This document shows positions 1-64,000 of a stretch of DNA of 64,000 nucleotides, piece after piece. The notes below the pieces were generated by a model. The model did not search any database. It worked only from the letters and a program-made list of their open reading frames with translations, and had not been told where the DNA came from. A program made the translations under genes and the position numbers. How positions within the stretch are numbered: the first letter of the stretch is position 1; each line of letters begins with the position of its first letter. The stretch is taken from the IMG/VR virus record IMGVR_UViG_3300043251_000023, positions 9,544 through 73,543 of that record. One strand, 5' to 3'. Origin of the DNA: a virus.

Positions 1-14
1 AGGTTAACCGTCAG

Positions 15-197
15 ATGGATGACTTAGACGAACTCGAAAAAATTGCGGCCCAAACCGATTGGCACCCTGGCCGATCAAAGGCGAATGGCGGCCCAAAACG
101 CGGCCGGGCGCCGAAGCCGAATGTGGGGAGCGCTCGGCAGCGTTTACGGCGAGCACAGGCGGCAAGCCTTTCGATGAAGCGTCGCAGAGAAAAGTAA
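15..197 (+). CDS. hypothetical basic protein
   Basis: ORF in the co-oriented small-gene array. Confidence 0.5.
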   Translation: MDDLDELEKIAAQTDWHPGRSKANGGPKRGRAPKPNVGSARQRLRRAQAASLSMKRRREK

Positions 198-235
198 CAA
201 CAAGTATGTCGCCAACTTAGAGGTAGGAGGACACC

Positions 236-532
236 GTGAAAGCCAATCAATACTGGACACCATATTGGTGCGGGACGCCGGACACGCTCGCCGATTACCT
301 CAACGAACAGCCGCTCGCGCGGCTAGGACCTTACCTGCCTCAAGCGGGAAGTCTCTGTCAGGACCGGAAGCCTTTCGACGATCCTGACCTTGTGACAGGG
401 CTATGCCAGCGGCACCTAGGAGACGCAACGCCGCCGTTCTTTCATCTGGAATACGACGCCGGCAAGGTGATCGGCATGAACAACATCGCCTGCGGTCTCG
501 CGCCTTACCTGCCGCCATACTCCGGGTGCTGA
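236..532 (+). CDS. hypothetical protein
   Basis: GTG start after AGGAGG SD. Confidence 0.7.
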   Translation: MKANQYWTPYWCGTPDTLADYLNEQPLARLGPYLPQAGSLCQDRKPFDDPDLVTGLCQRHLGDATPPFFHLEYDAGKVIGMNNIACGLAPYLPPYSGC

Positions 533-535
533 CCA

Positions 536-784
536 ATGAAAGAGCCAGCACAAGTCATCGCCGATGCAATCCGAACAAACCTGCATCAGCCTCACCGCGC
601 CAAGGAAGCCGCTCAGGCGGTGATTGGCGCGCTGGCGTCCGCAGGCTTCGCGATTATTCCGCGGCGCCCCGGTAGGAGCCGCCTGGTCGTAGAGCGCAAT
701 CCAGGACCGCGCCCTTTGATGACCAACGCAATAGCCGGCGACCAAGGACGGCGCGGCGTTTTTACAGATGAAGACGCCGAGTGA
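536..784 (+). CDS. hypothetical protein
   Basis: Starts 3 nt after the previous stop. Confidence 0.6.
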   Translation: MKEPAQVIADAIRTNLHQPHRAKEAAQAVIGALASAGFAIIPRRPGRSRLVVERNPGPRPLMTNAIAGDQGRRGVFTDEDAE

Positions 785-811
785 TACGGAATTAGCAGAA
801 AGGAAAAGAGC

Positions 812-1024
812 ATGACGATACAGGCAACTGAGGCGATAGATGTGGCACGCGCGCTGCACCGTCTCTCGTATCTCGAAATGATGGACCTCGCCGAATCTCT
901 CTGCGGCACCATCAGGCAGCGAGAAGAAGATGGCGAGAAACCAGACTGCACCGACCGAGACACTATGGCCGATATTCTCAGGTGGTGGGCCGAGTGCCGC
1001 ATCGACGCCGTGGAGAGTGAGTAA
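812..1024 (+). CDS. hypothetical protein
   Basis: ATG after purine-rich leader; TAATG overlap with next gene. Confidence 0.7.
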   Translation: MTIQATEAIDVARALHRLSYLEMMDLAESLCGTIRQREEDGEKPDCTDRDTMADILRWWAECRIDAVESE

Positions 1025-1236
1025 TGAAGATCACCATCGATAAGAACATTCCACGGCCGAATTTTGGCTACGAACTACCATTTGGACAGATGGAGATTGG
1101 CGATTCGTTCCTACTGCCCAAGGGTGTCTCGCAAGCCTACGCAAGACAGCTCATTGCCCGATTTCAAAAGGGCAAAACAACACGATTCTCGTTGCTCAAA
1201 GTCGATGATGGTTATCGTTGCTGGCGCGTCGCGTAA
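1024..1236 (+). CDS. small phage DNA-binding-like protein (YxLPFxxMExGDSF...CWRV family)
   Basis: Recurrent phage motif LPFGQMEIGDSF ... GYRCWRVA. Confidence 0.7.
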   Translation: MKITIDKNIPRPNFGYELPFGQMEIGDSFLLPKGVSQAYARQLIARFQKGKTTRFSLLKVDDGYRCWRVA

Positions 1237-1282
1237 AACGCCGACTTATGACAGATTAGCGTCCAACTTTTCGGAACATAAA

Positions 1283-1573
1283 ATGGGAAATGTGATCCAC
1301 AAAACTGTGCCGATCCAAGTGTGGGCCGAGGTTGATGAAGGCATCGCCGACATGGTGCGCTATCTCAACACCATCCCAGGCGTCCGCACACATTCAAGCT
1401 GCCAGGGCACGATTGGTGAAGGCGGTCCCGAACCTTATCCGCCCTATGTCATGGTGACCTGGGATTCGGATGAAACACTCGCGCGGCTAAAAGCCGAGTT
1501 TGACATGAGCGACTGCGACGGCGAATGCGAAGGCCAATACGGCTGTGCTTCCCCTCGCACATCAACGAATTGA
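1283..1573 (+). CDS. TYW3-like (tRNA-wybutosine methyltransferase-like) small protein
   Basis: VDEGIADMVRYLNTIPGVRTHSSCQG resembles the D..I..L..LN....T.SSC.G motif of TYW3. Confidence 0.55.
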   Translation: MGNVIHKTVPIQVWAEVDEGIADMVRYLNTIPGVRTHSSCQGTIGEGGPEPYPPYVMVTWDSDETLARLKAEFDMSDCDGECEGQYGCASPRTSTN

Positions 1574-1579
1574 GGATTT

Positions 1580-1691
1580 GGGGATGAGTCCCGGACTGGT
1601 GAAAAATGACAGGCGGACCAGGAACGTGCGCGACGCCTCGCGCCAGCCGTCATTCGTAGTCGCTGGCTCCGTAACCCAGCCATCCCCGCCA
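1580..1691 (+). ncRNA. candidate tRNA-like structured RNA ending in GCCA
   Basis: 7-bp GGGGATG/CATCCCC stem followed by GCCA; adjacent 5-bp GCTGG/CCAGC arm; internal AATGAC/GTCATT and GCGCGA/TCGCGC stems. Confidence 0.5.
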
Positions 1692-1796
1692 GAAAAGAGA
1701 TCGCCGGCCACGAGGCCGGCGTCCCAGGTAACTCCTACAGCGTCCCGTAGGAAGCGGACACCCGTCGTCCGGGGCCGTATGTGGTGAGAACATAGC

Positions 1797-2054
1797 ATGA
1801 CGCCCGCCACCCTGCAACTCAGAGAAATGGCCCGTGCGATCCGGGAGGATCGGATTTCTAGAGGACTGTCCGTTGACAAATACTACGATCAGGTTCTTGG
1901 CCCTTATTTGGACGGACTTCAAGATCGAAGCGGCGGCAGATGTTCGGCAATGACCTACTACGACGGCAGACCGTTTCGGCAATGCCTCAGAGCGGTGAAA
2001 TCTGCCGGACTTTGCTACCAGCATCTGATGCTTCGACGTGAGGTTGACGGCTAA
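1797..2054 (+). CDS. hypothetical protein (C-x13-C-x8-C-x2-H putative Zn finger)
   Basis: RCSAM...QCLRAVKSAGLCYQH. Confidence 0.65.
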   Translation: MTPATLQLREMARAIREDRISRGLSVDKYYDQVLGPYLDGLQDRSGGRCSAMTYYDGRPFRQCLRAVKSAGLCYQHLMLRREVDG

Positions 2055-2080
2055 CTTCTGCATAGCATGGGATTTTTTAA

Positions 2081-2566
2081 ATGGACGCGCTGGACCACAA
2101 TGCCTTCGCTACTAGCCTTGCGGACTATCTCAAAACCGCAGGCCCGCGACGACGGCTCACTTGGGAGAACATCACGTTCAACTGCGGTGACGGCGCGGAT
2201 GCCTATAGCTGTCGCCCTGACGTGTTTTCTATCGTGCCGGCGCTCGATCCTCAGCACACCCGGCCATGGACATGCGAGGTCAAGGTCTCGCGTGCTGATT
2301 TTCTCTCCGATGTGCGATCTGAAAAGTGGAAACGCTACCGGCGCTTTTCTTGTCGCATCTGGTTTGCCGCTCCGGAACAGATGATACGCCCAAACGAATT
2401 GCCGGAAGGCGTCGGGCTTCTAGAATTTCGCAAGCCGGAATGGGTGCCGGTAGTGCGCCCAAAATTCTGCAAGGGCTGGGAGTTGTCAGGCCGCGATCTA
2501 ATGCGCCTGATCCTAGGCAAGTGGGGCACCTACGCCGACCGTCTTGAAATGGAAAAGGCCGCCTGA
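2081..2566 (+). CDS. MmcB-family PD-(D/E)xK nuclease
   Basis: RPDV...CEVKVSRADFLSD...KWKRY...WFAAP...ELPEGVGL. Confidence 0.85.
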   Translation: MDALDHNAFATSLADYLKTAGPRRRLTWENITFNCGDGADAYSCRPDVFSIVPALDPQHTRPWTCEVKVSRADFLSDVRSEKWKRYRRFSCRIWFAAPEQMIRPNELPEGVGLLEFRKPEWVPVVRPKFCKGWELSGRDLMRLILGKWGTYADRLEMEKAA

Positions 2567-2596
2567 CAATCGGCGACATACTGAGGTTTAGCATGG

Positions 2597-2637
2597 ACCT
2601 AGGCCCACTTGACACCTAGGCCCGAATATGCAATACT
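2597..2637 (+). promoter_or_regulatory. sigma70-type promoter with tandem operator repeats
   Basis: TTGACA (2609-2614), 17 nt, AATACT (2632-2637); ACCTAGGCCC repeated at 2597 and 2614. Confidence 0.65.
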
Positions 2638-2680
2638 CCATAAATCGGAAGGGCAATCCTGCCCGCTGATGGAGAGACAG

Positions 2681-3058
2681 ATGGAACGGTCAACAGCAAT
2701 TAAGAGGCTCGGCAAACTCCTTGGTAAAAACTTTGGCTATCGCATCAATGACAAGGCACCCACACAAGAAGAGCGCGCCGCAGCGAAAGAAGCACTCAAA
2801 CCGGCTTGCGCGGAACGGGATGCTCTAAAGGAAAAGCGCGACGAACGACATCGAGCAATCCTAGCGGCAGACGCGGAGTACCAAAATCTTCACGCCCAGC
2901 ACAGAGCGGCAACCGAGCGCGTGGATAAGCTCGGGTCTGTAACTCGCCACTACAAAATTACGGTCGGCGTCTCGACAAGCATTTTCTTCCGCATCATGGC
3001 CGAAGGCGATTCGTGGGAGGAAGTCATTGCCGTTCTGACGAAGGAAAGGGCCACCTAA
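2681..3058 (+). CDS. hypothetical protein
   Basis: ATG after GGAGAG; downstream of the promoter. Confidence 0.75.
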   Translation: MERSTAIKRLGKLLGKNFGYRINDKAPTQEERAAAKEALKPACAERDALKEKRDERHRAILAADAEYQNLHAQHRAATERVDKLGSVTRHYKITVGVSTSIFFRIMAEGDSWEEVIAVLTKERAT

Positions 3059-3262
3059 ATGTCCCCTGCTCAATTTCGTTCCGCACTCGACCGCCTCAAA
3101 CTCAGTCAGCTTGGGGCGGGTCGGCTGTTCGGCGCGGAAAGCGAGCGCACCCCGCGCCGGTGGGCATCGGGCGAACGGGCGGTTCCTAAGTCGGTTGCCA
3201 TCCTGCTTCGCCTCATGCTCGCCGGCAAAGTCACAACGAAAGATATTGAGTCCGTACAATGA
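3059..3262 (+). CDS. XRE/Cro-like HTH transcriptional regulator
   Basis: MSPAQFRSALDRLKLSQLGAGRLFG...TPRRWASGERAVP. Confidence 0.85.
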   Translation: MSPAQFRSALDRLKLSQLGAGRLFGAESERTPRRWASGERAVPKSVAILLRLMLAGKVTTKDIESVQ

Positions 3263-3347
3263 ACCTCTCCGCTTTGATGGAATCCTACCGCACCGACCCG
3301 GTGTCGAACTTCGCCAAGCTCGAATACTGCACGCGGCGGGTGATGCC

Positions 3348-3548
3348 ATGAACCTCCCCGCCGACAAAATCCCAACCGACGCCACGGCATTCAAGAAATG
3401 GGCCGATGCCGCCTGCACTGATTGGCCTGGCGGACTGCAAGTCCTCGCCTATCGCGCTTGGCAATGGCTGGACGGGATGAAGTTTAGGACAGCCGCAGAC
3501 CATGAGGCGTTTATGACTAGGTACAAGCAACACATCGGGCAATCGTGA
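3348..3548 (+). CDS. hypothetical protein
   Basis: In-frame ATG inside ORF 3111..3548. Confidence 0.55.
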   Translation: MNLPADKIPTDATAFKKWADAACTDWPGGLQVLAYRAWQWLDGMKFRTAADHEAFMTRYKQHIGQS

Positions 3549-3560
3549 AGGATCACCGCC

Positions 3561-3722
3561 ATGGACAGCGAAGATGCGGTTGAGAGAGACTTCAAATCTG
3601 GCGGTCTGAGTTACATCGACGCAATCGAGCGGCTTCAAGGGTTAGGTGTCGAACCTCACAAGGCAGAAATGAAAGTATGCCAATGGGATGACGACAACGA
3701 AGCTGAGAAAGTAGGACCCTAA
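3561..3722 (+). CDS. hypothetical acidic protein (53 aa, below ORF-track cutoff)
   Basis: AAGGA SD; MDSEDAVERDFKSGG...EKVGP*. Confidence 0.6.
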   Translation: MDSEDAVERDFKSGGLSYIDAIERLQGLGVEPHKAEMKVCQWDDDNEAEKVGP

Positions 3723-3734
3723 ATGGATTGGAAC

Positions 3735-3870
3735 ATGAACTATCTGGGGCGCAGGTCCACTAGGCCAACCAAAAGGAGCGGAGCCGACAAGGGCGGCAAC
3801 TTCCGCAAAGGCCAACAGCAGAGGTGTCCCGGTTCGATCCCGAGCGCGGCCTGCGTCTCAGATAGTTCAT
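3735..3870 (+). ncRNA. candidate structured RNA: 23-bp closing stem around a T-loop-like hairpin
   Basis: 3735-3757 pairs with 3848-3870; all three non-Watson-Crick positions are G-U on the + strand; GGTTCGATCC at 3831-3840. Confidence 0.65.
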
Positions 3871-4183
3871 ACCGCGCCAGCCGGGAGAACACCCATACCG
3901 TGCAGCGGATGCGGATGGAAAAGAGCAGCGAGAAGGTGGCGTGATATGTACGAGCTTTGCTTGCCCGACTGGCCAGTTGGCCCTCAAATAAACCAAGCAT
4001 GTTGCACAGAAGCGGGACTATGTGCAGCCCGAGCCTCGGACGGTAGCATCAGGTCACGGCGGCAGGCCAGTGAGGATACCGAGGACGACGGCGGTCTTGT
4101 TGGAAGTGACCTTCTCGACCGTTCGTTAGCCGCCAACTTTTACCGACTGCTGCGTCGTTACTCGCCAACTTCACGAGGATGAA

Positions 4184-4789
4184 ATGATCGCCGCGCTCTT
4201 TGTCGAAACCAACGGATGCTACTTCGGCTTGCCGAACGTGGACCCGTGGGACGAGCAGAGAGACGCGCGGCACTACGCCGGCCCGCATCGCGTAGTTGCG
4301 CATCCCCCGTGCGAGCGCTGGGGACGCTATTGGGGCGGCGGCCCTAGCGCCAAGGTCAAGCGCATCAAGGGAAGCGACGGCGGCTGCTTTGGCGCAGCGC
4401 TCGCGTCTGTGCGTCGCTGGGGCGGCATCCTAGAGCATCCCGAAGCAAGCCATGCTTGGAGCCATTTTGGCCTGAATAAACCACCTCGTAAGGGCGGCTG
4501 GGTTGTTGCCGACTTCTGCGGCGGATGGACCTGCTGCGTTGAACAGGGGCACTACGGGCATCGAGCTCGCAAGGCAACATGGCTTTATGCAAATGGCATC
4601 GAATTGCCGTCGCTGCGCTGGGGATCGTGTGGACCGAAGGCGCGTCTAGATGGCGGCTGGCACCATGGCGATACCGAGCGATATGCCGGCCCGCGTTTAA
4701 AGGCCAACGAAACTGCCGCGACGCCAATCGAGTTTCGCGACTTGTTGCTTTCGATGGTTGCGCCGCTCGCAATGGCAAGAGCAGGCTAA
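4184..4789 (+). CDS. minimal C5-cytosine DNA methyltransferase-like protein
   Basis: VAHPPC catalytic-like motif, LEHP, and QGHYGHRARKATWLY. Confidence 0.65.
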   Translation: MIAALFVETNGCYFGLPNVDPWDEQRDARHYAGPHRVVAHPPCERWGRYWGGGPSAKVKRIKGSDGGCFGAALASVRRWGGILEHPEASHAWSHFGLNKPPRKGGWVVADFCGGWTCCVEQGHYGHRARKATWLYANGIELPSLRWGSCGPKARLDGGWHHGDTERYAGPRLKANETAATPIEFRDLLLSMVAPLAMARAG

Positions 4790-4807
4790 CACGGGGTTAA
4801 CAGGCAC

Positions 4808-5086
4808 ATGACCGACATCCGACCACCCAATTACATTCCGACGCTCGATGAGGCGGTGCGCTACATTCGCAGCAATCCGGCTGTAGCATGGGAGATTTTG
4901 CGCGAGCAAATAGGTCTAGCCACAGAGGCCGAAGCCGTTTCCGATGGCCGCCTTCGTGAATTGTGGAAGCTCAACGGCGGCGCGGTTGGCAAAGGAAACC
5001 GCGCATGGATTGAGGTTGACCTGCTCCCGCGCCTTCTGCGCGAGGTTGTAAGCGCCGTCGTCCGGGCGGCAAGGCATGAGATTTAG
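4808..5086 (+). CDS. hypothetical protein
   Basis: Array ORF. Confidence 0.65.
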   Translation: MTDIRPPNYIPTLDEAVRYIRSNPAVAWEILREQIGLATEAEAVSDGRLRELWKLNGGAVGKGNRAWIEVDLLPRLLREVVSAVVRAARHEI

Positions 5087-5105
5087 GCACAGTAAGGACG
5101 CTAGC

Positions 5106-5330
5106 ATGGAAAAGAAACCCCACAAAGTTATGACCCGCGAAGAATACGCGGCAATGCCAATCCTCGGCTGGCATGAAGTCTGCCGCGACGTGGATGGATT
5201 TGGGGGTATAGGCGTTCGTTTCTTAGAACAAAAACGGTCGCGCGGCGGCTCCAAGGTTTCGATTATCGGCAAAGGATGGTCGACTCGCAGGCGTTCAAAA
5301 TATTTGCAGCCCGTAAAATCACGGGGTTAA
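5106..5330 (+). CDS. hypothetical protein
   Basis: ATG after AAGGA. Confidence 0.6.
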   Translation: MEKKPHKVMTREEYAAMPILGWHEVCRDVDGFGGIGVRFLEQKRSRGGSKVSIIGKGWSTRRRSKYLQPVKSRG

Positions 5331-5335
5331 CGCTT

Positions 5336-5524
5336 ATGCGCTGCAAGATTGACGGTTGGCTTAACAATGACAACTGCACCGTCGCGTGCGAGTGCCACCT
5401 TGACCCACGCAACAATGGTCGGCAGGCAGGCCCCCTGATGGTCCGACACATCATCGACGGCCACGAGGTTCTGTTGCCGGCAGACGCGCAATTCGACCGC
5501 GATGATCTTGGCGGCACGTATTGA
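5336..5524 (+). CDS. hypothetical protein
   Basis: Array ORF. Confidence 0.55.
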   Translation: MRCKIDGWLNNDNCTVACECHLDPRNNGRQAGPLMVRHIIDGHEVLLPADAQFDRDDLGGTY

Positions 5525-6339
5525 AAACAGGCACAGTCAGGACGTTAATGCCCAGAATCGAGACCATAGGCGCCGCGACACTCTATCTCGGAGACTGCGG
5601 CGAGATATTGCCGACGCTCGACGGTATAGACATCGCCGTCACTAGCCCGCCCTACAATCTCGGCAGCGCGCCTTGGGCTCACCTGGGGCACTGGAAGCCC
5701 GGCAATGCGGCCGGCGCAGGGGGACGAGCAAAATGGAAATCGGGCGCCAGCAGCGACGGCGTCGCCTACGGCGAGCATGACGACACAATCCCATGGGCGG
5801 AATACGTCGCATGGCAGCAATCCATCGTGTCTCTGATCTGGGATGCGCTTGCCGATAACGGCGCGCTGTTTTTCAACCACAAGCCTCGCGTGATAGGCAC
5901 GAAACTGTGGACCCCTTTAGAGCTGATCCTGCCGCCGGCGGAGTTGCGCCAGATCATAGTGTGGTCGCGGCCGGGAGGAATGAACTACAGCCCAGCCTCG
6001 TTCGTACCCACGCATGAATGGATTTTATTGCTGGCAAAGCCTGCATTCCGCCTCAAGTCGAAGGGCGTTTCAGGCCTCGGCGACGTGTGGCCCATGCGCC
6101 CGGAAAAGAACGAGCATCCGGCGCCGTTCCCGATCGATCTTCCGGCGCGCGTGCTCGAAGCAACCGCGGGTAAGACCGTCCTTGATCCGTTCATGGGTTC
6201 TGGCACGACGGGCGTTGCCTGCGCCCGCACCGGCCGAAGGTTTATCGGCATCGAGAAAGACCGCCGCTGGTTTGATCTTGCCTGCGAGCGAATTGATCTG
6301 GCGTCACGTCAGCCCGACATGATTGCTGAAAACAGGCAC
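5522..6339 (+). repeat. 13-bp direct repeat TGAAAACAGGCAC flanking the methyltransferase
   Basis: Exact copies at 5522-5534 and 6327-6339. Confidence 0.85.
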
Positions 6340-6342
6340 TAA
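5548..6342 (+). CDS. N4-C/N6-A DNA methyltransferase (beta class)
   Basis: TSPPYN catalytic motif, HPAPFP, then VLDPFMGSGTTG SAM-binding motif. Confidence 0.92.
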   Translation: MPRIETIGAATLYLGDCGEILPTLDGIDIAVTSPPYNLGSAPWAHLGHWKPGNAAGAGGRAKWKSGASSDGVAYGEHDDTIPWAEYVAWQQSIVSLIWDALADNGALFFNHKPRVIGTKLWTPLELILPPAELRQIIVWSRPGGMNYSPASFVPTHEWILLLAKPAFRLKSKGVSGLGDVWPMRPEKNEHPAPFPIDLPARVLEATAGKTVLDPFMGSGTTGVACARTGRRFIGIEKDRRWFDLACERIDLASRQPDMIAENRH

Positions 6343-6348
6343 CCGCCG

Positions 6349-6489
6349 ATGCAGCGAGATTTGAAATGGCACTTCTGGAAGTTCGTGCACAACGCTCTAA
6401 TCCACCCGTGGCTTGCGCTACCGTGGGAACCGCGGTGGGCACAACGAGCGCACGACTGGACCGCGAAGCGGTGTGAAGGCGGCGGTTAA
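6349..6489 (+). CDS. small Trp/His-rich protein (46 aa)
   Basis: MQRDLKWHFWKFVHNALIHPWLA...AHDWTA; flanked by TAACCGCCGA repeats. Confidence 0.65.
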   Translation: MQRDLKWHFWKFVHNALIHPWLALPWEPRWAQRAHDWTAKRCEGGG

Positions 6490-6517
6490 CCGCCGAACAG
6501 CATGGAGACCAAATAAA

Positions 6518-6808
6518 ATGGCGCTCAGCAAGCGAGATAAAGCCAACGCCGCTCAACTCAGGCTATTGGTTTCGATGGTCGCTGACATCAAGGCACTCGT
6601 GGTTGCCAAAAAGCCACTGCCGGAAATCAGTCTCAAGGTAGTGCCGGAATGGTGTCGCAACAACCCAGGACGGGCGGCAAAGACCATCACGCTATTGCGC
6701 GACGCGCTTATGAGAACCATCGGGCACTGTGACCGAGCAAAGCATAAGGACAGCAAATATCGCGATGAGCGTGATGCCATTGTGGATGCCCTTGGTGGCC
6801 CGCGCTGA
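6518..6808 (+). CDS. hypothetical protein
   Basis: ATG after GGAG. Confidence 0.65.
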   Translation: MALSKRDKANAAQLRLLVSMVADIKALVVAKKPLPEISLKVVPEWCRNNPGRAAKTITLLRDALMRTIGHCDRAKHKDSKYRDERDAIVDALGGPR

Positions 6809-6849
6809 GAAAAACAGACACATACCCGTCCAAAGCAGGGAGATTGAAA

Positions 6850-7221
6850 ATGCCGCGGAATATCTCTTTCGCCATGACGACCGAGCAGGTCCGCAAGCGC
6901 ACCAAGACAGTGACTCGGCGCATGGGCTGGAAAAACCTTAGGCAGGGCGAAGTCCTCACGGCTGTCGTCAAGTGCCAGGGCCTCAAGAAGGGTGAGAGGG
7001 TCGAGACATTGGCGACGATCCGAGTGAAGGACGCGCGCCGGGAATTTCTCGACCGCATGGAGGCCGATCCGGTCTACGGCTTGCAGGAGTGCGCTCGCGA
7101 AGGTTTCGATTTTTCTCATCCGATGGGTACGCCAGCCAGTTTCATCGACGGTTTCTGCGCATCACATAAGGGCTGCAGGTCGGACAGCATAGTGACGCGG
7201 ATCGAATTCGAATACGTCTAG
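6850..7221 (+). CDS. ASCH/PUA-like domain protein
   Basis: ISFAMTTEQVRKRTKTVTRRMGW...CAREGF...VTRIEFEY. Confidence 0.8.
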   Translation: MPRNISFAMTTEQVRKRTKTVTRRMGWKNLRQGEVLTAVVKCQGLKKGERVETLATIRVKDARREFLDRMEADPVYGLQECAREGFDFSHPMGTPASFIDGFCASHKGCRSDSIVTRIEFEYV

Positions 7222-7248
7222 CGACATATCAGTAGCAGGGAGATTAAA

Positions 7249-7449
7249 ATGACGGATGCCGAACTTTCGGAGTTGAGATACGCAGAACGCAACCACGGTA
7301 GAAATTTTGTGACTGCACTCGAAAACGAACCGCACAACATCATTATCAACAGCCTTACCGAACGCGGCTTCTTTCGTGACGGCGGCCCATCGGCATCTGG
7401 CCGCTGGCGTGAACTCACACCGCTCGGACGTTCGGCACTTGGCCGTTAA
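7249..7449 (+). CDS. hypothetical protein (wHTH-like, ELTPLGR)
   Basis: GGGAG SD; C-terminal wing motif. Confidence 0.65.
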   Translation: MTDAELSELRYAERNHGRNFVTALENEPHNIIINSLTERGFFRDGGPSASGRWRELTPLGRSALGR

Positions 7450-7465
7450 TCAGTAGTTTTCCGCC

Positions 7466-7930
7466 ATGACCGACTGGCAGATCAGATCGATGGAATTGGG
7501 GGATGTTCCGGCTGCGATCGCGGTTGGTCAAATGTCATATGGAGACGAAGTTGTTCCGCTATTCAACACCAACATCGAGAGTGACTTGCTGGATGCCTTC
7601 TCTACCGCGGCCAAGCGCCCGACCTATTTTGTTGCGGAACATGACGGGGCGCCAATTGGCTTTGCCGGATGGTGCAGGAGTTACCTGACATGGAAGGTTG
7701 CCGTTTTTAGTTACTGCCACATTCTTCCTACATGGCAGCGTCTAGGCTTAGGGCGGGCGTTCGTCGAAACTCGTCTAATGGACATTCACAATCGCGCCCC
7801 GGAAATCACAATGATACTCGTCAATACATGGGCTACAGACATCTATAGACGCTACGGCTTTAAGTCTCTCGTTTTCGACGACGAGGCGTTCGACGAGGGG
7901 CACTTGATGAAGATGATGTTGGCGCAATAA
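7466..7930 (+). CDS. GNAT-family acetyltransferase
   Basis: ILPTWQRLGLGRAF acetyl-CoA motif; IYRRYGF. Confidence 0.85.
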   Translation: MTDWQIRSMELGDVPAAIAVGQMSYGDEVVPLFNTNIESDLLDAFSTAAKRPTYFVAEHDGAPIGFAGWCRSYLTWKVAVFSYCHILPTWQRLGLGRAFVETRLMDIHNRAPEITMILVNTWATDIYRRYGFKSLVFDDEAFDEGHLMKMMLAQ

Positions 7931-7953
7931 CATCACATAAGCAGGCAGACGCC

Positions 7954-8193
7954 ATGAACGATCTTACCGACGAATGGAAAATCCCGGAGCAGCATCCCAT
8001 TTTCAAGATCGGGCCGCTGTCCTACTACTGGCTTTGGATTAATGAAGGGACCGAACACCAGCACAGAGGCTTTGTGCTCAACTGGCACACGCGCAAGCGA
8101 ATGATCTACTTGACCGACTGGACATGGTGGCGACCGTTCAAACTATTTCCCCTCGCCATGATTGCGAGCCTCGACATAACGAACAGGCGCTAA
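7954..8193 (+). CDS. hypothetical protein
   Basis: Array ORF. Confidence 0.6.
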   Translation: MNDLTDEWKIPEQHPIFKIGPLSYYWLWINEGTEHQHRGFVLNWHTRKRMIYLTDWTWWRPFKLFPLAMIASLDITNRR

Positions 8194-8216
8194 ACCCCCA
8201 ACAGCAGGCAACTCCA

Positions 8217-8393
8217 ATGGCAACGCCAAATGTAACGATGGAAACAAGGGCTGCCGCCGAAGCGGTCTATTTTTTGTGGCAGACGTTTTCGCCCAGCGAC
8301 GCCCCGCGGTCGCTTCAACAATGGGTCGATGCGCTAGAGAAAAAATGGCCCGATCTTTCCGCATCGCTTTTCACCGCAGCTCGGGACGAGTAA
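8217..8393 (+). CDS. hypothetical protein
   Basis: Array ORF. Confidence 0.55.
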   Translation: MATPNVTMETRAAAEAVYFLWQTFSPSDAPRSLQQWVDALEKKWPDLSASLFTAARDE

Positions 8394-8395
8394 CG

Positions 8396-8548
8396 ATGAC
8401 AATATTGGGAATCAATTGTGCTGTGTGTGGCAAGCCCTGCAAGTGGGTAAGTGCCGACTCGAACGGCATGGCGCCAAACAAATTCGGCGGCTGGTATTGT
8501 GAGCCATGCGATACCTATTCCGAAACCGATGTGGGAGTGGAAGAATAA
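8396..8548 (+). CDS. small Zn-ribbon protein
   Basis: CAVC...CEPC. Confidence 0.6.
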   Translation: MTILGINCAVCGKPCKWVSADSNGMAPNKFGGWYCEPCDTYSETDVGVEE

Positions 8549-8579
8549 CGCCGAGTTAACGCCCAAATGAAAGCCGTCG

Positions 8580-8993
8580 ATGTCTAGGCACCACATGAAA
8601 GCGAGCGCCAAAAAGAGGGTCAATATCTTCGACGCCTGCGAGCGCGCGGGCAAGGTGATACTCGATGCCGGCTTTGAGTTTCGGTATCAGTCCAAGATCA
8701 CCGAGACCAAATACTACGGCCTGCCCGGTCGTCCGCATAATATCCGCGTGTCGTGCCACAAGTCGAAACGCGGGCCGATAGGGATGCCGGAGACAGTCGC
8801 CAAGATCACGTTTCACGCTGGCGGTTGCGAGACGCCGAACTGCATCGCTATCTCGGACGAGGCATTCGAACACATGGTTGCTGTCGCGATTGGCTTCTAC
8901 GTCATGAAATCGAACGGACCAATGCGGTCAAGTTGGAACGGTAAGAAGGGCACATGGGAAGCATCTCATGGCGCTGCTACAATTTCCGTCTAA
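8580..8993 (+). CDS. hypothetical protein (S..T.T.YY...IRVSCH family)
   Basis: Array ORF with IRVSxH motif. Confidence 0.7.
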   Translation: MSRHHMKASAKKRVNIFDACERAGKVILDAGFEFRYQSKITETKYYGLPGRPHNIRVSCHKSKRGPIGMPETVAKITFHAGGCETPNCIAISDEAFEHMVAVAIGFYVMKSNGPMRSSWNGKKGTWEASHGAATISV

Positions 8994-9015
8994 TCCCTGA
9001 ACAGCAGGAAGAACC

Positions 9016-9297
9016 ATGAGAACCGATGAGGCAATGAAGGTCGAGACCATTGCGCAGCTTCACGATACGGCCTGCCATGAGGTCGCGCGCCTCACTGAGC
9101 TCCGCGAATCAGACGCGAAGGTGATCGCGGCGTTGAGGGCAACAATTCTGAACATCGGCGATCTTGCGGACAAGGCCACTCATGGCGGCGGTACTACTTT
9201 CTTGTATGGCGTCACACTGCGGGATATTATTTTCCGATGCGCTACGGCGTTATCGCCGACAGGTGAGCAGACAGCAGGGAGAAGCAATGATGTTTAA
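9016..9297 (+). CDS. hypothetical protein
   Basis: AGGA SD. Confidence 0.65.
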   Translation: MRTDEAMKVETIAQLHDTACHEVARLTELRESDAKVIAALRATILNIGDLADKATHGGGTTFLYGVTLRDIIFRCATALSPTGEQTAGRSNDV

Positions 9298-9568
9298 GGA
9301 CGTGCTCTTTATCGACAATCCTCGTTCGTGGCCGCCGTGTGAGCCAGCGTCCGATCCGGACTGGATCAAGCACGTTCATTGTGACAGCGCTCGATGGCAT
9401 ACGCCGTCATGGGGCTTGTATCATAGCTGGCGCGGTGAGCGCGCGATTGAGCGATGTTCGCAGGCTTGTTGTATCGTCAACAAAATAGCCGCTGAACAAC
9501 TTGCTGAAATCGGCATAAAGGCCACCTTTGTCACACACAAAGACGGCAAGATACTTCCGCGTTCATAA
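9287..9568 (+). CDS. hypothetical protein
   Basis: GGGAG SD; overlaps the upstream stop. Confidence 0.6.
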   Translation: MMFKDVLFIDNPRSWPPCEPASDPDWIKHVHCDSARWHTPSWGLYHSWRGERAIERCSQACCIVNKIAAEQLAEIGIKATFVTHKDGKILPRS

Positions 9569-9588
9569 GCGATTAGCCGGGAGAACCC

Positions 9589-9849
9589 ATGAGCACAGCA
9601 GAACAGATTGTTAATCGAGCGCTCCAAAAAGTCGGTCGCGATCCTCGCATCGATCCCAAGCCAGGTGATATCGTGCGCTCGGATTATCCGTCGATTGGCG
9701 AGCGCCATGTAATCCATGCGAACGAATGTGGCGTTTCCTATTGGCGCATTCGGCCTAACGGTAGGCGATATGATGGGTACTGCCTCCCCGGCATTTGGCA
9801 AAAATGGTGCCGAGGCCATAGGGCCGCTATCATCCAAACAGGCGGTTAA
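9589..9849 (+). CDS. hypothetical protein (RDPRIDPKPGD family)
   Basis: GGGAG SD. Confidence 0.7.
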   Translation: MSTAEQIVNRALQKVGRDPRIDPKPGDIVRSDYPSIGERHVIHANECGVSYWRIRPNGRRYDGYCLPGIWQKWCRGHRAAIIQTGG

Positions 9850-9873
9850 TGGCCAATAAGCACGGAGAAAATC

Positions 9874-10044
9874 ATGGGCTACAAAATGTCGCTCTATTCT
9901 TGCACCTGCCGGATGAACTCGGTCAATTCGGCGTCGCTCGATCCGCCCGAGCCGATCCTTGATCCGTGGTGCCCGATCCACGGCAAAGACCCTGATGTGG
10001 AATACGAAAAACGACGCGACGACGCGCTGTGGGATCGGAAATGA
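9874..10044 (+). CDS. small CTC...CPIHG protein (56 aa)
   Basis: GGAG SD; ATGA overlap with next gene. Confidence 0.65.
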   Translation: MGYKMSLYSCTCRMNSVNSASLDPPEPILDPWCPIHGKDPDVEYEKRRDDALWDRK

Positions 10045-10343
10045 GCGATCTTGCTCTCGCCCTCGACTACAATCCCTTTGACGGGGATTTTGGTGATGTC
10101 GGTGATCGCGAACTACGCGACAAGATCGTGCAATTCAGGAAGCCACGCCGATGCCATTGCTGCGGTCATAACGTCAAGCCGGGCACGACCGGGAGAAGCC
10201 TTACCATGCTGTGGATGAGCGACGGGATTATGTCCTACGCCTACTGTCACGAATGCACCGAAGCGCAAGCCAAGTCGTGGACCGATGAAGGAAGGGCGCT
10301 CGACAAACGCTTCGCTCTGCGCGGCCGAGCAAAAGCCGGTTAA
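10041..10343 (+). CDS. Zn-finger protein
   Basis: RKPRRCHCCG...YCHEC. Confidence 0.7.
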   Translation: MSDLALALDYNPFDGDFGDVGDRELRDKIVQFRKPRRCHCCGHNVKPGTTGRSLTMLWMSDGIMSYAYCHECTEAQAKSWTDEGRALDKRFALRGRAKAG

Positions 10344-10358
10344 CAAGAGATCAGCCTC

Positions 10359-10472
10359 TTGCCTCCAGCCCCTGTTCCCACTAAAAGCCCGGCTAGTGGC
10401 GTAACGCAGTGATGCGTGAGTCCCTTTTCCCCGAGGCGGTCCGGAATAAACCCCGGGCCGCCTTTCCTTTTT
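10359..10472 (+). ncRNA. candidate promoter + small RNA + terminator unit
   Basis: TTGCCT-17 nt-TAAAAG; CU-rich TCCCTTTTCCCC (10421-10432); terminal hairpin 10434-10463 with T-rich tail. Confidence 0.45.
10434..10472 (+). terminator. intrinsic terminator ending the accessory array
   Basis: AGGCGGTCCGG/CCGGGCCGCCT stem then TTCCTTTTT. Confidence 0.65.
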
Positions 10473-10499
10473 CAGGGATCCGCCGCTAAGATCGTTCGC

Positions 10500-10730
10500 A
10501 TGGGAATCACCATAACCGCCGACGAATCCATGGTGCCCCCGCGCCCGACTGCGCTCGTCCTGACCTGCGACGGGGACCATGGCGACCTCTTCGGTACGAT
10601 CACCGGAACGTTCATGCACGCCGACGGCTTTGCCGCCGAGCACGCCCTTGCCATGCGCGCCGGCTGGAAAGAGCGGGACGGCAAAGGCCGGGGGCGTCCA
10701 TGGCTATGCCCGCTCTGCTCAGGAAAGTAG
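10500..10730 (+). CDS. small Zn-binding protein (CD...GW...CPxC family)
   Basis: LTCDGDH...AGWK...WLCPLC. Confidence 0.6.
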   Translation: MGITITADESMVPPRPTALVLTCDGDHGDLFGTITGTFMHADGFAAEHALAMRAGWKERDGKGRGRPWLCPLCSGK

Positions 10731-10835
10731 CGCCCCGATCGTCACCGCCCAGACCGCGACCGTCGCCAAGAACGCCGACAGGGCGACCAACTCCTCCGGG
10801 CCCAGCAATATCCAGATCATCCACAGTTTACGCAT
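10719..10835 (-). CDS. small hydrophobic membrane peptide (38 aa)
   Basis: GAGGA SD; MRKLWMIWILLGPEELVALSAFLATVAVWAVTIGALLS*. Confidence 0.45.
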   Translation of the reverse strand: MRKLWMIWILLGPEELVALSAFLATVAVWAVTIGALLS

Positions 10836-10943
10836 GGCTATCCTCGTTAAGTGAACGAGAATCACCGTAGCCCCGAAGGGTTTAAGCTTTCCTAATCAGG
10901 AGCCCTCGCCAAACCTATCCGAACCTATATGCTCGGAGACGCT

Positions 10944-11591
10944 ATGGATGAGACCCTTAAATCCCCGCCAGAGGCCCCGGGACGGCCCACAGAGGCCCTG
11001 CCCGTTGCGCCAAAGCTGACCAAGGCAGGTCGGCCGCGCAAAAAAACGGGCCCACCCAAGGGCGTCCGGCCTGGCGGCAAACAGAAGGGGTCGAAGAACA
11101 AGGCCACGCTCGCCCGGGAAAAGCAGGTGCGGGAGGAACTTGAGCGGCTGAAGGCGCAAGAGGCGGCCGCGCAGGCCGCTATCGCGGCGGAGGTTGAGAA
11201 GGCAACGGGCAAGCCGCCGGTATCGGGCAAGGACGTGCTGATCCAGCTTGTGAGCGTCTACATGGGGCTGACGGCGCTTTACCAACCGTGGGCGCAGTGG
11301 AGCGTGGTCAACGGGGTGCGCACGAACTCGAACCCAAATTATGACGAGGCCATGTTCCGGCACTATTCAGCGATGGCGAAGGAAACCGCGGCGGTCCTTA
11401 CGCCGTTCCAGCACCCGCGCTATTCGGCGATGGTCGTCGGGGCATCGGTCGTCACCAAGGTCGAAATCGACGGCGGCTTCCCGTCCGATTTCAGGGCGCC
11501 GGTCGGGCTCGGGACCGTGTTGCCAGCCCTCACCGTGATTTCAGCAGAGGATGAGGAACCGCCGGCGTTGCCGAAGGTCGTGAACGAATGA
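10944..11591 (+). CDS. terminase small subunit-like protein
   Basis: GGKQKGSKNK motif, C-terminal PFQHPR; lies just upstream of TerL. Confidence 0.7.
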   Translation: MDETLKSPPEAPGRPTEALPVAPKLTKAGRPRKKTGPPKGVRPGGKQKGSKNKATLAREKQVREELERLKAQEAAAQAAIAAEVEKATGKPPVSGKDVLIQLVSVYMGLTALYQPWAQWSVVNGVRTNSNPNYDEAMFRHYSAMAKETAAVLTPFQHPRYSAMVVGASVVTKVEIDGGFPSDFRAPVGLGTVLPALTVISAEDEEPPALPKVVNE

Positions 11592-11619
11592 GGGCTTTCG
11601 TGCGAATGCTGGTCGAAGG

Positions 11620-13002
11620 GTGTCGTCTCCGCCGTGCACAGCGGAGATGGCGCCGATGAGCGACGTCGGCATGGTGCCGTTCGAGGCGCAGACCGCCCGC
11701 GTGACGCTCCCCACGTTCCACCCCGCCCAGGCGAAGCTCCGCTGGCTCATGTCCCAAGCGCCCTACGTCGTGGCCCGCTGCGGTCGCCGGTGGGGCAAGA
11801 ACGTGATCGGCGAATCGGTGGCGATCGATGACGCCGCGAAAGGCCGCTACGTCGGCTGGTTCGCCCCGGAGCGGAATCGGCTTCTCGAATCCTACAACGT
11901 GATCGTCGAGGCGCTCGACCCGATCAAGAAAAGCTCGGACAAGACGCACGGCATCATCCGGACGATTACTGGCGGCCGCGTTGATTTCTGGTCGCTCGAG
12001 GACGAGAACGCTGGGCGCTCCCGAAAGTATCACCGTGTCATCGGCGACGAGATCGCTTTCACCAAGCCCAACACGATCGATATCTGGACCAAGTCGATCA
12101 AGCCGACGCTTCTCGACTACGGCGGCCGGGCATTGATGATGTCGAATACAAACGGGATCGACAGCACCAATTTCCTATATGCGCTGTGCCATGACGCCGC
12201 CTACGGGTTTGTCCAGTTTCATGCGCCGACCCAATCAAATCCGTTCCTGCCTAGAGAGGCCGTGGAGGCGTTGCAAAGGGACAATCTGCCGCTGGTTTAT
12301 CAGCAAGAGTTCCTCGCAGAATTTGTCGACTGGTCAGGATCCGCCTTTTTCTCGCGGGATAAGCTGTTGGTGAATGGCGAGCCGATGGATATGCCGATCC
12401 GCTGCGAAGCGGTCTATGCGGTCATTGATTCTGCCACGAAAACCGGCAAGACGAACGATGGCACCGGCGTGGTGTTTTTCGCCCTAATCCGCAATCACAT
12501 CCGGCCAGTCGGTGTGGACGGCCAAGTCGGCCCTGCCTATCGGCTAGTCATCGTCGACTGGGATCTGGTCCAGATCGAAGGCGCGCTGCTCGAGACGTGG
12601 TTGCCGACGGTCTTTCAAATCCTCGGCGACCTTGCGGCAAAATGCCAAGCCAACCGCGGAAGCCTCGGCGTTTTCATCGAGGACAAATCGTCGGGCATGA
12701 TCCTGCTGCAGCAGGCGCGACGTCGCGGCTGGCCCGCGTTCCCGATCGAATCGCCGCTGACAAAGGTGGGCAAGGACGAGCGTTGTATTTCGGTTTCTGG
12801 CTACGTTTACCAGGAGCTTTGCAAGATAGCGCGCCCGGCCTACGACAAGGTCACAAATTACAAGGGGACCGTGCGGAATCATCTTCTCGGCCAGGTCGTC
12901 GGTTTTCGGGTCGGGGACAAGGATTCCACACGCGAAGATGACCTGACCGACTGTTTCGCGTATGGTCTGGCGATCGCGCTTGGAAACGCAGAGGGATTCT
13001 GA
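11620..13002 (+). CDS. terL: terminase large subunit
   Basis: Walker A RCGRRWGKN, Walker B VIGDEIA, QQEFLAEF, nuclease acidic residues (IDSA, IEDK, DDLTD). Confidence 0.93.
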   Translation: MSSPPCTAEMAPMSDVGMVPFEAQTARVTLPTFHPAQAKLRWLMSQAPYVVARCGRRWGKNVIGESVAIDDAAKGRYVGWFAPERNRLLESYNVIVEALDPIKKSSDKTHGIIRTITGGRVDFWSLEDENAGRSRKYHRVIGDEIAFTKPNTIDIWTKSIKPTLLDYGGRALMMSNTNGIDSTNFLYALCHDAAYGFVQFHAPTQSNPFLPREAVEALQRDNLPLVYQQEFLAEFVDWSGSAFFSRDKLLVNGEPMDMPIRCEAVYAVIDSATKTGKTNDGTGVVFFALIRNHIRPVGVDGQVGPAYRLVIVDWDLVQIEGALLETWLPTVFQILGDLAAKCQANRGSLGVFIEDKSSGMILLQQARRRGWPAFPIESPLTKVGKDERCISVSGYVYQELCKIARPAYDKVTNYKGTVRNHLLGQVVGFRVGDKDSTREDDLTDCFAYGLAIALGNAEGF

Positions 13003-13145
13003 TGTGGACGACGGCTTTCGTCATCGCTTTCCTCGCCGCGCTGTGGGTCGTGTGGGCGCTGATCTTCTGGGGCAAGGCGCCGAACGCGACGGAGGTCGCT
13101 GGGCGGCGCCTCGTCAACCAGGCCCGGCGCCGACGGCCGTTCTGA
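13002..13145 (+). CDS. small single-TM protein (47 aa)
   Basis: TGATG overlap; MWTTAFVIAFLAALWVVWALIFWG... Confidence 0.55.
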   Translation: MWTTAFVIAFLAALWVVWALIFWGKAPNATEVAGRRLVNQARRRRPF

Positions 13146-13165
13146 TTCAACAGGGAGAGACTACG

Positions 13166-13369
13166 ATGGACGACAGGGAAATTCGCGTTCGATGTATCGA
13201 AGCTGCGGTGAAGATGGCGGAATCAGTTAGGGCGAGCGGATATATCGCTTTTGACCCGCTCGACAAGGCCAAGCAGTTCTATGCCTGGGCCACCGAACCG
13301 GCACCGAGAATTATCGATCTAATGGGCGTGAAGTCGCCCACAGATGCCGCAGAGAGGAGCGCGCAGTGA
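13166..13369 (+). CDS. hypothetical protein
   Basis: TCAACAGGGAG leader; MDDREIRVRCIEAA. Confidence 0.7.
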   Translation: MDDREIRVRCIEAAVKMAESVRASGYIAFDPLDKAKQFYAWATEPAPRIIDLMGVKSPTDAAERSAQ

Positions 13370-13725
13370 CCGAATCTCCAATGAACGGCGCTGCTACCGA
13401 GGAGCAAGTCCTCCCCGCGCTCCCCGATGCCCAGGCCGCGCCGAAGGTCGACCCGAACGCCGCGATCGACGCGCAGCTCGGGCCCATCGTCGGCGTCATG
13501 GTCCGCGGCATCATGTCGGGCGCAACCGGGATTTCCCCGGCCATCATCCTCAATGCCATCGCCCGGCAGACCGGCAAGATGCTGGCGCTGAGCGTGGCCG
13601 GAAATCCGGTCGACCAGGTCGCCAAGGCGCGGCGCGATTTTGCGGACTCATTCCGCGACGGCCTCGCCAAGGTCTCGATTCTGCAGGCGGGGAACCTGCC
13701 GCAGCAGCCACCGCCCCGAGGATAG
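13366..13725 (+). CDS. hypothetical protein
   Basis: AGGAG SD; GTGA overlap. Confidence 0.7.
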   Translation: MTESPMNGAATEEQVLPALPDAQAAPKVDPNAAIDAQLGPIVGVMVRGIMSGATGISPAIILNAIARQTGKMLALSVAGNPVDQVAKARRDFADSFRDGLAKVSILQAGNLPQQPPPRG

Positions 13726-13728
13726 CGA

Positions 13729-15294
13729 ATGTTCGGCCAGATCGACGTCAACGGCTCATCGCTCGGCAACGCTCTTTCCGAGATGCTCACCTTCCCCGAT
13801 ATTGAACCGGGTGACCTCCCATCTTATGAAATATGTAAAACCATCTGGTTATTCCACGTACTCGGGAAAAAATTAGTTGAAGGCCCGATCACGCTCGCGC
13901 AGTCGCAACCGCGCGAAATCGCTATTCCAGATTCACCAGAGGACCACGTCCGCGATCAGTTCGTACGGCAATGGGAAGCTGACCGTTGTGATGAAGTAAT
14001 TTACAACGTGGTGTCAGTCTCGCGGGCCTATGGCATTGGTACGCTGGCAGTCGTGGCTGAAGGCGTCGACCCAAGTGAGCCAATTGAATCTGACAAGCTC
14101 GCCGACCTGCAAATCGCATTCTCCGTCTTCGACCCGCTGAACACCGCGGGTAGCCTCGTGCTGAACCAGAACCCGAACTCGATCGATTTCATGAAAGTGA
14201 CGGCGATCTCGGTATCGGGCAAGCCTTATCACCGCTCTCGTACCGTTACGATCATGAACGAGCGGCCGGTCTATATCGCCTACACGCCGTCGGCGTTCGG
14301 TTTCGTGGGGCGGTCGGTATTCCAGCGTGCGCTGTTCCCGCTAAAATCCTTTATCCAGACGATGCTGACCGATGACCTTGTGACCAAGAAGGCTGGGGTG
14401 TTCATCCTCAAGCTGTCGACGGCCGGGGCAATTATCGATCAGATCATGCAGGCGTCCGCTTCGCTTAAGAGGTTCTTCATCAAGATCGCGACTATCGGCA
14501 ACGTGATCTCCGTCGGGAAGGACGAGGAAGTCGAGACGCTGAACATGCAGAACATCGACAAGGCGTTTGGCATGGCGCGGACGAACATTTTGGAGAACAT
14601 CGCGACGGCGGCGGACATGCCGGCGATCATTTTGAAGCAGGAGACCTTCGCGGAAGGCTTTGGAGAAGGCACCGAGGACGCGAAGATGGTCGCGGGCTTC
14701 ATCGATTCGTTCCGCCGCCACGTCGCCCCGGTCTATTCGTTCATGGACCGGATCACGATGCGGCGGGCTTGGAACAAGGATTTTTACAAGACGATCCAGA
14801 AGAAATTCCCCGAGGCTTACGGGGATATGCGCTACGAGGATGCGTTTTATCAGTGGTCGCAGTCGTTCACGGCGAAGTGGCCGAACCTGCTGACCGAGCC
14901 GGATTCGGAAAAGGTCAAGACCGATGACGTCAAGCTGAAGGCGATCATCGCGACGGTCGAGGTCTTCGGCCCGATGCTCGACCCGGAGAACAAGGCGACA
15001 CTGATCGGGTGGGCGCAGGACAACATCAACCAGAACAAGCTAATGTTCCAGGAGCCGATGATCCTCGACCTGGAGGCGCTGAAGAACTACGAGCCGCCTG
15101 TCCCGGCTACGGAGCCCAACGAGCCGAAGCCGTTCGCGGCGACCGATTCGGCTACCGCCCGCTCCGTCCGCCGCCGCGTCATGCGCAAGCTCGACGACGC
15201 CGAACTCGACGACCTTGTGACGATGATGAGCCAGAACCCGGCTGGTCTTCCAAAGCCAAACGGCCACATCAAAGCCCTGGCGCCGCCGAACTAG
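13729..15294 (+). CDS. portal protein (DUF1073-type)
   Basis: Follows TerL; SRAYGIG, FGFVGRSVFQ, ENIATAADMP...GFGEGTED motifs. Confidence 0.88.
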   Translation: MFGQIDVNGSSLGNALSEMLTFPDIEPGDLPSYEICKTIWLFHVLGKKLVEGPITLAQSQPREIAIPDSPEDHVRDQFVRQWEADRCDEVIYNVVSVSRAYGIGTLAVVAEGVDPSEPIESDKLADLQIAFSVFDPLNTAGSLVLNQNPNSIDFMKVTAISVSGKPYHRSRTVTIMNERPVYIAYTPSAFGFVGRSVFQRALFPLKSFIQTMLTDDLVTKKAGVFILKLSTAGAIIDQIMQASASLKRFFIKIATIGNVISVGKDEEVETLNMQNIDKAFGMARTNILENIATAADMPAIILKQETFAEGFGEGTEDAKMVAGFIDSFRRHVAPVYSFMDRITMRRAWNKDFYKTIQKKFPEAYGDMRYEDAFYQWSQSFTAKWPNLLTEPDSEKVKTDDVKLKAIIATVEVFGPMLDPENKATLIGWAQDNINQNKLMFQEPMILDLEALKNYEPPVPATEPNEPKPFAATDSATARSVRRRVMRKLDDAELDDLVTMMSQNPAGLPKPNGHIKALAPPN

Positions 15295-15310
15295 ACTTAG
15301 GCCCTCGAAT

Positions 15311-15324
15311 GGGCTAAAAATCCC
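15311..15324. promoter_or_regulatory. putative operator GGGCTAAAAATCCC, identical (inverted) to 63612-63625
   Basis: Exact 14-bp match to the spacer of the leftward early promoter. Confidence 0.5.
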
Positions 15325-15346
15325 ATGTTCAACAGGGAGAGGCGCC

Positions 15347-15724
15347 ATGATCCACGAAAATATGATGTTTGCCGATTTCAGCGAAGCTAATCGGCTACGC
15401 TGCGAATCGTCGGAAGGCTTTAACCACAAACTTTCCGATTGGAGCACATCCGATTGGATGACGGCTATCATGGGAGAACTTGGTGAGGCGGCGAATGTCG
15501 CCAAAAAACTTAACCGTATCCGCGACGGAATCCCCGGCAACAAAGAAACCGAGAAAGAATTACGCGGTAAACTCTTCAGTGAACTCGGCGACACATTTGT
15601 CTATCTCGACCTGCTTTGCCAGTCGCTCGGCTTCACCATTGGGGAAGCTGCTTGCATGGTATTTGAACGCAAATCGCTTGAGATCGGCTATCCTCGATCC
15701 TTGCAAAAGGTTCGCAGAGAATGA
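15347..15724 (+). CDS. MazG-like nucleotide pyrophosphohydrolase
   Basis: GELGEAANVAKKLNR...ELGDTFVYLDLL. Confidence 0.85.
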   Translation: MIHENMMFADFSEANRLRCESSEGFNHKLSDWSTSDWMTAIMGELGEAANVAKKLNRIRDGIPGNKETEKELRGKLFSELGDTFVYLDLLCQSLGFTIGEAACMVFERKSLEIGYPRSLQKVRRE

Positions 15725-15906
15725 GCGCGCCCGGCAGCGGGGACGACGCGATCACGCTCAAGATGGCGGATCGCATCCGCAAGCTGGCGGTAGACGGCTA
15801 CGTGCGAATCGAGGGCAACCGCTGGATTTTGACGCCGAAGGGCTGGGCGGTCCTCTTCGCCGAGGCGGAGCCGCCGATGTACAAGCCGAAGGGGAAGTCG
15901 CCGTGA
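15721..15906 (+). CDS. hypothetical wHTH-like protein
   Basis: ATGA overlap; WILTPKG. Confidence 0.6.
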   Translation: MSAPGSGDDAITLKMADRIRKLAVDGYVRIEGNRWILTPKGWAVLFAEAEPPMYKPKGKSP

Positions 15907-16030
15907 GCAGTGCTCTGATCGTTGGCCTTTTTATCGGCGGTATTTTTTCCGCTGTGGTTCTATGGATTGACCATCAAGAGGCCATCCGTCACGAAAAATG
16001 GCATCGAGATTTTGGGGTGGGGAAGTTGCC

Positions 16031-16300
16031 ATGACTGAAGCAGCGTGGATGACAGAATTGATAAATGAGGCCCGAGCGATCAGCGCCCGGACAGACGCGA
16101 CGATACGCGACCGGCGGAGTTTTGATCAGCGATGGCTGCGTTATAAAGCGCGGCTGGCTGAGAAAGAACGCGCAGAAAAAGAACAAAGAACTCGGATAAA
16201 ATGGCCAGCGCCTAGAGAATTGGCTGCGTCTCGGCAGGTAATTTCCGAGTGGCGCGTGGACGATTCCGGTAATAGCTTTCGCTTCAATCGAGGGATTTGA
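16031..16300 (+). CDS. hypothetical protein
   Basis: Coupled ORF in moron cluster. Confidence 0.5.
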   Translation: MTEAAWMTELINEARAISARTDATIRDRRSFDQRWLRYKARLAEKERAEKEQRTRIKWPAPRELAASRQVISEWRVDDSGNSFRFNRGI

Positions 16301-16946
16301 TGAATCTGGGCTGGCTACAGACACCACTCTCGAAAATCCGTTTTGTGCGGCGCCAAAACCACCACAAAGCGGACCGCCCGCCCGGACCTAAACTACCAAT
16401 TCCGGCACAAGCCGGAGTCCGTACCGGCCCGGAAGACCGGAAAATAGGGGTGTTCTGATCGAGAAACCGATCTAACACAACCGCGCGAGCGGCGCATTCG
16501 CAGGATGAGGCCCTAGTTCTGGCAGGCCCATACCAGTGGGTTCCTTGATAGAAATATCCAGGAGGCTGGGGCCTCATTTGCGAAGGAGTTAAGTATAGAA
16601 ATCATGACCGCCAAGATCGTCCGCTACCCCGACCCGGACCGAAAGAGCCGCCACGCGGACTCGGTCGACCGCGACCTCGCCGACTCGGCGATAATCATCG
16701 TCCTGCCGATCATCCGGATCGAGCGGTACGCGGAGCCGAAGCCGCGCGTGAGGCGCAAGGCGCGAAGGAGGGAAACGTGAGCGAACGACCCCATTGCTGC
16801 AAAATCGGCTGCGATAAGCGCGCCGAATACGAAGTTCGATATGGTGTCAAACCGGACGACTATGTTCACGCCTGTCTCGAACATATACCGGATTTGATGA
16901 CGGACGCAGCGCGCCACTACATTGATAGAATCGAGCCGCCACGCTG

Positions 16947-17939
16947 ATGCCGAAGCAGCAGACCTTCCAGGACGTCCTCGCGGCCGCGATCAGCGATCTC
17001 GTAACGCACGGCTACGATTCGGCGGAGCGCGTCGAGAAGTGGGTCCGCGAACTCCGCATGGCGGCCGAGCGGTCGCTGATCTCCGCGGCCTCACTCGAAC
17101 AGCAACTCCGCGACGGCCTAGCCGCCGTCTACCGCCGGATGGTCGATCAAGGCGGCGCGCTCCGCTACAACCCCGGCGTCGAGCGGTTCACGCTGGAGAA
17201 ACTCCGGCCGGCGCTGCGGGGGGAGTTGGACCGGCGGATTCTCGCGTCCGCGAATCTCATCAAGCTCAACCGTGCGCAGGCAATCGACAAGACGCTGCAA
17301 CGCTTTCAGGGCTGGTCGACATCGATCCCGAAGGGCGGCGTGTCCGGCGAATCGCGCGCAGAGGTCAAGGCGAACGTCCGCAAGTCGCTCGCGTCGCTGA
17401 CGTGGGAAGAGCGCCGAGTTGCCATCGATCAGGGCGCAAAACTCGTTGCGGCAATCAACGATATTATCGCCGTCGATGGCGGAGCCATCGCAGGTTTCTG
17501 GGTGAGTCATTACAAACAGCAAGGCTACAATTTTAGGCCTGACCATGCCGAACGAGATTCGCGAGAGAACGGCGGCCAGCCTTTCCTCATCCGAGACAGT
17601 TGGGCCGCGCGCGCCGGGTTCGTGAAAAAGGGAAAGTTGGGATATGCCGACGAGGTCACCGCGCCAGCGCAAGAACCCTTCTGCCGGTGCTATTTTCGAT
17701 TCGCGTACGCATTAAGAGATTTGCCGCCCGAGATGCTGACAGCCAAAGGCAAAGCCGCGCTCGCCTCCGTCCGTGGCGGCGAGGAAGTCCGTTCCGCCCG
17801 GCAGGCCCGCGCCGATTCGGCAGGTCCAGAGGTGGCCCCGAAGATCGGTCCCGAGGCGGAGCGGTATCGGCTGCAGAAAATGGTGGACGGCCTGAAGCGG
17901 GATTATGCGAGGATTTACGGGGGGCTACCGCCCGTCTAA
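16947..17939 (+). CDS. head morphogenesis protein (MuF/SPP1 gp7-like)
   Basis: RRVAIDQGAKL...RPDH...PAQEPFCRC. Confidence 0.85.
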   Translation: MPKQQTFQDVLAAAISDLVTHGYDSAERVEKWVRELRMAAERSLISAASLEQQLRDGLAAVYRRMVDQGGALRYNPGVERFTLEKLRPALRGELDRRILASANLIKLNRAQAIDKTLQRFQGWSTSIPKGGVSGESRAEVKANVRKSLASLTWEERRVAIDQGAKLVAAINDIIAVDGGAIAGFWVSHYKQQGYNFRPDHAERDSRENGGQPFLIRDSWAARAGFVKKGKLGYADEVTAPAQEPFCRCYFRFAYALRDLPPEMLTAKGKAALASVRGGEEVRSARQARADSAGPEVAPKIGPEAERYRLQKMVDGLKRDYARIYGGLPPV

Positions 17940-17968
17940 AATCGGCGAATCAACAGGGAAAATTTCCA

Positions 17969-18145
17969 ATGCAATCTCTACTAGATGCGATATGGCAGGA
18001 AAGGCACCTTGTCGGGGTGGCCGCTGGCTATACGATATGCAATGCCTTTCACGGCAACCTTGATCTTGTGCCGCTCAATATCGCCATTTCAATCGGTTAT
18101 ATTTGGGCCGTTCATCGCTGGCGCCCCTACAAGTTACTGCAATGA
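17969..18145 (+). CDS. small membrane protein
   Basis: TCAACAGGG leader; hydrophobic segments. Confidence 0.55.
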   Translation: MQSLLDAIWQERHLVGVAAGYTICNAFHGNLDLVPLNIAISIGYIWAVHRWRPYKLLQ

Positions 18146-18717
18146 GGCTCCGCGACACGAACAAGCACCAAGACCTCGGCGAACTAAAGACGTTCGTCAA
18201 TCTCGCGGTCGAACTCGACGTCCGGCGCTATCTCGAAATCGGAAGCCGCAACGGCGACTCGTTCTTCGCGGTGATGGCGAACCTCCGGCCGGGCGCGTTC
18301 GGCATGTCGATTGACCTGCCGGAGAACGCGGAGACGATGGGGCGCATGGCTGCGACGCTTATCGAACTGCGCAACATGGGCCAGCGGACGGCCTTGCTCT
18401 ATGAATCATCGCGGGAAACGTCCGCGTTGTGGGCGGCGAAGGCGAACGCGCCGTTCGATCTTGTCCTGATCGACGGCGACCATACCTACGGCGGCGTAAT
18501 CTCGGACTGGACCGATTATCAGGCGTTCGGGAAGGTCGTGGCCGTGCACGACATCGACGCGCCGGCGGGATGGAAGTCGAGCGGCTTGCCGAACGAGGTC
18601 GGGCGGTTCTGGCGAGAACTCAAATCCGGCCTTCACACGCCGCCGCGCGCCGCGCACGAGGCCCGCGAGTTCATCACGCCCGGCTCGAAGATGGGCTATG
18701 GGGTTGTTTTCCGATGA
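18142..18717 (+). CDS. class I SAM-dependent methyltransferase (Methyltransf_24-like)
   Basis: YLEIGSRNGDS, FDLVLIDGDHTY, VAVHD. Confidence 0.88.
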   Translation: MRLRDTNKHQDLGELKTFVNLAVELDVRRYLEIGSRNGDSFFAVMANLRPGAFGMSIDLPENAETMGRMAATLIELRNMGQRTALLYESSRETSALWAAKANAPFDLVLIDGDHTYGGVISDWTDYQAFGKVVAVHDIDAPAGWKSSGLPNEVGRFWRELKSGLHTPPRAAHEAREFITPGSKMGYGVVFR

Positions 18718-19184
18718 GCCGCAAATTCACCGTGGAGCGGATCGACCTCGGCGAAGCCAATGTTTTCGTGGTTGCCTATCATCGGCATCACAAGCCCGTA
18801 GTCGGGCATCTTTTCTCGATTGCGGCAGCAACCGCAGATTCGCTCGATGGTGGCGCCAGGAAGATCGTTGGCGTAGCGATTATCGGCCGCCCAGTAAGCA
18901 GACACCGCGACGACGGTGTGACGGCCGAAGTAACCCGGCTCTGCACTGACGGCACCAAGGACGCCTGCTCGTTCCTCTACGGGGCCAGCGCCAAGGCTTG
19001 CTTCGCCCTCGGCTTCAAGAAGGTCGGAACCTACATCCTCGCCAGCGAGCCGGGCACGTCGTTGATGGCGGCGGGCTGGCGCATGATCGCGGAAACGCCG
19101 GGGCGAAGCTGGTCAGTACCGTCGCGCCCGCGCATCGATAAGCATCCGCTGCAAAAACGGCTGCTGTTCGAAGCGCAAGTCTGA
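18714..19184 (+). CDS. XF1762-family (Mom-like GNAT) protein
   Basis: EANVFVVAYHRHHKP...GRPVSR...EVTRLCTDGTKDACSFLY...EPGTSL. Confidence 0.85.
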   Translation: MSRKFTVERIDLGEANVFVVAYHRHHKPVVGHLFSIAAATADSLDGGARKIVGVAIIGRPVSRHRDDGVTAEVTRLCTDGTKDACSFLYGASAKACFALGFKKVGTYILASEPGTSLMAAGWRMIAETPGRSWSVPSRPRIDKHPLQKRLLFEAQV

Positions 19185-19197
19185 CTGGGGAATTAGG

Positions 19198-20148
19198 ATG
19201 CGCGAGGTCTTCATTTCGATCCCGGCGTGGGGCCGCCACTACGTCGAGATGGCGACCCGCTACACGCTGCCGGCGATATGGGCGTCGCTACTGGCTTGGG
19301 ATCGTGATGTCCGGGCAACGTTCATCGTCCACACCGACGAGCGCACGCTGTTTCGAAGGTCGGTCCCCGGCCTGCGGATAGACTTCCGGCCGGTCCAGCG
19401 AGGCATAGGGGCGGGCAATCTCGGGGACTGGGTCGCGTTCGAGCGCGCGCACCGGGAAGCAATCGAGCGAACGCCGGCCGGCGCGCTCCTCGTTCTCCTG
19501 AACTCCGACACCGTCGTGTCGATCGAGACCATGCGGGTCGTCAATGCCGCGCTGCGCGGGAACGTCAAGGTCGGCGTTTCGGTCGGCATCCGAACGCTGA
19601 TCGACGGCAACGTCTGCCCTATAGGCGTGACCGCGGACGTCCTGGCGCGGTGGTGCTGGTCGCACCGGCACCACCTGACCGACGACATGCTGTGGGGAAC
19701 CGGAGCCGCGCAGCAGCCGACGCAGATGTTCTTCCAGCACGACGACCATGACCGGGACGTCTCGATGCACTGCTTCCACCTGACGCCGATGTTCATCGTC
19801 AAGGACCGGGAATTGAAGTTCGGCGGGACCATCGACGACGGGATGCTAGCGAACTACGACGACCACGAGATCGCCTATTTCCGAGACCGGCCGTTCGTGA
19901 TCGCGGAGCTTTCGCCGTTCGACAAGCATCACCCGCACGGCAAGCCCTTGACCAGCGTCGAGGCAGTGACGATGGACGGAACGCGCCAGGTCCATCCTGC
20001 ACACTTGCGGAATTTCAAGCAGCAGTTCACCGTGTTCGGGAAGCCGCCGCTGCATCCCGCCGCGCAGGCGATCATCGGGGCGTTGGAGAAGCTCAATGCG
20101 CGAAATGCGTCTGACCGACCAAGAACTCCAGGCGCTCGTCGCGCCTAG
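19198..20148 (+). CDS. putative GT-A-fold glycosyltransferase-like protein (paralog 1)
   Basis: N-terminal ISIPAWGRHY, LLNSD DxD-like motif; paralog at 29298. Confidence 0.55.
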   Translation: MREVFISIPAWGRHYVEMATRYTLPAIWASLLAWDRDVRATFIVHTDERTLFRRSVPGLRIDFRPVQRGIGAGNLGDWVAFERAHREAIERTPAGALLVLLNSDTVVSIETMRVVNAALRGNVKVGVSVGIRTLIDGNVCPIGVTADVLARWCWSHRHHLTDDMLWGTGAAQQPTQMFFQHDDHDRDVSMHCFHLTPMFIVKDRELKFGGTIDDGMLANYDDHEIAYFRDRPFVIAELSPFDKHHPHGKPLTSVEAVTMDGTRQVHPAHLRNFKQQFTVFGKPPLHPAAQAIIGALEKLNARNASDRPRTPGARRA

Positions 20149-20386
20149 GCTCGTCGCGCGGCTGCGCAAGGCCGGCTTCAAAATGGGGCGGATGGAGGCC
20201 GAGTTTCCGTCGGCGATGTTTGTCCCGATCAGTCTCGATCTCGTCGGATGGTGCAGTTTCACACGGGACGCCGACGGATTCTGGACGATTCAGCAGGACG
20301 AGGCGCGGATCGCGGAGGTCGTCGCGGACGCGCACGAGATGCACTACGAGGCGATCACCGGGCGGGAAGCGCCGCGGGCGTCTTAA
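20096..20386 (+). CDS. hypothetical protein
   Basis: GGAG SD; co-oriented. Confidence 0.6.
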   Translation: MREMRLTDQELQALVAPRLVARLRKAGFKMGRMEAEFPSAMFVPISLDLVGWCSFTRDADGFWTIQQDEARIAEVVADAHEMHYEAITGREAPRAS

Positions 20387-20422
20387 CGTTCCGGCGCGAT
20401 GATCGACGGCGGCGGGTCGGTA

Positions 20423-20905
20423 TCAGGCGGCGGCCCAGCCGGCATTCCCCGACAGCGCGCTGTGTCGCTCCCCGAGGCCGCGAAAGGGCAGATTGGCGCC
20501 CCCTCCGATGAGCGCGTCACCGGCGACCAAGATCAGGGCGATCAGGGCGATGACGGTAATTACGAAACTCACCGCCTGAACGATTGGCGGGCTGAGTCCC
20601 ATGTTGGCGGCGAGCCATGTCAAGAACAGGTCGATCAGGAACAGGACGACGATCAGCACCAAGACGGCGACCGCGAAGATAACGATCGACTGCGGGGTCG
20701 CGGAGACGCCGCCTCCTCCGAAGCCAAGCACGCCAGCGATGGCGATGATGAACGCGATCAGGATCAAGCACCCGACCACGATCTTCGCGATCTTGGCGAG
20801 GAACGGGTCCTTGGCGACTCGGTCGATGGTGAGGAAGAAGATAGCGCCGACCGCAAACAAAACGATGATGGTGATCAGGAAGCCGAGCAACCCAGAGCCG
20901 TTCAT
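20423..20905 (-). CDS. 4-TM membrane protein with internal duplication
   Basis: GGAGG SD; two helical-hairpin units of hydrophobic segments. Confidence 0.75.
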   Translation of the reverse strand: MNGSGLLGFLITIIVLFAVGAIFFLTIDRVAKDPFLAKIAKIVVGCLILIAFIIAIAGVLGFGGGGVSATPQSIVIFAVAVLVLIVVLFLIDLFLTWLAANMGLSPPIVQAVSFVITVIALIALILVAGDALIGGGANLPFRGLGERHSALSGNAGWAAA

Positions 20906-21003
20906 GGCGCATCCTCCAGCGGGACACGCATAATTTTGTCGCTCCCGCGAACTTGTGGTAGGAACCATCATACCACCTTTTAAGTTCCAGAGGGTTGGGG
21001 ACC

Positions 21004-21279
21004 ATGCCGCTGACCGCCAAGGGCGAAGAGATCAAATCCGCGCTCACCAAGGAGTACGGCAAGGAAAAGGGCGAGCAGGTCCTCTACGCGGGCAAGAACA
21101 AAGGCACGTTCACTGGGATCGATTCCACCCCCGCCGGCCTAAATACCGTCATCGACGCAGTCTGCTCGATGTGCGACAGCATCGACAAGATGACCGCGCG
21201 GCTCGGAGCGCACTGCGACGACCGGCGGGTGATCGGCGGCGTCGGGCATGACGCGACGAACATCAAGGTCGTCTCGTGA
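21004..21279 (+). CDS. conserved small phage protein (MPLTxKG...YG...G..V.YA..NKG)
   Basis: Recurrent motif; coupled to the protease gene. Confidence 0.75.
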   Translation: MPLTAKGEEIKSALTKEYGKEKGEQVLYAGKNKGTFTGIDSTPAGLNTVIDAVCSMCDSIDKMTARLGAHCDDRRVIGGVGHDATNIKVVS

Positions 21280-23201
21280 AAGCTGCCGGGATTTTGCTCG
21301 TATCGATGAATGGAAACGCTTTGTTTCTCCGGCGGACCGCGAGCGCGCCCGATTGCCCCGCGTGTTGGGATTTTCCCGGTGGCGGCCAAGAAGGCGACGA
21401 GACCGCCGAGCAGACCGCGATCCGCGAGACCCGCGAGGAGATCGGCCACGTCCCCGACGGCATCAGAATCCTCCACACCCGAACCCGATCCGGCTCCGCG
21501 CTGCAAGGCGTGGCTGGTCCCGGCGCGTCGCCGCTTGGCAACCCTGTTGACGGCGGCGCGCCGACGGCCCCTTCGATTGTCCCAGCGATGCCGGTCGATG
21601 TGGACTACACGACGTTCCTGCAAAAAGTGACGAACGAGTTCGTGCCGGAGCTCAACGACGAGCACGACGGCTACGCCTGGTCGCCGATCACGGCGCCGCC
21701 CGAACCGCTGCATCCCGGTTGCCGGATCGCGCTCGAGCGTCTGTCGATGGACGAACTCGACGTCGCGCGGGCGATGGTCGACGGTCGCCTCGTCTCGCCG
21801 CAACGCTATGAAAACGTGACTTTGTGGGCGATTCGCATAACCGGGACGGGTGGTTCGTTCCGGCCCAAGGTCGAGGAATTTGTCTACCGCGATGCCGACA
21901 TCCACCTGACCGAACGGATGCTGGCCCGCTGCAACGGCCTCCCGGTGATCTTCAAACACCCCGCCAAGGCGCTCCTGAACAGCGAGGAGTTCGCTAATCG
22001 TATTGTGGGGACCATTTTTTTGCCGTATGTTGCCGGCGATGAGGTCTGGGGCATCGCCAAAATCTACGACGATGAAACCAACCGGCTCTTAGACGAGGAG
22101 AACCTTTCCACCTCACCCGGCGTGAACTTCAAGGACTTCAAGGTCAATCGAAGTCTGCGCATGGAGGATGGTTCGAAGGTTCTCATCGAAGGCAAACCGA
22201 GTCTCGTCGACCACGTCGCGATTTGCGAGTTGGGCGTCTGGGACAAGGGCGGCGACCCGAGCGGCATTCGTTCCGAATCACGAGAGGACACAGCGATGGC
22301 TGACGAAGCGAAAAAGGAAGAGGCCAAGGACGATGCCGCGAAGAAGGATGCGGTCGCAGAGCAGCCCAAGATGGACGCCAAGAAAGACGCTGCCAAGGAC
22401 GACGCCGCCCGCAAGGACGCGGACGCCGGCAAGTCCTTAGACGAAAAGCTCTCCCACGTTCTCGATGCCGTCACCGGGTGCATGGACGCCGTGAAACGGG
22501 TCGACGCCCGGATGGACGCGATGGACGAGGAGAAGAAGAAAGCCGACGCGGCCAAGAAGGACGAGTTCCCGGACAAGAAGGAAGAAGCCGAAAAGACCGC
22601 CGCCGACAAGGCGAAGAAGGACGCGGCCGACAAGGAGGAGGAAGAAAAAAAGAAGGCCGACGCCGCCAAGAAAGACGAGGAAGACAAGGCGAAAGCCGAT
22701 ACCGCCGGTCTGGGCGACCGGATCGCCGCCGTCGAGCGCGCCGTCAAGGCGACCGACGCGAAGATCATGCCGATCCCGGACGACGATCATTCCCGCCTCG
22801 CCGACGCTTGGGCAATCGCTGACGATGCCTGCCGGGCGCTGGGGATGAACGGCCCGCGCGCGATGCCGGGCGAGACCTCCGCGCAGTTCCGGCGCCGGGT
22901 GGTCAAGCTCCTCAAGCCGCACAGCGCGACCTGGAAGGACGTCGACATCGCCACGGCCGCCTATGCCGACGAAGCGATGTTCGCCGTCGTCGAGAAGCAG
23001 GTCCTCACCGACGCTGCGAAGGCGGCGCGCGACCCGGCCAATGTCGCCGGCGACCAGCTCCGCATGATCGAGCGCAAGGCGGACGGCCACACGATTCGCG
23101 AGTTCGTCGGTCGGCCGGCTGCCTGGATGAACCAGTTTGCCGGGCCGGTTCAGCTCCGCGGCGAGGGCAAGTTCCTTACCGACAATCTCGGCAAGAACTG
23201 A
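21276..23201 (+). CDS. NUDIX hydrolase - DUF2213 prohead protease/scaffold fusion
   Basis: Nudix box GGQEGDETAEQTAIRETREEIG; GLPVIFKHP, STSPGV, DHVAIC; D/K/A-rich scaffold region. Confidence 0.85.
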   Translation: MKAAGILLVSMNGNALFLRRTASAPDCPACWDFPGGGQEGDETAEQTAIRETREEIGHVPDGIRILHTRTRSGSALQGVAGPGASPLGNPVDGGAPTAPSIVPAMPVDVDYTTFLQKVTNEFVPELNDEHDGYAWSPITAPPEPLHPGCRIALERLSMDELDVARAMVDGRLVSPQRYENVTLWAIRITGTGGSFRPKVEEFVYRDADIHLTERMLARCNGLPVIFKHPAKALLNSEEFANRIVGTIFLPYVAGDEVWGIAKIYDDETNRLLDEENLSTSPGVNFKDFKVNRSLRMEDGSKVLIEGKPSLVDHVAICELGVWDKGGDPSGIRSESREDTAMADEAKKEEAKDDAAKKDAVAEQPKMDAKKDAAKDDAARKDADAGKSLDEKLSHVLDAVTGCMDAVKRVDARMDAMDEEKKKADAAKKDEFPDKKEEAEKTAADKAKKDAADKEEEEKKKADAAKKDEEDKAKADTAGLGDRIAAVERAVKATDAKIMPIPDDDHSRLADAWAIADDACRALGMNGPRAMPGETSAQFRRRVVKLLKPHSATWKDVDIATAAYADEAMFAVVEKQVLTDAAKAARDPANVAGDQLRMIERKADGHTIREFVGRPAAWMNQFAGPVQLRGEGKFLTDNLGKN

Positions 23202-23254
23202 TCGCGCTTTTCAACAGGGTCGAAGGCTAGAGAACTGAAACTCAGGAGAACCAG

Positions 23255-24157
23255 ATGGTCGCGTCCGTCACCTTCCAGCCCTACCTGCAGAGCGGCGGCA
23301 ACGCTGGTCTCTTCAACGTTCAGTCCAGCGGCTATCGGCAGGGCACGGCGATGCCCGATCCCTCGACCCGCTATCGCTTGCGGGGTGGCATCTTGGCGAC
23401 GACCGAGACGCTACCGATGTGGGGAGGGGTCGGCGTCTACGCGAACGTCCCTGGCGGCGGCTATCCCGGAACGCAGGGCGTTCCTGGTTCCCCGAGCGGT
23501 TCTCTCGGTCCGATCCTCGGCCGCGCTACGGCGCTGACCGGTACCACAAAGCTCGCCGGCTTCTCAGTCTTCGACGAAGCCTACGGCATGATCACGTCGC
23601 CGCAATCTCCGGTCCCGCTGGCTGGCTCCGGAATGCAGGTCAACTACTACCCGCTCGGCTCGCTGGCGCGCATCGTGGTCGCCTGCGATCCGTCCCTGAC
23701 GTCGCTCCGCGGTGGCACGACCTACCAGCCGGCGGTCGCGTGGGACTTCACGAACCAGCTTCTCATCCCCGAACTCGGTACGCTCGTGATCTCGTCCGGC
23801 ACCTACGTCTCCGCCACCGGCGTGATCACGCTGACGATGGCGGTCGCTCCCACCTTCAGCCCCGGCGACTCGCTCACTCTTGCATCGCTCACCGGCACCG
23901 GCGCCTTTGCCACGCTCGACGGCACCTGGACGGTTCTGACCGTTGTTGGTTCCGTGGTCACTTTGCAGGGTCCGGTCGCGGCTGGCGCGGCGACGATCAC
24001 CGGCGGCAACGCCACGGTCGGCGGCTCGGCCAGCCAGGCGCTCCCGGTCAACGTACTCGACATCAATCCGTCGAACTCCGAGACCGTCGTCTACAACTCG
24101 ACGACCGGCTTCGCGACGTACAACTATTCCGGCGCCGCAGCCCTTATCCAGATTTGA
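23255..24157 (+). CDS. head decoration/cement protein with inserted beta-barrel domain
   Basis: Between protease and capsid; PMWGGV, PQSPVP...GSLARIVV motifs. Confidence 0.75.
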   Translation: MVASVTFQPYLQSGGNAGLFNVQSSGYRQGTAMPDPSTRYRLRGGILATTETLPMWGGVGVYANVPGGGYPGTQGVPGSPSGSLGPILGRATALTGTTKLAGFSVFDEAYGMITSPQSPVPLAGSGMQVNYYPLGSLARIVVACDPSLTSLRGGTTYQPAVAWDFTNQLLIPELGTLVISSGTYVSATGVITLTMAVAPTFSPGDSLTLASLTGTGAFATLDGTWTVLTVVGSVVTLQGPVAAGAATITGGNATVGGSASQALPVNVLDINPSNSETVVYNSTTGFATYNYSGAAALIQI

Positions 24158-24209
24158 GGACAGCAGAACGTCAGGCGTCAATCGTTTAACGGAACGAGGA
24201 AAATAGACC

Positions 24210-25232
24210 ATGTCGATTCAGGCGCACGCTTACACCACGTTGAACCCCTCGTTCATCGAGCCGGAGTTTCTCATCCAGTACAGCCAAGCGTCGGGCTTCA
24301 TCGACGTCTTGGCCGAAGGGCAGATGCGGGTTCGTCTCTCCGAGGACGACCTCATCGTCTACATGAAGCAGATGAACTTCCGGGCGAAGATCGCGGCGAA
24401 CACGGCGGGTTCTCAGGAACTCCCCGGCGTCGACATCTTGGCGACCATGATCTCGGCGCCGACCTACCTCCTCCAGGTCCGCAACCAGTACAATCACCAC
24501 GACGTTGCCGCCGGTTCCCGGTGGGGCTTCGCGGTGCCGGAGGCCTACCGCCTCGGCGGCCGGCAGGCGAACTACCAGCTCGCCCGCGACGCTTGCCTCT
24601 TCGGCATGAACCCGCAGAACGGCGAGGGCCTCATCAACGCGACCGGAGCGACGGCGATCAATCTGCCGCCGGACACATTCGGCAACTCGACGGTCGTGAC
24701 CTACGACAACGGCCAGATGGCGTTCTTCATCGCGCAGCAGGTCCTCAACATCAAAACGCGGACCTATCAGCTCGGTCTCGGCAAGAAGATCACCATCCTC
24801 GGCCCGCAGCGGACGCTCGGCTTGTTCGAGTACAACATCGTCCAACTCGTCCAGTATCAGCGGCCGGGCGCCGGCACGACCTCGACTGCGGGGACCGTCA
24901 AGGAAATTTTGATGGCGAACGGCGACACGCTTATCTGGGCCTACGACGACACGCTGATCGGCGCGGGCGCGGGCGGGACGGACGCGATCATCATCTGTAT
25001 GCCCGAGGTCGACAAGCCGAAGGGCGACCAGCCCGTGAACACGAACATCTTCGCCAGCTTGCTTCCCGGTTCGAAGGTCTGCCTGACGCAATACTGCGAC
25101 ATGGCGGCCCCGCGCGAGATTGTCTCGCCGATGGCCGGCGGCGCTACGGATTTCCTGCAGGAATGGAGGATCTCAAGCGGCTGGGCAGCGCGAGCGCAGG
25201 CTTTGACCGTGCTCAGCGCGCAATATCAATAG
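24210..25232 (+). CDS. major capsid protein
   Basis: 340 aa; position; YSQASG, DMAAPREI...RISSGW motifs of this phage group. Confidence 0.85.
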   Translation: MSIQAHAYTTLNPSFIEPEFLIQYSQASGFIDVLAEGQMRVRLSEDDLIVYMKQMNFRAKIAANTAGSQELPGVDILATMISAPTYLLQVRNQYNHHDVAAGSRWGFAVPEAYRLGGRQANYQLARDACLFGMNPQNGEGLINATGATAINLPPDTFGNSTVVTYDNGQMAFFIAQQVLNIKTRTYQLGLGKKITILGPQRTLGLFEYNIVQLVQYQRPGAGTTSTAGTVKEILMANGDTLIWAYDDTLIGAGAGGTDAIIICMPEVDKPKGDQPVNTNIFASLLPGSKVCLTQYCDMAAPREIVSPMAGGATDFLQEWRISSGWAARAQALTVLSAQYQ

Positions 25233-25332
25233 GCCCAGTGAGGGTCTCCGAGGGAGCCTAGTGACTTCCGAGGCGGTGGGTAGCTAGGCACCCGCAGGCC
25301 GCCTCACTATTCAACAGGGGAACGAAAGCGTC

Positions 25333-25911
25333 ATGGCAAAGCTCTATATCGCAAATGTCAGCCGCCAGAATCAGATCGTCTGCTTCCGCCTGGACTACGG
25401 GCCGGACGGCGAATTGAAGGATACCAATCGGCGTTTTGAGCCCGCGCGCCAGCAAGAGATTCCGCCCGGTCGGCAAGTCATGATCGGCGGCGACATGCAC
25501 ATGCGCCAGATCGAGGACATCGTTAAGCAGCTTCAGCCTTACGGGCTGGTCGGCGCGCTTGACGCTCCGCGGCAGCGCGCGATCGCTCCTTTGGTCTTCA
25601 ACGTGGTCAACCCGGTCACGGCGAAAGTCATGGAAAGCGTCCGCGACACGAACGCGGAGCTTCTGACCGCCGACGGCCACGAGCGGCGCCAGAAGGCCGC
25701 CGTCGCGACGAACGACATCGTCCAGACCACGGTGGCGCAGCAGTTCGCCGAGGTCGGCATCGAGGATAAGCCCGCCGACCGGACGGACGTGACGTTCGAG
25801 CAGCAAGAGCAGAGCGAGGCCGGGGAGAAGACCATCGCGGAGGGCTACCGCGTTGAGGCCGGCGCCGCTGCCCCGCCGAAGAACAAGGGCGGGCGTCCCC
25901 GCAAGAAGTAG
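25333..25911 (+). CDS. conserved virion-associated protein
   Basis: MAKLYIAN..Q N-terminus typical of the post-capsid gene in this group. Confidence 0.7.
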   Translation: MAKLYIANVSRQNQIVCFRLDYGPDGELKDTNRRFEPARQQEIPPGRQVMIGGDMHMRQIEDIVKQLQPYGLVGALDAPRQRAIAPLVFNVVNPVTAKVMESVRDTNAELLTADGHERRQKAAVATNDIVQTTVAQQFAEVGIEDKPADRTDVTFEQQEQSEAGEKTIAEGYRVEAGAAAPPKNKGGRPRKK

Positions 25912-25914
25912 CGC

Positions 25915-26445
25915 ATGACGGCCCCACAGCCCACGCTTGCGGGGTTCCAGGATTTCATCGTCAACACGATGCAGATCAGCACGACGGTCCTACCGTCGAG
26001 CTCGCCTGTTATTCCATTCGCGTTTTCGGTCGCGCTCGCCATCGTCAACCAGGCGCTCCAGTGCGTTCCGGTTCCCTCGACAGACGCCGCCGGCGTTTCG
26101 CTCAATTCCGGCGGCTACACGATCTACGCCCTCGCGGTTTACAATCTCGCCGGATCAAACCTCCTGGCCTACGCGCAAGACCTTCCCGATGCTCCGGTCG
26201 TCAAGGGCAGCGGCGATCCTGGCCTGCCGTTCTTTGCTTGGACGCGCCAGCAATGGCAGATCAACGCTTTCGTGTCCGGCGTCGTGCAGTCGACCGCCGA
26301 TGAATCAACGTCGATGTCGCTGGTCGTGCAAGATGCTGCTAAGATGTTCACGCTTGCCAACCTTCAGCAGTTGAAGGACCCATATGGTCGGCAATTTCTT
26401 GCGCTATCGCAAAGTTACGGGCCATCGACGTTCGGCATCAGTTAA
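25915..26445 (+). CDS. head-tail adaptor (DUF4054-like)
   Basis: YALAVYNL...GVVQSTADESTS...DPYGRQFL. Confidence 0.75.
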   Translation: MTAPQPTLAGFQDFIVNTMQISTTVLPSSSPVIPFAFSVALAIVNQALQCVPVPSTDAAGVSLNSGGYTIYALAVYNLAGSNLLAYAQDLPDAPVVKGSGDPGLPFFAWTRQQWQINAFVSGVVQSTADESTSMSLVVQDAAKMFTLANLQQLKDPYGRQFLALSQSYGPSTFGIS

Positions 26446-26454
26446 GGAACCGCT

Positions 26455-26745
26455 ATGACCGCGACATCATTCGGCAACGCCGGACTCGTCAATACGCAGC
26501 TCAACATCAACCAGCCCATGGTCCTAAAGGCATCGGCTGGGGGAGTGCTGACGGTGAACGTCACGGTCGCCGGATCGACCGCCGGTGCCATCTACGACTC
26601 GCCAACCACAGGCGGAAACGGGACCGGAAGTCTCATCGCGACGCTGCCGAATACGGTCGGTCCGATCAACATCGCGTTCCCCTGCCAGACCGGCATCACG
26701 GTCGTCCCGGGCTCGGGGCAATGCGTTTCGGTTGTTTACCAATAG
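26455..26745 (+). CDS. small beta-sandwich virion decoration-like protein (paralog A1)
   Basis: GAIYDS...GITVVPGSGQ..SVVY; paralog at 30261. Confidence 0.7.
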   Translation: MTATSFGNAGLVNTQLNINQPMVLKASAGGVLTVNVTVAGSTAGAIYDSPTTGGNGTGSLIATLPNTVGPINIAFPCQTGITVVPGSGQCVSVVYQ

Positions 26746-26755
26746 GCGGGTAGTG

Positions 26756-27265
26756 ATGCCCATACTTCATCTCGGCGTGATCGACATTGCGTACATTGCG
26801 CCGCAGCCTACTGGCCCGCAGCGGAAAGCGCCGAAGCGTGTCCCGAAGAAGCCGCGGGCAAAAATCCACGCGAGATGGCGGGCAAAGTACGCAAACCTGA
26901 CGACTGGCGACGTGGCTGAGATACTCGAGGCCAAATATCATATCTTTCAAAATTTCTACCAGATCCACGAGCAGGACGTAGCGAACGACGTGACCGATTC
27001 AATGCAGGGCGCGGTCGAGAGTTATCTCATGGGCGCGCCGCTGAACCTCAATCCGTTCGGCTCGGCAACGTCGTCGATTGAGAACCGGATGAAGCAGTTC
27101 TTGGCGAACAGCGAGATGGAAAAGATCGGCTTCCCCGGCGTGCCGACGCAGGCGGCGCTCGAAGGTTTTAATCCGCGGTTCAAGAATCCGCGCACCGGCG
27201 TTCGCAGACCGTCGTTCATAGCGACAGGCTTGCTACAGGCGTCGATGACGGCGTGGGTGGACTGA
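26756..27265 (+). CDS. neck/tail completion protein
   Basis: LHLGVIDIAY...TGDVAEILEAKY...RPSFIATGLLQAS. Confidence 0.7.
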   Translation: MPILHLGVIDIAYIAPQPTGPQRKAPKRVPKKPRAKIHARWRAKYANLTTGDVAEILEAKYHIFQNFYQIHEQDVANDVTDSMQGAVESYLMGAPLNLNPFGSATSSIENRMKQFLANSEMEKIGFPGVPTQAALEGFNPRFKNPRTGVRRPSFIATGLLQASMTAWVD

Positions 27266-27266
27266 C

Positions 27267-28298
27267 ATGGCCGGCGCACAGGAGGCCCTCACCGCGAAGA
27301 ACCCGATGGCCGCCGATCTGGCGGCCGGGGTCGAAGCCTTATCGCGCGTCCAGGAGATCACGTTCACGCGGTACATCCGGCTCGTGTTGCCTATCGATGG
27401 ATTCGTATTTTGGGTGAACGCTTCAATCGTCAGCCGGTCGGCGCTGGTAAATGCAGCCCTCGTGAACAAGGTAGAGCCGAATCAGTCTCCCGAAACGGTC
27501 GTCGATGCGCCGACGTTCAATGCCAAAGGATCGCTGCACTACGCGACGGACCTGCGGCAGGAGGCCGGCGAGTATTACGGCGCGGAGCGGATGGTCTTCA
27601 CGGCCGAAGAGCCGGTGAACGATCTTTCGGCCATTGCGCCGGGGACGCTGTGGATTGGCGAGTTTGAGGGCAAGCGGTTTGCGTTCTCGAGCCGGTCGTC
27701 GTTCTACATGCAGTCCGATCTTTTTCACTACGTCGGGTTTGCGGTTTATCCGGACATGGAGACGCAGATTATCGACGACCTCTCGGGCTTCGACTCGACG
27801 AACGTGATCGTCTCCAACAGCCTCCCGGCGTGGCTGGCGCTCAACGGCCGCAACCCGGTCTATGGCTTCAACACGCTCGGGATCACGCTTTTCCCGTCGT
27901 TCCTGTCCCCGCAGAACGAGCCGCCGCCGTTCGGAACGGTCGACATCCCGCCGGAGTCCACTGAGGCTTTGGCGTCGGCGCCGACGATTGACCCGGCAAC
28001 CTCGACGCATGTCCAGCTTTGCGCGGAGACGGTCAAGATCACGCTATGGGGCACGCGGAATTTCAGGGCGCTCGATTTTGTCGATGCCGTCTATCAGTAC
28101 AGTTCCGACTTTGAGCCGTTCGGGATTATGAACATGCCGGTGGTGCAGGACGAGAAACGGACGCAAGCCGAGCTCGGGACCATTGCGATGAAGAAGTCCG
28201 TGACTTTCAAGGTGAGCTATTTGCAGAACCGCATAAACGACATCGCGCGGCAGTACATCGCCAGCGCGATCCCTTCGTTCTACATCGGCAAAGCCTAG
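27267..28298 (+). CDS. head closure/tail terminator-like protein
   Basis: Position; RLVLPIDGFVFW, VSNSLPAWL, FGIMNMP. Confidence 0.7.
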   Translation: MAGAQEALTAKNPMAADLAAGVEALSRVQEITFTRYIRLVLPIDGFVFWVNASIVSRSALVNAALVNKVEPNQSPETVVDAPTFNAKGSLHYATDLRQEAGEYYGAERMVFTAEEPVNDLSAIAPGTLWIGEFEGKRFAFSSRSSFYMQSDLFHYVGFAVYPDMETQIIDDLSGFDSTNVIVSNSLPAWLALNGRNPVYGFNTLGITLFPSFLSPQNEPPPFGTVDIPPESTEALASAPTIDPATSTHVQLCAETVKITLWGTRNFRALDFVDAVYQYSSDFEPFGIMNMPVVQDEKRTQAELGTIAMKKSVTFKVSYLQNRINDIARQYIASAIPSFYIGKA

Positions 28299-28348
28299 CT
28301 TGTGGTTTCCCCGGCCGGCGCGGTATCCTTGCCGAAGGGGTTGCCGTC

Positions 28349-29149
28349 ATGGACATTGCTGATCCGACGAACGTCGTCGCGCCCGCCTATCTCGGGGCGA
28401 TGTGGTTTGATTCCGCTTCCAACGTTTTTTATCAGGCGCGCGGACTCACTGCGGCTGACTGGGTCTTCGTCCCGCCGGCGGACATGGTCGGGTCGTTCGT
28501 TAAGATTTACGACCAGTTCTACGGGCTTCCCGAAGACGACCCCAAGAACGCCGATGCCGCAACCAGATACGGCGACGCCAAACTCGTTCGGGATACGATG
28601 GCGCTGTCCGGTGTCGAGGTCCTTGGGCTTGGGGGTCTGCGCTGGCGCGCGGCGAGCGGGACCGAGGTCTTCCAGGTCCGGCTTCACTTTCACAAGGTCG
28701 ATGGGTTTATGCTGTTCGCCGGCTTTGCCAAGGAGGCGCGGGCCTATGCGATGCCATCCGGTGTCGGGTTCGAAATGTCGAACGGATTCCTGCGGTTCAA
28801 TGGCAACAGCAAGGAAATCGCGCCGGGCGAGATCGTCATCTTACGAATCGAGGGGGCAGTCCATTCTGCCAAGGCGTTCGTCAACGACGAGCCGCTCGGA
28901 AAGGTCACGGTCACGGAGGTCCCGCCGATCCCCATCGTCGCACTTTTCGACGTCGGCCCCGGCCCGCGGCCTGTGGCGCCGGGATATGAACACGCGCTAA
29001 AGCGGAATGTGGAGCGATCACGAGATTCAGCGGTCAATGTTGGCGCGCCGCTGGACGGACAATCAAAGCGCCGACCTTTTTCGGAGATAGAACCCGATGA
29101 GCGACCAAGAAGTGAAGGCCATGATCACCAAGGCGGCCAAGGCCGATAA
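28349..29149 (+). CDS. hypothetical protein; C-terminus runs into an inserted unit
   Basis: Long ORF; N-terminal P..LG.MWFD...YQA....DW motif like fibre segments. Confidence 0.55.
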   Translation: MDIADPTNVVAPAYLGAMWFDSASNVFYQARGLTAADWVFVPPADMVGSFVKIYDQFYGLPEDDPKNADAATRYGDAKLVRDTMALSGVEVLGLGGLRWRAASGTEVFQVRLHFHKVDGFMLFAGFAKEARAYAMPSGVGFEMSNGFLRFNGNSKEIAPGEIVILRIEGAVHSAKAFVNDEPLGKVTVTEVPPIPIVALFDVGPGPRPVAPGYEHALKRNVERSRDSAVNVGAPLDGQSKRRPFSEIEPDERPRSEGHDHQGGQGR

Positions 29150-29246
29150 GTCGGATGACGCCTTGCGATTCTCTCAGGCGGCCTGCAATGCCGCAAATGC
29201 GATGTGTTCGCTGGCGAGCGCGAGCAAAATCAAAACCGAAAAGTGA
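29097..29246 (+). CDS. small conserved phage protein (49 aa, ALRFSQAACNAANA)
   Basis: GGAG SD; followed by GC hairpin 29253-29279. Confidence 0.7.
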   Translation: MSDQEVKAMITKAAKADKSDDALRFSQAACNAANAMCSLASASKIKTEK

Positions 29247-29297
29247 AACGAAGGGGCCGCTCTCCGTTGGGGCGGCCCCGCCCAATCGGTGCAGGGA

Positions 29298-30242
29298 ATG
29301 ATCCAGCACGGCATCAAGCGGCGGATGGTGATCGCCGTCCCGGCCTGGGGCGACTACGTCAAGGTCTTCCTCGGTCCCGTTTTGCGCAGCCATAGGGCGG
29401 CCATAGCCGAGCTTCAGCGCGAGACAGGCGGGACGGTCGATATTCGGTACGTCGTCATGACGGACGCACCGGAGGCCGTTGCTAGGGCACTAGGGGGCTA
29501 TCCGCTGACCCTCGTTCCGCTGCCGGCGTCGTCGGGGTTGGTGTTCCAAACTCTGTGCGACGGCCACCGGGAAGCCATAGAGGCGGCCCGGGAGGGCGAC
29601 CGGGTCGTTTTACTGAACGCCGACATCATGGTTTCGACCGGCGCCTTCGCGGCTATCGAGCGCGCCTTTCGCCGCGGCAAGCGGGCGGTCGTCTGCGGCG
29701 GCACCCGGACGCTGCTCCGGCCTTGGCATCGCTACCCGCCACCGCTGCCCGGCCGCGCGTTGGCCTGGTGGGCGTACCAGCACGCGCACCCGATCACGAA
29801 GCTCATGTTCTGGGGCACCGGAACAACCGGCTATCCGTGCACGGTCTATTTCAGGAAGGGCGACAACGTCGTCCTGAGAGGATTCCACATTCACCCGATC
29901 GCCATCGTCAAGGACCGCGATCTTCCGTTCTCAGGCTCGATCGACCTGAACCTGATGGACAACTATCGCTTCGAGGAGACGCATCTCGTCACTGATTCGG
30001 CCGAACTGGCGATCGCGGAAATCTCGGCGGAGTGGAAGAAGCACGACGATTCCGGGCGGCCTTTCGACGTCGCGACAATCACGGAGTGGGCGATCAGGGG
30101 AGCACGATCATCGCACTGGTGGAATTTCCGCCATCGTATTATGATCGCCGGCGACGCGGAGGCCGACGCAGGGGACACAGCGGTCGCCGAGGAAGTTCTA
30201 AGGCTCTGTCCCTATACCGCTGCCCTCAAGGCGGCGCTCTGA
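29298..30242 (+). CDS. putative GT-A-fold glycosyltransferase-like protein (paralog 2)
   Basis: IAVPAWGDY, LLNAD, FHIHPIAIVKDRDL..SID align with the 19198 protein. Confidence 0.55.
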   Translation: MIQHGIKRRMVIAVPAWGDYVKVFLGPVLRSHRAAIAELQRETGGTVDIRYVVMTDAPEAVARALGGYPLTLVPLPASSGLVFQTLCDGHREAIEAAREGDRVVLLNADIMVSTGAFAAIERAFRRGKRAVVCGGTRTLLRPWHRYPPPLPGRALAWWAYQHAHPITKLMFWGTGTTGYPCTVYFRKGDNVVLRGFHIHPIAIVKDRDLPFSGSIDLNLMDNYRFEETHLVTDSAELAIAEISAEWKKHDDSGRPFDVATITEWAIRGARSSHWWNFRHRIMIAGDAEADAGDTAVAEEVLRLCPYTAALKAAL

Positions 30243-30260
30243 CACAGAGGAACTGCCGCC

Positions 30261-30560
30261 ATGCCGCAAGGCCCCATTCAAACCTTCGATTTCACGGATG
30301 GCAACAAGGTTGCCTTCAACGTCAACCAGCCGATTGCGCTGTCCGGCAGAATGCTCGCCAGCATCAACGTGGTCACGGCCGGGACCGGCGTCGGCACGAT
30401 CTACGACTCGGCGTCGACGGCGAACTGCACCACGGCGAACGCGGTCTGCCCGATCCCTGACACTGCCGGCGGTGTCTCCGTGGCCCTCGGTATTCCGGTG
30501 CAGAACGGCATCACGATTCAGCCCGGCGCGGGGCAGATGCTCACGGTGGTCTACCGCTAA
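30261..30560 (+). CDS. small beta-sandwich virion decoration-like protein (paralog A2)
   Basis: NVNQP...GTIYDS...GITIQPGAGQ..TVVY. Confidence 0.7.
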   Translation: MPQGPIQTFDFTDGNKVAFNVNQPIALSGRMLASINVVTAGTGVGTIYDSASTANCTTANAVCPIPDTAGGVSVALGIPVQNGITIQPGAGQMLTVVYR

Positions 30561-30599
30561 CGCGGCTTCTGATTCGCCCTCGAAGGGAAGGCCGCCGAT

Positions 30600-32246
30600 A
30601 TGTCGAATCCCATAGTTTCCGTAGCGGTGAGCGTACAGATTGCGCCGTCGCCGTCGACGCTGCAAAAGCAAGGCGCCTTCATCTCGCAGGGGTCTACGAA
30701 CACGTCCCCGGGAACGATGTCGCTGCTGACGCAGTATTCGGGGCTCGCATCTTTGCTCAAGGGCGCGCTGGCGATCTCATCGCTGACCTATGCGGGAGGG
30801 ACGATCACGGCGATCACGGCGACCCCGCACGGCTTCGCTATCGGCGACACGATCGAACTGACCATCGCGGCCGCGGCCCCGTCCGGCTACAACGGCACGT
30901 TCCTCTGCCAGATCACCGGCACGTCGTCCTTCGCCTACGTCGTCCCGTCGAACCCCGGCGCCAACACCGCGCCCGGCACGTACACCGAGGAGGACGTCGC
31001 CGAGCTCGTCGCGATGGCGACCACGTTCTTCGCGCAGGGTTCCGCGCAGGCAGTCTCCGTCCTTGAACTTGGGCCCGGCAACGCCTCCGACGGCGTGACC
31101 TTCCTGACGGCCTGGATCGCCGCGAACCCCGGGACGTTCTATTCCTTCCTCGTTCCCCGCTACTGGGACGGGAACGCCTCGTTCCTGACGATGCTCGGCA
31201 ACTTCAACGCCACGACGGCGAAGGTCTACTTCTTCGTCACGACGACGCTTGCCACCTACGGGCTCTACACGTCGCTCCAGAAGTGCTGCGTGCCCCTGAT
31301 CGAGGCGCCGGCCTACGGCGCGTGGGCGGCGAACGCTCTGACCGCACTGTCCTTCAGCGCCGGCTCCGGGGCGGGCAACGTCACCGCGACGACCACGACG
31401 GCCCATGGCGTCCTGCCGGGGCAGTATTTCACGATCTCGGGCTGCGTCCCTGCGGGCTACAACGGGACCTTCCTGGCGCTGCCCGGCACGACCGGAAGCA
31501 CGCTGGTCTACGCGGTCGCCGCGAACCCCGGACCGGAGACGACGCTCGGCACGCTCGTCGCGAGCCAGTACACGTCGGGCGGCATCCCGGTCACCGAGTT
31601 CAGCCTCGCCTCGGTCTTCTGGGTGACGCTCAACTACAGCCCGTCGTCGACGAACAAGGTGACGCAGCTCAACCAGGCCTTCGTGGTCGGGGTGACGCCG
31701 TTCCCGCTGCAGGGCAACGCGGCGCTTCTGACGACGCTCAATGTCGCCGCGATCAACGTGATCGGCACCGGCGCGCAGGGCGGCATCTCGAACACGCTCG
31801 TCCAGGGCGGTTTCACCAAAGACGGCAATCCGTTCAAGTATTGGTATTCGATCGACTGGGTGCAGATAAACCTCGCGCAGGCGGTCACCGCAGCGATCAT
31901 CAACGGCGCGAACAACCCGCAAAATCCGGTCGACTACAACCAAGCCGGCGTGAACGTCCTCCAGCAGGCGGCGGTGACGACGATGACCACCGGCGTCGGC
32001 GACGGTCTCGTGCTTTACCCGATCAAGGGAACGACGCTCAACGCGGCCTCCTTCCAAGCGGCGCTCGACGCCGGGACCTACAACACAAACACGCTGGTCA
32101 ATGCCGATCCTTTCGCGAGCTACGTGGTCGAAAACCCGAACGACTACGGGCTCGGGCGCTATAACGGCATCTCCGTCGTTTACACGCCGCTGCGAGGGTT
32201 CCAGACCGTGCAGATCAACGTGACCGTCAGCAACTTCGCGGGATGA
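30600..32246 (+). CDS. tail sheath protein (DUF3383-like) with two inserted beta-barrel domains
   Basis: YWYSIDWVQINL, IINGANNP...YNQAG, YTPLRGF; precedes tube. Confidence 0.85.
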   Translation: MSNPIVSVAVSVQIAPSPSTLQKQGAFISQGSTNTSPGTMSLLTQYSGLASLLKGALAISSLTYAGGTITAITATPHGFAIGDTIELTIAAAAPSGYNGTFLCQITGTSSFAYVVPSNPGANTAPGTYTEEDVAELVAMATTFFAQGSAQAVSVLELGPGNASDGVTFLTAWIAANPGTFYSFLVPRYWDGNASFLTMLGNFNATTAKVYFFVTTTLATYGLYTSLQKCCVPLIEAPAYGAWAANALTALSFSAGSGAGNVTATTTTAHGVLPGQYFTISGCVPAGYNGTFLALPGTTGSTLVYAVAANPGPETTLGTLVASQYTSGGIPVTEFSLASVFWVTLNYSPSSTNKVTQLNQAFVVGVTPFPLQGNAALLTTLNVAAINVIGTGAQGGISNTLVQGGFTKDGNPFKYWYSIDWVQINLAQAVTAAIINGANNPQNPVDYNQAGVNVLQQAAVTTMTTGVGDGLVLYPIKGTTLNAASFQAALDAGTYNTNTLVNADPFASYVVENPNDYGLGRYNGISVVYTPLRGFQTVQINVTVSNFAG

Positions 32247-32257
32247 GGAACTGAAAC

Positions 32258-32707
32258 ATGGCTGGCAGCGGCAATCCCCTCATTGCGCAGGGCTTCCTCA
32301 ACAGGGTTCGAGGTTCCACGGTTTGGGCGAATTTTCCCGCGCTGAACGTCACCGCTCCCTATCTCGATAAAGAGGGCATCAACCTTCGGCTCGAAGGCGA
32401 GATGTCGATGCAGCACGGCACGATGTCCGGACTCGTTCAGTCGCCGGAACCATACGTCCCGGTGTCCGTCGTCATCGCGCTGTTGAAGACGCAATCCTTG
32501 TCCGACTCATACAAGGCGCAGTTTGAGACAAACTCCGTGCTAGGACCGGGCACCGTGTGGCCGGACGTGTCGAGCGGCCTATCGCAATTCAACCTTCACA
32601 ACATGTCGATCCAGAGTGTCGGGGATCTTCTCTTCAACGGCACCACGCCAATCTTCGCGATTACTTGTCGCGGATTTTACGTAGTCAATAATTCCCTGTG
32701 GAATTAA
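32258..32707 (+). CDS. tail tube protein
   Basis: 149 aa after sheath; NPLIAQGFLNRVRGS, SPEPY, LLKTQ. Confidence 0.8.
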   Translation: MAGSGNPLIAQGFLNRVRGSTVWANFPALNVTAPYLDKEGINLRLEGEMSMQHGTMSGLVQSPEPYVPVSVVIALLKTQSLSDSYKAQFETNSVLGPGTVWPDVSSGLSQFNLHNMSIQSVGDLLFNGTTPIFAITCRGFYVVNNSLWN

Positions 32708-32741
32708 AGGCTTACGCGACTAAATCAACAGGGGTCTTCCT

Positions 32742-33446
32742 TTGCGCATTGATCGCCGCTTGAACCTCGTCGTGCCGGTTTACGGCGAGGAAGTCCCAAA
32801 GCTCGACGCCGACGGCAAGCCGGTGATGGAAAACGGCGAGCCAGTGATGGATCGGCCAGTGATCGCGCAGGTTCACTCGACGCCGCTACCGGCCGAAGTC
32901 GTCGACCGCTATTTCATGATCCTGGCGCAGACGTTCTCCGCGATCTTCTCGAATGGCCTTGGAGTCCTCGGCGGCCCAGCGGTGGCGATGAAGCTGCTGC
33001 GATCGCTCTCGCGGGATCAGAAGATATGGGACGACGACCCGCGCACCGGTCTGGTGGGCGTCAAGAAGGGCGTCGTCGACGAGATCGAACGCCTGACGAC
33101 GGTGAACGTCCCGGACGGTTCTGGATGGACGCCGGTCCCCTTGGCGATCGCGGTGGAGCGAAACTTCATCTCCGAGGAGGACAAGGCGGAGGTCGAGAAC
33201 GCCATCGTTTTTTTTATTGTCGGTTCGGCCACGCTCGCGCGCGCGCAGCGCAAGGAGATGCTGACGGCGGCTGCGGGTCTGTGGGGTGCGCGAACGTCGC
33301 CGTTGAGCTCTACGGAGTTCACGGATTCCTTGAAGACGTCGACCGGGACCGTCAGTTCTGGCGAGAAGTCCCCTGCTCCTGCGCCAAGCGCGCCCGGACC
33401 TGCGAATGCGATGGTGGACGGGAAACCTGCGTCGCTGCCAGTCTGA
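32742..33446 (+). CDS. tail assembly chaperone (0-frame product)
   Basis: Between tube and tape measure; slippery T8 run at 33208-33215. Confidence 0.75.
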   Translation: MRIDRRLNLVVPVYGEEVPKLDADGKPVMENGEPVMDRPVIAQVHSTPLPAEVVDRYFMILAQTFSAIFSNGLGVLGGPAVAMKLLRSLSRDQKIWDDDPRTGLVGVKKGVVDEIERLTTVNVPDGSGWTPVPLAIAVERNFISEEDKAEVENAIVFFIVGSATLARAQRKEMLTAAAGLWGARTSPLSSTEFTDSLKTSTGTVSSGEKSPAPAPSAPGPANAMVDGKPASLPV

Positions 33447-33568
33447 CCTTCGCCGCCGGGGAAGGCTTCGCGGAGTTTGTGAGCGAGGTCGAGGGCTTCC
33501 GGTACGCGACCGCGGCGGAATGGCGTGATAGGCTGCTCCTCGCTCTCCTGATGAAGAAGGGGACGTGA
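33209..33568 (+). CDS. -1 frameshift extension of the tail assembly chaperone
   Basis: T TTT TTT heptamer in the correct phase; -1 frame open to 33568. Confidence 0.7.
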   Translation, partial: FFYCRFGHARARAAQGDADGGCGSVGCANVAVELYGVHGFLEDVDRDRQFWREVPCSCAKRARTCECDGGRETCVAASLTFAAGEGFAEFVSEVEGFRYATAAEWRDRLLLALLMKKGT

Positions 33569-33569
33569 C

Positions 33570-33851
33570 GTGGGAAGCCGCCTGCCATTCATCGGCGCGC
33601 GCTACGAACGCAACTGGCCGACAAAATGGCCGGCGCCGGTTGAAGGTTTACCCGTCCGCGTGACGATCTTGAACAACGCCGCCCCGCTCTATTTTGGCTG
33701 CGAGCCGTGCGTCTTGGTTCTGATGCCCTGGGATTTTCCTTGGCCCGAGCCGGAGTGGCGAACGACGGATAAAGTGCGCCTTCCTCTTGATCGTTTTCTA
33801 AGCGAATATCACCCGATAGAAAACGTCGTGGCGCTGCGCGAGGAGGCTTAA
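33570..33851 (+). CDS. hypothetical protein
   Basis: Fills the gap between chaperone and tape measure. Confidence 0.55.
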   Translation: MGSRLPFIGARYERNWPTKWPAPVEGLPVRVTILNNAAPLYFGCEPCVLVLMPWDFPWPEPEWRTTDKVRLPLDRFLSEYHPIENVVALREEA

Positions 33852-35525
33852 ATTCCTGTAAAATCGCTGATCGACATCGACTTGAACGATCAGAAGTTCG
33901 TCGCTTTCAAAAAGCTGCACGATCAATACACGGCCGCACTCGCGAAGGCCCCGGCCCAATGGTCTATGGTCAATGCTGCAATCGGAAAGACCACAGAATC
34001 GACGCGCAAGCAGTTGACGGTCACCCGCCAACTCGCGGCGGAAGCGGCCAAGGTCCCGGCGTCGCTCGAAGCCGCGGTCGTGAAGTGGACGGCAATCGAC
34101 CGAATCACCCGGAACGTCGCGGGGACGGTCGGCTCGATCGCGCAGTCGATCTTCCGCATCGGGGCGGTGACCGGCGTGGTTGGGGGTCTGTTGGGGCTGG
34201 GAGGCCTCTTCGGCATCGATCGGATGGCCTATGGCGTCGCGGCGGGGCGGCGCTCATCGCTCGGCCTAGGCCTCGGCTACGGCCCGCAGCAGTCCTTTGG
34301 CGCGAACTTCGGCCGGCTGGTCGATCCCGAGTCGTTCCTGTCCGCCGTCGCCGGGGCGAAGTTCGACGTTAACCAAAGGGTCGGCCTCCTCGGCGCCGGG
34401 CTGACGCAGGCTCAAATTAACGGCGATACCGCGCAGACCGCCGTCGCGTTGCTCGACAACCTTAAACGGATCGCCGACACCACCAATCCGGCTCTTTACG
34501 GTCAAGTCATCCAAGCCCGCAGGATGGGAAATTTCGTTTCCACCGAAGACTTGAACCGCCTCCACCAGACATCGGCGGCTGAATATCAGCAGGTGCGCGC
34601 AGGGTTTTACGCGAACGTCGGGAAGAACAACGTTCCCGGAGACGTACTCAAGGGCTGGCAGGACTTCACGACGCAGTTACAGAACGCCGGCAACTCGATC
34701 TTCAACACGTTCGTTCGGGGATTGGCCCCGCTCGCTCCGGGTCTGACGCGGCTGTCGGACGCGGCCGAAAAGACAATCCACAGCTTCATGGCGTCGCCCG
34801 CGCTCGGGGATTGGATCAAGAAGGTCGACGTCGGGCTCGAGAAGTTCGCCGGCTACGTCGGCACGCCGGAATTTCAGAAGAGCGTCGAATCGTTCGTCGA
34901 GGGACTTTCGAAACTCGCCTCAACGGTATGGCGGTTCGTCCAATGGTTCGGCGGCGGGACGGGCGGTGCGCACGTCGCGGACCGTGCCAAATGGGCGCGG
35001 CTTCACGGTATGGGCCTCGAAACGTCAGGGGAGATGCGCGCGCGCCGGGCGGCCGGAACGGAAACCGCGCTCGGGCAACTCGGCCGCATCTTCGGGATCG
35101 GCGGCGGCACGATGACGATGGATCAGCTCATGGGCGTCGTCCGCAAGTCCGAGGCGAGCGGCGACCAAGCGGTGAGCCCAGCGGGCGCAATCGGCCGCTA
35201 CCAGATCATGCCGGGGACCGGGGCGATGTACGGCGCGAGCCCGCAGCAACTCATGGACCCGGCGACGAACGAGGCGGTGGCGCGGAAGTATCTCGCGTCG
35301 CTGGTCCAGAAGTACCACGGCGACACGCAGAAGGTCTTGGCCGCTTACAACTCCGGGCCGGGACGGGAGGACGCCGTTCTCGCCGGCAAGTCACAGATGC
35401 CGGCGGAGACCGCGCGCTACGTCGACCGCGCAAAGGGGCTTGACGGCTACGCGCCGACGGTGGTGACCATCGAGACCAAGGCCGGGGCCGATGTGGCGGT
35501 CAGTATCAACGGATTGAAAAACTAG
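33852..35525 (+). CDS. tape measure protein with C-terminal lytic transglycosylase (SLT); probable ATT start
   Basis: SEASGDQAVSPAGAIGRYQIMP...LAAYNSGPG; AGGAGG 5 nt before in-frame ATT. Confidence 0.85.
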   Translation: MPVKSLIDIDLNDQKFVAFKKLHDQYTAALAKAPAQWSMVNAAIGKTTESTRKQLTVTRQLAAEAAKVPASLEAAVVKWTAIDRITRNVAGTVGSIAQSIFRIGAVTGVVGGLLGLGGLFGIDRMAYGVAAGRRSSLGLGLGYGPQQSFGANFGRLVDPESFLSAVAGAKFDVNQRVGLLGAGLTQAQINGDTAQTAVALLDNLKRIADTTNPALYGQVIQARRMGNFVSTEDLNRLHQTSAAEYQQVRAGFYANVGKNNVPGDVLKGWQDFTTQLQNAGNSIFNTFVRGLAPLAPGLTRLSDAAEKTIHSFMASPALGDWIKKVDVGLEKFAGYVGTPEFQKSVESFVEGLSKLASTVWRFVQWFGGGTGGAHVADRAKWARLHGMGLETSGEMRARRAAGTETALGQLGRIFGIGGGTMTMDQLMGVVRKSEASGDQAVSPAGAIGRYQIMPGTGAMYGASPQQLMDPATNEAVARKYLASLVQKYHGDTQKVLAAYNSGPGREDAVLAGKSQMPAETARYVDRAKGLDGYAPTVVTIETKAGADVAVSINGLKN

Positions 35526-35803
35526 CCGTTTGGGTGTCTCATCTGGTGGATCGCCTCGCTCCGCTCTTTCAGCCACTTGTCTTTGGCGCGATCCAGCATC
35601 ATCGGATCAAGCGCAAACGCGATGCCTTCGCGTGTGAGCCAGTTCCAGCCGAACTCGGCGTGACAATAGCCAAGTTGGCAAAGCTCACCACGGCCCTGCT
35701 TTGAGGGAATGTCGCCGTCCTCAGTGGGGCCGAATAGGAACAGCTTTTCGAATACTTCCTGCGCGGCGCTCGACATTCCAAAAATAGTTTCACGAACGGT
35801 CAT
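35522..35803 (-). CDS. hypothetical protein (antisense moron)
   Basis: CAACAGGGAG leader; DGDIPSKQGRGEL motif. Confidence 0.7.
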   Translation of the reverse strand: MTVRETIFGMSSAAQEVFEKLFLFGPTEDGDIPSKQGRGELCQLGYCHAEFGWNWLTREGIAFALDPMMLDRAKDKWLKERSEAIHQMRHPNG

Positions 35804-35859
35804 GTGCGATTCTCCCTGTTGCGTGCTAAGGATAGCGCGACCGTTCCGAGGACGCCACC

Positions 35860-36600
35860 GTGGGAATCTCCGCCGGCTACGATGCCTTCCGTCTCAGCTT
35901 CGAGATCAGCCCGATCATCCTGACCGGCGGCATCGCGACGCTGATTCCCGGCGGCGCTCTTCCAATAATTTCCGTCACGGAGAGCCTAAACTTCGTCGAC
36001 GGCCTTCTGTCTGGTGGCGAAGACCTCGACCTCGACGACTTCTTCGCGCACTTCGTTCCGATTCCCGGTTCGTCCCTCATCGACCAGCAGGTCGCGAAAT
36101 ACCCGCTGGCGAATCAGACCGTCGCAGCGAACGCGGTGATCACGCAGCCGCTCACGATCTCTATGAGAATGATTTGCCCGGCCAAGGGTCCGGGCGGCTA
36201 CGCGACGAAGCTCGCGACGATCATGGCGCTGCAGGCGGTCTTGAAGCAGCACAATGCTTCTGGGGGAACCTACATCGTCGCGACGCCGTCCTATTTTTAC
36301 ACGAACTGCCTCATGGTCGGGATGAAGGACACGTCGAACAGCGGCAGCGCGCAGGCGCAGAACACATATCAACTCGACTTTGAGCAGCCGCTTTTGACGC
36401 TCGCCGCCGCGCAAGCCGCGCAAAATAATCTGATGTCGCAGATCACGTCGGGCGTGCCGATTAACGGCGTGCCTTCTTGGAGCGGCCTCGGACCACCGAC
36501 CGGAAATCCACAAAGCATCGCGGCAGTTGGAACCATCCCCGCCGCATCAAACACGGCTGGGACCGGCATCGGCGTGCCGCTCATCGGAGGTCCGTCTTGA
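35860..36600 (+). CDS. tail tube initiator/baseplate protein
   Basis: ISPIILTGGIA, YPLANQTVAANA, HNASGGTY, DFEQPL. Confidence 0.75.
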   Translation: MGISAGYDAFRLSFEISPIILTGGIATLIPGGALPIISVTESLNFVDGLLSGGEDLDLDDFFAHFVPIPGSSLIDQQVAKYPLANQTVAANAVITQPLTISMRMICPAKGPGGYATKLATIMALQAVLKQHNASGGTYIVATPSYFYTNCLMVGMKDTSNSGSAQAQNTYQLDFEQPLLTLAAAQAAQNNLMSQITSGVPINGVPSWSGLGPPTGNPQSIAAVGTIPAASNTAGTGIGVPLIGGPS

Positions 36601-37106
36601 CCACCTTCATCAACTTCACGCCGTCGGCCGTCCAGCCGTTCCAGTTCAGCCCAACGCTCGACGGGCAGCAGTACAACGCCATCATCACCTGGAACATCTT
36701 TCGCGGGCCGAACAACGCGACTTTCGGATTTTATCTGAATTTGTACGATTTGAGCGGCAATCTGATTGTCGCGCGCGCGCTGTCTGGAAGCGCCATCGGC
36801 CTAAACCTTCAAGCGTTATCGTGGGCGAACGGCATCGTGACCGGCACGACAGTCACTCCGCATAACTTCAAAATCGGCAAGTCCATTCCGCTCGCGATAA
36901 CCGGTGCAGTACCCGATGGCTTCAATGGCGTCGCGCAGTGCTACATCATCAGTCCGACGAGTTTCACCTTCCCGCTCGCAACAAATCCGGGCGCGGCGAC
37001 TGCGTTCGGATCGGCATCATACGATGTCGACTTAACAGGCGGATATTTTGTCACATCGCGGATCGTTTACCGCGCGCCAAACAGACAATTTGAAATCTCA
37101 CCTTAA
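36597..37106 (+). CDS. baseplate plug-like protein with inserted beta-barrel domain
   Basis: TTGA overlap start; PFQFSPTLDGQQY...WN; C-terminal YFVTSRIVYR...FEISP. Confidence 0.75.
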   Translation: MTTFINFTPSAVQPFQFSPTLDGQQYNAIITWNIFRGPNNATFGFYLNLYDLSGNLIVARALSGSAIGLNLQALSWANGIVTGTTVTPHNFKIGKSIPLAITGAVPDGFNGVAQCYIISPTSFTFPLATNPGAATAFGSASYDVDLTGGYFVTSRIVYRAPNRQFEISP

Positions 37107-37376
37107 TGTCTGCTCCGCTTGCAATCTCTGCAGGAAACGCCAGATCGCCTTATAGCTTCCGATTCCTGTCAGTGCGATCTGGTGGGCGTTGAGTCCGCTT
37201 CGGTGAAGTTCGATGATCCGATCGTACCAACCGGGCGCTTTCTTTCGATAGCGACGGGATACCTCCCGCGTTGTTCCGTAATCGTATTTGCACGATGTGC
37301 ATCGGCGCTGATTGCGCCTGATCCGATAGACCTTGGAACACCCGCATCTCGGGCAGCACTCATTCTCCAGACCCAT
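37098..37376 (-). CDS. Zn-ribbon + HTH protein (IS1595-transposase N-terminus-like)
   Basis: CPRCG...CTSCK; GLNAHQIA..GIGSYKAIW. Confidence 0.6.
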   Translation of the reverse strand: MGLENECCPRCGCSKVYRIRRNQRRCTSCKYDYGTTREVSRRYRKKAPGWYDRIIELHRSGLNAHQIALTGIGSYKAIWRFLQRLQAEQTLR

Positions 37377-38314
37377 GTTCGCCTCTGATGTTCGGTCATC
37401 CCTGTGGCTGCGCTGAGAAGATCAAGAAGTTGGCGCATAGTAGCATCGACGTTTTGCCCGCGGCATTTGAACATAAACGTTAATTCACTGCGTCCTCGAT
37501 CTACATCTAAACAGGCATCAAGCATCAATAGAGCGGCGTTCCCCATCGACTTCTGAAAATCGCGCCTCCGCATCATTGATGTGTATTGGCGTTCGGTAAG
37601 ATCACCGCGTTTCTGATAGTGCAGACCACCGCGCGGTTCCGACCAATCAATGCTGACGTTTGGCTGGATCGCCGCCGCCTCCATATCCCACTGCCAAGAC
37701 CGGCCGGCGCGGAGTTGAAGCGCGGTGATCTTTTTTTCTGCATAAAGCTGCATGAGAATGTCGCGTTCGGATGGCGCGACAAGCTTACCGCCATCTTCGG
37801 ATTGATAATGCTCTACATTGAATTGCTGCCGCTCTGCCACATCAGCCATTGGGAAAGGCTGGTCTGCAAAGTCAGGTTTGTTGTCCCTCGGACGGTTTGC
37901 TAGATATTGCGCAACACTCTCAGCCAACGCCGACTCCATCGGGGTCCGTGGCGACTGCGGCTTCTGTGTGCGCTTCTGCCTCTTCCACCATCCGGGATGA
38001 TCGGCCATGAACTGCTCCCATTGGGCGGGGAGCATGTCGCCCTTCAGATTATTGCACTCTCTGCAGCACGGCACTAGCTGCGTGCCGCCAGCGGACGCGG
38101 GTACATAATGATCGCGCGTCGCGGCGACGCGCGAATGCGACGAAGTCCTCTCCATGAGTCGTTTGCAATAAGTGCACGGAAGCCCCTCGCCTTTGCGACC
38201 GCGAAGATTGAGCGGCGGCTCAACAAAGAAAAATGTTTTTGCTCCGGTGTTGCGGTCGATCTCTTTATAAAGAGGCTTGCGACCGTGTCCGTGCCGCGAC
38301 GTTCTAGTGCCCAT
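37169..38314 (-). CDS. HNH endonuclease fused to a helical (DUF6456-like) domain
   Basis: CTYC...TRDHYVP.S.GG...CRECNNLKG; LMQLYAEKKITALQLRAG. Confidence 0.75.
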   Translation of the reverse strand: MGTRTSRHGHGRKPLYKEIDRNTGAKTFFFVEPPLNLRGRKGEGLPCTYCKRLMERTSSHSRVAATRDHYVPASAGGTQLVPCCRECNNLKGDMLPAQWEQFMADHPGWWKRQKRTQKPQSPRTPMESALAESVAQYLANRPRDNKPDFADQPFPMADVAERQQFNVEHYQSEDGGKLVAPSERDILMQLYAEKKITALQLRAGRSWQWDMEAAAIQPNVSIDWSEPRGGLHYQKRGDLTERQYTSMMRRRDFQKSMGNAALLMLDACLDVDRGRSELTFMFKCRGQNVDATMRQLLDLLSAATGMTEHQRRTWVWRMSAARDAGVPRSIGSGAISADAHRANTITEQRGRYPVAIERKRPVGTIGSSNFTEADSTPTRSH

Positions 38315-38410
38315 AGAGAATCCTCACCATCGCCAGTTCCAAGAAACTCGCCGCCATCGATGGCCGGCGATAACAAAGCGCCGCAAGCAGGAAACAGCAG
38401 GCGGTAGCCA

Positions 38411-39442
38411 TCAGACACTCTCTGTCCAAGGACGATCTTCCGTGCCGAGCATCGGCTGATCAAAAGATATGCGAGGCCCGGCGCCATCGTATTTTAGGGG
38501 CAGCGTTTTGAAATGCTTGGTGATGTACCTCCCAACAGCATCGTTTAGGTCGCCGACTGCAATATCGCCGGACAGCAGACCCACAATCATGTCCTGACAG
38601 ACATCCGCGCGGATGTGCTCGGGCCAGCTATCAGGAACGGCACCATTGACCAGCAGCACGAGATCGCGAGCACCGTCCGGCTTTTCGGGATCGTGCGCCA
38701 TGAACGGATAAAATAATTGCTTGCTGCGAGCGATACCGCGTTCACGGTCGCGATAGTCTTGGCCCGCATTTTCGTGAGTCGATATGCGCCATTCGGCGCA
38801 GTCAATGCGGTCGCTAAATCGGTCAACGCGCTGCAACTCCCAACAATGTTGGCCACCGACCATCTTCACATATTCGGTTAGTCCCTCGATATTTTTGGTG
38901 ACCGACGGATTGTCGTACAGGCGCCACAGAAAACTCCAAAGATGAGGCTTACTCGGCGGTCTCAGCGGCCCGCAGAGCTGCGAAAAGGCGGCGTTATTTA
39001 CGAGCTTGAGACCATCGCTCATAGTCTCCGCTTCCGCCGCCATCATCAGTAATATAAAATTCCACATGCGATGAGCGCGCCCGCGGTTCATGGCGCCGCG
39101 ATAAAGCAACAGCGGCGCAAATGTTTTTTCGATGCCCGGTCGGATGATCAGGTCCGACAGATAGTTCATTCCGGGATTTGTTGCCGTTCCCGTAGAATAC
39201 CAATGGTAAGGGCCCTTGCTCGAATTGAGCGCGCGAATCTGCTCCGGGCTCCGCTCGATGCGCGGCTTGCTTTGACCCCCAGGGACTCCGAAGTGAAGTC
39301 GAAACCAGCCGCGCGTTCCGGTTTGGCGACCAATGCGATTGTGGATAGCCTCAACGCGCCCGCTTTCCGTTAGCGGGCCTGGCGCGATCCAGATGCCGCG
39401 AGCAATCTCGCGTTCCTGTGGCGTTATTTCTATGCTCGGCAT
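38411..39442 (-). CDS. hypothetical protein
   Basis: 343-aa ORF with AAGGGAG SD. Confidence 0.75.
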   Translation of the reverse strand: MPSIEITPQEREIARGIWIAPGPLTESGRVEAIHNRIGRQTGTRGWFRLHFGVPGGQSKPRIERSPEQIRALNSSKGPYHWYSTGTATNPGMNYLSDLIIRPGIEKTFAPLLLYRGAMNRGRAHRMWNFILLMMAAEAETMSDGLKLVNNAAFSQLCGPLRPPSKPHLWSFLWRLYDNPSVTKNIEGLTEYVKMVGGQHCWELQRVDRFSDRIDCAEWRISTHENAGQDYRDRERGIARSKQLFYPFMAHDPEKPDGARDLVLLVNGAVPDSWPEHIRADVCQDMIVGLLSGDIAVGDLNDAVGRYITKHFKTLPLKYDGAGPRISFDQPMLGTEDRPWTESV

Positions 39443-39620
39443 GGTCTTAAGTCTCCCTTGCGCTCCGGCCGATCAAGCCTGGAACGCGGTTCAAGGGTCA
39501 CATCGCTGCGACACCGGGCGCAAGGAAGCAGGGGAAGTGGTGCCGCGTTCTGGGTCGCGTTGATCGCCGCGATGTCAGTTATGGTATAGAAGGACAGAAT
39601 AGAAGTCCAGCGGGGCTGAT

Positions 39621-40649
39621 TTGCGCTACTACAGGATCGTCATTACTTCGGCCTCGGGAGACGTAATTTCCCCACCCGGATTCGCCGGTCTTCTGGGCGG
39701 GGCGACCTACACGAGTTTCGTAAATAATCAAACACTTCCAGAGGCTTGGGACATTGAATTAGATATTCCCGTCATCGACGCGGCGACCAGTCAAGGCTTC
39801 GCGAACGCGCGCGTTTGGGGGATTTCCAATCAAGAAATCGGGCAGGCGAACAACCTCAACGGCAAGAACATCGCGATCTATGGCGGGATGCAAAAGGGGC
39901 TTCCGCTTGCGAACCCGGCGCAGTCCGGCCTGCTCGTCCAGGGGAACATCTTCCAGTGCTTCGGCAACAACATCGGGGTCGACCGGACGCTCGACTTCGT
40001 CATCCAGCCCGGAACGGCGACCGCGAGTGCGCCCGGCGGGACGGGATCGCTGAAGACGCCGAAGAACATCGTCCTCCTTTGGAAGGCCGGGCAGACGCTC
40101 GCGACCGCGCTCGCCACGGCCTTATCGACGGCCTTCCCGGGCGTGCAGCAGCAAATCTCGATTTCCGCGAACCTCGTGCGCCAGGCCGACGACGTTCACG
40201 TCGTGCCGACGCTCGAACTTTTGGCGCAATACTGCCGACAGGCCAGTTTTGACATCGTCAAGACGTCCGGCTACGCGGGCGTCAGCATCACCTATTCCGG
40301 GAACACGATCTCGGTCTCGGACGGCACGTCGGGGACCGCGGTGGCGGGGACGACGCAGATCGCGTTTCAAGACCTCATCGGACAACCGACCTGGATCGAG
40401 GCGCCGAACATCCAACTTAAAACGGTGATGCGCGCCGATCTCGCGGTGGGGAACCAGATCATGCTGCCGCCGACGCAGATTATCAACACGCAGCAGGCTA
40501 GTTCGGCGCTCGTGAACCAGCAGGTTTCCTTCCAGGGCGGCTTCAGCATCGTCAGCCTTCGGCACGTCGGCCACTTCCGGCAACCGTCCGCTGATGCGTG
40601 GGTGACCGTCATTGAAGCGGCGCCGAATCAGGTCGCGGCGGCCGCATGA
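39621..40649 (+). CDS. baseplate hub protein
   Basis: MRYY.I.I start; GGMQKGLPLANP, DLIGQPTW, RHVGHFRQ..ADAWVT. Confidence 0.8.
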   Translation: MRYYRIVITSASGDVISPPGFAGLLGGATYTSFVNNQTLPEAWDIELDIPVIDAATSQGFANARVWGISNQEIGQANNLNGKNIAIYGGMQKGLPLANPAQSGLLVQGNIFQCFGNNIGVDRTLDFVIQPGTATASAPGGTGSLKTPKNIVLLWKAGQTLATALATALSTAFPGVQQQISISANLVRQADDVHVVPTLELLAQYCRQASFDIVKTSGYAGVSITYSGNTISVSDGTSGTAVAGTTQIAFQDLIGQPTWIEAPNIQLKTVMRADLAVGNQIMLPPTQIINTQQASSALVNQQVSFQGGFSIVSLRHVGHFRQPSADAWVTVIEAAPNQVAAAA

Positions 40650-41218
40650 GCAGTTCGCAGAAAGTCCCTGTCGCGCGGTCGCTCGAACTCTTCGCGAACC
40701 GCAAGGTCCGCGGCGCGCTGGCAACCTTGGGCCAATCGCTCCCGGCGACGGTGGTGTCGATTACCGGGGGGATCGTCACGGTCAAGTTCGCGCTGACGTC
40801 GCCTTACACGCTACCGAACGTGACGGTCCCGATTGTTGGGTCGGAGTACGTCCGCCTCCCGATCCAGGCAGGGTGCCCCGGCTTCGTCATGTCGGCCGAC
40901 GCTTATCTCGGCGGCATGTCCGGCCTCGGGGGAGGAACCGCGGACCTTTCCCCGCGCGGCAACCTCTCGATGCTGGTCTGGACGCCGATCGGCAACAAGG
41001 CGTGGCAGGCGGTGATCGACGCCAACGCGATCGAGCTTTACGGACCGGACGGCGGCATCATCCGAACCGCGGACAAGACGAGCATCGTGAGAGTTTCGTC
41101 CGCCGGCACTACGGTGACGCTCCCCGTCGGCGGCAATTTCGTGGTAAGCACGTTGCCGGTTGCCCCGGGACCGCCGGGGACGCTTTGGAACGATGGTGGC
41201 CAAGTGATGGTATCGTGA
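40646..41218 (+). CDS. baseplate spike (gpV/gp138-like)
   Basis: LPATVVS..G.IVTVKF OB-fold; EYVRLPIQAG, LGGMSGLGGG. Confidence 0.8.
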   Translation: MSSSQKVPVARSLELFANRKVRGALATLGQSLPATVVSITGGIVTVKFALTSPYTLPNVTVPIVGSEYVRLPIQAGCPGFVMSADAYLGGMSGLGGGTADLSPRGNLSMLVWTPIGNKAWQAVIDANAIELYGPDGGIIRTADKTSIVRVSSAGTTVTLPVGGNFVVSTLPVAPGPPGTLWNDGGQVMVS

Positions 41219-41219
41219 A

Positions 41220-41567
41220 ATGCGAACTTTTGGCCGCGTGGTCAATCCAGACGGAAGCAAGTCGTGGGTGGAAGTCACCACCGATGCTAACGGTTTTGAT
41301 GACGCCGTGTGGATCACCACGCTTTGCCAAAACTTCCTATTGAATCTCAACGAGTCTCCGTTCGACGCCAACTGGGGATTGCCAGCGCAGCAATCCGTCC
41401 TTCAGCAGGTCCAGCCTGACTATTACGTCGCGCAGATTCAGCGGCAGTTTGCGCAATACTTCGCGAGCCTGATCATCTCCAAGGTGCCCGATGTGACAAC
41501 GCCGACCTATAACGTGGCAGTGACCACAAATCAGGGCTCAAAAATTATCGTCCAGGTGCCGACATGA
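41220..41567 (+). CDS. baseplate wedge/sheath initiator (gp25/gp46-like)
   Basis: LNLNESPFDANWGLP. Confidence 0.75.
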   Translation: MRTFGRVVNPDGSKSWVEVTTDANGFDDAVWITTLCQNFLLNLNESPFDANWGLPAQQSVLQQVQPDYYVAQIQRQFAQYFASLIISKVPDVTTPTYNVAVTTNQGSKIIVQVPT

Positions 41568-43018
41568 GCAACACGGACTTCGAGTTTCCGGTCGTCATCA
41601 CGTCGGCTGGGGTCCAACCGACGCCGCCAGCGACAATTCTCGCCGAACTTATCGCAAACGTCAGCGCAACGAATCCTGGATATACGGCAGTTTTGCCCGG
41701 ATCATTGATTCGCGATGTGTCGACTACGGAGGTCGGCGGCATCGCCCTGATCGACGCGGCGCGGGTCGAGACGCTGAACTCGATCTCACCCTACGCGGCG
41801 AACGACTTCCTGCTCTTGGAGCTCGGGCAAATCTATATCGGGCCGGGGGCGGCTCCGGGCGTCCCCACGAACACGTCGGTCTCGGTCGTCTTCACCGCCA
41901 TAGACCCAAATACCAGCGCGCCGCTCGGCGGCCAAGTGATCGCGGTCGGTTTCACGGTTTCCGACGGGACCTACCAGTACATCGTCCAGGACGGCGGGGT
42001 CACGTCCTCGAACGGTCAAAGCCTGCCGCTGTTCTGCATCGCGACGGTCTCCGGTTCGTGGGCGGTCCCGTCGGGAAGCGTGACGCAACTCGTCACGGCA
42101 GAACCGCCGGACGTCAACCTGACGTGCTCCAACCCGCAGCCGGGCTTCGCCGGTCTCGCCGCGGAGACGACGGAGCAATTCCGCGCGCGCGTCCTGATGG
42201 CGGGCCAAGCGATCGGGACCGGGACCGAATCGCTCCTCAAGACGCAGTTGTTCCAGGTTTCCGGCGTCCAGCAGCGGCTCGTCTCCGTGCGCCAGCAGGG
42301 GGCGGCTTGGGAGGTGATCGTCGGCGGCGGCGACCCGTATCAGGTTGCCGGGGCTATCTACGCCTCGGGGGTAAACATCGCCGGGCTGGTCGGATCGACG
42401 CTTTCGGTGACGAACATCACCAATGCGAACCCCGGGGTGGTGACGACGAACCTCAACCATGGCTTCGCGACCGGGCAAGTCATAACGATGGCCGGCATCG
42501 TCGGGATGACGCCGCTCAACGGGATACCGCTCACGATCACGGTTCTGACGGAGAAGACCTTCAGCATCGGCGTCGACACGACGGGTTATCCGCTCTACGT
42601 CAGCGGCGGCGTGGTTTCCCCGAACCTGCGCAATGCCACGCCGAACATCCGGGACGCGCCGGACCTTTACACGGTCCCCTTCGTCATCCCGCCGCAGCAG
42701 ACGGTGACGATCGCGGTGACCTGGAACACGACGCTGCCGAACTTCGTCTCGCAGGCGGCGGTCGCGCAACTCGCCGCCACGGCAATCGCGGCCTACATCA
42801 ATGGGATCGAGGTAGGGGCCCCGATCAGCCTGCTCGAGCTTGGGACGACGTTCGCCGCCGCGGTGATTTCCGTCATCGACCCGTCGACGATCTCGGTCCT
42901 GACGTTCGTCGTTTCGATCAACGGGGTCTCGACGGCGCCGACCGGACAGTTAGTCCAGGGCGATCCGGAGAGCTATATGTTTTCAACGGTCGCCGGCATC
43001 GCCGTAACGCAGGTCTAG
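41564..43018 (+). CDS. baseplate J-like protein with inserted beta-barrel domain
   Basis: LPGSLIRD, ETTEQFRARV, GGGDPYQVA. Confidence 0.85.
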   Translation: MSNTDFEFPVVITSAGVQPTPPATILAELIANVSATNPGYTAVLPGSLIRDVSTTEVGGIALIDAARVETLNSISPYAANDFLLLELGQIYIGPGAAPGVPTNTSVSVVFTAIDPNTSAPLGGQVIAVGFTVSDGTYQYIVQDGGVTSSNGQSLPLFCIATVSGSWAVPSGSVTQLVTAEPPDVNLTCSNPQPGFAGLAAETTEQFRARVLMAGQAIGTGTESLLKTQLFQVSGVQQRLVSVRQQGAAWEVIVGGGDPYQVAGAIYASGVNIAGLVGSTLSVTNITNANPGVVTTNLNHGFATGQVITMAGIVGMTPLNGIPLTITVLTEKTFSIGVDTTGYPLYVSGGVVSPNLRNATPNIRDAPDLYTVPFVIPPQQTVTIAVTWNTTLPNFVSQAAVAQLAATAIAAYINGIEVGAPISLLELGTTFAAAVISVIDPSTISVLTFVVSINGVSTAPTGQLVQGDPESYMFSTVAGIAVTQV

Positions 43019-43019
43019 C

Positions 43020-44093
43020 ATGGCGAGCCCGGTCTCCCTTTACGCGCCAGCGGCGACCGTCGTCACGGTGGGCGGCCAGCCGATCACGGCGGCCTATGGG
43101 CCTTTGCTCGGCGGCTTCATCCAGAATCCGTATAGCAACATCGACCAGGGGACGATCTTCGCGGAGCCGCTGTTCGTCAGCATCGATGGCCCTGCGGCGC
43201 TCTCCGACACCGGAACGACGACACGCCTCGAGGCCGGGGGCATTTTTCAGATCCCGCCGGGGCTAACCGGGAACGTCAGCGTCAACGCGGAAACCTCCGG
43301 GCACAAGTTCTCTGGGGTGGTCTTCCAATCTTCGACCCCGTTCCCGCCGACGCCGCAACCCGGCACTTTCCCGCCGTCCGAGCCGACGGTGGTGACGACC
43401 GTCATCCCGTCCTACCTCTACCAGCAATACCAGGACGACGACGATCTCCAGGCTTTCGTCGAGGCTTACAACGCCCTGGCACAGGGTTACGTCGACTGGT
43501 TCGTGAACACGCCGCTTCCGGTCTACACGAACGCCCTGATCGCCGGGCCGCTTCTGGATTGGGTTGCCGGCGGCGTCTACGGCATGATTCGGCCAGCGCT
43601 TTCCTCCGGGCGCAACCGGGACATCGGCCCAGTGAACACCTACGGGCCGAACACGCTGGAGCCCAACCGGCGGAAGGAAATCGGCCCACGGAACGTCGTC
43701 GCGACCTCCGACGATGTTTTCAAGCGGATAATGACGTGGAATTTTTACAAGGGGGACGGCAACGTCTTCGACATCCGGTGGCTGAAGCGGCGGATCAAGA
43801 GGTTCCTGATCGGCCCCAACGGAACGGCGCCGAACGTCGATGAGACCTACGAAATTAGCGTGACCTACGGCAACGGAGTCATCGCGATTCGCATCAGCGT
43901 CGGAACGCGGACGGTCACCGGCGGCGCGCTGCCAAATCGTTTCGGCTGCAATAGGCTGACGCCGAACGCGCTGAAAACCTTGTTCGTCCCGTCGCCGACG
44001 GTTCCTTTTCCGCTCGCGCCGGTACTGCAACAAGCACTACAGTCAGGCGTGCTACAAACTCCATTCCAATATGCTATAACGATTGCGGTCTAG
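43020..44093 (+). CDS. baseplate wedge subunit (DUF2612-like) with extra N-terminal domain
   Basis: IPSYLYQQYQDDDDLQAF, LLDWV, DDVFKRIMTWNFYKGDG; N-domain paralogous to 46133. Confidence 0.75.
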   Translation: MASPVSLYAPAATVVTVGGQPITAAYGPLLGGFIQNPYSNIDQGTIFAEPLFVSIDGPAALSDTGTTTRLEAGGIFQIPPGLTGNVSVNAETSGHKFSGVVFQSSTPFPPTPQPGTFPPSEPTVVTTVIPSYLYQQYQDDDDLQAFVEAYNALAQGYVDWFVNTPLPVYTNALIAGPLLDWVAGGVYGMIRPALSSGRNRDIGPVNTYGPNTLEPNRRKEIGPRNVVATSDDVFKRIMTWNFYKGDGNVFDIRWLKRRIKRFLIGPNGTAPNVDETYEISVTYGNGVIAIRISVGTRTVTGGALPNRFGCNRLTPNALKTLFVPSPTVPFPLAPVLQQALQSGVLQTPFQYAITIAV

Positions 44094-44104
44094 GAGGGCA
44101 GGCA

Positions 44105-44737
44105 GTGTCCATATTTTTGATGGCGAATAATGCGTCGAGCACGCTCGCCGCGCCCATATCGAACTCCGCGACGACGGTCTCGCTCGCGGTCGGAACGGGA
44201 GCGCTGTTTCCCAACCCTAGCGCCGGCCAGCAATTCCCCCTCACCTTCAACGATGCCGCGACCGGGCTTTTGACGGAGATCGTCTATTGCACCTCGAGGG
44301 CCGGGGACACGCTCACCATCGTCCGGGCGCAGGAAGGAACGACTGCGCAGGCGTGGCTGGCGGGAGACCTCGCGGCGAACCTCATCACGGCAGGATTGCT
44401 CGCGGCCTACCAGCAGAGCGCGGCGCTCAGCCCGGCGCGGACGGTCACGGCCTCCGGGGCCTTCGCGATGAGCACGGCCGATGCCGGCGGAGGCGTCGGT
44501 CTTGACAGGATTGTCGGCCCTGCGGTTTCCTCGACCACGCTCCCGGTCTCGACCGATGGGCAAACCTACTGGATCGAGGACCTCGCCAGGAACTTCAACG
44601 CCTATCCGGTGACGGTGACATTTCCCGGGGGAACGACTGGACCGAACGGCGCCGCGACGGTCACGCTCAATGTCAACGGTCAGTGCGCGCAGTTCCGCTT
44701 CTACGCCGACAGCAACATTTGGAGTTTCCGACCATGA
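44105..44737 (+). CDS. proximal tail fibre/baseplate-anchoring protein
   Basis: ANNASSTLA...EIVYCTSRAGDTLTIVRAQEGTTAQAW. Confidence 0.75.
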   Translation: MSIFLMANNASSTLAAPISNSATTVSLAVGTGALFPNPSAGQQFPLTFNDAATGLLTEIVYCTSRAGDTLTIVRAQEGTTAQAWLAGDLAANLITAGLLAAYQQSAALSPARTVTASGAFAMSTADAGGGVGLDRIVGPAVSSTTLPVSTDGQTYWIEDLARNFNAYPVTVTFPGGTTGPNGAATVTLNVNGQCAQFRFYADSNIWSFRP

Positions 44738-46131
44738 CGAAGAGAATCGCCGCCTTTGCGGCCGGTCTTTTCCTTCTCCTCGCCTTCGCCTTCCCGGCGG
44801 CGGCGCAGTTCGACCAGGCGTCCTACGCCGGGACCGGAGCGGGCTCCGCGAACGCGCAGACCATCACCTTGCCGAACGCCACGCAATACAGCGATCTTCT
44901 CGGCGTTCTGATCAAGTACATTCCCGGCGTGACGAACACGGCCGCGGCCACGCTCGCCGTATCCGGTAACGGCGGTGCGCTGACCGGCGGTCCCATCTCT
45001 TTCCGCAAGCCGTCCATCGGCGGTCTGGTCGCCCTGACCGGCACCGAACTGATCGTCGGGCAACCCGTTTGGATCATGTACGACGGGACCTATTTCGACG
45101 TTCTGAGTGTGACCAGCAGCACGGTGACGGCCGCGAATCTCGCAAACTCGGCGCTCGGTTTTATGCCAGTCAATTCTCAGCTCAATGCTGCGGTGTCGGC
45201 TAACGCGCTGACGATCTCACTGTGTTCGGCCAACTCCGGCAGCAATACGTGCATCAATCCAAGCGCGACGAGTCCGGTCCTGATCCCGTTCCGTGATTCC
45301 ACGATTGCCTTTGGTGATCCGACTATCGTTCCGGTCACTGGCGCGCTCAGCTTCACCATCGCGTCTGGGCAAACGATGGGCTGCGTCAATAACCAGATGT
45401 GCCGGCTCTGGATTCTCGCCTTCAACAATGCCGGGACGGTCCAGCTTTGCGCGTTCAACGCGCTCAGCGGAACGTCGGTGGCGCCGATCAACGAGGGCGT
45501 CCTGCAGACGAGCCAGTCCGGCACTTCAGGCGGCTCGTCGGCGCAGCTTTATTACTGCAACGCCTCGGCGGTGACGAACAAGGCGGTCCGCATCCTCGGC
45601 TACGTCGAGATCAGCGAGTCCACGGCGGGGACTTGGGCGACCGGGCCGACCTACGTTCAGTTGTTCGGCCCGGGCGTGAAGAAGCCCGGTGACGTAGTCC
45701 AGCGCATTTTCTCGACTAATAGCACTTCGTATTCGTCGACGACGTCCTACGCGGCGGCGACGAATTTCAACCAAGCCATCACGCCGACGTCGGCGGCAAA
45801 CCCTGTGTTTGTTCATGCAGAAGCCAATTACCAGACGACCGCGAACGACGGCAGCAACGCTCAGATCGGCCGAACGAGTTGCTCGAATCTGGTGGGGAAT
45901 AATGCGGTGCTCAGTGGAAGCACCGCCGTGATTGGCATGGCGCCAGTATCGGCCATCGACTCCCCAAACACCACCTCGTCCGTCACTTACGTTCTGTGCC
46001 TGAAATCGTCGGTTAATGGCGCGACCGCGTTCAACAATAATACCGGCAACATCAGTTCGATGTCGGTCGAGGAGATTATGGGCGCGCTAGAACCGGCGAA
46101 CGACGACCAACCGCTCCGCATGGTGGGCTGA
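44734..46131 (+). CDS. tail fibre-like protein with N-terminal Sec signal peptide
   Basis: MTKRIAAFAAGLFLLLAFAFPAAA/Q; fibre motifs NTAAATL, PGDVVQ, AITPTSAAN; 8 Cys. Confidence 0.75.
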   Translation: MTKRIAAFAAGLFLLLAFAFPAAAQFDQASYAGTGAGSANAQTITLPNATQYSDLLGVLIKYIPGVTNTAAATLAVSGNGGALTGGPISFRKPSIGGLVALTGTELIVGQPVWIMYDGTYFDVLSVTSSTVTAANLANSALGFMPVNSQLNAAVSANALTISLCSANSGSNTCINPSATSPVLIPFRDSTIAFGDPTIVPVTGALSFTIASGQTMGCVNNQMCRLWILAFNNAGTVQLCAFNALSGTSVAPINEGVLQTSQSGTSGGSSAQLYYCNASAVTNKAVRILGYVEISESTAGTWATGPTYVQLFGPGVKKPGDVVQRIFSTNSTSYSSTTSYAAATNFNQAITPTSAANPVFVHAEANYQTTANDGSNAQIGRTSCSNLVGNNAVLSGSTAVIGMAPVSAIDSPNTTSSVTYVLCLKSSVNGATAFNNNTGNISSMSVEEIMGALEPANDDQPLRMVG

Positions 46132-46132
46132 C

Positions 46133-46459
46133 ATGGCAGCGACTCCCGTCACGCCGCAACCGGCGCTCAACTCTCAGGTCGCCGTCGGCGGAACCGCGGT
46201 GAATGTCTTCGGGCCGGCGCCGAATGGCGGCTATCTCCAGAACCCGGCGTCGGCAAACGATCAGGGCATCGGCGCTGCGGAAGACTTGATCGTCAATCCA
46301 GTCACCGCGGCAGTCGCGCCCGGCGTCGCCGGCGGCGTCAATGGAACGAACTTCCGCATCCCCCCCGGCGGGGGATGGAATCTCATCGCTGGACAGACGA
46401 CTCCTACTTCGATGAACGCGGCAACGTCGGGCCACAAGATAAGCGGCGTGTCTTATTGA
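46133..46459 (+). CDS. small virion protein, paralog of the 43020 N-domain
   Basis: GGYLQNP.S..DQG...AE.L.V...NAATSGHKISGV. Confidence 0.7.
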   Translation: MAATPVTPQPALNSQVAVGGTAVNVFGPAPNGGYLQNPASANDQGIGAAEDLIVNPVTAAVAPGVAGGVNGTNFRIPPGGGWNLIAGQTTPTSMNAATSGHKISGVSY

Positions 46460-46469
46460 GGAACGAAAA

Positions 46470-49400
46470 ATGCTGAATATCGCGCGCGCATTTGCGTTCC
46501 TTGCCGTCGTTGCATTCGGCGGTTCCGCCGTTGCACAACCTGGTCCGGGACAAAATAGCGGCCCGGTCCCACCGCCGTCGCCTTGGCTCTATGCGGCGCC
46601 GCAGATTTATCCCCCGACTGGATCTTGCGTGACGATGCCGCAGACCGTGCCAGGCGGCTGCCCGGGCGCAGGCAACGCGATCAACGTCTCTGGCGGCTAT
46701 TATCTTAACGGCGTTGCCCTTGATAGCATAAGCAGCGTCACGCCTCCTCTAAGTGTCAGCTCTGGAGTTCTCAGCATTCTCAATGGGACCTCCATTGCCA
46801 ATCCCGGTACGGGAACGCTTGAAGATTTAGTGCCATCGCAGACGATCACCGGAACCAGCAAAGTTTACGCCACGGTCGATCTCTGGAAGCGGACACGACG
46901 TTCCAATTCCGGAACGGCGATGACCGACACGCTACCGGCTTCTTCGGCAACGGGCATGGTCAATGGCGCCCGCATTGAGATCAAGAACGTGGATGCTTCG
47001 GCGACGGACACGGTCAGTGCCGGCGCCGGGACGACAATCATTGGCGGGGCATCCTTCTCGCTCCAGGCAGGCCGCGACCTAGAGTTGACCTATGACCTCG
47101 CAAACACGACGTGGCGAGCGGAGGCCAATACCGATACCGCGGCGCTCATCAATCAGCCGAACTTCTACAGCGCGGACAACTATTTTGGTTCGGGCCGTCC
47201 AGTGTGCGACCCGCGTGCAAAAGGGGCAGTTGGCAACGGGAGCACAGACGACAGCGCGGCGTTCAAGGCTTGCCGCGTGGCACTTGATGCTATTGGCGGC
47301 GGCGTTATCTATGTGCCGCCAGGGAATTACTGTCTAAAGACCGCCGACGCGAACAACGCGGTCATCGCAATTTCGGCAACGCCGATCACGGTCATCGGCG
47401 CCGGCATCAACGTCTCAAATCTATGGACCTGCGGTACCGACGTTACAATCGGTTACGCGAATATCGTTGGCGCCGGCTTCTTGAATTTGAGCTACCTGGG
47501 CAAAGGGGGTCAAGGTAACCCTAACGACACCACCTTTGGTGCTACGTCGCCAGCTTTCAAATTTGATACGTCATGCGGTATTTGTCGGATCAGTTACGTG
47601 CGCGGCTTTGGCGGCCTCTATGCTCTGCAAAACCTTGGCTTTGATAGCTGGGTATCGGACTTCTCATTCGGCTACACTTACGGCAACGCGATCATGTATG
47701 AGGCTGGCAACGGCCATCGGGTGGAACATGGCGCGCTGGATCAAAATTGGCCGGTCGTTCTGCCGAACCAAAATTCAGTCACGATCAGCGCGTGGCAAGC
47801 GACGCATTCCTACAGCGGCAACGGCGCTTCGAACACGAATGTCGTTTCGACGCAAGGCTACAATATTCAGCTTGTGAGTGCGAGTTGCACTAGCGGCGGT
47901 ACCGCGCCGCCCTTGAATAATTACGGAACTGTGATTGTGGATGGGTCCTGTTCCTGGCAACTCGTCGGCAACACGACCTATTACGGGGAGGATTGCGACG
48001 GGAATTGCGCCGAACTTATCCTGCATGGCGAGGTCGATCTGAATTGCGGCGGCTGCACATACGACTTCGCCATGACGAACAACAATGCTGGAACCGCCCC
48101 CAACGTTGTGACCGTCGACGGATCAAGCATCGGGCAGGCCATAATCGCACCTATCGGGCTGCTCGCCGGGTCAGGGTTTACGCTGTCGAACAGCCATATC
48201 GCGACCTCCGTACAGGGTGGGGCGTTGGGCCTATACGTCCCGGCAAGCGGCTTCACCGGGGACGCGTCCATTGTCGGCAATAGATTTAGCGGGGGCGGCG
48301 CGTGCATCGGAATTGGCACTGCGCCGTCTGGACAGGCCGGATATACGATAACCGCTAACCGGTTTTTAAGCTGTTCCCAGGCTATCGATTATTTCAATAC
48401 CGGGGCGGCGCTGCACATTACGGCCGGTCACAATACGATGGTCGGCGTCAGCAATGCGTGGGTGTCGCCCGCCGGCTCAAGCTATTACGAATTCACCAAT
48501 AACGATGTGGGTGGAGCGGCAGTCACCTTCACGAGTGGGGACGCCAACAAGAAGATCGCCGGCAACGACGGTTCGGCAACGCCTGTTAGTAACGGTGGCA
48601 CTGGTTTAGCTACATTGACAGCGCACGCGGTTCTGCTCGGCGAGGGCGCCGGTAACGTCGCCTTTGCCACCATCGGCACCGGTGGCAGGCTGTTGATCGA
48701 CCAGGGCGCGGTCGATCCCGTCTTCACCGCGATGAGCGGCGACGCCGCGCTGGCAGCGAGCGGCGCGCTAACGCTGGCGACAGTGAACGGCAACGTCGGC
48801 ACCTTCGGCGGCGCCAACGCCATCCCGAGCATCACCGTCAACGGCAAGGGCCTCGTCACCGCCGTCTCGACCGTGGCGCCGAACCCGACCCAGGTTAACG
48901 GCGTCTCCTTCGGCGCCGCACCGATCGGCACCAACACCGTCTGCGTTGCGACCAGCACCACTGCTTGCGCTTGGAGTTCGGTGCCGAACGCGGCGCTCGC
49001 CAACTCGACGATCTCGGGCGTCTCGCTCGGCGGCAGCCTCGCGGTGCTGAGCTACGGAACGCACCTGACCAACGGGGCCGGGGCCGGCTCCTACAACGGC
49101 TCCGCCGCGTCAACGCTCGCGACTGACGCGACCAACACCAACACGGCGTCGACCATCGTCGCCCGCGACGGCTCCGGCAACTTCTCCGCCGGGACAGTCA
49201 CGGCCAGCCTGACGGGGCACGCGTCACTGGACCTCGCGCTGACCGGGGGGGCGATGTCGGGCAACATCGCGATGGCCGGCAACTCGCTCACTGGAGCGAT
49301 GGGGCTGAACGGCGTCGAGACGATTCTCAGCGGCGGCAACATCGGCTTCGGCACCGAGACCAACCCGCAGGCGGCGTTCGTCTTCAGCGCGAACACCACG

Positions 49401-50159
49401 ACCGGCATCACGTTTCCGGTCAACACGAGCGGGCTCTGGTCGATCAGCGCCAACTCCGGCAACGTGCCGGGGTTCAACGCCCTGGCGTTTGCCACGAACG
49501 GCAGCAACTTCTTCTTTCGCGCCGACGGCACCGCGGCGAGCCCCACGGCGCTCGCGCTCAACGACAACATCGGCGCCATCACCTGGGGCGGCTACGCCGG
49601 GTCCACCGCCGGCTACGTCTCCAGCAAGGCCCGCATCGCGGGCATCGTGATCGACGCCTCGGGCTACGGCACCTCGACGCAGGGCACCGGCATCGAGTTC
49701 GACGCCACGCCGTCCGGCAGCACCACCCGCGCCCAGGCCGGTCGCTTCATGGCGGGCTTCATCGTGGGCACCGGCACGACCGACCCCGGCGCCGGTAATG
49801 AACTTGTCGGTGGTCATATCCTAGCAACCGGAACGGCGCCGACGATTTCTGCCTGCGGCACCGGAACGCCGACGATCTCCGGCGGCGACAACTTCGGGAC
49901 CGTGGTGGCTGGCACTGTCGCCACGTCGTGCGTCGTCAACTTCGGAGCGACCTGGGGTGCCGCCCCGCGTTGTGCCGTCTCGTCGGGAACAGCCATTGCT
50001 TCTTTGACTGTCAGCGCCACGACGACGCAACTGACGATCACCGGGACCGCGCTCGGCGGCGACACGATCAACTGGGTCTGCGGGAGCACCGCCAGCCTGG
50101 AACCGAATGGTTCGCCGGCCAACGACAATGCGCCACCGTGGCTATCCAAAGCCGCTTGA
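46470..50159 (+). CDS. tailspike/fibre with pectate-lyase-like beta-helix and N-terminal Sec signal peptide
   Basis: MLNIARAFAFLAVVAFGGSAVA/Q; GAVGNGSTDDSAAF...GGGVIYVPPGNY; fibre motifs ITVNGKGLVT, TIVARDGSGNFSAG. Confidence 0.85.
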   Translation: MLNIARAFAFLAVVAFGGSAVAQPGPGQNSGPVPPPSPWLYAAPQIYPPTGSCVTMPQTVPGGCPGAGNAINVSGGYYLNGVALDSISSVTPPLSVSSGVLSILNGTSIANPGTGTLEDLVPSQTITGTSKVYATVDLWKRTRRSNSGTAMTDTLPASSATGMVNGARIEIKNVDASATDTVSAGAGTTIIGGASFSLQAGRDLELTYDLANTTWRAEANTDTAALINQPNFYSADNYFGSGRPVCDPRAKGAVGNGSTDDSAAFKACRVALDAIGGGVIYVPPGNYCLKTADANNAVIAISATPITVIGAGINVSNLWTCGTDVTIGYANIVGAGFLNLSYLGKGGQGNPNDTTFGATSPAFKFDTSCGICRISYVRGFGGLYALQNLGFDSWVSDFSFGYTYGNAIMYEAGNGHRVEHGALDQNWPVVLPNQNSVTISAWQATHSYSGNGASNTNVVSTQGYNIQLVSASCTSGGTAPPLNNYGTVIVDGSCSWQLVGNTTYYGEDCDGNCAELILHGEVDLNCGGCTYDFAMTNNNAGTAPNVVTVDGSSIGQAIIAPIGLLAGSGFTLSNSHIATSVQGGALGLYVPASGFTGDASIVGNRFSGGGACIGIGTAPSGQAGYTITANRFLSCSQAIDYFNTGAALHITAGHNTMVGVSNAWVSPAGSSYYEFTNNDVGGAAVTFTSGDANKKIAGNDGSATPVSNGGTGLATLTAHAVLLGEGAGNVAFATIGTGGRLLIDQGAVDPVFTAMSGDAALAASGALTLATVNGNVGTFGGANAIPSITVNGKGLVTAVSTVAPNPTQVNGVSFGAAPIGTNTVCVATSTTACAWSSVPNAALANSTISGVSLGGSLAVLSYGTHLTNGAGAGSYNGSAASTLATDATNTNTASTIVARDGSGNFSAGTVTASLTGHASLDLALTGGAMSGNIAMAGNSLTGAMGLNGVETILSGGNIGFGTETNPQAAFVFSANTTTGITFPVNTSGLWSISANSGNVPGFNALAFATNGSNFFFRADGTAASPTALALNDNIGAITWGGYAGSTAGYVSSKARIAGIVIDASGYGTSTQGTGIEFDATPSGSTTRAQAGRFMAGFIVGTGTTDPGAGNELVGGHILATGTAPTISACGTGTPTISGGDNFGTVVAGTVATSCVVNFGATWGAAPRCAVSSGTAIASLTVSATTTQLTITGTALGGDTINWVCGSTASLEPNGSPANDNAPPWLSKAA

Positions 50160-50197
50160 CCGCGCTATTCTTGAGTTCGTCAACAGGGAAAACCACC

Positions 50198-50680
50198 ATG
50201 CGAATCATCGCCATTGCTCTTGCCGCCATCGCCATTGTGACGCCAGCCGCCGCTCAATCTCCAAAGCCACTCACCGTCCTGCAATGCCTCACCGTTCTTA
50301 AAGGCCTCTCCGCTCTCGGCTGCGTCGGCGAACAACTCGACGGGACGTGCACGCCCGACGCCAAGCAGTACAAACTCGGCGCGCTCCGGCTGACCACCGG
50401 CCTGAATATCTCGCGCCTTCAGGACTTGGCGAACACGGTCCAGCGCGCGCAGAACGGCTTCAACTCAGAACTGCCGCCGCTCGATCCGAAGGCCTTCGAT
50501 GCCGACAAGGTCGCGCGCGGCAACCAGATTCAAGCGAACTGGAACAAGATTATCGACGCGGAGTGCCCGGTCCAGCCCGGCCACATCAAGGCGTCCGACT
50601 TGAAGCTCGGCGATGGTCCGGACGAGAACGCGGTCCCGCCGTCCGTACTTGGGGCGCTGGCGCCGATCATTGACCCCTGA
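50198..50680 (+). CDS. secreted fibre-associated (chaperone-like) protein
   Basis: MRIIAIALAAIAIVTPAAA/Q; 4 Cys; directly after the tailspike. Confidence 0.7.
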   Translation: MRIIAIALAAIAIVTPAAAQSPKPLTVLQCLTVLKGLSALGCVGEQLDGTCTPDAKQYKLGALRLTTGLNISRLQDLANTVQRAQNGFNSELPPLDPKAFDADKVARGNQIQANWNKIIDAECPVQPGHIKASDLKLGDGPDENAVPPSVLGALAPIIDP

Positions 50681-50693
50681 CCGGGAGGCAAAA

Positions 50694-51524
50694 GTGCAGC
50701 ATCCTTTTCAAGTTCTCAGCCCGGAATACACGCATCTGCTCGCGCAGATGAAGATCACGCGAGTCGCTGACGTCGACGCGACGGCGGAGAGGTTGCTGAA
50801 GTATGTCGACGCCGGACATTACGATGCTGGGTGTAAGGCAACCGGAGTCCCGATCATCGTCGCCGCCGCTTCCTTCGAGCGGGAGGCGTCGTCAAACTTC
50901 AACCTCAACCCGGCGCAGGGATGGCCGCTGCACGAAAAGTCGAAATGGACTCCCTACAATGGCCCATTTGACGATTGGACGACGGCGCAGATCGCGGCCT
51001 ACAAGATCGACGGCCTTGACAAGATCGGAGCCGCAAACTGGTCATGGGAATACGGTTGCTATGAGGAGGAGGGATTCAACGGGTGGGGTTACCGCGCGCA
51101 CGGCATCCCGTCGCCGTACCTCTTCGGTGGGACCAATATCCAGAAGCCTGGAAAGTACACCTCAGACGGCCGCTTCGATGCGTCCGTGATGGACACGCAG
51201 CTTGGGGTGATCCCGATCATGCTTCGGATGGTCCAGATCAGGCCGTCTCTCGCGCTGCCGTTTCCTTTCCCCGCCGCCACAGCGAGCCCGGTTGTCGTCC
51301 CGGTCCCGACGCCGGCGCCCGTCGGGCTGCAGAACGCGGAGATGCTCCAGAACGCCTTGAATGAACTCGGCGCCGACCCGAAACTCGCCGTGGACGGCAA
51401 CTTCGGAAGACAGACGCGGCGCGCGCTGATCGCTTTCCAGGCCGCGAACGGTCTCGAACCTGATGGCTTGGCAGGCCCGCTCACCTGGAAAATTATCAAC
51501 TCCAAGATCGCGATGCCGAAGTAA
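50694..51524 (+). CDS. endolysin (lysozyme-like) with C-terminal peptidoglycan-binding domain
   Basis: EREASSNF, EGFNGWGY...SPYL.GGT...GKYTSDG; LQNALNELG...VDGNFGRQT...FQ...DGLAGPLT. Confidence 0.88.
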   Translation: MQHPFQVLSPEYTHLLAQMKITRVADVDATAERLLKYVDAGHYDAGCKATGVPIIVAAASFEREASSNFNLNPAQGWPLHEKSKWTPYNGPFDDWTTAQIAAYKIDGLDKIGAANWSWEYGCYEEEGFNGWGYRAHGIPSPYLFGGTNIQKPGKYTSDGRFDASVMDTQLGVIPIMLRMVQIRPSLALPFPFPAATASPVVVPVPTPAPVGLQNAEMLQNALNELGADPKLAVDGNFGRQTRRALIAFQAANGLEPDGLAGPLTWKIINSKIAMPK

Positions 51525-51540
51525 TCAACAGGGGAAGCCG

Positions 51541-51909
51541 ATGCAGAACAGCGAATCCTGGAGCAACACGCAGAAGATTCTCGCGTTCGTCATCGTCGAC
51601 GCGCTGATCGTCGTCATCCTGATTTGGATATTTCACCCGCCAACCGGAGACGCCGCGTCGAACTCCGTTCTCAATGTCCTCGTCGGCGCGCTGGTTGGGA
51701 TGGCCGGCATGGTCGCCACCTTTTATTTTGGTTCGTCTCAGGGCTCGAAGGACAAGGACCAGGCGTTGATCGGCGTCGCGACTCAGTCCGGAACAGGGAA
51801 CGGCGGCGGTTCGACCTCGACCGCGACGGTGACGGCCCCGAGCGCGACAAGTCCTGGCTCCGCCACCGTGACCTCCACCGACCCCGCAACCCCAGCAAAG
51901 GCAGTCTGA
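51541..51909 (+). CDS. holin-like 2-TM protein
   Basis: Two TM segments, then FYFGSSQGSKDKD. Confidence 0.75.
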   Translation: MQNSESWSNTQKILAFVIVDALIVVILIWIFHPPTGDAASNSVLNVLVGALVGMAGMVATFYFGSSQGSKDKDQALIGVATQSGTGNGGGSTSTATVTAPSATSPGSATVTSTDPATPAKAV

Positions 51910-51912
51910 CTC

Positions 51913-52068
51913 ATGAACCCCGCACTCACCGCCGTCCTCGCCAACAACAAGGCCGATGTTCTTGCTATCGTCCAGAAGATCGGCCTAGAAACCATTATCG
52001 AACTGGCCCCACACTTTGCGGCCATCTTGGCCACTGCGCAGGCGGCGTCAGTTCCGAAGACCGCCTGA
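51913..52068 (+). CDS. small amphipathic protein (51 aa)
   Basis: MNPALTAVLANNKADVLAIVQKIG... Confidence 0.55.
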   Translation: MNPALTAVLANNKADVLAIVQKIGLETIIELAPHFAAILATAQAASVPKTA

Positions 52069-52164
52069 CGATTTCTGTTAGGTGTTGTGCCGAAGACACA
52101 GCCTCGGCGCGACTCGGCGTGTAGGATGCCCCCGTAAATTTTCAACAACAGGGGAGTCATCCCA

Positions 52165-52971
52165 ATGACGCGCAAGTTTCTCCTGGCGACGACCGCGCTC
52201 GTCGCTCTGAGCGCCTCCGCTTTCGCCGCCGATCTTCCGTTGAAAGCACCGCCTGCCGCTCCTGCTGCTGCCGGTTCCGGCTGGTACGTTGGCATTCTCA
52301 CCGAAGCCGACGTTGCTCAATCGAACGTGAGTGGCACGAACGTATTCGCGACCAGCCTCGCCAGCGGTAATCTGACCGCAACCGGCGGCGCCGTGGGTGG
52401 CGAGTTCGGCTATATCGGGAATGGTCCCATCGGGTGGTATCGACTTCAGGCCACTGGCGAATGGAGCGACATTTCTGGCGCCGAGACCGTTCAATCGACG
52501 GCAACGACCAGCGCGGCGAGTGCAGCCGTTGCGAGCCGATGGTCCGCGACCCAAGAGTTCGACATCGGCTTCGAGTGGATTCAAAAAATCTACGCGGCGC
52601 TACCGACTCTCGGCGTCATCAACTTCCCGACGTTTACTCCGATCACGCCGACAGTCCCCGTCGGGGCACCGCGCCAGTACGTTGGCGTCGGCATCAAGGA
52701 AGCCGGCCTAACCGGCACCTTTGGCGCCGCTCAGGGTACCTCTGTCGGCGTCTACCCGATGATCACCGGCGGCTTCATCTGGCCAACGCTCAACGCGGCC
52801 GGCAAGCCGAACGGTGGCGCGATCGACGCCTCCGCCGGCGTGGCGTTTCCGGTCAAGGGATTCACCGTGGGGAACGCCTTCGCGACGGATGGTGCCCCTC
52901 TGACGCTCGGCGCTGGCGCTAGCCTCGGCACGCAGTACTGGACCCGGCTGAGCTACCAGTTCGGCCTGTGA
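52165..52971 (+). CDS. outer-membrane beta-barrel protein (Omp25/RopB-like)
   Basis: Signal peptide, then AADLPLKAP, GWYVG, GGEFGY; C-terminal RLSYQF. Confidence 0.8.
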   Translation: MTRKFLLATTALVALSASAFAADLPLKAPPAAPAAAGSGWYVGILTEADVAQSNVSGTNVFATSLASGNLTATGGAVGGEFGYIGNGPIGWYRLQATGEWSDISGAETVQSTATTSAASAAVASRWSATQEFDIGFEWIQKIYAALPTLGVINFPTFTPITPTVPVGAPRQYVGVGIKEAGLTGTFGAAQGTSVGVYPMITGGFIWPTLNAAGKPNGGAIDASAGVAFPVKGFTVGNAFATDGAPLTLGAGASLGTQYWTRLSYQFGL

Positions 52972-53058
52972 GACTGGAACTCTTCGGCCTAGTCGCCTAA
53001 TCTTGAGCCGTCGCGAATCCCTCGCGGCGGCTTTTCAACAGGGAAAGGGAGAAATCCG

Positions 53059-53568
53059 ATGTCAGAGTTCACCGATCAGAGGCGCAAGATTTACGACGCG
53101 GCAGCGGCGTTCATTAGTCAGTTCGGCGAGGGCGCCAACAGTATCTGCGATCAGATGGCGGACGCGGAGGCCAAGTTCGAGGAGCAGACCGTCGTCATCG
53201 CGTCGCAGAACGAAACGATCAAGTCGCTGCAGGAAGAGAACGAACGCATCACGGCCGATTTTCAAGTCAGGATTGACCTGCAGGAGCAGGAGATAACAGC
53301 CCTGCGGAGCCAACTCGGGCAGAAGAGTAAGGAGTTCTCCGGGCTCTCGCGGACGGTCCATTCAATGATCATCAGCGCCAGGAACATCGTCTCCCTCGGC
53401 GCGCACGGTATGAACCTCGTGGCCCGCGACGCGGTGGGAGACAAAATCGTCACGCAGCTCCGCGGCCACCCGCAGCGGCAGACGACGGCAGAAGGCGCGT
53501 CGCTGAGTTCGGTCCTCAACGCCGCCGGGGAACGCCTTCCGACGGAGCGCGAGCGGGCGACCGGCTAA
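53059..53568 (+). CDS. coiled-coil protein
   Basis: Heptad-rich; TCAACAGGG leader. Confidence 0.7.
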   Translation: MSEFTDQRRKIYDAAAAFISQFGEGANSICDQMADAEAKFEEQTVVIASQNETIKSLQEENERITADFQVRIDLQEQEITALRSQLGQKSKEFSGLSRTVHSMIISARNIVSLGAHGMNLVARDAVGDKIVTQLRGHPQRQTTAEGASLSSVLNAAGERLPTERERATG

Positions 53569-54041
53569 TGCCGATCATTGTCCGATTCGTTCGCAGTATC
53601 GGGCTAGCCTCAGACGGCATCGTCGCCCTTGAAAAGACGGCGATGCCGTTTACGCCTTCGCACGTCGAGGCGCTCACGCCTGACGGGTTTCTCCTCGGCG
53701 CCCATCTATCCGGCGGGACGCAGAAGCGGCCGAGAGACTACGACGCGGGACAATTCAGCCACGAGTTATTCCTGACGCTAGAGGCGACCGATGACCAGGC
53801 GGCCGCCTTCTACGCCTTCCTCGATAAACACGTTGGCGAACCCTACGACTGGAAGGCAATCCTCGGCTTCATTTTGCCGGAACACGAACACACCCTTGAT
53901 CACGCCATTTGCTCGGCCCTGATCGCGCTCGCGCTCCGGGCCTGCAATTACTTCCGGTGGCCGCTGGCTGCGCCGGCGCATTTGGTCGATCCCCGCGATC
54001 TCCTGCTCATCCTCAGCGCCCGCATGGCTGTGCCGATGTGA
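53568..54041 (+). CDS. permuted papain-like amidase (YiiX/YaeF-like)
   Basis: SHVEA ... VGEPYDW ... ICSAL. Confidence 0.75.
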   Translation: MPIIVRFVRSIGLASDGIVALEKTAMPFTPSHVEALTPDGFLLGAHLSGGTQKRPRDYDAGQFSHELFLTLEATDDQAAAFYAFLDKHVGEPYDWKAILGFILPEHEHTLDHAICSALIALALRACNYFRWPLAAPAHLVDPRDLLLILSARMAVPM

Positions 54042-54066
54042 AACCGGCCGATTCGTGGTAAACAGC

Positions 54067-54096
54067 GCCTCGGCCTTCACTGGCCGGGGCTTTTTT
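54067..54096 (+). terminator. intrinsic terminator
   Basis: GCCTCGGCC/GGCCGGGGC then TTTTTT. Confidence 0.8.
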
Positions 54097-54109
54097 ATGG
54101 GGCAGGTCG

Positions 54110-54703
54110 ATGGCGGACGATAAACCGGAGGACAACAGCATCAGAGAGTTGCGGGAAGCTGCCCGCGAACTCAAGGACGCCGTCGCTTTCGTTCGAACGC
54201 ATCGCCGGGATTGGGCACCACAGGAAGGTTCGATCACGTTGCCACCAGAGGCGACGGGCTGGAATTTCACGACGTTCGAGAAATACATCAACCAGCGGTT
54301 CGGCGATCTTTCGCTTCAACTTCGGGAACGGTATGAGGCGCAGCAGACCGGCGTCACCGCCGCGCTCGCCGCCGCCGAGAAGGCGGTCAACGCCGCGCTG
54401 ATCGCTGCTGAGAAAGCGGTGGATAAGGCCGAAGGCGCGCAGCAACTCCGCAATGAGGCGCAGAACGAATTTCGCAAATCGCTCTCAGATCTGTCCGGAC
54501 TGATGTGGACGATCAAGGAAGGCACCGCAACGGTCGACGCGCTTCGCCGCGAACTGACTATAACAATCGACGGGACGGCTAGGCGCATCAATGTGCTGGA
54601 GACGGCCAACGCCAACATCCAAGGTAAAATTTGGGGGGTAAGTGCCCTCTTTGCAATCGTGGCGCTGATGCTCGATTTGAGCGTTCGATATTTTGGGCGT
54701 TGA
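54110..54703 (+). CDS. coiled-coil protein with C-terminal TM anchor
   Basis: AALAAAEKAV repeats, NEFRKSLSD, hydrophobic tail. Confidence 0.75.
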   Translation: MADDKPEDNSIRELREAARELKDAVAFVRTHRRDWAPQEGSITLPPEATGWNFTTFEKYINQRFGDLSLQLRERYEAQQTGVTAALAAAEKAVNAALIAAEKAVDKAEGAQQLRNEAQNEFRKSLSDLSGLMWTIKEGTATVDALRRELTITIDGTARRINVLETANANIQGKIWGVSALFAIVALMLDLSVRYFGR

Positions 54704-54713
54704 AGATGCCGCC

Positions 54714-54899
54714 ATGTCCCCGCTCACATTCTGGCTGAACCCGCCGGAGACCTGCCCGAAGTGCAAACAGGCAACGGTGCGGCTTTCCTACATCGAGGCC
54801 GACAACGGAACCGCGACGCTGAATTATGCGTGCGACAAGTGCGGTGCGGTCAAGGTGAAGGTGATCTCGCTCAAACCACCCGAACGTCCTGTGAAATGA
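54714..54899 (+). CDS. small Zn-ribbon protein
   Basis: CPKC...CDKC. Confidence 0.6.
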   Translation: MSPLTFWLNPPETCPKCKQATVRLSYIEADNGTATLNYACDKCGAVKVKVISLKPPERPVK

Positions 54900-55019
54900 A
54901 TATGGCACGATACTTTCGGATCGGTACTTTCGAACTGGTGCGTAGAGACTTTCGTCGTGATACTGAGGTATCGGGAGAAAGCCATGCTATCCGGCGGCGG
55001 CAAGGGAGTGGAACTTATC

Positions 55020-55340
55020 ATGGAAGCGGTTCTCGCGGCGCTCGGCGCCGGAACCAACGACGTCCTCGCCGCGTTCCTTGGCAGCATCGTTGCTGCCTTT
55101 CTTTTGCCGAACCAGACACAGCGGACGGTGATCAGCACGGTTGTGGTCGGAACTATTGCCGGAATCTACTTCGGCCCGAACCTCCCGCCATTGATCGGCT
55201 TGAAGCCCTCGAATATGATCACGGCGATGATCGGCATGGCGGGCACCCCGCTTTGCGTCGCCGCCGTGAAGTGGATCACAGGAAAATTCTCGGGATTGGG
55301 AGATAAAAATGTTCCCGTCGATGTCCGCCGCGATTCTTAG
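55020..55340 (+). CDS. holin-like 3-TM protein
   Basis: AAFLGSIV, VVGTIAGIYFGP, MIGMAG. Confidence 0.7.
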   Translation: MEAVLAALGAGTNDVLAAFLGSIVAAFLLPNQTQRTVISTVVVGTIAGIYFGPNLPPLIGLKPSNMITAMIGMAGTPLCVAAVKWITGKFSGLGDKNVPVDVRRDS

Positions 55341-55668
55341 CTTCTGGTCGCTGATCAACTTCATCTCCGCATTTATGGTTCTCTACATGATGCAGACCGT
55401 GACCGGGCAAGCCGGCTTCCGGTCGAAGATGGAGTTGCTCTACCTCTTCCAGCGGGTCGTTTACGTCTTTCTCGTCTACGCGCTATTCGCCAACTCAGTG
55501 CATATCTACTTCAACGCGATGCTGCCGGCGCGGAGCGACGCGCTTGTCGAGTTCGCGTTCTTTCTGAGCTGCGTGATCAGCTTCATGCGCCATCGCCTCG
55601 CACCGACGCTTCCCGAATCGGACACGGCGAGGGCGTGGGCGCTTCCGGTATTGCGCTCGCACTATTGA
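55309..55668 (+). CDS. 3-TM membrane protein
   Basis: GGGAG SD; hydrophobic segments. Confidence 0.7.
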   Translation: MFPSMSAAILSFWSLINFISAFMVLYMMQTVTGQAGFRSKMELLYLFQRVVYVFLVYALFANSVHIYFNAMLPARSDALVEFAFFLSCVISFMRHRLAPTLPESDTARAWALPVLRSHY

Positions 55669-55772
55669 TGGCGAATCGGTCGGCGACCTGATAGGTCTCC
55701 GGACGGCGCCGGAGTTTGGTTTTCTCTTTGGCCGGCGCTGCCTCCGCCCGAGGCGATACCCCTCCCCAAACT

Positions 55773-55800
55773 AAAAACCCGGTCTCTGGCCGGGTTTTTT
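55773..55800. terminator. bidirectional intrinsic terminator
   Basis: AAAAACCCGG...CCGGGTTTTTT. Confidence 0.75.
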
Positions 55801-55821
55801 CCTGTCTGCTAGGCTGGCGCC

Positions 55822-56340
55822 ATGAAAGCCGCCCTCCTCGCCACCATGCTCGCCGTCTCGATCGCCAGTCCGGCCGAAGCCCGGAAGCGCGAACCCCCGA
55901 CCCTGGCCGAACGGCTGGCCGGCGCGGTGGAGGGCTTCGTCCGCAGGGCGGCGGCCGCGGCGGCTACCTCCGGGGCGGTTTTGGCGGACGCGAGCCAGCG
56001 GCCGCCTCTGGGCCGGCGTGAGGCCCTCTACGAGGACGGTCGGATTGTCCCGAATCCGGATGGATGCCCGAAGACCCTGTTCTGCGGTTGTGGAGTGTCG
56101 GTGAAGGTCTACGGGCGGCCGATCCCGGCGCTCTACTCCGCGTCGTCCTGGGGCCGGTTCCCGAAGGCGAGTTGCGGCAGCGGCCGGGTGGCGGTCTTTT
56201 CGGGCCACGTCGCCTACATCCTGGCCTGCAACGGCGACGGGACGGCGCTGGCCTACGATCCGAACAGTGGTGGCGGCCTAACTCGGGTCCACACGATCAG
56301 CCTGCCGAGCCTGATCGTCGAGCCGCCGGCGAGCCTTTAG
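55822..56340 (+). CDS. secreted CHAP/NlpC-like cysteine amidase-like protein
   Basis: Signal peptide ending SPAEA; FCGCGV ... GHVAYI ... DPNSG. Confidence 0.65.
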   Translation: MKAALLATMLAVSIASPAEARKREPPTLAERLAGAVEGFVRRAAAAAATSGAVLADASQRPPLGRREALYEDGRIVPNPDGCPKTLFCGCGVSVKVYGRPIPALYSASSWGRFPKASCGSGRVAVFSGHVAYILACNGDGTALAYDPNSGGGLTRVHTISLPSLIVEPPASL

Positions 56341-56343
56341 GAT

Positions 56344-56526
56344 TCACACTCCGCATTTCGGACAGCCGTGAACCCACTCGGTGCCGATCTTCTTACAACG
56401 CCATCCGTCTCTGCGCGCGAATGCCCAAGCCTTATCGAAAGTCACCGCTACCGCGTCGCTGACGGTCAATGTCTCGTCGCAACTGTCGCATTCAAAGACG
56501 ATATTGCCGCCCTGTCTGTCGATCAT
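56344..56526 (-). CDS. small Zn-binding protein (copy 2)
   Basis: MIDRQ...ECDSC...RDGW...HGCPKCGV. Confidence 0.75.
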   Translation of the reverse strand: MIDRQGGNIVFECDSCDETLTVSDAVAVTFDKAWAFARRDGWRCKKIGTEWVHGCPKCGV

Positions 56527-56660
56527 CGCTTCTTTGCCTTCCGTTTGACCGGCTTAACGCCCGTCGTCCTCGGCAGCGCCGGGACGGTCGCCTTCGCCGG
56601 CTTCTCCGCCTCGCGCATGGCGCGGAGGGCGGCTTCTCGCGGGCCGATTTGCTTGCTCAT
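56523..56660 (-). CDS. small basic protein
   Basis: ATGA overlaps at both ends; MSKQIGPREAALRAMRE. Confidence 0.65.
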   Translation of the reverse strand: MSKQIGPREAALRAMREAEKPAKATVPALPRTTGVKPVKRKAKKR

Positions 56661-56836
56661 GTTGGCACCCCACATTTCGGACAGCCATGTAGCCAGGTAT
56701 CGGCGATCTTTCTTGTTCGCCAGCCGTCGCGTTTCGCTGCGTCCCATACCTCTTTGAAGTCCGCACTATCGCCGTCGAAGACTTCGGGACAGCTATCGCA
56801 TTCGATCAGTACCTTGTCGTGCTGCCGATCAATCAT
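56657..56836 (-). CDS. small Zn-binding protein (copy 1; 59 aa, below ORF-track cutoff)
   Basis: MIDRQHDKVLIECDSC...KRDGW...HGCPKCGVPT*. Confidence 0.75.
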   Translation of the reverse strand: MIDRQHDKVLIECDSCPEVFDGDSADFKEVWDAAKRDGWRTRKIADTWLHGCPKCGVPT

Positions 56837-57273
56837 CGCATCTTCCTTTTCGTCGGCCAGCGACTAGCGGAACGAAGCGGGCGCGACGCCCATCGAGTCT
56901 TCGGCCGCTTTGCCTTGCGCTCCTTGCGCTTTCGTTTCCGCGCCAGCCCTAAGTCGGAATGCTGGCCGTGCAATCCTCGCACCCGCGTCTCGATGTCGTG
57001 GTCGTCTTCGCGCAGATAGACCAGATAATCCGGATCGTTCGCATCGGGAATGTATTTGCCGCTGCGTTTCCACAGTCGGTTTACCAGCGCCGGGCGATGA
57101 TGAAGCTCGACCTTCGCATCGCCGAACAACTCCTGCAGATCGACTTTGAGTCGCAAGCCGAACGGATGGTATTGCGCGAAGCGTGGCCTCTCTTTGCCAG
57201 CCTCGGCAAGTTGGCGTTCCGCCACGATGCAGCGAACCTCTAGGGGAATGTGCGGCCTCGGGAGACGCGGCAT
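56833..57273 (-). CDS. degenerate HNH-like protein
   Basis: VELHHRPAL...ANDPDYL...DHDIET; basic tail. Confidence 0.6.
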   Translation of the reverse strand: MPRLPRPHIPLEVRCIVAERQLAEAGKERPRFAQYHPFGLRLKVDLQELFGDAKVELHHRPALVNRLWKRSGKYIPDANDPDYLVYLREDDHDIETRVRGLHGQHSDLGLARKRKRKERKAKRPKTRWASRPLRSASRWPTKRKMR

Positions 57274-57275
57274 GG

Positions 57276-57656
57276 CTAGAACGGTATAGGGTCTTGAAGT
57301 TTATCCGCCTTAGCCTTGGCGGCAAGCAATGCGTCGAAAGGCTTTTGCTTGTTGCGGCCGGCTTTAGCAAACCTGCCGATGGCATCGCTCGCTTCGCCCA
57401 GAACGAGAAGACAAGCCTGTTCTCGATTTCTGGATTCGTGAACCTCCGTGCGGAGCTCCGCGATAGCACGCGCCGTCCGCTCTTCAATCTCGTGGCACGC
57501 TCGCTTGTACGAATCAGCAAGCATCCGCTGCCCTGCGAGGCTCGATGTCGCTTCTTCTCCAGCCAGCACCGCCCGCTCTAGCTGCAGTTCAGTGCGGCCC
57601 CGAAGAACCGCTTGAACGATCAGTTTCTCGATCAGTTCCGCTTCGTTGCTAGTCAT
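57276..57656 (-). CDS. hypothetical protein
   Basis: TCAACAGGGAG leader; ends DPIPF. Confidence 0.7.
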   Translation of the reverse strand: MTSNEAELIEKLIVQAVLRGRTELQLERAVLAGEEATSSLAGQRMLADSYKRACHEIEERTARAIAELRTEVHESRNREQACLLVLGEASDAIGRFAKAGRNKQKPFDALLAAKAKADKLQDPIPF

Positions 57657-57675
57657 AGTCGTTCTCCCTGTTGAA

Positions 57676-58005
57676 TCACACCTCTGCTACTTCCTTCTCA
57701 AACCGCTGCAAAGCCCGCTCGACGGTCGGCCACCAGCGGCCGCAGAGCGCCTCCGTGAGCGTCTGCATGTGCCCGACGTCGTAGAAGCCGAGCCGACTTT
57801 TGCCGCGCCGCGCGCGTTGGACTTGATCGGTCATCGCGGCCAACACTCGACCGGCTTCCTTTGGTGCGCCGGCACGAAGGTCGACGGCGATCGCCAGGAG
57901 CGCGTCATAGGTCTCCGCCTCCGGGGCTTGCGATCCTCTCGCCCACCGAAGATCACCCAACAACCGCTCGACGGCGGCGAGTTTCTGTCGCGTCGTGACC
58001 GTCAT
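57676..58005 (-). CDS. hypothetical protein
   Basis: Coupled ORF. Confidence 0.7.
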   Translation of the reverse strand: MTVTTRQKLAAVERLLGDLRWARGSQAPEAETYDALLAIAVDLRAGAPKEAGRVLAAMTDQVQRARRGKSRLGFYDVGHMQTLTEALCGRWWPTVERALQRFEKEVAEV

Positions 58006-58259
58006 GGCGTGAGCGCCTTGCGCAGGTTGTCGGCGGTCGCGCGATAGTTCTTCGCGTCGGCTTTGCAGGCCTCGGCCAATGATGGGAACTGGTCGCTAGT
58101 TTTGGCCTGCTGTTCCGACTGCTTCGCCAAGCCGTCCAGCCAAGTGATGACGCGCTGCAAGGCGGCGTGCAGCCGCACGTTTTCAGCCTTTAGTCGATGG
58201 GGAACGTCGGCATCCATGATGAGGCCGGCTAATTGCTTGGCTGTGGTCCGCTTGCTCAT
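58002..58259 (-). CDS. hypothetical protein
   Basis: Coupled ORF. Confidence 0.65.
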   Translation of the reverse strand: MSKRTTAKQLAGLIMDADVPHRLKAENVRLHAALQRVITWLDGLAKQSEQQAKTSDQFPSLAEACKADAKNYRATADNLRKALTP

Positions 58260-58483
58260 GGCGGCGTCACGCTCCCATCGTTCCGGTAGATCAGGCGCGG
58301 CGTCCGCTCGTCCGGGCATCCGGCCATCAGCATCGCGCCGCCGATCACTGGGCTCATCACTGCGGCCGTATTATTCGGTCGGCAATCGTCGCTCGGGGTT
58401 ATCCAGATCGTGAAGGCGACGAACGCTCCGGCCGCAAATCCGAACACAGCGACGCCAAACCATTCTTTGTGAGAATTAGGCAC
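58256..58483 (-). CDS. single-TM hypothetical protein
   Basis: GGAGG SD; hydrophobic N-terminus. Confidence 0.65.
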   Translation of the reverse strand: MPNSHKEWFGVAVFGFAAGAFVAFTIWITPSDDCRPNNTAAVMSPVIGGAMLMAGCPDERTPRLIYRNDGSVTPP

Positions 58484-59030
58484 TATTTCCTCCCTCTCGT
58501 TTCAGCGTTCCGCGCGGGACGCCGACCATGTGGTCCAGGAGTTCGAGGCAATCTTTCTTGCTCGCTTCGAACTCCGATTTGCCCATTGCTGCCGCACTCT
58601 GGGATTTTGCGTAGCGAACAAAAAGCGTCGCCTCTTTCCTCATGATTCTCGCGTATGGCTGGCGCTTCCTGATCTTTGGCATCGCCGCCTTCGCTTCGGC
58701 TTCGCTATCAAAAACGAACTCGTCTTCCTCGTACCAGCCAGTCTCCGTCAGAAGCCAGTAGCGCAGCGCGTCTTCGGTCGGCCAGCGCGCCGCGATTTTC
58801 TCCGGAAGATTCTGAAACCCCTCGTGGATGGCCGCGTGATAATGATTGTGGCTTGCGCGCGAGCGGGCCTCCAAAATGACCAGCGGATATTCTTCCGACA
58901 CTACAAATTGTCGCTTCGCGACGTTGGCGTATCGGGGCAAAGGCACCATTGCCAAAACGGTGGTAAAGTGTCCGCCATCAATGGGGACTTCCAATTCCTT
59001 CCAGACAAAAACCACCGGATAAAACGGCAT
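58476..59030 (-). CDS. NinB/DUF1367-like recombination protein
   Basis: RSRASHNHYHA ... KSQSAAAMGKSEF. Confidence 0.7.
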   Translation of the reverse strand: MPFYPVVFVWKELEVPIDGGHFTTVLAMVPLPRYANVAKRQFVVSEEYPLVILEARSRASHNHYHAAIHEGFQNLPEKIAARWPTEDALRYWLLTETGWYEEDEFVFDSEAEAKAAMPKIRKRQPYARIMRKEATLFVRYAKSQSAAAMGKSEFEASKKDCLELLDHMVGVPRGTLKREGGNSA

Positions 59031-59713
59031 TAGACCGACCCCATTTTTCTGATCTTGGCGACCAGCGCCCGGAGTTCGTAATCGAAAACCTCGACGGCGG
59101 CGGCGAGCCCAGCGATGTATGAATCGTCGCGCTCTATGCGGAAAGACAATTTCGGCATCCCGCGATAGCCGATGATGAGATCACACCATGCGCGGCCGGT
59201 TATCCACAGCGCGCCCTGACATTGCGCTCGGTGGCCTGGCGGGGGGCCGGCGGCGCGTTCCATAAGTTCGATCAGAAGATCGGGCCGGGTGGTCTTGATC
59301 TCGAGGACGCCGTCCTTGCCGATGAGGGCATCGGGGCTACAACCTGCAGCGAACGAACTGCCAAGCGGATTATGGATGGTGCGCTTTACGAACCCGACTT
59401 GCGCGATGTCGGCGAACCGCGTGCGGCCATACCAGTCGCGGAGTTCAGGCTCCATAAGATTGCCGCGCTCCATCGCCTCTGAACGAAATGTCTCCGCGAC
59501 CTCCTCGGTGATTATCTCGCCAGCCATGACGTTCATCAATTTGCGCCGGGTTTCACTCGGATTGCCGTCGCGACCATCGGCCATGATGGTTTTGAACCGC
59601 GACGCACTGGGAATGCCCCGCCGGATCTCATGCCATGCGGAACTGCCCTGCTCGATGTCGTCAAAGACCTCGACTTCGTCGGCCTTGGTCTTGATGGCGG
59701 TCGCCTTAGCCAC
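59030..59713 (-). CDS. YqaJ/lambda-exonuclease-family protein
   Basis: EQGSSAWHEIRRG..SAS, AMERGNLMEP, CSPDAL...LEIK, QCQGALW. Confidence 0.92.
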   Translation of the reverse strand: MAKATAIKTKADEVEVFDDIEQGSSAWHEIRRGIPSASRFKTIMADGRDGNPSETRRKLMNVMAGEIITEEVAETFRSEAMERGNLMEPELRDWYGRTRFADIAQVGFVKRTIHNPLGSSFAAGCSPDALIGKDGVLEIKTTRPDLLIELMERAAGPPPGHRAQCQGALWITGRAWCDLIIGYRGMPKLSFRIERDDSYIAGLAAAVEVFDYELRALVAKIRKMGSV

Positions 59714-60656
59714 GCTTCAACTCCTTCGCGCGGGCGCCGAAATCAGCGCACGCTTTTTTTGCTTCAAGGAAAAGCCGGGCCGGCAATTCGTGCACGGCAT
59801 CGATCTCATATTTTTGCAGGAACGTCGCCGGGCCGACTCCGCAGTCATTGATCGCGGCTAGGAGTTCCTTCGCTTGGGCGCCAGTGATCTTTGCGTTCGG
59901 ATCGGCCTCCGGTTCTGCCGTTTCAGCAGCGGCGCCCTTCTTCGGCTTCGGCCCATGCCCGTCTCGGTCGTCGTCGACTTCGGCATGGCTGATAATGTTG
60001 AGAAGCTGAATCACGCCATAGCGTTTCGCATAGGACAGCGACGACCCGATGCCCTGGACGTTGTTCTTGCTGCCGGAGTTTTCGAGCGGGACGGCGATGA
60101 TCGTCTGTTTGACATGGGTCGCCTTGCCATACTGCGTCTTGTGCACGCGCGAGAGAGTGCCCCGAACAATGACGCCGACGCCGCTCGGGTTTGGCTCCGA
60201 CACGACCATCAGCGCGAACTTGTACTTCTTCAGGATCGGCTTGATGACGCGCATGATCTCGTCGTACTTGGCGTAGGGCGTGCTTTGCCCGCGCGAGCCG
60301 ACCTTGGCCGCGATCTCGATTCGGCCGGTCGCGCTGATGCTCGGCAATTCTTCCTGCATGTCGATGTAGGCCTCAGTGAAGGCGACCTCCGCCTCCTCGG
60401 CCTTCATCTTGTCGACCATGTCGGACAGGGCCTTCATCTTCTCCGGGTTGCAGGCGGGATCGGACGCCGCCTGTGCGAAGGCGACGAGAAGGTTTGTCGG
60501 CCGGGGTTCAAACTTTGCCACGTTCGTTCCCGTCTCGGTTATCGGTACCTTCCTCGGCTTGGCAACCGCCTTCCCGGTAGCGGCCTGCTCCGCCGTCTGC
60601 GGCGCGGTGAAGAGTTCGGCGTCTTGGGCCTTCGGTTTCGTCGTCGTCTTAGCCAT
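59706..60656 (-). CDS. ERF-family single-strand annealing protein
   Basis: YAKYDEI...KPIL, QGIGSSLSYAKRY, DDDRDG. Confidence 0.9.
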   Translation of the reverse strand: MAKTTTKPKAQDAELFTAPQTAEQAATGKAVAKPRKVPITETGTNVAKFEPRPTNLLVAFAQAASDPACNPEKMKALSDMVDKMKAEEAEVAFTEAYIDMQEELPSISATGRIEIAAKVGSRGQSTPYAKYDEIMRVIKPILKKYKFALMVVSEPNPSGVGVIVRGTLSRVHKTQYGKATHVKQTIIAVPLENSGSKNNVQGIGSSLSYAKRYGVIQLLNIISHAEVDDDRDGHGPKPKKGAAAETAEPEADPNAKITGAQAKELLAAINDCGVGPATFLQKYEIDAVHELPARLFLEAKKACADFGARAKELKRG

Positions 60657-60960
60657 CGGGCTTCTCCTGTTTGTCGATATGTTCCGCCTTCGGGGAGTGA
60701 TAGCACTCGCAGATTCCGCACCACGGCATGTCGCCGTTGCGGTACGCGAGCATAGCGTCAGCCGCGCGGTAAACCTTTTCAGCCATCTCGCTATGGGTGA
60801 CATCGGAAGGCAAGCCAGCCGCGATGTAGCCTTGCATCGCGGCGGCAGCGAAATAGTCCCGGAGTGACATGCCCTGGATCGTCAGAAATTGGGTCTGCGA
60901 ACGATCAGGATTATCGATGATCATCGGAAAAGCAGAGCCGCCGTCTTTTGGCTTGTTCAT
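60649..60960 (-). CDS. conserved phage protein (GGxAFP...GMSLRDYFAA family)
   Basis: Motif recognised directly. Confidence 0.8.
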   Translation of the reverse strand: MNKPKDGGSAFPMIIDNPDRSQTQFLTIQGMSLRDYFAAAAMQGYIAAGLPSDVTHSEMAEKVYRAADAMLAYRNGDMPWCGICECYHSPKAEHIDKQEKPDG

Positions 60961-61181
60961 CGGACGCCCTCCGCCTTGAAAGGCTCCACGATCTCCCCGC
61001 CGCGGTTGCGGACGTTGTGATCCGCGCACATTTCGCACATGCGGATCGCCGGCTCGTTTCGCCCCTTCCAGCGGACAATGCTGACCGCTGGCCGATTGCA
61101 TGGCGCATAGAACGGAACGCCGAGCGCCGCCTCCTGGCAGCAGCCCGGCTTCGCGTCCGCTGGCGTTAGAGGCCAACTCAT
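60957..61181 (-). CDS. small Cys-rich protein
   Basis: Coupled ORF; CQE...C...CEMCADH. Confidence 0.65.
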   Translation of the reverse strand: MSWPLTPADAKPGCCQEAALGVPFYAPCNRPAVSIVRWKGRNEPAIRMCEMCADHNVRNRGGEIVEPFKAEGVR

Positions 61182-62029
61182 CGGATCACCGACTCGTCAC
61201 GCATCTCGACGACAGCGCCAGTCATTTGCTTCTTGAACGACGAGGTTTTGGCCCAAGCCTTCAGCGCGGCAAGGGCGTGATCTTCCTTGATGAAAGGCCA
61301 TAGGGCGACGGGATCAAGTGCCATCTTGTCAACGATCTCCGCGTAGCCGACCTGCCGCATGGTGACGAGGCGCCCTTCGTCGAATCTCGATCTCGCCATT
61401 TCCGAGGGCTTCGCCAAACTGTCGATTCGCTTCTCCTGCGCGTCCGCTATGGCGACCTGCGCGTCGGCCTGGGCGGCGGCGGCCGCGGTTTCCGCTTGTT
61501 CCGCCACCGCGCCTTTGGCCTCCTGTGTCTCTGGGAGCCTCGCCCGTTCGGCGGCGAGGCGCCGGTCCTCGGCTTCCCGTGCCAGCCGGGCGGCCTCGTC
61601 CGCTGCCTTCTGTGCCTCGCGGCGGGCCTGTTCCTCGGCGAGGCGGCGGCGTTCCCGCTCCTCGGCCAGTTTTCGGTTCTGGTAGGCGTCGACGCTGCGC
61701 TTCAGGACGGCGCGGCCCTTGGCGAGTCGCTCCTTGATCGAACCGAAGAACCCGTCGACCGCCTGCCCGCGCCGGAGAAAAGGTTCCTTCTCGGCGACCC
61801 GAGCCGCTTCGGCGCGCGCTTCGGTGTCGCGCATATCGACGATGACGTTTGAGAACCGCTCCAGCGTCGCCTCGTCGGTAACTTCCCCGTTAATCGCGCG
61901 CGCCTGTTCCAGCAGCGCAGAGGCATTGCGCGAAAGTTCGCCGTAGTCTTCGGCGAGGCGGCCGGCTTCTTGCTCGCTGATGTCCGGCGGCTGGTTGTCG
62001 CGCGGCTTCAGATCGGATGTCGAGGCCAT
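61178..62029 (-). CDS. coiled-coil recombination-associated protein
   Basis: DNQPP; EAARVAEKEPFL...VDGFF; long charged helix. Confidence 0.75.
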   Translation of the reverse strand: MASTSDLKPRDNQPPDISEQEAGRLAEDYGELSRNASALLEQARAINGEVTDEATLERFSNVIVDMRDTEARAEAARVAEKEPFLRRGQAVDGFFGSIKERLAKGRAVLKRSVDAYQNRKLAEERERRRLAEEQARREAQKAADEAARLAREAEDRRLAAERARLPETQEAKGAVAEQAETAAAAAQADAQVAIADAQEKRIDSLAKPSEMARSRFDEGRLVTMRQVGYAEIVDKMALDPVALWPFIKEDHALAALKAWAKTSSFKKQMTGAVVEMRDESVIR

Positions 62030-62460
62030 CAGTCTTCTCCTGAGAGTGGAGGCGCGGGAGGCGCCTCGGGGATTCCAGCCGGGGCTTCCGGCGGTTCTTG
62101 GCCGCCCGGTTTTTCGCCGGGCCACGGCAAGAGTTCATTGCAATGACAAATTATGAGTCCGCCATCGATGTCAGGTTCCGCCGCCTTCCGGTCCAGTTTC
62201 ATCACGACGTATTCGCCGTTGACGCAGACGGCGACGCCGAAGATGTTCTCATCCTCCGTGGAGATGATGCCTTCGCCGTCTTTCCACTTTCGCAGCGCGA
62301 TGCCGATGATGTTGGCGACCGGCAAGGAGAAGTCTCGGTAGCGGGCGCCAACGGGGAAAACGTGAACATTTTTGTCGTCAGCATCGACGTCGTATTTGAC
62401 CTCGACCTCGATCGTCAGCACATCGCCCTCGCGGGGCAGGTATCCTTCAGGAAGCGGCAT
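62029..62460 (-). CDS. hypothetical protein
   Basis: AGGAG SD; coupled. Confidence 0.7.
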   Translation of the reverse strand: MPLPEGYLPREGDVLTIEVEVKYDVDADDKNVHVFPVGARYRDFSLPVANIIGIALRKWKDGEGIISTEDENIFGVAVCVNGEYVVMKLDRKAAEPDIDGGLIICHCNELLPWPGEKPGGQEPPEAPAGIPEAPPAPPLSGED

Positions 62461-62701
62461 CGGGTTCTCCTTTGGCTAAAATGCGGCCAGCATCGGTGAT
62501 TCGAACGGCACGAGCAGAGCCGTTAAGCCCGCGCACCCATTCCAAAAGGTTGTGTCGGATTAGCATGGCGGTACGGATGCCATCGCTTCGCGGCGTCTCA
62601 TAAAGCCGCTTCAAATCGCCGACGCTGATCTCGCCATCTTGGCCGGCGGCAACCGCTGTCAGGACTTTGCGCTGGATTGGATGCAGGTCGTTCAGCCTCA
62701 T
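62447..62701 (-). CDS. wHTH-like protein
   Basis: ITDAGR wing motif. Confidence 0.65.
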   Translation of the reverse strand: MRLNDLHPIQRKVLTAVAAGQDGEISVGDLKRLYETPRSDGIRTAMLIRHNLLEWVRGLNGSARAVRITDAGRILAKGEPDAAS

Positions 62702-62904
62702 AGCACCGGCCCCTCATATCCGAGCCGCCGCAGCGTCGCAGCTTCCCAGTCCAGATCGTTAAGTTTCACGTGAAACACTGCCGCCGCTGCATCAGCAACG
62801 GCCGCAAATTCCTCCGGGCAGTCGTCCGGATCACGACCGCTCATCCAGCGGTCGAAAACTTGGATGACGACGTTCGATAGGCGGCTGATGTCAGGTTCGC
62901 TCAT
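62698..62904 (-). CDS. hypothetical protein
   Basis: Coupled ORF. Confidence 0.6.
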   Translation of the reverse strand: MSEPDISRLSNVVIQVFDRWMSGRDPDDCPEEFAAVADAAAAVFHVKLNDLDWEAATLRRLGYEGPVL

Positions 62905-63173
62905 GGCGCGGCCTCGAAAAGATGAAAGACAATCGCGCCGCCGCGCAAGATGAATGATCCGACGTATTTTGAATCGAGGTCGATCAAATGGCCGGTTCCG
63001 CGCAGATGGAATCGCCGGTCTTCGAGCCGAACCCGGTCGTCCGTTATGACGCGCGCCCAAAGGCATCCCTGTTCGTCTTGGGTTGCGACGAACAATAGTT
63101 CGGCGTCGCGCGGCATTCTCAGCACAAACTCGTCGGCGATGGGAATGGGGTACTTCCAGACGGCGGCGCTCAT
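62901..63173 (-). CDS. conserved phage protein (WKY...GTGH...VFHLFE family)
   Basis: Motif recognised directly. Confidence 0.8.
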   Translation of the reverse strand: MSAAVWKYPIPIADEFVLRMPRDAELLFVATQDEQGCLWARVITDDRVRLEDRRFHLRGTGHLIDLDSKYVGSFILRGGAIVFHLFEAAP

Positions 63174-63319
63174 GGGCCCACCACCAGCAAGACGGCCGCG
63201 ACGTAAGGTGCGACCGATGCGATAATTGCGAGCGTGCCGCCAGCGAGGGCGGCGGTGACGAAGAACGCCAAGTCGGTAGAGGATGATCGTGGCGCTCGGC
63301 GGAAGCCTTGGGGGATCAT
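63170..63319 (-). CDS. small membrane protein (49 aa)
   Basis: GGAGG SD; hydrophobic C-terminal half. Confidence 0.5.
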   Translation of the reverse strand: MIPQGFRRAPRSSSTDLAFFVTAALAGGTLAIIASVAPYVAAVLLVVGP

Positions 63320-63322
63320 GAC

Positions 63323-63565
63323 TCAGCCCTCCGCAAGAAGTTTAACGGCGGCGGCTCGGCTGATGCCTTTGGAGTATTGTTCGCCGACCGGAACGAGATG
63401 CCACGTAGTGCGATAGTGTCCGGCTATAATCGAGCGGCCAGCGACGCGCTTAACCGAGCAAATCAATTCCGCACCGCTCGCAACGACGTGGCGCGCGGCG
63501 CCGTAATGTGTCTTGCGGGCGGCCATGTCGGCAACGGCGGCTTGGTAAAGATTGGTGGTGGTCAT
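63323..63565 (-). CDS. hypothetical protein, first gene of the leftward operon
   Basis: GGAG SD. Confidence 0.65.
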   Translation of the reverse strand: MTTTNLYQAAVADMAARKTHYGAARHVVASGAELICSVKRVAGRSIIAGHYRTTWHLVPVGEQYSKGISRAAAVKLLAEG

Positions 63566-63604
63566 CTGGCTCTCCATCGTCCCTCGTGGGATCGAAGCAT
63601 TCCG

Positions 63605-63633
63605 ACTCTAGGGGATTTTTAGCCCGCCGTCCA
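63605..63633 (-). promoter_or_regulatory. leftward early promoter with operator in the spacer
   Basis: Minus strand TGGACG-17 nt-TAGAGT; spacer contains GGGCTAAAAATCCC. Confidence 0.55.
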
Positions 63634-63676
63634 GCCCTTCTTGCCCTTTCCGTCGCCACTGTGCTATTTCTGGCAC

Positions 63677-63964
63677 ATGATAGTGGAGACCATGACCGCC
63701 AACCTCGTCCTGATCGCCCGGGCCTACGCCAAGGGGAAGCGGACGACCCTCGCCGCCGTTGCCCGCAAGTTCTACGGAAATCCCCGGCTTTTCGATGAAT
63801 TACAGACCCGGAGGAAGCCGACGGAGGATGACCCCCGAAGGTGGGAGCGGTCGATCTCCGTGCAGAAGTACGAGGAGATTGTCGAGGCCATGCGGGCGGA
63901 CTGGCCGGAGGGTGCCTTGTGGCCGCTTACGCGCGCGGTAATCATCGAACGCTTTGCCCGCTGA
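63677..63964 (+). CDS. Cro/repressor-like HTH protein
   Basis: TLAAVARKFYGNPRLFDEL...WPEGALWP; divergent from the recombination operon. Confidence 0.75.
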   Translation: MIVETMTANLVLIARAYAKGKRTTLAAVARKFYGNPRLFDELQTRRKPTEDDPRRWERSISVQKYEEIVEAMRADWPEGALWPLTRAVIIERFAR

Positions 63965-64000
63965 GCCGAAAATATCCCCACCTGTTCTTGCCCGGACTCG

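What the first reader, a model, noticed from the sequence alone, without database searches (positions are those of the whole stretch)
1283..1691. TYW3-like enzyme gene directly followed by a tRNA-like RNA ending in GCCA
Seen: 6 nt after the stop, 1580-1691 forms a 7-bp GGGGATG/CATCCCC acceptor-like stem with discriminator G and encoded CCA. A 5-bp arm (GCTGG/CCAGC, 9-nt loop) is stacked on it, giving a 12-bp minihelix. The anticodon arm is replaced by a long helix (AATGAC-A-GGC/GCC-GTCATT) enclosing a further hairpin. At 112 nt with no TTC loop it is not a canonical tRNA. Known: TYW3 methylates tRNA. Inference: a tRNA mimic/decoy paired with an RNA-modifying enzyme, possibly against anticodon nucleases or stress sensors.
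Basis: partly seen in the sequence, partly recalled or inferred. Interest (0 to 1): 0.7.

Follow-up and report, generated by a model that had tools for sequence, protein, structure and literature searches.

The report
Shared tRNA-like RNA module in phages
A 119-base stretch whose ends fold like the top half of a tRNA is real and is shared by two otherwise unrelated soil phages, but it is not tied to the neighbouring TYW3-like gene and its function is still unknown.

Summary
Window 1580-1691 has the 7-bp GGGGATG/CATCCCC stem, an abutting 5-bp hairpin and a 3' GCCA. Taken alone it is weak: fold z-score -1.42, no tRNA or tmRNA, no Rfam family, and the same motif turns up in 8.5% of simulated windows.

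Conservation makes it real. Window 1573-1691 recurs at 85% identity (E 8e-32) in a second complete phage genome, G001, 40.4 kb. That phage is otherwise unrelated, and flank identity is 22-23%. The shared block starts 7 nt before the stem (AGGATTT) and stops exactly at CCA. All 18 substitutions lie in the middle arm or the hairpin loop, and two base pairs change on both sides and stay paired.

The link to the TYW3-like gene fails. None of 15 homologue loci carries the element, and G001 has no homologue. The 96-aa protein is only a remote, half-size relative of TYW3.

Best reading (0.42): a promoter-less structured RNA module with tRNA/tmRNA-like ends, cut from the operon transcript by host tRNA-processing enzymes. 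Only two copies are known and there is no RNA data.

The parts
1283..1573 (+). Gene for a 96-aa protein (P0001). It is a remote, half-size relative of TYW3/Taw3 with the motif T-H-S-S-C-Q-G-T and an invariant Asp18. It is a neighbour of the element, not a part of it.
   Evidence: Translation. Pfam TYW3 20.8 bits against a cut-off of 27. Family profile against PDB: 2drv_A (PH1069), E 0.0021. AF2 model pLDDT 89.3. Foldseek top hits 2qg3/2it3, probability 0.97/0.93, E 0.11-0.12. VIA Z 5.0-5.5. 200 cluster representatives at E <= 0.001.
1573..1579 (+). Conserved 5' leader AGGATTT. It forms the 5' edge of the shared block, has U at -1 to -3 and A at -4 relative to the stem, and also reads as a Shine-Dalgarno-like AGGA.
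   Evidence: Identical in both phages, while the 60 nt upstream are 13 of 60 identical.
1580..1586 (+). 5' strand of the 7-bp acceptor-like stem (GGGGATG).
   Evidence: Pairs with 1681-1687. Invariant in both copies. Pair probability 0.92-1.0 in isolation for the window's copy (0.66-1.0 for G001's).
1587..1604 (+). 18 nt that are fully conserved (AGTCCCGGACTGGTGAAA). RNAalifold places a small hairpin AGUC-CCG-GACU at 1587-1597.
   Evidence: 0 substitutions. Hairpin. No covariation is possible because the segment is invariant.
1605..1654 (+). Variable long arm (35 of 50 identical) enclosing the hairpin at 1628-1643. Two alternative pairings are compatible with the data.
Evidence: RNAalifold arm 37-82: all pairs kept, with changes on both sides at 45/74 and 51/62.
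1628..1643 (+). Inner hairpin GCGCGA-CGCC-TCGCGC.
   Evidence: G-C becomes A-U on both sides at pair 51/62. Pair probability 0.7-0.96.
1662..1680 (+). T-arm-like hairpin GCTGG / 9-nt loop / CCAGC, stacked on the acceptor-like stem.
   Evidence: Stems invariant, and 3 of the 9 loop positions changed. ViennaRNA gives it only P 0.02-0.09.
1681..1691 (+). 3' strand of the stem (CATCCCC), then G and CCA. This is the 3' edge of the shared block.
   Evidence: Identical in both phages. The 60 nt downstream are 14 of 60 identical.
1702..1721 (.). 8-bp all-G/C hairpin 10 nt after the CCA. It looks like a terminator only on the minus strand (followed by ATCTCTTTTC). It is absent from the second phage and so is not part of the shared unit.
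   Evidence: Alignment.
1797..2054 (+). Next gene (85 aa, no family). It is unrelated to the gene that follows the element in the second phage.

Best explanation
Window 1573-1691 is a discrete, promoter-less structured-RNA module that phages exchange horizontally. It lies in the sense orientation inside an operon of small genes.

Its two ends pair into a 7-bp acceptor-like stem. A 5-bp hairpin can stack on that stem to give a 12-bp tRNA/tmRNA-type minihelix, followed by G-CCA. The anticodon arm is replaced by a long, sequence-variable arm.

Inferred mechanism: the module is cut out of the polycistronic transcript by the host's tRNA-processing enzymes. RNase P would cut between U1579 and G1580, and an endonuclease plus 3' trimming would bring the 3' end back to CCA1691. 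The product would be a stable RNA of about 112 nt that works with host factors, because the two phages share no protein.

Shown: the unit is discrete and conserved, its boundaries coincide with the stem ends, its substitutions preserve structure, and it is independent of the TYW3-like gene.

Inferred: that it is transcribed and processed, that the RNA is stable, and everything about its target.
For: 1. The 119 nt are 101 of 119 identical (E 8e-32) between two complete phage genomes with terminal repeats, 73.5 kb and 40.4 kb. Apart from this block the two genomes share only one 82-nt coding match.
2. Identity by segment: leader plus 5' part 32 of 32, middle 35 of 50, positions 76-87 12 of 12, hairpin loop 6 of 9, 3' end 16 of 16. 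Flanks are 13 of 60 and 14 of 60. The shared block therefore begins 7 nt before the stem and ends exactly at CCA.
3. The only '7-bp stem + 5-bp hairpin + NCCA' site in the 64-kb window coincides with the only homology island.
4. In the RNAalifold consensus all 32 pairs are kept in both copies, and two pairs change on both sides. G-U pairs appear only when the + strand is read. The minus strand folds no better than shuffles, z 0.10.
5. In the + strand ORF that starts at the conserved ATG, substitutions fall 6/10/2 by codon position, with 2 synonymous and 16 non-synonymous. The block is not conserved as that protein.
6. In both phages the element points the same way as the real flanking genes: P0001 and the MmcB-like gene in the window, and the DUF6948 gene in G001.
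7. The flanking genes are unrelated between the two phages, so any partner must come from the host.
8. RNase P is known to process non-tRNA phage RNAs, namely the C4 antisense RNA of P1/P7 and M3 RNA (passages of PMC11143913). An RCCA 3' end is part of its substrate recognition (abstract of PMC12710915, as listed).
Against: - Only two copies are known, so covariation rests on two pairs. The shuffle control is not significant: 112 of 500 shuffles reach the observed value.
- Folding energy is ordinary, z -1.42 and -0.74.
- ViennaRNA gives the T-like hairpin P 0.02-0.09, because four conserved CUGG/CCAG words allow other pairings. With 60 nt of flank on each side, the G001 acceptor stem is not predicted at all.
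- There is no TPsiC-type loop, and no tRNA, tmRNA or other Rfam model matches even at E <= 10.
- A stop codon lies 6 nt upstream in the window, so terminating ribosomes would unwind the stem.
- The antisense frame is open in both copies and takes 8 of the 18 substitutions as synonymous (P 0.083).
Confidence: 0.42

Rival explanations
1. A cis-acting mRNA element with no stable product. The folded block would act only inside the operon transcript, as an RNase P or RNase E processing site, a stabiliser, a translational-coupling device that hides the AGGA/AUG, or a put-like signal acting on host RNA polymerase. It would tune expression of whatever gene lies next to it.
For: - It lies in the sense orientation between genes in both phages, and no promoter is included in the shared block.
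- The conserved AGGA-N7-AUG has its AUG buried in the stem.
- In the window a strong G/C hairpin follows 10 nt downstream.
- The two phages share no protein partner.
Against: - The neighbouring genes on both sides are unrelated in the two phages.
- The distance to the next start codon is 105 nt in one phage and 16 nt in the other.
- This reading leaves the exact end of the block at NCCA, after a 7-bp terminal stem, as a coincidence.
Confidence: 0.2
2. A DNA-level site: a recombination hot spot or exchange boundary, a protein-binding site, or a single-strand initiation or origin structure. The hairpins would matter as DNA, or not at all.
For: - One copy per genome.
- Block boundaries are sharp.
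- 61 positions are perfectly conserved, including segments predicted to be unpaired.
- Thermodynamic support for one particular RNA fold is weak.
Against: - No tyrosine integrase in either phage: PF00589 hits 0 of 2, while the controls ring in 14 of 14.
- No target-site duplication or long terminal inverted repeat is visible in the sequence.
- Changes on both sides of pairs, and G-U-type changes that work on one strand only, point to a single-stranded nucleic acid read from the + strand.
- No similar host sequence turned up. 0 of 401 genomes of one class matched. 7 of 401 genomes of one phylum gave only short G/C-rich matches to the variable middle.
Confidence: 0.13
3. The start of a small gene on the minus strand: ATG at 1683 reading leftwards, MAGLR.QRLR..AG.RRRARSWS....SPVRDSSPNP.
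For: - The frame is open in both phages and the ATG is conserved.
- Substitutions fall 6/2/10 by codon position.
- 8 of 18 are synonymous against 5.1 expected (P 0.083).
Against: - This is not significant once the three open frames are taken into account.
- There is no ribosome-binding site.
- Homology stops in the middle of the ORF, and the 42-50-aa tails are unrelated and run antisense through the upstream genes.
- In the window a terminator-like hairpin sits 10 nt upstream of this ATG on that strand.
- The peptide is arginine-rich, as is typical of spurious frames in G/C-rich DNA.
- All verified neighbouring genes are on the other strand.
Confidence: 0.08
4. One reading: the RNA is a tRNA mimic that works together with the adjacent TYW3-like enzyme, as its substrate or as a decoy made effective by modification.
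For: - The two are adjacent in this one genome, 6 nt apart.
- The protein has a remote TYW3-type relationship.
- One homologue locus (L015) has a real tRNA-Met 136 nt downstream.
Against: - 0 of 15 homologue loci carry the element.
- The second phage carries the element but no homologue.
- The protein family has 200 cluster representatives, while six exact-word scans of the virus collection found only two copies of the element.
- TYW3 acts on position 37 of an anticodon loop (PMC2034487 passages), and the element has no such loop.
Confidence: 0.03
5. A small protein on the + strand, starting at ATG 1584 (67 aa here, 37 aa in the second phage).
For: A conserved AGGA lies 7 nt before a conserved ATG. 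The frame is open in both copies, and in the window it fills the gap between the two genes.
Against: Only 2 substitutions are synonymous and 16 are not, with 10 at the second codon position. The replacements are radical (R to G, D to V, Q to L). The C-termini differ completely. No relative was found by tblastn in the virus collection or in cultured phages.
Confidence: 0.03

Closest known systems
tRNA-like domain of tmRNA (including the reduced mitochondrial tmRNAs that consist of little else)
   Same: The layout matches. A 7-bp acceptor stem made from the two ends, a single-stranded D-loop analogue (18 nt here), a long helix in place of the anticodon arm, a 5-bp T-type arm stacked on the acceptor, then NCCA.
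   Different: - No G3-U70 pair (G3-C70 here), and the discriminator is G rather than A.
- The loop is 9 nt with no GGUUCGA-type sequence, and there is no tag reading frame.
- ARAGORN finds no tmRNA, and no tmRNA model matches at E <= 10.
- Three acidobacterial tmRNAs fetched for comparison share none of the element's conserved words.
- The mitochondrial form is known to me only from the abstract of PMC3590771 as listed, and from recall.
Non-tRNA RNase P substrates of phages: C4 antisense RNA of P1/P7 and phage M3 RNA; also, from recall, the stable 'species 1 and 2' RNAs of T4
   Same: These are small phage RNAs released from a longer transcript because a stem plus an RCCA-type end mimics the top of a tRNA. 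They have no anticodon function.
   Different: - There is no sequence relation.
- C4 pairs with a target in its own operon, whereas I found no complementarity above chance between the element and either phage genome.
- Processing of this element has not been tested.
- Sources: passages of PMC11143913. The T4 RNAs are recalled and were not checked.
Canonical tRNA
   Same: A 7/5 acceptor and T-stem stack, a discriminator base and an encoded CCA.
   Different: It is 112 nt long, has no anticodon arm, no 7-nt TPsiC loop and no D-arm of normal size. ARAGORN finds nothing, and no RF00005 match appears even at E <= 10.
TYW3/Taw3 SAM-dependent tRNA methyltransferases (for the neighbouring protein only)
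   Same: An N-terminal Asp and a T-x-S-S-C-x-G motif line up with the catalytic centre of PH1069. TYW3-family structures are the top Foldseek hits.
   Different: - 96 aa against about 200.
- The motif arginine is replaced by Thr43.
- No equivalent of the invariant histidine was identified.
- The Pfam score is below the cut-off.
- The VIA Z of 5.0-5.5 is tied with unrelated ferredoxin-like domains.

Membership tests
tRNA | Cloverleaf recognised by tRNA detectors | tested here: not met
   ARAGORN finds 0 genes in the window and 0 in the whole 73.5-kb genome. No RF00005 match at E <= 10 over 1450-1900.
tRNA | 7-bp acceptor stem stacked on a 5-bp T stem, then discriminator and CCA | tested here: met
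   Read directly from the sequence and invariant in both copies. However, the T-like hairpin has a low predicted pair probability, 0.02-0.09.
tRNA | 7-nt T loop with a TPsiC-type sequence, and a 7-nt anticodon loop | tested here: not met
   The loop is 9 nt, CTCCGTAAC in one copy and CGTCGTAAA in the other. The inner loop is CGCC or TCGCCT.
tmRNA | Detected by tmRNA models; G3-U70 alanine identity pair; tag reading frame | tested here: not met
   ARAGORN finds no tmRNA. No tmRNA family matches at E <= 10. Pair 3/70 is G-C. No tag frame is present. Only the domain layout resembles tmRNA.
RNase P substrate (non-tRNA class) | Cleavage by RNase P at the 5' end of the stem | not testable with these tools
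   No RNA run holds this sequence. An in vitro assay would be needed.
RNase P substrate (non-tRNA class) | RCCA at the 3' end after a terminal helix | tested here: met
   GCCA at 1688-1691 directly follows the 7-bp stem and is conserved in both copies. The criterion comes from the abstract of PMC12710915 (listing).
Any described RNA family (Rfam 15) | Score at or above a family's gathering threshold | tested here: not met
   0 matches in the window. At E <= 10 there are 5 weak matches in 1450-1900, none covering the element on the + strand. The nearest are NEAT1_1 at 1676-1785 (E 3.1) and a snoRNA model on the minus strand (E 8.8).
TYW3/Taw3 (protein P0001) | Signature motif (S/T)xSSCxGR (PMC5311493, passages) | tested here: not met
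   P0001 has T36-H-S-S-C-Q-G-T43, so the arginine is replaced by Thr. The family consensus is RTxASCQGTxGEGG, and T36, S39, C40 and G42 are at least 90% conserved.
TYW3/Taw3 (protein P0001) | Invariant N-terminal aspartate | tested here: met
   D18 is the only invariant column among 78 family members. It aligns with the Asp of the EVDEDI segment of 2drv_A.
TYW3/Taw3 (protein P0001) | Invariant histidine at the end of RAGNYA strand 3 | tested here: inconclusive
   No conserved His follows the motif in the aligned stretch. The family has a nearly invariant H6, and a common 'HP' near the C-terminus that P0001 itself lacks. Structural equivalence was not examined residue by residue.
TYW3/Taw3 (protein P0001) | Pfam PF02676 at or above the gathering score; about 200 aa with N-terminal extension, SHS2 insert and RAGNYA domain | tested here: not met
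   20.8 bits against 27, matching profile positions 22-50 of 211 only. The protein is 96 aa. The domain scheme comes from PMC2034487 and PMC5311493 (passages).
TYW3/Taw3 (protein P0001) | Shared fold | tested here: inconclusive
   Foldseek ranks 2qg3_A and 2it3_B first (probability 0.97/0.93, E 0.11/0.12, TM on query 0.54/0.51). VIA gives Z 5.0-5.5, rmsd 3.2-3.9 over 84-85 aligned residues, tied with PulL/XcpY domains at Z 5.7-6.2.

The most novel reading that the evidence does not exclude
The element is a mobile 'acceptor-end decoy' with no promoter of its own. Host RNase P and 3' trimming would release a non-chargeable minihelix RNA of the tRNA/tmRNA-domain type (G3-C70, G73, CCA). This RNA would soak up, or mislead, a host factor that reads or modifies tRNA 3' ends. 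Candidates are defence toxins that add nucleotides to the CCA end or pyrophosphorylate it, or SmpB, EF-Tu or RNase P itself. The variable arm would tune stability or specificity. Because the RNA would need only host enzymes, unrelated phages of the same host range could pick it up as a stand-alone cassette. The toxin classes named here are recalled, not taken from any call.
Probability: 0.08. Interest if true: 0.8.

Novelty: new variant of a known kind. Interest (0 to 1): 0.5.

Why it matters
If the RNA is made and processed as proposed, it would be a new family of tRNA-like small RNAs in phages of uncultured soil bacteria. It would move between unrelated phages as a 119-nt cassette with no promoter and no protein partner. 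That would make it a compact example of an RNA 'moron' that relies entirely on the host's tRNA-processing machinery, and a candidate counter-measure against defences that act on tRNA ends.

It also corrects a tempting inference. Adjacency to a TYW3-like gene in a single genome is not a functional link.

The small TYW3-like proteins are themselves an uncharacterised family. The family has 200 cluster representatives. They keep the Asp and the SSCxG part of the TYW3 catalytic centre at half the size.

Tried and rejected
Searches for further copies of the element all came back empty.
- Virus collection: six exact-word or gapped scans. One search returned 47 loci, of which 46 share only the 16-mer. 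One search returned 3 loci, of which 2 are coding chance matches.
- Metagenome contigs: a gapped pattern gave 0. A 19-mer gave 9 loci, and all 9 share only the word.
- blastn against cultured phages and plasmids: no match.
- Prokaryote genomes: 0 of 401 in one class. 7 of 401 in one phylum, all short G/C-rich matches to the variable middle, on either strand. A 22-nt match in G002 was judged chance.
The next best hit is window 46196-46312, 17.2 bits, E 0.15.

Other lines that gave nothing:
- Relatives of the downstream 85-aa gene and of the + strand ORF: none.
- Antisense targets: the longest complementary words to either phage genome are 11-12 nt, within the range of shuffles. Two collinear words in G001 have no pairing between them.
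- Expression: no RNA holder listed. The two runs that hold the DNA may be the source samples.
- A SorX-like match on the minus strand at 1696-1759 (18.1 bits against 46.6) is noise built on the hairpin.
- Pfam on ten long fused homologues of P0001: no families.
- The first 9.5 kb of the phage genome, which lie outside the window, were covered by blast and ARAGORN but not by the covariance model.
Full report
**What the window is.** The window is bases 9544-73543 of a 73,543-bp virus record (G000) with 127-bp direct terminal repeats and 60.5% G+C. The finding lies in a run of small + strand genes. These include P0001 (1283-1573), an 85-aa ORF (1797-2054) and an MmcB-like gene (2081-2566; PF06319 26.5 bits, phrog_5429 E 2.8e-15).

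**The observation.**
- The stop codon is at 1571-1573 and a 6-nt gap follows.
- GGGGATG (1580-1586) pairs with CATCCCC (1681-1687).
- GCTGG (1662-1666) pairs with CCAGC (1676-1680) around a 9-nt loop, directly abutting the stem.
- G1688 and CCA 1689-1691 close the element.
- The helix AATGAC-A-GGC / GCC-GTCATT encloses a GCGCGA/TCGCGC hairpin.

Taken alone this is not remarkable.
- ARAGORN finds no tRNA or tmRNA in the window or in the whole genome.
- Rfam has no match at gathering thresholds, and nothing covers the element on the + strand at E <= 10.
- The MFE of -43.5 kcal/mol has z -1.42, and 20 of 200 shuffles fold at least as well. The minus strand has z 0.10.
- A scan I wrote for '7-bp Watson-Crick stem, abutting 5-bp hairpin with a 7-9 nt loop, NCCA' finds only this site in the window. 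In 200 first-order Markov simulations of the window, 8.5% contained at least one such site (mean 0.105).

**Conservation changes the picture.** An exact 22-mer scan of the virus collection found one other contig. This is G001, a complete 40,412-bp phage genome with terminal repeats and 56% G+C.
- blastn between the two genomes gives just two matches. One is window 1573-1691 against G001 22529-22647, 101 of 119 identical, no gaps, E 8e-32. The other is an 82-nt, 74% identical stretch inside a long gene, where the differences sit mostly at every third base.
- tblastx adds nothing beyond scattered low-scoring hits.
- By segment, the 7-nt leader plus element positions 1-25 are 32 of 32 identical. 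Positions 26-75 are 35 of 50, 76-87 are 12 of 12, the hairpin loop 88-96 is 6 of 9, and 97-112 are 16 of 16.
- The 60 nt upstream are 13 of 60 identical and the 60 nt downstream 14 of 60, which is random level.

The shared block thus begins at AGGATTT, 7 nt before the stem, and ends exactly at CCA. If the 30% divergence of the middle were neutral, 61 unchanged positions would have probability about 4e-10. The one minihelix-type site in 64 kb coincides with the one homology island. The terminal stem is therefore a property of the conserved unit, not a chance overlay.

**RNA, DNA or protein?**

On structure:
Three cells of the long helix break.
- Sliding the partners by 1-3 columns drops pairing to 26-48%. 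The column-shuffle control is not significant, with 112 of 500 shuffles reaching the observed value. With only two sequences this is expected.
- RNAalifold proposes a cloverleaf-like alternative in which all 32 pairs hold in both copies. It has the acceptor at 1-7/102-108, a hairpin at 8-11/15-18, a long irregular arm at 37-82 containing hairpin 49-53/60-64, and the T-like arm at 83-87/97-101. Pairs 45/74 and 51/62 change on both sides.
- The two arm models cannot be separated with two sequences. The acceptor stem, the inner hairpin and the T-like hairpin are common to both.
- The single-side changes make G-U pairs on the + strand. On the minus strand they would be A-C mismatches.

On thermodynamics, support is mixed.
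- The acceptor stem has probability 0.66-1.0 in isolation.
- The inner hairpin has 0.7-0.96.
- The T-like hairpin has only 0.02-0.09, because four conserved CUGG/CCAG words offer competing pairings.
- Structures with the minihelix enforced lie 1.0-2.7 kcal/mol above the MFE.
- With 60 nt of flank on each side, the G001 stem is not predicted.

On coding:
- The + strand ORF that starts at the conserved AGGA-N7-ATG is 67 aa here and 37 aa in G001. Its substitutions fall 6/10/2 by codon position, with 2 synonymous and 16 not. It is not conserved as a protein.
- One minus-strand frame is open in both copies and takes 8 of the 18 substitutions as synonymous, against 5.1 expected (P 0.083). This is not significant across three open frames.
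- That minus-strand frame lacks a ribosome-binding site. Homology ends mid-ORF, and the tails run antisense through real genes. I keep it as a minor rival.

**Context.**
- In both phages the element points the same way as the verified neighbouring genes. These are P0001 and the MmcB-like gene here, and a DUF6948 gene (E 7.9e-20) in G001.
- The genes before and after it are unrelated between the phages, and the spacing to the next start is 105 nt against 16 nt.
- Neither phage has a tyrosine integrase: PF00589 hits 0 of 2, and the controls ring in 14 of 14.
- No target-site duplication is visible.
- No complementarity to either phage genome exceeds shuffles.
- The 8-bp G/C hairpin at 1702-1721 looks like a terminator only on the minus strand, and it is absent from G001.

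**The link to the TYW3-like gene.**
- P0001 has 15 fetched homologue loci, 2 in genome contigs and 13 in viral contigs, at 46-68% identity. One of them, L001, lies in the unpublished genome G002.
- Their downstream sequences all differ, and most run straight into another gene.
- Model R1 scores nothing there better than E 2.8.
- Two of the 15 loci hold a tRNA. L015 has tRNA-Met 136 nt after the homologue, and L014 has tRNA-Gln on the other strand. This is not a pattern.
- G001 has the element but no P0001 homologue at E <= 1.
- The pairing is therefore an accident of this one genome.

**The protein.**
- Pfam TYW3 matches residues 16-44 at 20.8 bits, below the cut-off of 27.
- A search of 1.84 billion cluster representatives finds 200 relatives at E <= 0.001 and 133 at E <= 1e-10. 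Most are 85-130 aa.
- A profile of 78 of them hits PH1069 (2drv_A, a TYW3/Taw3-family structure) at E 0.0021 over 45 residues. It aligns Asp18 and the T-x-S-S-C-x-G motif.
- The AF2 model is confident, pLDDT 89.3 and pTM 0.77.
- Foldseek ranks TYW3-like structures first (2qg3_A probability 0.97, E 0.11; 2it3_B probability 0.93, E 0.12).
- VIA gives them Z 5.0-5.5 over 84-85 residues, tied with unrelated PulL/XcpY domains at Z 5.7-6.2.
- TYW3 is defined by (S/T)xSSCxGR, an invariant Asp and an invariant His, in a protein of about 200 aa built from an N-terminal extension, an SHS2 insert and a RAGNYA domain (passages of PMC5311493 and PMC2034487).
- P0001 keeps the Asp and the SSCxG part. It lacks the arginine (Thr43) and half the length.
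- It is a remote, miniature relative of unknown activity, not a TYW3.

**How it most likely works.** The features that set the unit's limits are a terminal 7-bp helix, G-CCA at the exact 3' edge, and a conserved U-rich leader (U at -1 to -3, A at -4). These are the features that tRNA-processing enzymes read. RNase P is known to process non-tRNA phage RNAs such as the C4 RNA of P1/P7 and M3 RNA (passages of PMC11143913), and it uses an RCCA 3' motif (abstract of PMC12710915 in the listing). RNase E cuts just after encoded CCA in tRNA operons (abstract of PMC2190699, same listing), and in both phages the bases after the CCA are A/U-rich. The leader preferences of RNase P are recalled, not checked.

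I therefore propose that the module is excised from the operon transcript as a stable RNA of about 112 nt. Its layout resembles the tRNA-like domain of tmRNA, but it lacks the alanine identity pair and the canonical loops. Because the phages share no protein, its partner must be a host factor. Everything beyond the anatomy and the conservation is inference.

**Limits.** Only two copies are known despite extensive searching (see Tried and rejected). No RNA data exist. Supplementary files of the cited papers were not available.

Noticed in passing
window 1702-1721: An 8-bp all-G/C hairpin that reads as an intrinsic terminator only on the minus strand (followed by ATCTCTTTTC), although the verified neighbouring genes are on the + strand. 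A weak SorX-like match (18.1 bits against 46.6) rests on it. It is not conserved in the second phage.
   Followed up: partly
L015 3427-3500: One P0001 homologue locus has a real tRNA-Met(cat) 136 nt after the homologue's stop. L014 has a tRNA-Gln on the other strand, 4983-5054. So 2 of the 15 loci hold a tRNA.
   Followed up: no
window 1596-1599, 1618-1621, 1663-1666, 1676-1679: Four fully conserved CUGG/CCAG words allow two mutually exclusive pairing schemes, and possibly a pseudoknot between 1596-1600 and 1617-1621. This could be a conformational switch. No covariation is available because all four words are invariant.
   Followed up: partly
window 1444-1683, minus strand: The antisense frame through the element is open in both phages, and 8 of the 18 substitutions are synonymous in it (P 0.083). 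The tails beyond the shared block are unrelated.
   Followed up: yes
window 46196-46312: A weak full-length match to the covariance model built from the two copies (17.2 bits, E 0.15 over 194 kb). It lies in a gap between long ORFs and has several mismatched pairs, so it is probably chance.
   Followed up: partly
window 49091-49172: This is the only other DNA similarity to the second phage: 82 nt, 74% identical, inside a 1229-aa ORF, with differences mostly at every third base. It is probably a shared tail-fibre-type peptide motif.
   Followed up: no
window 4184-4789 and 5521-6342: The 201-aa ORF matches phrog_12600 (unknown function) at E 6.5e-63. The 273-aa ORF contains TSPPY, which I recall as a DNA methyltransferase motif. 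This was not tested.
   Followed up: no
P0014, P0045, P0110 (proteins): Some relatives of the small TYW3-like domain sit inside predicted proteins of 350-760 aa, with no Pfam family on the remainder. These could be true fusions or over-called ORFs in G/C-rich DNA.
   Followed up: partly

Follow-up and report, generated by a model that had tools for sequence, protein, structure and literature searches.

In CBA120 TSP4-N (AD-XD1-XD2-XD3), G7C gp66/gp63.1 and T4 gp9/gp10, a separate protein is bound to the baseplate by its N-terminal end, carries a gp9/gp10-type XD1-like domain and holds non-covalent receptor-binding partners, which in these systems as described are all leaderless and assembled in the cytoplasm (PMC8825819). 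The tail fibre gp47 of Pseudomonas phage Pa193 (PDB 9B45) is a single leaderless chain of 962 aa that has a baseplate-binding end of its own, and its baseplate-proximal shaft beads I-III are described within residues 1-340 (PMC11456595). Three described systems pair a phage gene or a phage-type fold with export. The MAT fibres of Bdellovibrio bacteriovorus have a signal peptide, a conserved beta-rich N-domain and a phage-type trimeric fibre, some with an S74 chaperone, and offer a precedent for phage-type fibres folding after Sec export; they are described as adhesins of a predatory bacterium, not as phage genes beside a baseplate (PMC10769870). WceF of Pantoea stewartii is an exported trimeric glycanase with a tailspike fold, but its signal is Tat rather than Sec and its gene is described as part of a bacterial polysaccharide cluster with no virion link (PMC7949094). 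Sec leaders cut before Gln were reported by Matrishin et al. (2023) in Porphyromonas phages, on capsid, spanin and unknown genes of these Bacteroidota phages, and were read there as an adaptation to host secretion (PMC10367356). Our literature searches found no description of Sec-exported fibres for tailed phages.

The locus described here shares features with each of these systems and differs from each. Like the CBA120, G7C and T4 adaptors, it encodes a separate protein with an N-terminal baseplate-binding domain and, tentatively, an XD1-like domain, but its candidate partners have Sec leaders and paired cysteines. The part that is the baseplate-binding end of a single chain in Pa193 is here a separate gene, while the rest starts with a signal peptide. 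Unlike the Porphyromonas leaders as described, two of those found here are on fibre-like and tailspike-like genes. The window, by which we mean the whole stretch of 64,000 nucleotides analysed, is part of a complete 73.5-kb myovirus (contractile tail) of Rhizobiales-type soil bacteria. Recombination genes ERF and YqaJ are present in the phage and relatives lie within bacterial MAG contigs, which suggest a temperate lifestyle. Three genes with Sec-type leaders (at 44734, 46470 and 50198) are found between the baseplate and lysis genes:

43020 to 44093, plus strand: baseplate wedge protein, gpI-like; residues 124-356 match phrog_8212 (1e-63)
43020 protein, residues 1-102, plus strand: extra N-terminal domain, here called X, a paralog of the 46133 protein
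44105 to 44737, plus strand: leaderless fibre anchor or adaptor, 210 aa; baseplate-binding domain 1-118, putative XD1-like domain 139-206
44734 to 46131, plus strand: putative exported distal tail fibre, 465 aa, 8 Cys; shaft bead 28-131, middle beta domain, TNF/C1q-like tip 322-452
46133 to 46459, plus strand: leaderless X protein, 108 aa, paralogous to the X domain of the 43020 protein
46470 to 50159, plus strand: putative exported mosaic tailspike-fibre, 1229 aa, 22 Cys; N-module 1-117, shared module 101-226, right-handed beta-helix about 238-704, fibre-like C-terminal part
50198 to 50680, plus strand: small putative exported protein, 160 aa, 4 Cys; chaperone-like by position only
50694 to 51524, plus strand: endolysin with no leader and a C-terminal PG_binding_1 domain; start uncertain (ATG 50613 or GTG 50694)
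51541 to 51909, plus strand: putative holin; two hydrophobic segments by eye, matching PHROG families without known function

The C-terminal part of the 43020 protein matches cultured myoviruses and is labelled DUF2612 in Pantoea phage PdC23. The order I, anchor, leader-bearing fibre, X and variable leader-bearing protein is kept in the close relatives L001, L005 and L008, in all of which a conserved X protein of the 46133 type precedes the large exported protein. In L001 the lysis genes follow. Three further loci (L004, L006 and L056) share the gene order as far as X, and in P0042 the X protein is fused behind a protein of the 465-aa type. L009 encodes two leader-bearing proteins between the baseplate genes J and I. 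Among the window ORFs scanned, there was no fibre-like gene besides 44105, 44734 and 46470. A leader-bearing porin-like gene lies downstream of the lysis genes.

The leaders were evaluated with our own von Heijne-style rule, which is not a trained predictor. It agrees with the original prediction that the ORFs at 44734, 46470 and 50198 begin with basic-hydrophobic leaders, exactly as quoted there, and places each cleavage site before a Gln:

44734 to 44805, plus strand: Sec-type leader of the 465-aa fibre, 24 codons, MTKRIAAFAAGLFLLLAFAFPAAA followed by Q; predicted cleavage between AAA and QF
46470 to 46535, plus strand: Sec-type leader of the 1229-aa protein, 22 codons, MLNIARAFAFLAVVAFGGSAVA followed by Q; predicted cleavage between AVA and QP
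50198 to 50254, plus strand: leader of the 160-aa protein, 19 codons, MRIIAIALAAIAIVTPAAA followed by Q

By this rule all three have the positive n-region, uncharged hydrophobic h-region and small -3 and -1 residues of a Sec signal. The n-regions (MTKR, MLNIAR and MR) have no twin arginine and are therefore not of the Tat type, and with Gln rather than Cys at +1 these are not lipoprotein signals; a lipobox scan of the window returned spurious antisense hits and no lipoprotein ORF. The same rule finds no leader in the 44105, 46133 or 43020 proteins, as had been claimed for the first two. As a control, the rule was applied to 99 crude ORF calls from the window and flagged five (44734, 46470, 52165, 55822 and 19198). 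The 19198 leader was judged false, its site being at residue 40. The crude caller missed the 50198 ORF, which was flagged when tested directly. Translation from downstream starts, raised earlier as an objection to export, finds no support: no in-frame start was found near the cleavage site, each of the three starts has a Shine-Dalgarno-like motif 7-9 nt upstream, and at 44734 the start codon and the stop codon of the preceding anchor gene (44105) overlap as ATGA.

Homologs of all three proteins also have leaders. In the 465-aa family, 109 of 120 relatives listed, from 380 matches, pass the rule from their annotated start, 112 when an internal start is allowed, and 116 have a leader by eye. The leaders of these relatives vary from 14 to 35 residues and are not conserved in sequence, while in the 48 aligned relatives Q25 never changes, conservation of A24 reaches at least 90% and the mature end keeps a QFADQAT motif. 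Proteins sharing modules with the 1229-aa protein pass in 24 of 30 cases (28 by eye) irrespective of which module is shared, and 18 of 19 proteins of the 160-aa family pass, all 20 family members having a leader. The predicted Gln at +1 holds for the three window proteins and is found at 18 of the 24 predicted sites among the 1229-aa relatives, but it is not conserved among the 160-aa proteins, which have A, D, E or Q at this position. Two exported relatives, P0101 and P0113, have their leader directly before a classical fibre N-domain, with PHROG tail profiles starting at residues 20 and 25. In leaderless fibres with 40-41% identity to them over the whole length, tail profiles begin at residue 1, and both exported proteins align collinearly with leaderless fibres (L020, L053 and AH02 gp15), starting at their first mature residue. 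The L070 protein has the same arrangement. Across hundreds of relatives, these comparisons support the view that the leaders behave as real, selected Sec signal peptides.

The leaderless 44105 protein had been proposed as the baseplate anchor, and its fibre N-terminal domain matches fit that role. It matches phrog_6427 and phrog_8469 (tail fibre) at profile positions 4-121 only, its residues 1-95 find matches in 115 phage records, at the N-terminal ends of long fibres and tailspikes, and its profile matches the putative tail fiber protein of 8jov (E 9e-15). The XD1-like match is weak, an 8-sequence profile aligning with residues 104-170 of CBA120 TSP4-N (E 0.008-0.013) where XD1 is given as residues 80-178 (PMC8825819). 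An XD2 or XD3 docking domain was not found in the 210-aa protein, and XD1 is described as unable to dock trimeric partners across its axis (PMC8825819). The sequence matches support 44105 as a leaderless anchor or adaptor, which would make the host-recognition apparatus of this phage a split one.

The domain missing from the exported fibre is the one that 44105 provides: no N-terminal particle-binding domain follows the 465-aa leader, though one is present in P0101, P0113 and the L070 protein, all exported relatives. The AlphaFold2 model of the 465-aa protein (pLDDT 82.7) places a tip at its C-terminal end that matches the Bdellovibrio Bd2734 fibre tip (Z 13.2 with the C-terminal domain), phage receptor-binding heads and PRD1 P5, at Z 13-14. 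Residues 28-131 resemble residues 244-340 of Pa193 gp47 (Z 7.9, 28% identity over 91 residues), a weak match that in sequence reaches only E 0.7. Matches to the protein in BFVD are phage proteins, mostly uncharacterised, some of them named tail fibres. It matches gp15 of phage AH02 and has relatives at 59 viral loci; a search of the phage collection turned up no cultured relative whose homolog bears a leader. After the EIMG that ends the shared domain there is one further element:

46084 to 46128, plus strand: C-terminal tail ALEPANDDQPLRMVG, conserved and modelled as disordered (pLDDT 31-39)

This tail is present in 15 of 33 leader-bearing relatives and in none of 16 leaderless ones.

For the 1229-aa protein, a Pfam search of the window protein returned nothing, while its profile matches the Pectate_lyase_3-type starts of beta-helix enzymes. 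A model of residues 225-720 (pLDDT 78.8) matched AlgE6 (2e-10) and the Sf6, HK620 and Dettilon tailspikes (6e-7 to 1e-6) in Foldseek. Relatives have PF12708 (P0144) or PF13884 (P0153 and P0156), and among them roughly the first 100 residues of the large protein are kept while the remainder is swapped, a mosaicism of the attachment type. The folds modelled here support a fibre-like 465-aa protein and a tailspike-like 1229-aa protein, in line with the identities first given to them. The label of chaperone for the 160-aa protein fared less well. The protein had no Pfam or PHROG match, and in the Atlas it falls in unnamed viral clusters, with DUF1617 on 11-17% of the members of distant clusters. 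A chaperone of the Tfa, gp38 or gp57A type was considered and is not supported by family homology, only the position after a large fibre gene being fitting. A spanin is likewise not supported: the protein carries an A-x-A site, it lacks both a lipobox and a hydrophobic segment at its C-terminal end, and the window yielded no partner lipoprotein ORF.

The cysteine counts of 8 and 4, and the many in 46470, are as first noted, the last being 22. Together the three leader-bearing proteins have 34 Cys in 1854 residues (1.83%) versus 40 in 6559 (0.61%) in a set of 24 late proteins that have no leader (Fisher p 6e-6). Neighbouring cysteines are 3-39 residues apart, for example 164/173, 217/223, 239/275 and 383/422, and in the 160-aa family C30 and C123 are invariant. 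Across the 49 proteins compared in the domain that leaderless fibres share, 29 of 33 leader-bearing ones and none of 16 leaderless ones have concordant Cys pairs, a link carried by about two large clades and by only 2 independent pairs on well-supported branches. The pairs 217/223 and 239/275 are each always wholly present or wholly absent. Four leader-bearing proteins nested among leaderless ones lack a Cys pair, and three leaderless proteins are Cys-rich (L012 with 11, L038 with 8 and L036 with 6). The leaderless fibres of L020 and L053 and AH02 gp15 have C-terminal domains homologous to that of the exported fibre (31-41% identity) but no leader, concordant Cys pairs or C-terminal ANDN tail.

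These patterns bear on whether the hydrophobic N-termini might instead be retained as an assembly or anchoring helix on fibres that assemble in the cytoplasm. That is the textbook route for tailed phages, and AlphaFold2 models residues 2-17 of the 465-aa protein as a helix. We nevertheless regard it as very improbable: leader length and sequence change from relative to relative whereas the A-x-A site and a conserved mature end stay, no leaderless form has concordant Cys pairs, and P0101 and P0113 have the leader simply added before an otherwise complete fibre N-domain. Sec export and oxidative folding of the three proteins are well supported, and we consider them highly probable. With secretion signals and paired cysteines on the only fibre-like and tailspike-like proteins of this phage, we think it probable that its host-recognition parts reach their fold in the periplasm, separately from the rest of the particle.

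Exported proteins could also serve a lysogen. As morons expressed from the prophage, the three genes would supply it with secreted adhesins or a depolymerase, a use put forward in the original prediction and one with which the suggested temperate lifestyle and the porin-like gene after the lysis genes agree. The genes are packed in the late operon, however, with gaps of 0-38 nt and the ATGA overlap at 44734. Neither promoter-like sites (5 versus 2.8 expected, none of them preceding the three genes on the plus strand) nor terminator-like sites (10 versus 12.6 expected) are in excess, and the G+C of the genes is no different from that of their neighbours. We do not favour this use and consider it highly implausible.

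The explanation we put forward, with the balance tilted slightly against it, joins a split apparatus, Sec export, periplasmic maturation and docking at lysis. The baseplate built in the cytoplasm would carry only the leaderless adaptor 44105, with its fibre N-terminal anchor and XD1-like domain. The 44734 fibre, the 46470 tailspike-fibre and the 50198 accessory would be made as Sec precursors, cross the inner membrane unfolded, be cleaved by signal peptidase I after A-x-A, and become trimers with local disulfides in the periplasm. Once the inner membrane has been opened by the holin and the wall digested by the endolysin, the fibres would mix with the particles and then dock on the adaptor and baseplate. 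What the comparisons show is the leaders, the fibre and tailspike folds, the Cys pattern and the split anchor; export, cleavage and disulfides are inferred, and virion attachment still more so. That this last step takes place at lysis is a tentative proposal, somewhat more doubtful than not.

Exported proteins encoded beside receptor-binding genes are not always part of the virion, as T5 Llp, Cor and lambda Lom exemplify. The three proteins could likewise be exported without ever joining the particle and act on the envelope of the infected cell, the beta-helix enzyme and the fibre binding or cutting surface polysaccharide from the periplasmic side. This might destroy or mask receptors, excluding other phages or sparing progeny from loss on debris, or aid release. 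The leader genes adjoin the lysis cassette, and WceF shows that an exported tailspike-like glycanase exists in a bacterium, by the Tat route (PMC7949094). The 210-aa fibre would then be the real receptor binder: the XD1 fold is also described as a glycan-binding domain in CpaA and StcE (PMC8825819), so the 210-aa protein could be a minimal receptor binder and the exported proteins accessories. Its C-terminal domain, however, is about as conserved as the anchor (38-96% versus 53-93% identity), unlike a receptor-binding tip, and it is the exported proteins that are variable and mosaic. The large protein keeps a conserved N-terminal module that a free enzyme would not need, exported relatives retain a complete classical particle-binding N-domain, and the exported genes of L009 are within the baseplate cluster. 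On this evidence we consider a purely non-virion role unlikely.

Phage depolymerases occur both free and virion-bound. A single periplasmic pool could act on the nascent polysaccharide of the host and the same mature proteins arm virions at lysis, which is compatible with all the evidence given for attachment and for a non-virion role but is the least economical account; we think it improbable.

Returning to docking at lysis, it is conceivable, and we say so with more reserve than for the proposal as a whole, that this phage and a wide set of uncultured soil phages build fibreless particles with a bare adaptor in the cytoplasm and finish them outside it, disulfide-bonded fibres and tailspike that matured in the periplasm being added only when the holin merges the compartments. 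If true, infectivity would be acquired at or after lysis, by an assembly route that would be new for tailed phages.

The original prediction for this phage was that its fibre, its tailspike and their chaperone are exported to the periplasm, fold oxidatively there and join virions at lysis, or else serve as adhesins or a depolymerase secreted by the lysogen. The genes concerned lie in one row.

43020-44093: gpI-like wedge protein
44105-44737: 210-aa anchor or adaptor
44734-46131, plus strand: 465-aa distal fibre, with leader
46133-46459: 108-aa X protein
46470-50159, plus strand: 1229-aa tailspike-fibre, with leader
50198-50680, plus strand: 160-aa protein, with leader

The open reading frame starts at 44734, 46470 and 50198 are as first quoted, and a ribosome-binding motif stands ahead of each; the start at 44734 overlaps the preceding stop as ATGA. 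Our own von Heijne-style n/h/c-region rule placed a Sec-type leader in all three proteins with the cut before Gln, as had been proposed. By the same rule the neighbours at 44105 and 46133 are leaderless, again in line with the original prediction, and so is the wedge protein at 43020. Five of 99 crude ORF calls in the window are flagged by the rule, one of which was judged false. The three leader proteins hold 34 Cys in 1854 aa versus 40 in 6559 aa for 24 leaderless late proteins (p 6e-6), and the near-neighbour placement of their cysteines was also found as described. Judged by comparison with relatives, the three proteins are very probably exported and oxidatively folded.

A survey of homologs for conserved leaders had been suggested, and by our rule leaders recur in all three families. 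For the 465-aa protein there are 380 database relatives. Of these, 120 were listed: the annotated start gives 109 that satisfy the rule, allowing an internal start gives 112, and by eye 116 have a leader; the leader of P0067 is cut and P0073, P0103 and P0109 have none, the last two being short and missing the N-terminal part. Leader length in this family ranges from 14 to 35 residues and the leader sequence is unconserved. Across 48 aligned members, however, A24 reaches at least 90% conservation, Q25 never varies and the mature end QFADQATYAGTGAG is maintained. Because leader length and sequence vary while A24, Q25 and the mature end are kept, the alignment looks as it should for a signal peptide that is cleaved off, and unlike what a structural helix would give. 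Thirty other proteins share modules with the 1229-aa protein, 24 passing the rule and 28 having a leader by eye, irrespective of the module shared. The two leaderless sharers have only fibre-like C-terminal repeats in common with it. In the 160-aa family 18 of 19 relatives pass, and C30 and C123, among its four cysteines, are invariant.

The C-terminal two thirds of the 465-aa protein are present in 59 viral loci, which allowed leader-bearing and leaderless relatives to be compared. Before the 49-row counts, 13 of 61 viral and genome loci were left out as truncated or duplicate: L002, L043 and L044 (5' truncated), L039 (start not clear), and the near-identical copies L007, L023, L027, L029, L040, L049, L052, L054 and L055. 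The 49 rows were classed by eye as 33 leader-bearing and 16 leaderless; a looser rule with internal starts over-called leaders. Median Cys is 8 in the leader-bearing rows and 2 in the leaderless rows (p 5e-6), L012 (11), L038 (8) and L036 (6) being the leaderless exceptions. Cysteines of the shared domain fall in four pairs of columns. For 217/223 and for 239/275, every row has either the two cysteines together or neither (16 and 11 rows with the pair), and 291/305 occurs in 12 rows plus one single. At least one concordant pair is found in 29 of the 33 leader-bearing rows but in none of the 16 leaderless rows. Since the two main pair sets belong to two clades, few independent events underlie this association. 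A quick tree of the domain shows eight changes of leader state, only two of them forced by well-supported branches, and an independent-pairs test had two supported pairs only, so that it is underpowered and significance is out of reach.

Leaders were also found directly before a classical N-domain. Along their full length the database relatives P0101 and P0113 share 40-41% identity with the fibres of L020 and L053, which have no leader. Their PHROG tail profiles start at residues 20 and 25, right after the predicted cut, and at residue 1 in the leaderless fibres. The viral contig L070 encodes a leader, then the same N-domain, then a beta-helix; next come another beta-helix protein with a leader, a lysin and a porin-like gene. 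With P0101, P0113 and L070 so arranged, the leader can be nothing more than an addition to a virion-type fibre that is complete in other respects.

None of the three leader proteins has a match in Pfam or PHROGs, and tblastn against 50,697 phage records gave no match for the 160-aa protein and only partial ones for the other two. The AlphaFold2 model of the 465-aa protein (pLDDT 82.7) has three beta domains. Residues 322-452 are predicted to form a TNF/C1q-like head. Among its matches at Z 13-14 are chlamydial Pgp3, a Photorhabdus lectin and the fibre tip of Bdellovibrio Bd2734, with phage receptor-binding heads and PRD1 P5 among the lower-scoring ones. Phage AH02 gp15, a leaderless tail fibre with a homologous C-terminal domain, is labelled 'major tropism determinant'. 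Residues 28-131 are similar to gp47, the tail fibre of Pa193, at its residues 244-340 (Z 7.9; 28% identity across 91 residues), a likeness that is weak by sequence alone (E 0.7). This stretch of gp47 belongs to residues 1-340, which make up the baseplate-proximal beads of the fibre (PMC11456595). Foldseek with the whole model against the PDB returned only low-TM jelly-roll matches; the domain-level VIA search was informative. The 1229-aa protein is a mosaic in which residues 225-720 model as a right-handed beta-helix, similar to those of AlgE epimerases and of the Sf6, HK620 and Dettilon tailspikes, and PF12708 and the S74 intramolecular chaperone PF13884 occur in its relatives. Fold, position and evolutionary pattern mark the exported proteins as fibre and tailspike of this phage. 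The 160-aa protein matches only unnamed viral clusters among database entries, and a small leader-bearing gene occupies its place in relatives. Apart from its position behind the large gene, nothing supports calling it a chaperone, as the original prediction did.

The gene order is shared with related loci. L001, L005 and L008 each encode the gpI-like wedge, the anchor, the leader-fibre, the X protein and a variable large leader-bearing protein, with a small leader protein and lysis genes after the large protein in L001. The order is identical up to the X protein in L004, L006 and L056. Across phages the large protein has only the leader and a Pro/Gly-rich N-terminus in common. The leaderless X protein is paralogous to the first roughly 102 residues of the gpI-like protein (43020-43325), with 38-48% between the two in relatives. 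L009 encodes 586-aa and roughly 90-aa leader proteins between baseplate genes J and I; its wedge protein is without the X domain, and it also lacks a large exported protein of the Pro/Gly type. In P0042 a 465-aa-type protein is fused in frame with the X domain, though this may be an artefact as the source is a single 4.9-kb contig. Promoter-like and terminator-like sites showed no excess around the exported genes.

In 115 phage records, long fibres and tailspikes have N-termini that match the leaderless 44105 protein, whose tail-fibre PHROG matches are confined to the first roughly 120 profile positions. It also matches a solved 'putative tail fiber protein' (8jov, E 9e-15); no paper was found for PDB entry 8JOV. 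Residues 139-206 match residues 104-170 of CBA120 TSP4-N (E about 0.01), and these fall inside the XD1 domain (residues 80-178), a fold common to T4 gp9 and gp10 (PMC8825819). In eight relatives the C-terminal half is about as conserved as the anchor half, and the protein therefore looks from its sequence like an adaptor, not a variable receptor-binding tip. No further fibre-like gene was found among the window ORFs scanned. Once holin and endolysin merge the compartments, the exported fibre and tailspike would dock on this adaptor, a step we put forward only tentatively. Three findings raise its odds: an anchor gene that encodes an adaptor only, the match to the gp47 shaft beads, and leaders placed right before a classical N-domain. 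A caveat is that the XD1 fold is also glycan-binding in CpaA and StcE and that XD1 docks no trimers across the axis (PMC8825819). A complex prediction with three adaptor copies and three copies of fibre residues 25-145 (score 0.01, mark 0.32) is evidence neither way. The main rival to docking, that the proteins are exported yet non-virion and act on the host envelope, seems to us somewhat less likely. Even without joining the particle, exported phage proteins that resemble fibres and tailspikes and act on the envelope of the host would be a family undescribed in the open-access papers and preprints searched.

The C-terminal tails of both large exported proteins (46084-46128 and 50115-50156) resemble a host-type tmRNA tag. 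The 465-aa protein ends in ...ALEPANDDQPLRMVG and the 1229-aa protein in ...PANDNAPPWLSKAA; the tag in two MAGs carrying related loci is ANDNYAPVALAA. In the fibre family the tail comes after the EIMG end of the domain. It is found in 15 of 33 leader-bearing versus none of 16 leaderless relatives (Fisher p 0.0008, uncorrected for kinship) and, by motif count, in 84 of the 120 listed database relatives. The tail may serve as a degradation handle on precursor that stays unexported, or be recognised by a tail-specific protease in the periplasm.

The virus record of 73,543 bp, of which the window covers bases 9544-73543, has direct terminal repeats and a completeness rating of 100%. Its recognised genes include the following.

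Portal and capsid-type protein, sheath, and tape-measure protein with a lytic domain: encoded in the window
Baseplate hub and J-type wedge: encoded in the window
gpI-like wedge protein: C-terminal part matches cultured myoviruses
Endolysin with a peptidoglycan-binding domain, and holin-like protein with two segments: encoded in the window
Recombination genes ERF and YqaJ: encoded in the window

The large protein opening the head module (21276-23201) has a NUDIX-like N-terminal stretch (residues 1-66) besides a phrog_6216 match, and the protein at the tape-measure position (33882-35525) has a C-terminal lytic transglycosylase or endolysin-like domain at residues about 413-530. Two minus-strand genes (37169-39442) break the tail module between the post-tape-measure genes and the baseplate hub; an HNH endonuclease motif is present in one of them, and the other (38411-39442) gave no match. 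Directly after the lysis genes, 52165-52971 encodes a porin-like outer-membrane protein with a signal peptide and no Pfam match. L005 and L008 have homologs downstream of their fibre genes (33-38% identity), and a similar gene follows the L070 lysis genes. Another leader-bearing protein (55822-56340; 172 aa, 5 Cys), also without a Pfam match, has a Cys/His-rich C-terminal half. A simple lipobox scan recognised no spanin candidate around the lysis cassette (50198-52068) or elsewhere in the window; a spanin role for the 160-aa protein was rejected, and the scan found no lipoprotein ORF in the window. One speculation is that, should the outer membrane stay intact longer than the wall, a closed sac would be where particles meet the periplasmic fibres. 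On the host side, a search of genome contigs found fibre-gene relatives at two loci only, in one Rhizobiales MAG and one Xanthobacteraceae MAG; for the family of one of these loci, 3 of 201 genomes had a match.

To our knowledge, all textbook tailed phages assemble entirely in the reducing cytoplasm. Searches of open-access papers and preprints turned up no account of tail fibres or tailspikes with Sec leaders in tailed phages. The nearest items are signal peptides on other genes of Porphyromonas phages (PMC10367356), the Bdellovibrio MAT fibres (PMC10769870) and WceF (PMC7949094). In one survey 5% of prophage CAZymes have signal peptides, structural proteins having been excluded beforehand. 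If soil phages routinely export and disulfide-bond their receptor-binding proteins, there would be a two-compartment assembly step tied to lysis, and host Sec, signal peptidase and Dsb functions would become infection factors. Pipelines that discard leader-bearing proteins as non-structural would then mislabel host-range determinants, and in host-range work on laboratory strains such fibres would need periplasmic expression to fold.

What the first reader, a model, noticed from the sequence alone, without database searches (positions are those of the whole stretch)
46081..50159. Genetically encoded ssrA-tag-like C-terminal tails on both exported fibre proteins
Seen: after the apparent domain ends (...VEEIM and ...WVCGS) both proteins carry related extensions, GALEPANDDQPLRMVG and TASLEPNGSPANDNAPPWLSKAA. 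Known: alphaproteobacterial tmRNA tags begin AANDN and end in AA (Caulobacter AANDNFAEEFAVAA); they are read by SspB/ClpXP in the cytoplasm and by Tsp in the periplasm. Inference: built-in degrons remove non-exported precursors or time fibre maturation, which fits the signal-peptide finding.
Basis: partly seen in the sequence, partly recalled or inferred. Interest (0 to 1): 0.8.

Follow-up and report, generated by a model that had tools for sequence, protein, structure and literature searches.

The report
Host tmRNA-tag mimic on phage fibres
Two exported fibre-like proteins of a soil phage end in a short floppy tail that copies the 'destroy me' tag its host bacteria add to unfinished proteins, so the phage may be borrowing the host's disposal machinery to police these proteins.

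Summary
Both proteins (44734-46131 and 46470-50159) carry the quoted tails. The window is part of a complete 73.5-kb contractile-tailed phage. The tail is a conserved, separable module. 92 of 120 relatives of protein 1 have it, with the motif 11-13 residues from the C-terminus in 86 of those 92, and 24 stop exactly at the domain end. It also sits on at least three other C-terminal domain types. Three alphaproteobacterial genomes with related prophages encode the tmRNA tag ANDNYAPVALAA. Of 22 sampled tags, 21 start ANDN and all end AA. The tails resemble natural tags beyond ANDN: score 7.89 against 2.17±0.35 when shuffled, and the best pairs share 10 of 12 residues. Both tails are predicted disordered. 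Synonymous codons vary, so selection acts on the peptide. Function is inferred: most likely an adaptor (SspB)-assisted ClpXP degron for molecules left in the cytoplasm. Against this, two thirds of tails end in G rather than AA. Tail-less relatives keep their signal peptides. Similar tails occur on cytoplasmic phage DNA methyltransferases, so the tie to export is not exclusive. The docking prediction gave only weak support.

The parts
44734..46131 (+). Gene for protein 1 (465 aa). It is an exported, beta-rich fibre or lectin-like protein.
   Evidence: ORF. 380 relatives found. AlphaFold2 mean pLDDT 81.9, all-beta, with jelly-roll/TNF-like fold matches. No Pfam or PHROG family.
44734..44805 (+). 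Predicted Sec signal peptide of protein 1 (residues 1-24, ...PAAA|QF).
   Evidence: Sequence. A24 and Q25 are invariant in 44 aligned relatives. 115 of 120 relatives have a signal-peptide-like start by a crude rule that scores 0 of 121 methyltransferases. The cleavage site is inferred.
46084..46128 (+). Tail 1, ALEPANDDQPLRMVG. It has a LEP linker, the ANDD motif (46096..46107) and 7 more residues to the C-terminus.
   Evidence: Conserved in 92 of 120 relatives. pLDDT is below 50 for residues 451-465. Synonymous codon variety is seen in relatives.
46470..50159 (+). Gene for protein 2 (1229 aa). It is an exported fibre-like protein with a Cys-containing terminal domain.
   Evidence: ORF. C-terminal domain relatives. 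Terminal domain pLDDT is above 90. Two invariant and two nearly invariant Cys. No Pfam or PHROG family.
46470..46535 (+). Predicted Sec signal peptide of protein 2 (residues 1-22, ...AVA|QP).
   Evidence: Sequence. Relatives with a complete N-terminus show the same kind of start. The cleavage site is inferred.
50094..50156 (+). Tail 2, SLEPNGSPANDNAPPWLSKAA. It has a LEP linker, a 4-residue insert, the ANDN motif (50118..50129) and 9 more residues ending AA.
   Evidence: Relatives with the same terminal domain carry tails or stop at CGSTA/CGSTS. pLDDT falls from above 90 to about 50 over the tail.

Best explanation
The tails are gene-encoded mimics of the host's tmRNA (ssrA) tag. They are portable and disordered. 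Each has a LEP linker, the ANDN part that alphaproteobacterial tags share (the part the SspB adaptor reads in E. coli), a spacer of tag-like length and make-up, and a small C-terminal dipeptide. Proposed working (inferred): while a precursor is still in the cytoplasm, the tail is bound by host SspB and handed to ClpXP. Molecules that are not exported in time, or that fold before export, are then unfolded and destroyed from the C-terminus. Exported molecules escape, because the adaptor and protease are cytoplasmic. The frequent VG or TG ending would make a weakened, adaptor-dependent degron, so that export usually wins the race. Shown here: the tails exist, are conserved, are under peptide-level selection, are disordered, and resemble natural tags along their whole length. 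Also shown: the hosts have the tmRNA gene and SspB side by side. Inferred: binding, degradation and the purpose.
For: Tail conservation and fixed geometry: 92 of 120 relatives carry the motif, and it starts 11, 12 or 13 residues from the end in 38, 29 and 19 of them. It is a separable module: 24 of 120 relatives stop at the domain end. The same tail follows other domain types, namely CGSTA, CGSVS and ...RDLDP ends and a Gly-rich exported protein. Hosts: related loci lie in Rhizobiales, Xanthobacteraceae and Alphaproteobacteria MAGs. Their tmRNA tag is ANDNYAPVALAA in 3 of 3, and SspB lies about 100 bases downstream of the tmRNA gene. Natural tags: 21 of 22 start ANDN, 22 of 22 end AA, and 18 of 19 distinct tags are 10-15 residues long. 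The part of the tails after the motif is tag-like. The mean best score is 7.89, against 2.17 (sd 0.35) for shuffled tails and 0.54 (sd 0.41) for random C-termini from the same loci. Without the last two residues it is 5.69 against 1.48 (sd 0.31). The best pairs share 10 of 12 positions. Disorder. Peptide-level selection: three Ala codons, both Asn codons and both Asp codons are used at the motif in 21 tails. In an unbiased census of DNA encoding LEPANDN, 20 of 56 non-duplicate matches in ORFs with at least 150 aa upstream have the stop 13-19 residues after the L. Similar tails on cytoplasmic DNA methyltransferases point to a cytoplasmic reader. Docking of residues 431-465 on host SspB residues 1-120 gave weak support: score 0.47, best control 0.00. 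That mark was reached by 58 of 80 solved complexes and 2 of 110 mismatched pairs, but at 0.60 or under by only 7 of the 80 and by both mismatches. The runs agree in at least 60% of contacts and the partner's pLDDT is at least 49. A like complex is solved (2QAS, 2QAZ), so the pass may come from memory.
Against: The last two residues are the part ClpX reads in the E. coli tag (established knowledge). They are AA in all 22 natural tags. Among 126 distinct tails they are VG in 67, TG in 7, AG in 5 and AA in only 29. Protein 1 of this window ends MVG. The proteins have signal peptides and conserved cysteines, so their working life is outside the compartment that holds SspB and ClpXP. Tail-less relatives keep the signal peptide (26; 43 of 63 loci are tail-less), so the tail is not needed for export. 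In the three prophage-host pairs available, the middle of the tail does not copy the host's own tag, and only one shares three residues, VAL. The conserved LEP linker has no counterpart in natural tagging. No experiment exists, and no cultured relative was found among 50,697 phage records.
Confidence: 0.45

Rival explanations
1. Periplasmic C-terminal processing. After export the tail is read by the host's tail-specific S41 protease (Prc/CtpA type). That protease either trims the tail as a pro-peptide, which would time maturation, or destroys molecules that fail to fold.
For: The proteins are exported. Peptidase_S41 genes are present in 3 of 3 host genomes. Tail-less relatives end exactly where trimming would leave the protein. 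Small or non-polar endings such as MVG would suit a PDZ-type reader of C-termini. That the E. coli enzyme degrades ssrA-tagged periplasmic proteins is recalled knowledge, not read here.
Against: This does not explain why ANDN, 11-13 residues from the end, is the most conserved part. It does not explain the like tails on cytoplasmic methyltransferases. No alphaproteobacterial S41 specificity was available to compare.
Confidence: 0.2
2. Adaptor decoy. The tail binds SspB, but with a G ending it is a poor ClpX substrate. Abundant late precursors would then occupy the adaptor and spare other phage proteins, or blunt the host's tag-dependent proteolysis.
For: ANDN is kept while the ClpX-type AA ending is mostly lost, with 84 of 126 distinct tails ending in G. 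The docking result was weak support (score 0.47 against 0.00, with the caveats given above).
Against: Exported proteins leave the cytoplasm, which makes them poor decoys. 29 of 126 tails, protein 2 of this window included, keep AA. The phage encodes no SspB or tmRNA of its own that would point to wider meddling.
Confidence: 0.1
3. A docking peptide for a phage or envelope partner, for example an assembly factor, the neighbouring 108-aa protein, or an anchoring site. On this reading the likeness to the tag is convergent or irrelevant.
For: Conserved C-terminal peptides after variable receptor-binding domains are a common way to bind assembly factors (general knowledge). The LEP linker is conserved but is not part of natural tags.
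Against: The downstream 108-aa gene does not follow the tail. Counts were tail with it 6, tail without it 12, no tail with it 2, neither 43. The tail sits on unrelated proteins, including a methyltransferase. The similarity to natural tags extends through the variable middle.
Confidence: 0.12
4. A conserved DNA joint for swapping fibre modules by recombination, with no role for the peptide.
For: The tail lies at the border between a variable domain and the next gene.
Against: Codons vary synonymously while the residues are kept. Tail 2 is followed by a different intergenic sequence. The same peptide occurs in unrelated genes.
Confidence: 0.03

Closest known systems
The alphaproteobacterial tmRNA (ssrA) tag with its SspB adaptor and ClpXP
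   Same: The tails share the ANDN start, the overall length (11-13 against mostly 10-15), a tag-like middle, a position at the extreme C-terminus and disorder. A minority also share the AA ending. [quoted passage not shown]
   Different: The tails are encoded in the gene rather than added by trans-translation. They are preceded by LEP rather than by the tmRNA-borne alanine. Most end in VG or TG.
ssrA-like tags on the repressor and integrase of mycobacteriophages with integration-dependent immunity (Broussard et al. 2013, seen only as described in passages of PMC9635641)
   Same: These are phage genes that carry a built-in C-terminal ssrA-like degradation tag, so that host ClpXP sets the protein's level.
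   Different: There the tag sits on cytoplasmic regulators and is removed by integration within the gene. Here it sits on exported fibre-like proteins (and some methyltransferases) of alphaproteobacterial phages. It also copies the adaptor-binding part, and no link to an attachment site was seen or tested.
Engineered SspB-dependent degrons with a weakened ClpX end (abstract of PMC3064785 in the listing; the design principle is recalled)
   Same: They keep an intact adaptor-binding part and a weakened terminal tripeptide, so that degradation depends on the adaptor. This is the logic proposed here for the VG and TG endings.
   Different: Those degrons are man-made and tested. The natural tails are untested.
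C-terminal extensions removed by S41 carboxy-terminal processing proteases (the pre-D1 and PBP3 types; recalled, not read here)
   Same: A short C-terminal extension on an extracytoplasmic protein. Relatives without the extension end at the presumed mature end.
   Different: Those extensions are not known to copy the adaptor-binding part of the ssrA tag.
Intramolecular chaperone domains of phage fibres and spikes (Peptidase_S74, PF13884)
   Same: A C-terminal appendage on a phage fibre-like protein. Some distant relatives of protein 2 carry PF13884 instead of a tail.
   Different: That is a folded domain of about 100 residues or more that cleaves itself off. Neither protein here matches it, and the tails are 15-21 disordered residues.

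Membership tests
ssrA-like C-terminal degron (adaptor site plus ClpX end) | Lies at the extreme C-terminus and is unstructured | tested here: met
   pLDDT is below 50 for residues 451-465 of protein 1. pLDDT falls to about 50 over the tail of protein 2. The motif lies 11-13 residues from the end in 86 of 92 tails.
ssrA-like C-terminal degron (adaptor site plus ClpX end) | The N-terminal part equals the conserved start of the host class's tag | tested here: met
   Tails have ANDN (52) or ANDD (25) among 92. 21 of 22 sampled natural tags start ANDN, the three linked hosts included.
ssrA-like C-terminal degron (adaptor site plus ClpX end) | Ends in AA-COOH like natural tags: protein 2 | tested here: met
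   Protein 2 ends ...LSKAA. 22 of 22 natural tags end AA.
ssrA-like C-terminal degron (adaptor site plus ClpX end) | Ends in AA-COOH like natural tags: protein 1 and most of the family | tested here: not met
   Protein 1 ends MVG. Among 126 distinct tails VG occurs in 67, AA in 29, TG in 7 and AG in 5.
ssrA-like C-terminal degron (adaptor site plus ClpX end) | Binds the SspB adaptor | tested here: inconclusive
   The prediction gave only weak support (0.47 against 0.00 for the best control). It may come from memory of solved SspB-peptide complexes.
ssrA-like C-terminal degron (adaptor site plus ClpX end) | Makes the protein unstable in a ClpXP- or SspB-dependent way | not testable with these tools
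   Needs reporter stability assays.
True tmRNA tagging (trans-translation product) | The tag is not encoded in the gene and is added at a stalled ribosome | tested here: not met
   Both tails are in frame in the ORFs and end at ordinary stop codons. The phage has no tmRNA gene.
C-terminal sorting signals of the PEP-CTERM / LPXTG kind | A motif followed by a hydrophobic helix and a basic cluster | tested here: not met
   The 7-9 residues after the motif are polar or small and hold no hydrophobic helix.
Peptidase_S74 intramolecular chaperone domain | Match to PF13884 at the C-terminus | tested here: not met
   No Pfam family matched either protein at E up to 0.01.
Integration-dependent-immunity tags of mycobacteriophages | The tag sits on a repressor or integrase, with the attachment site inside the gene | tested here: not met
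   The bearers lie in the tail-fibre module between baseplate and lysis genes, and match no regulator or integrase family. An attachment site was not looked for.

The most novel reading that the evidence does not exclude
Phages of Rhizobiales own a portable, full-length copy of the host's tmRNA tag and fix it onto chosen proteins as a compartment sensor. On Sec-exported, disulfide-containing fibre or depolymerase proteins it would give 'destroy if still in the cytoplasm, spare once outside'. A contractile-tailed phage could then mature its receptor-binding proteins in the periplasm and join them to virions only at lysis. On DNA methyltransferases the same module would set the enzyme's lifetime. 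The G-ending variants would be natural adaptor-dependent degrons.
Probability: 0.2. Interest if true: 0.85.

Novelty: new variant of a known kind. Interest (0 to 1): 0.7.

Why it matters
Built-in ssrA-like tags are known on a few cytoplasmic phage regulators. They are not known on exported, structural-type phage proteins, and not as a whole-tag copy that includes the adaptor-binding part. If the tails work as proposed, they would be a natural example of compartment-dependent proteolysis. They would offer a ready set of graded, adaptor-dependent degrons for Alphaproteobacteria such as Caulobacter and the rhizobia. They would also give a handle on an odd fact seen here: the fibre-like proteins of a contractile-tailed phage carry Sec signal peptides and conserved cysteines. 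In addition, they would supply a host-prediction mark, since the tail motif should follow the host class's tmRNA tag.

Tried and rejected
1. A tmRNA gene or other RNA under the tails: none found by ARAGORN or Rfam in the window, and none in the whole phage record.

2. Homology between the two proteins as the cause of the likeness: BLASTP found only E = 0.72 over the two C-termini. The tails are a shared module on unrelated domains.

3. The downstream 108-aa gene as the tail's partner: it does not co-occur with the tail.

4. Tail presence against base composition: tail-bearing loci average 0.613 G+C and tail-less loci 0.591, with overlapping ranges.

5. Host-specific copying of the variable middle. 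In the three prophage-host pairs the tails do not copy the host tag. Five genomes whose tags best match some tails were searched for the two protein families, giving 0 of 5 and one weak unrelated hit. A search of 401 genomes of the order found 8 with relatives, but the only tail bearer among them was the one already known. This question stays open.

6. A cultured relative: only two 30-31% partial matches among 50,697 phage records.

7. The two primary papers on the alphaproteobacterial SspB were not held. Which tag residues that adaptor reads could therefore not be compared with the tail's conservation profile.

9. P0042, a fusion of a protein 1 relative with the downstream gene, is a single case that reads like a frameshift after ANDNGT. 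It was set aside.

10. 'ADNDNL' near the end of Peptidase_S74-type relatives lies in a coiled-coil context, not in a tail. These were excluded from the tail counts by rule.
Full report
WHAT IS THERE

The window is bases 9544-73543 of a 73,543-bp virus record with direct terminal repeats, rated complete. PHROG matches give terminase, portal, head protease and major head protein. They also give a tail sheath (30600-32246), a lytic tail protein (33882-35525), a baseplate hub (39621-40649) and a baseplate wedge (41564-43018). It is therefore a contractile-tailed phage.

Behind the baseplate genes the order is as follows:
- a 357-aa protein;
- a 210-aa protein with a tail-fibre N-terminal domain;
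- protein 1 (44734-46131);
- a 108-aa ORF;
- protein 2 (46470-50159);
- a 160-aa protein with a signal peptide;
- an endolysin with a peptidoglycan-binding domain.

Neither matches any Pfam or PHROG family.

THE TAIL IS A CONSERVED, SEPARABLE MODULE

Of the best 120 of 380 relatives of protein 1, 92 carry a four-residue motif in the last 30 residues: ANDN in 52, ANDD in 25 and near variants in 15. The motif starts 11, 12 or 13 residues from the C-terminus in 38, 29 and 19 cases, and 10, 14 or 15 residues in the other six. The last three residues are MVG in 53.

Of the 28 relatives without the motif, 24 stop right at the end of the last beta strand (...EIMG...EIQG and the like). Two have a tail variant without the motif and two are aberrant.

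Relatives of the terminal domain of protein 2 behave the same way. Many continue after ...CGSTA with a LEP linker and an ANDN tail, and others stop at CGSTA or CGSTS.

Further tail types follow other domain ends...RDLDP-...CGSVS-, and a Gly-rich exported protein.

The two proteins of the window are not otherwise alike.

In 65 loci, 24 of 5,718 stop-to-stop ORFs matched a loose tail pattern, and three of these look like chance.

It gave 164 matches, 143 after removing duplicates. Among the 56 in ORFs with at least 150 residues upstream, 20 have the stop 13-19 residues after the L. The other 36 are spread from 21 to several hundred residues, and they include an internal motif of LexA/S24-type repressors.

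Selection acts on the peptide. In 21 tails the motif uses GCG, GCA and GCC, AAC and AAT, and GAC and GAT, and the following Leu, Arg, Val and Gly codons vary too.

AlphaFold2 models put both tails outside the fold. For protein 1 the mean pLDDT is 81.9 and residues 451-465 are below 50. For protein 2 the terminal domain is above 90 and the tail about 50. The fold of protein 1 matches jelly-roll and TNF-like trimeric heads.

LIKENESS TO THE HOST TAG

Related loci lie in MAGs named Rhizobiales, Xanthobacteraceae and Alphaproteobacteria. One of them sits inside a 4-Mb contig. All three genomes have a two-piece tmRNA whose tag reads ANDNYAPVALAA. In all three, sspB lies just downstream of the tmRNA gene.

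SspB was found in 57 of 61 sampled genomes of the class.

From 31 loci ARAGORN read 22 tags. 21 start ANDN and 22 end AA. The distinct tags are 10-15 residues long except one of 20.

126 distinct tails were taken from 134 tail-bearing proteins among the 357 proteins held at that point. The part after the motif is far more like natural tags than chance:
- mean best score 7.89, against 2.17 (sd 0.35, maximum 3.24 in 200 rounds) when the same residues are shuffled;
- 0.54 (sd 0.41) for random C-termini from the same loci;
- without the last two residues, 5.69 against 1.48 (sd 0.31).

The best pairs share 10 of 12 positions, for example the tail ANDNFAELRKAA with the tag ANDNFAEVRAAA. These best pairs are not known phage-host pairs.

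WHAT SPEAKS AGAINST A SIMPLE DEGRON

All natural tags end AA. Among the distinct tails, 67 end VG, 7 TG, 5 AG, 3 IG, 2 FG and only 29 AA. In this window protein 1 ends MVG and protein 2 ends KAA.

The bearers are exported, whereas SspB and ClpXP are cytoplasmic. Evidence for export is the signal peptides, four invariant cysteines in protein 1, and two invariant and two nearly invariant cysteines in the terminal domain of protein 2.

The tail is dispensable for export. By a crude signal-peptide rule that scores 0 of 121 methyltransferases, 89 tail bearers and 26 tail-less relatives of protein 1 have signal-peptide-like starts. Three tail bearers fail the rule; two of them are N-terminal fragments and one is an evident miss.

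In the three prophage-host pairs the tail's middle is not the host's. Attempts to find more pairs failed.

The docking test of the tail on host SspB gave weak support only: 0.47 against 0.00 for the best control. That mark was reached by 58 of 80 solved complexes and 2 of 110 mismatches, but at 0.60 or under by only 7 of the 80 and by both mismatches. The runs agree in at least 60% of contacts and the partner's pLDDT is at least 49. SspB-peptide complexes of this family are solved (2QAS, 2QAZ), so the pass may come from memory.

TAILS WITHOUT SIGNAL PEPTIDES

The census turned up a phage DNA methyltransferase (PF01555) ending ...LEPANDNTAPGAQAQVAA. Among it and its 120 best relatives, several of which are named from Mesorhizobium, Rhizobium and Methylobacterium, [AD]NDN occurs in the last 70 residues of 36. 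That is 36 occurrences in 8,470 residues, against 7 in the other 49,593. Five have EPANDN. Eight have tag-like geometry, with the motif 9-17 residues from the end and an AA ending. In the others the motif lies up to 54 residues from the end.

So the module is not confined to exported proteins. This argues for a cytoplasmic reader and against an export-specific role. Most of these enzymes also have an [LM]F motif nearby (102 of 121). From memory it resembles a sliding-clamp-binding motif, so part of that signal may be something else.

MOST LIKELY WORKING

The tails are gene-encoded mimics of the tmRNA tag. I put 0.45 on an SspB-assisted ClpXP degron that removes molecules still in the cytoplasm, with the G endings as weakened, adaptor-dependent versions. 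I put 0.2 on periplasmic reading by the S41 protease, which is present in 3 of 3 hosts. I put 0.1 on an adaptor decoy, 0.12 on a docking peptide for some other partner (the 108-aa neighbour is excluded), and 0.03 on a mere recombination joint (disfavoured).

COMPARISON WITH WHAT IS KNOWN

Built-in ssrA-like tags on phage proteins are known for the repressor and integrase of mycobacteriophages with integration-dependent immunity. I saw this only in passages of PMC9635641.

A Pseudomonas phage encoding its own SspB has been described (passage of PMC5587285). This phage has none.

Four full-text searches returned nothing on ssrA-like tails on exported or structural phage proteins. These searches cover open-access papers and bioRxiv only.

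I therefore rate the finding a new variant of a known kind.

Noticed in passing
window 44734-50680: Three consecutive proteins in the tail-fibre module of a contractile-tailed phage start with Sec-type signal peptides: protein 1, protein 2 and the 160-aa protein at 50198-50680. The first two have conserved cysteines. How exported proteins would join virions assembled in the cytoplasm is unexplained.
   Followed up: partly
window 46133-46459 and 43020-44093: The 108-aa ORF between the two tailed genes is homologous to the N-terminal ~100 residues of the 357-aa protein (both end ...SGHK[FI]SGV..). It recurs downstream of some protein 1 relatives. In one relative (P0042) it is fused to the fibre by what reads like a frameshift.
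   Followed up: partly
L089 829-2184 (-) and proteins P0358-P0478: Phage or prophage DNA methyltransferases of Rhizobiales have variable C-terminal extensions rich in [AD]NDN (36 of 121) and in an [LM]F motif (102 of 121). Eight have ssrA-tag-like geometry ending AA.
   Followed up: partly
L112-L143 (host loci): In Alphaproteobacteria the tmRNA gene lies within about 1.5 kb of sspB. This held in the 3 linked hosts and in 19 of 28 other loci scanned, a synteny that ties adaptor and tag together.
   Followed up: partly
L183 (metagenome locus, minus strand): An ORF whose end reads like a membrane helix plus RRK is followed by LEPANDNDDTFNRMAA. This would be a tail placed after a membrane anchor. 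The ORF is cut at its 5' end.
   Followed up: no
L077, L111, L180, L190, L205, L208, L210, L242, L259: LexA/S24-type repressors carry LEPANDN[YF] as an internal motif about 30 residues from the C-terminus. These are not tails and are a source of false hits for the motif.
   Followed up: partly
window 37169-38314 (-): An HNH endonuclease gene, and a second minus-strand ORF at 38411-39442, sit inside the otherwise plus-strand tail module. This looks like a homing-endonuclease insertion.
   Followed up: no
window 52165-52971: A 268-aa protein with a signal peptide lies after the lysis genes and matches no Pfam or PHROG family. It may be an envelope protein carried by the phage.
   Followed up: no
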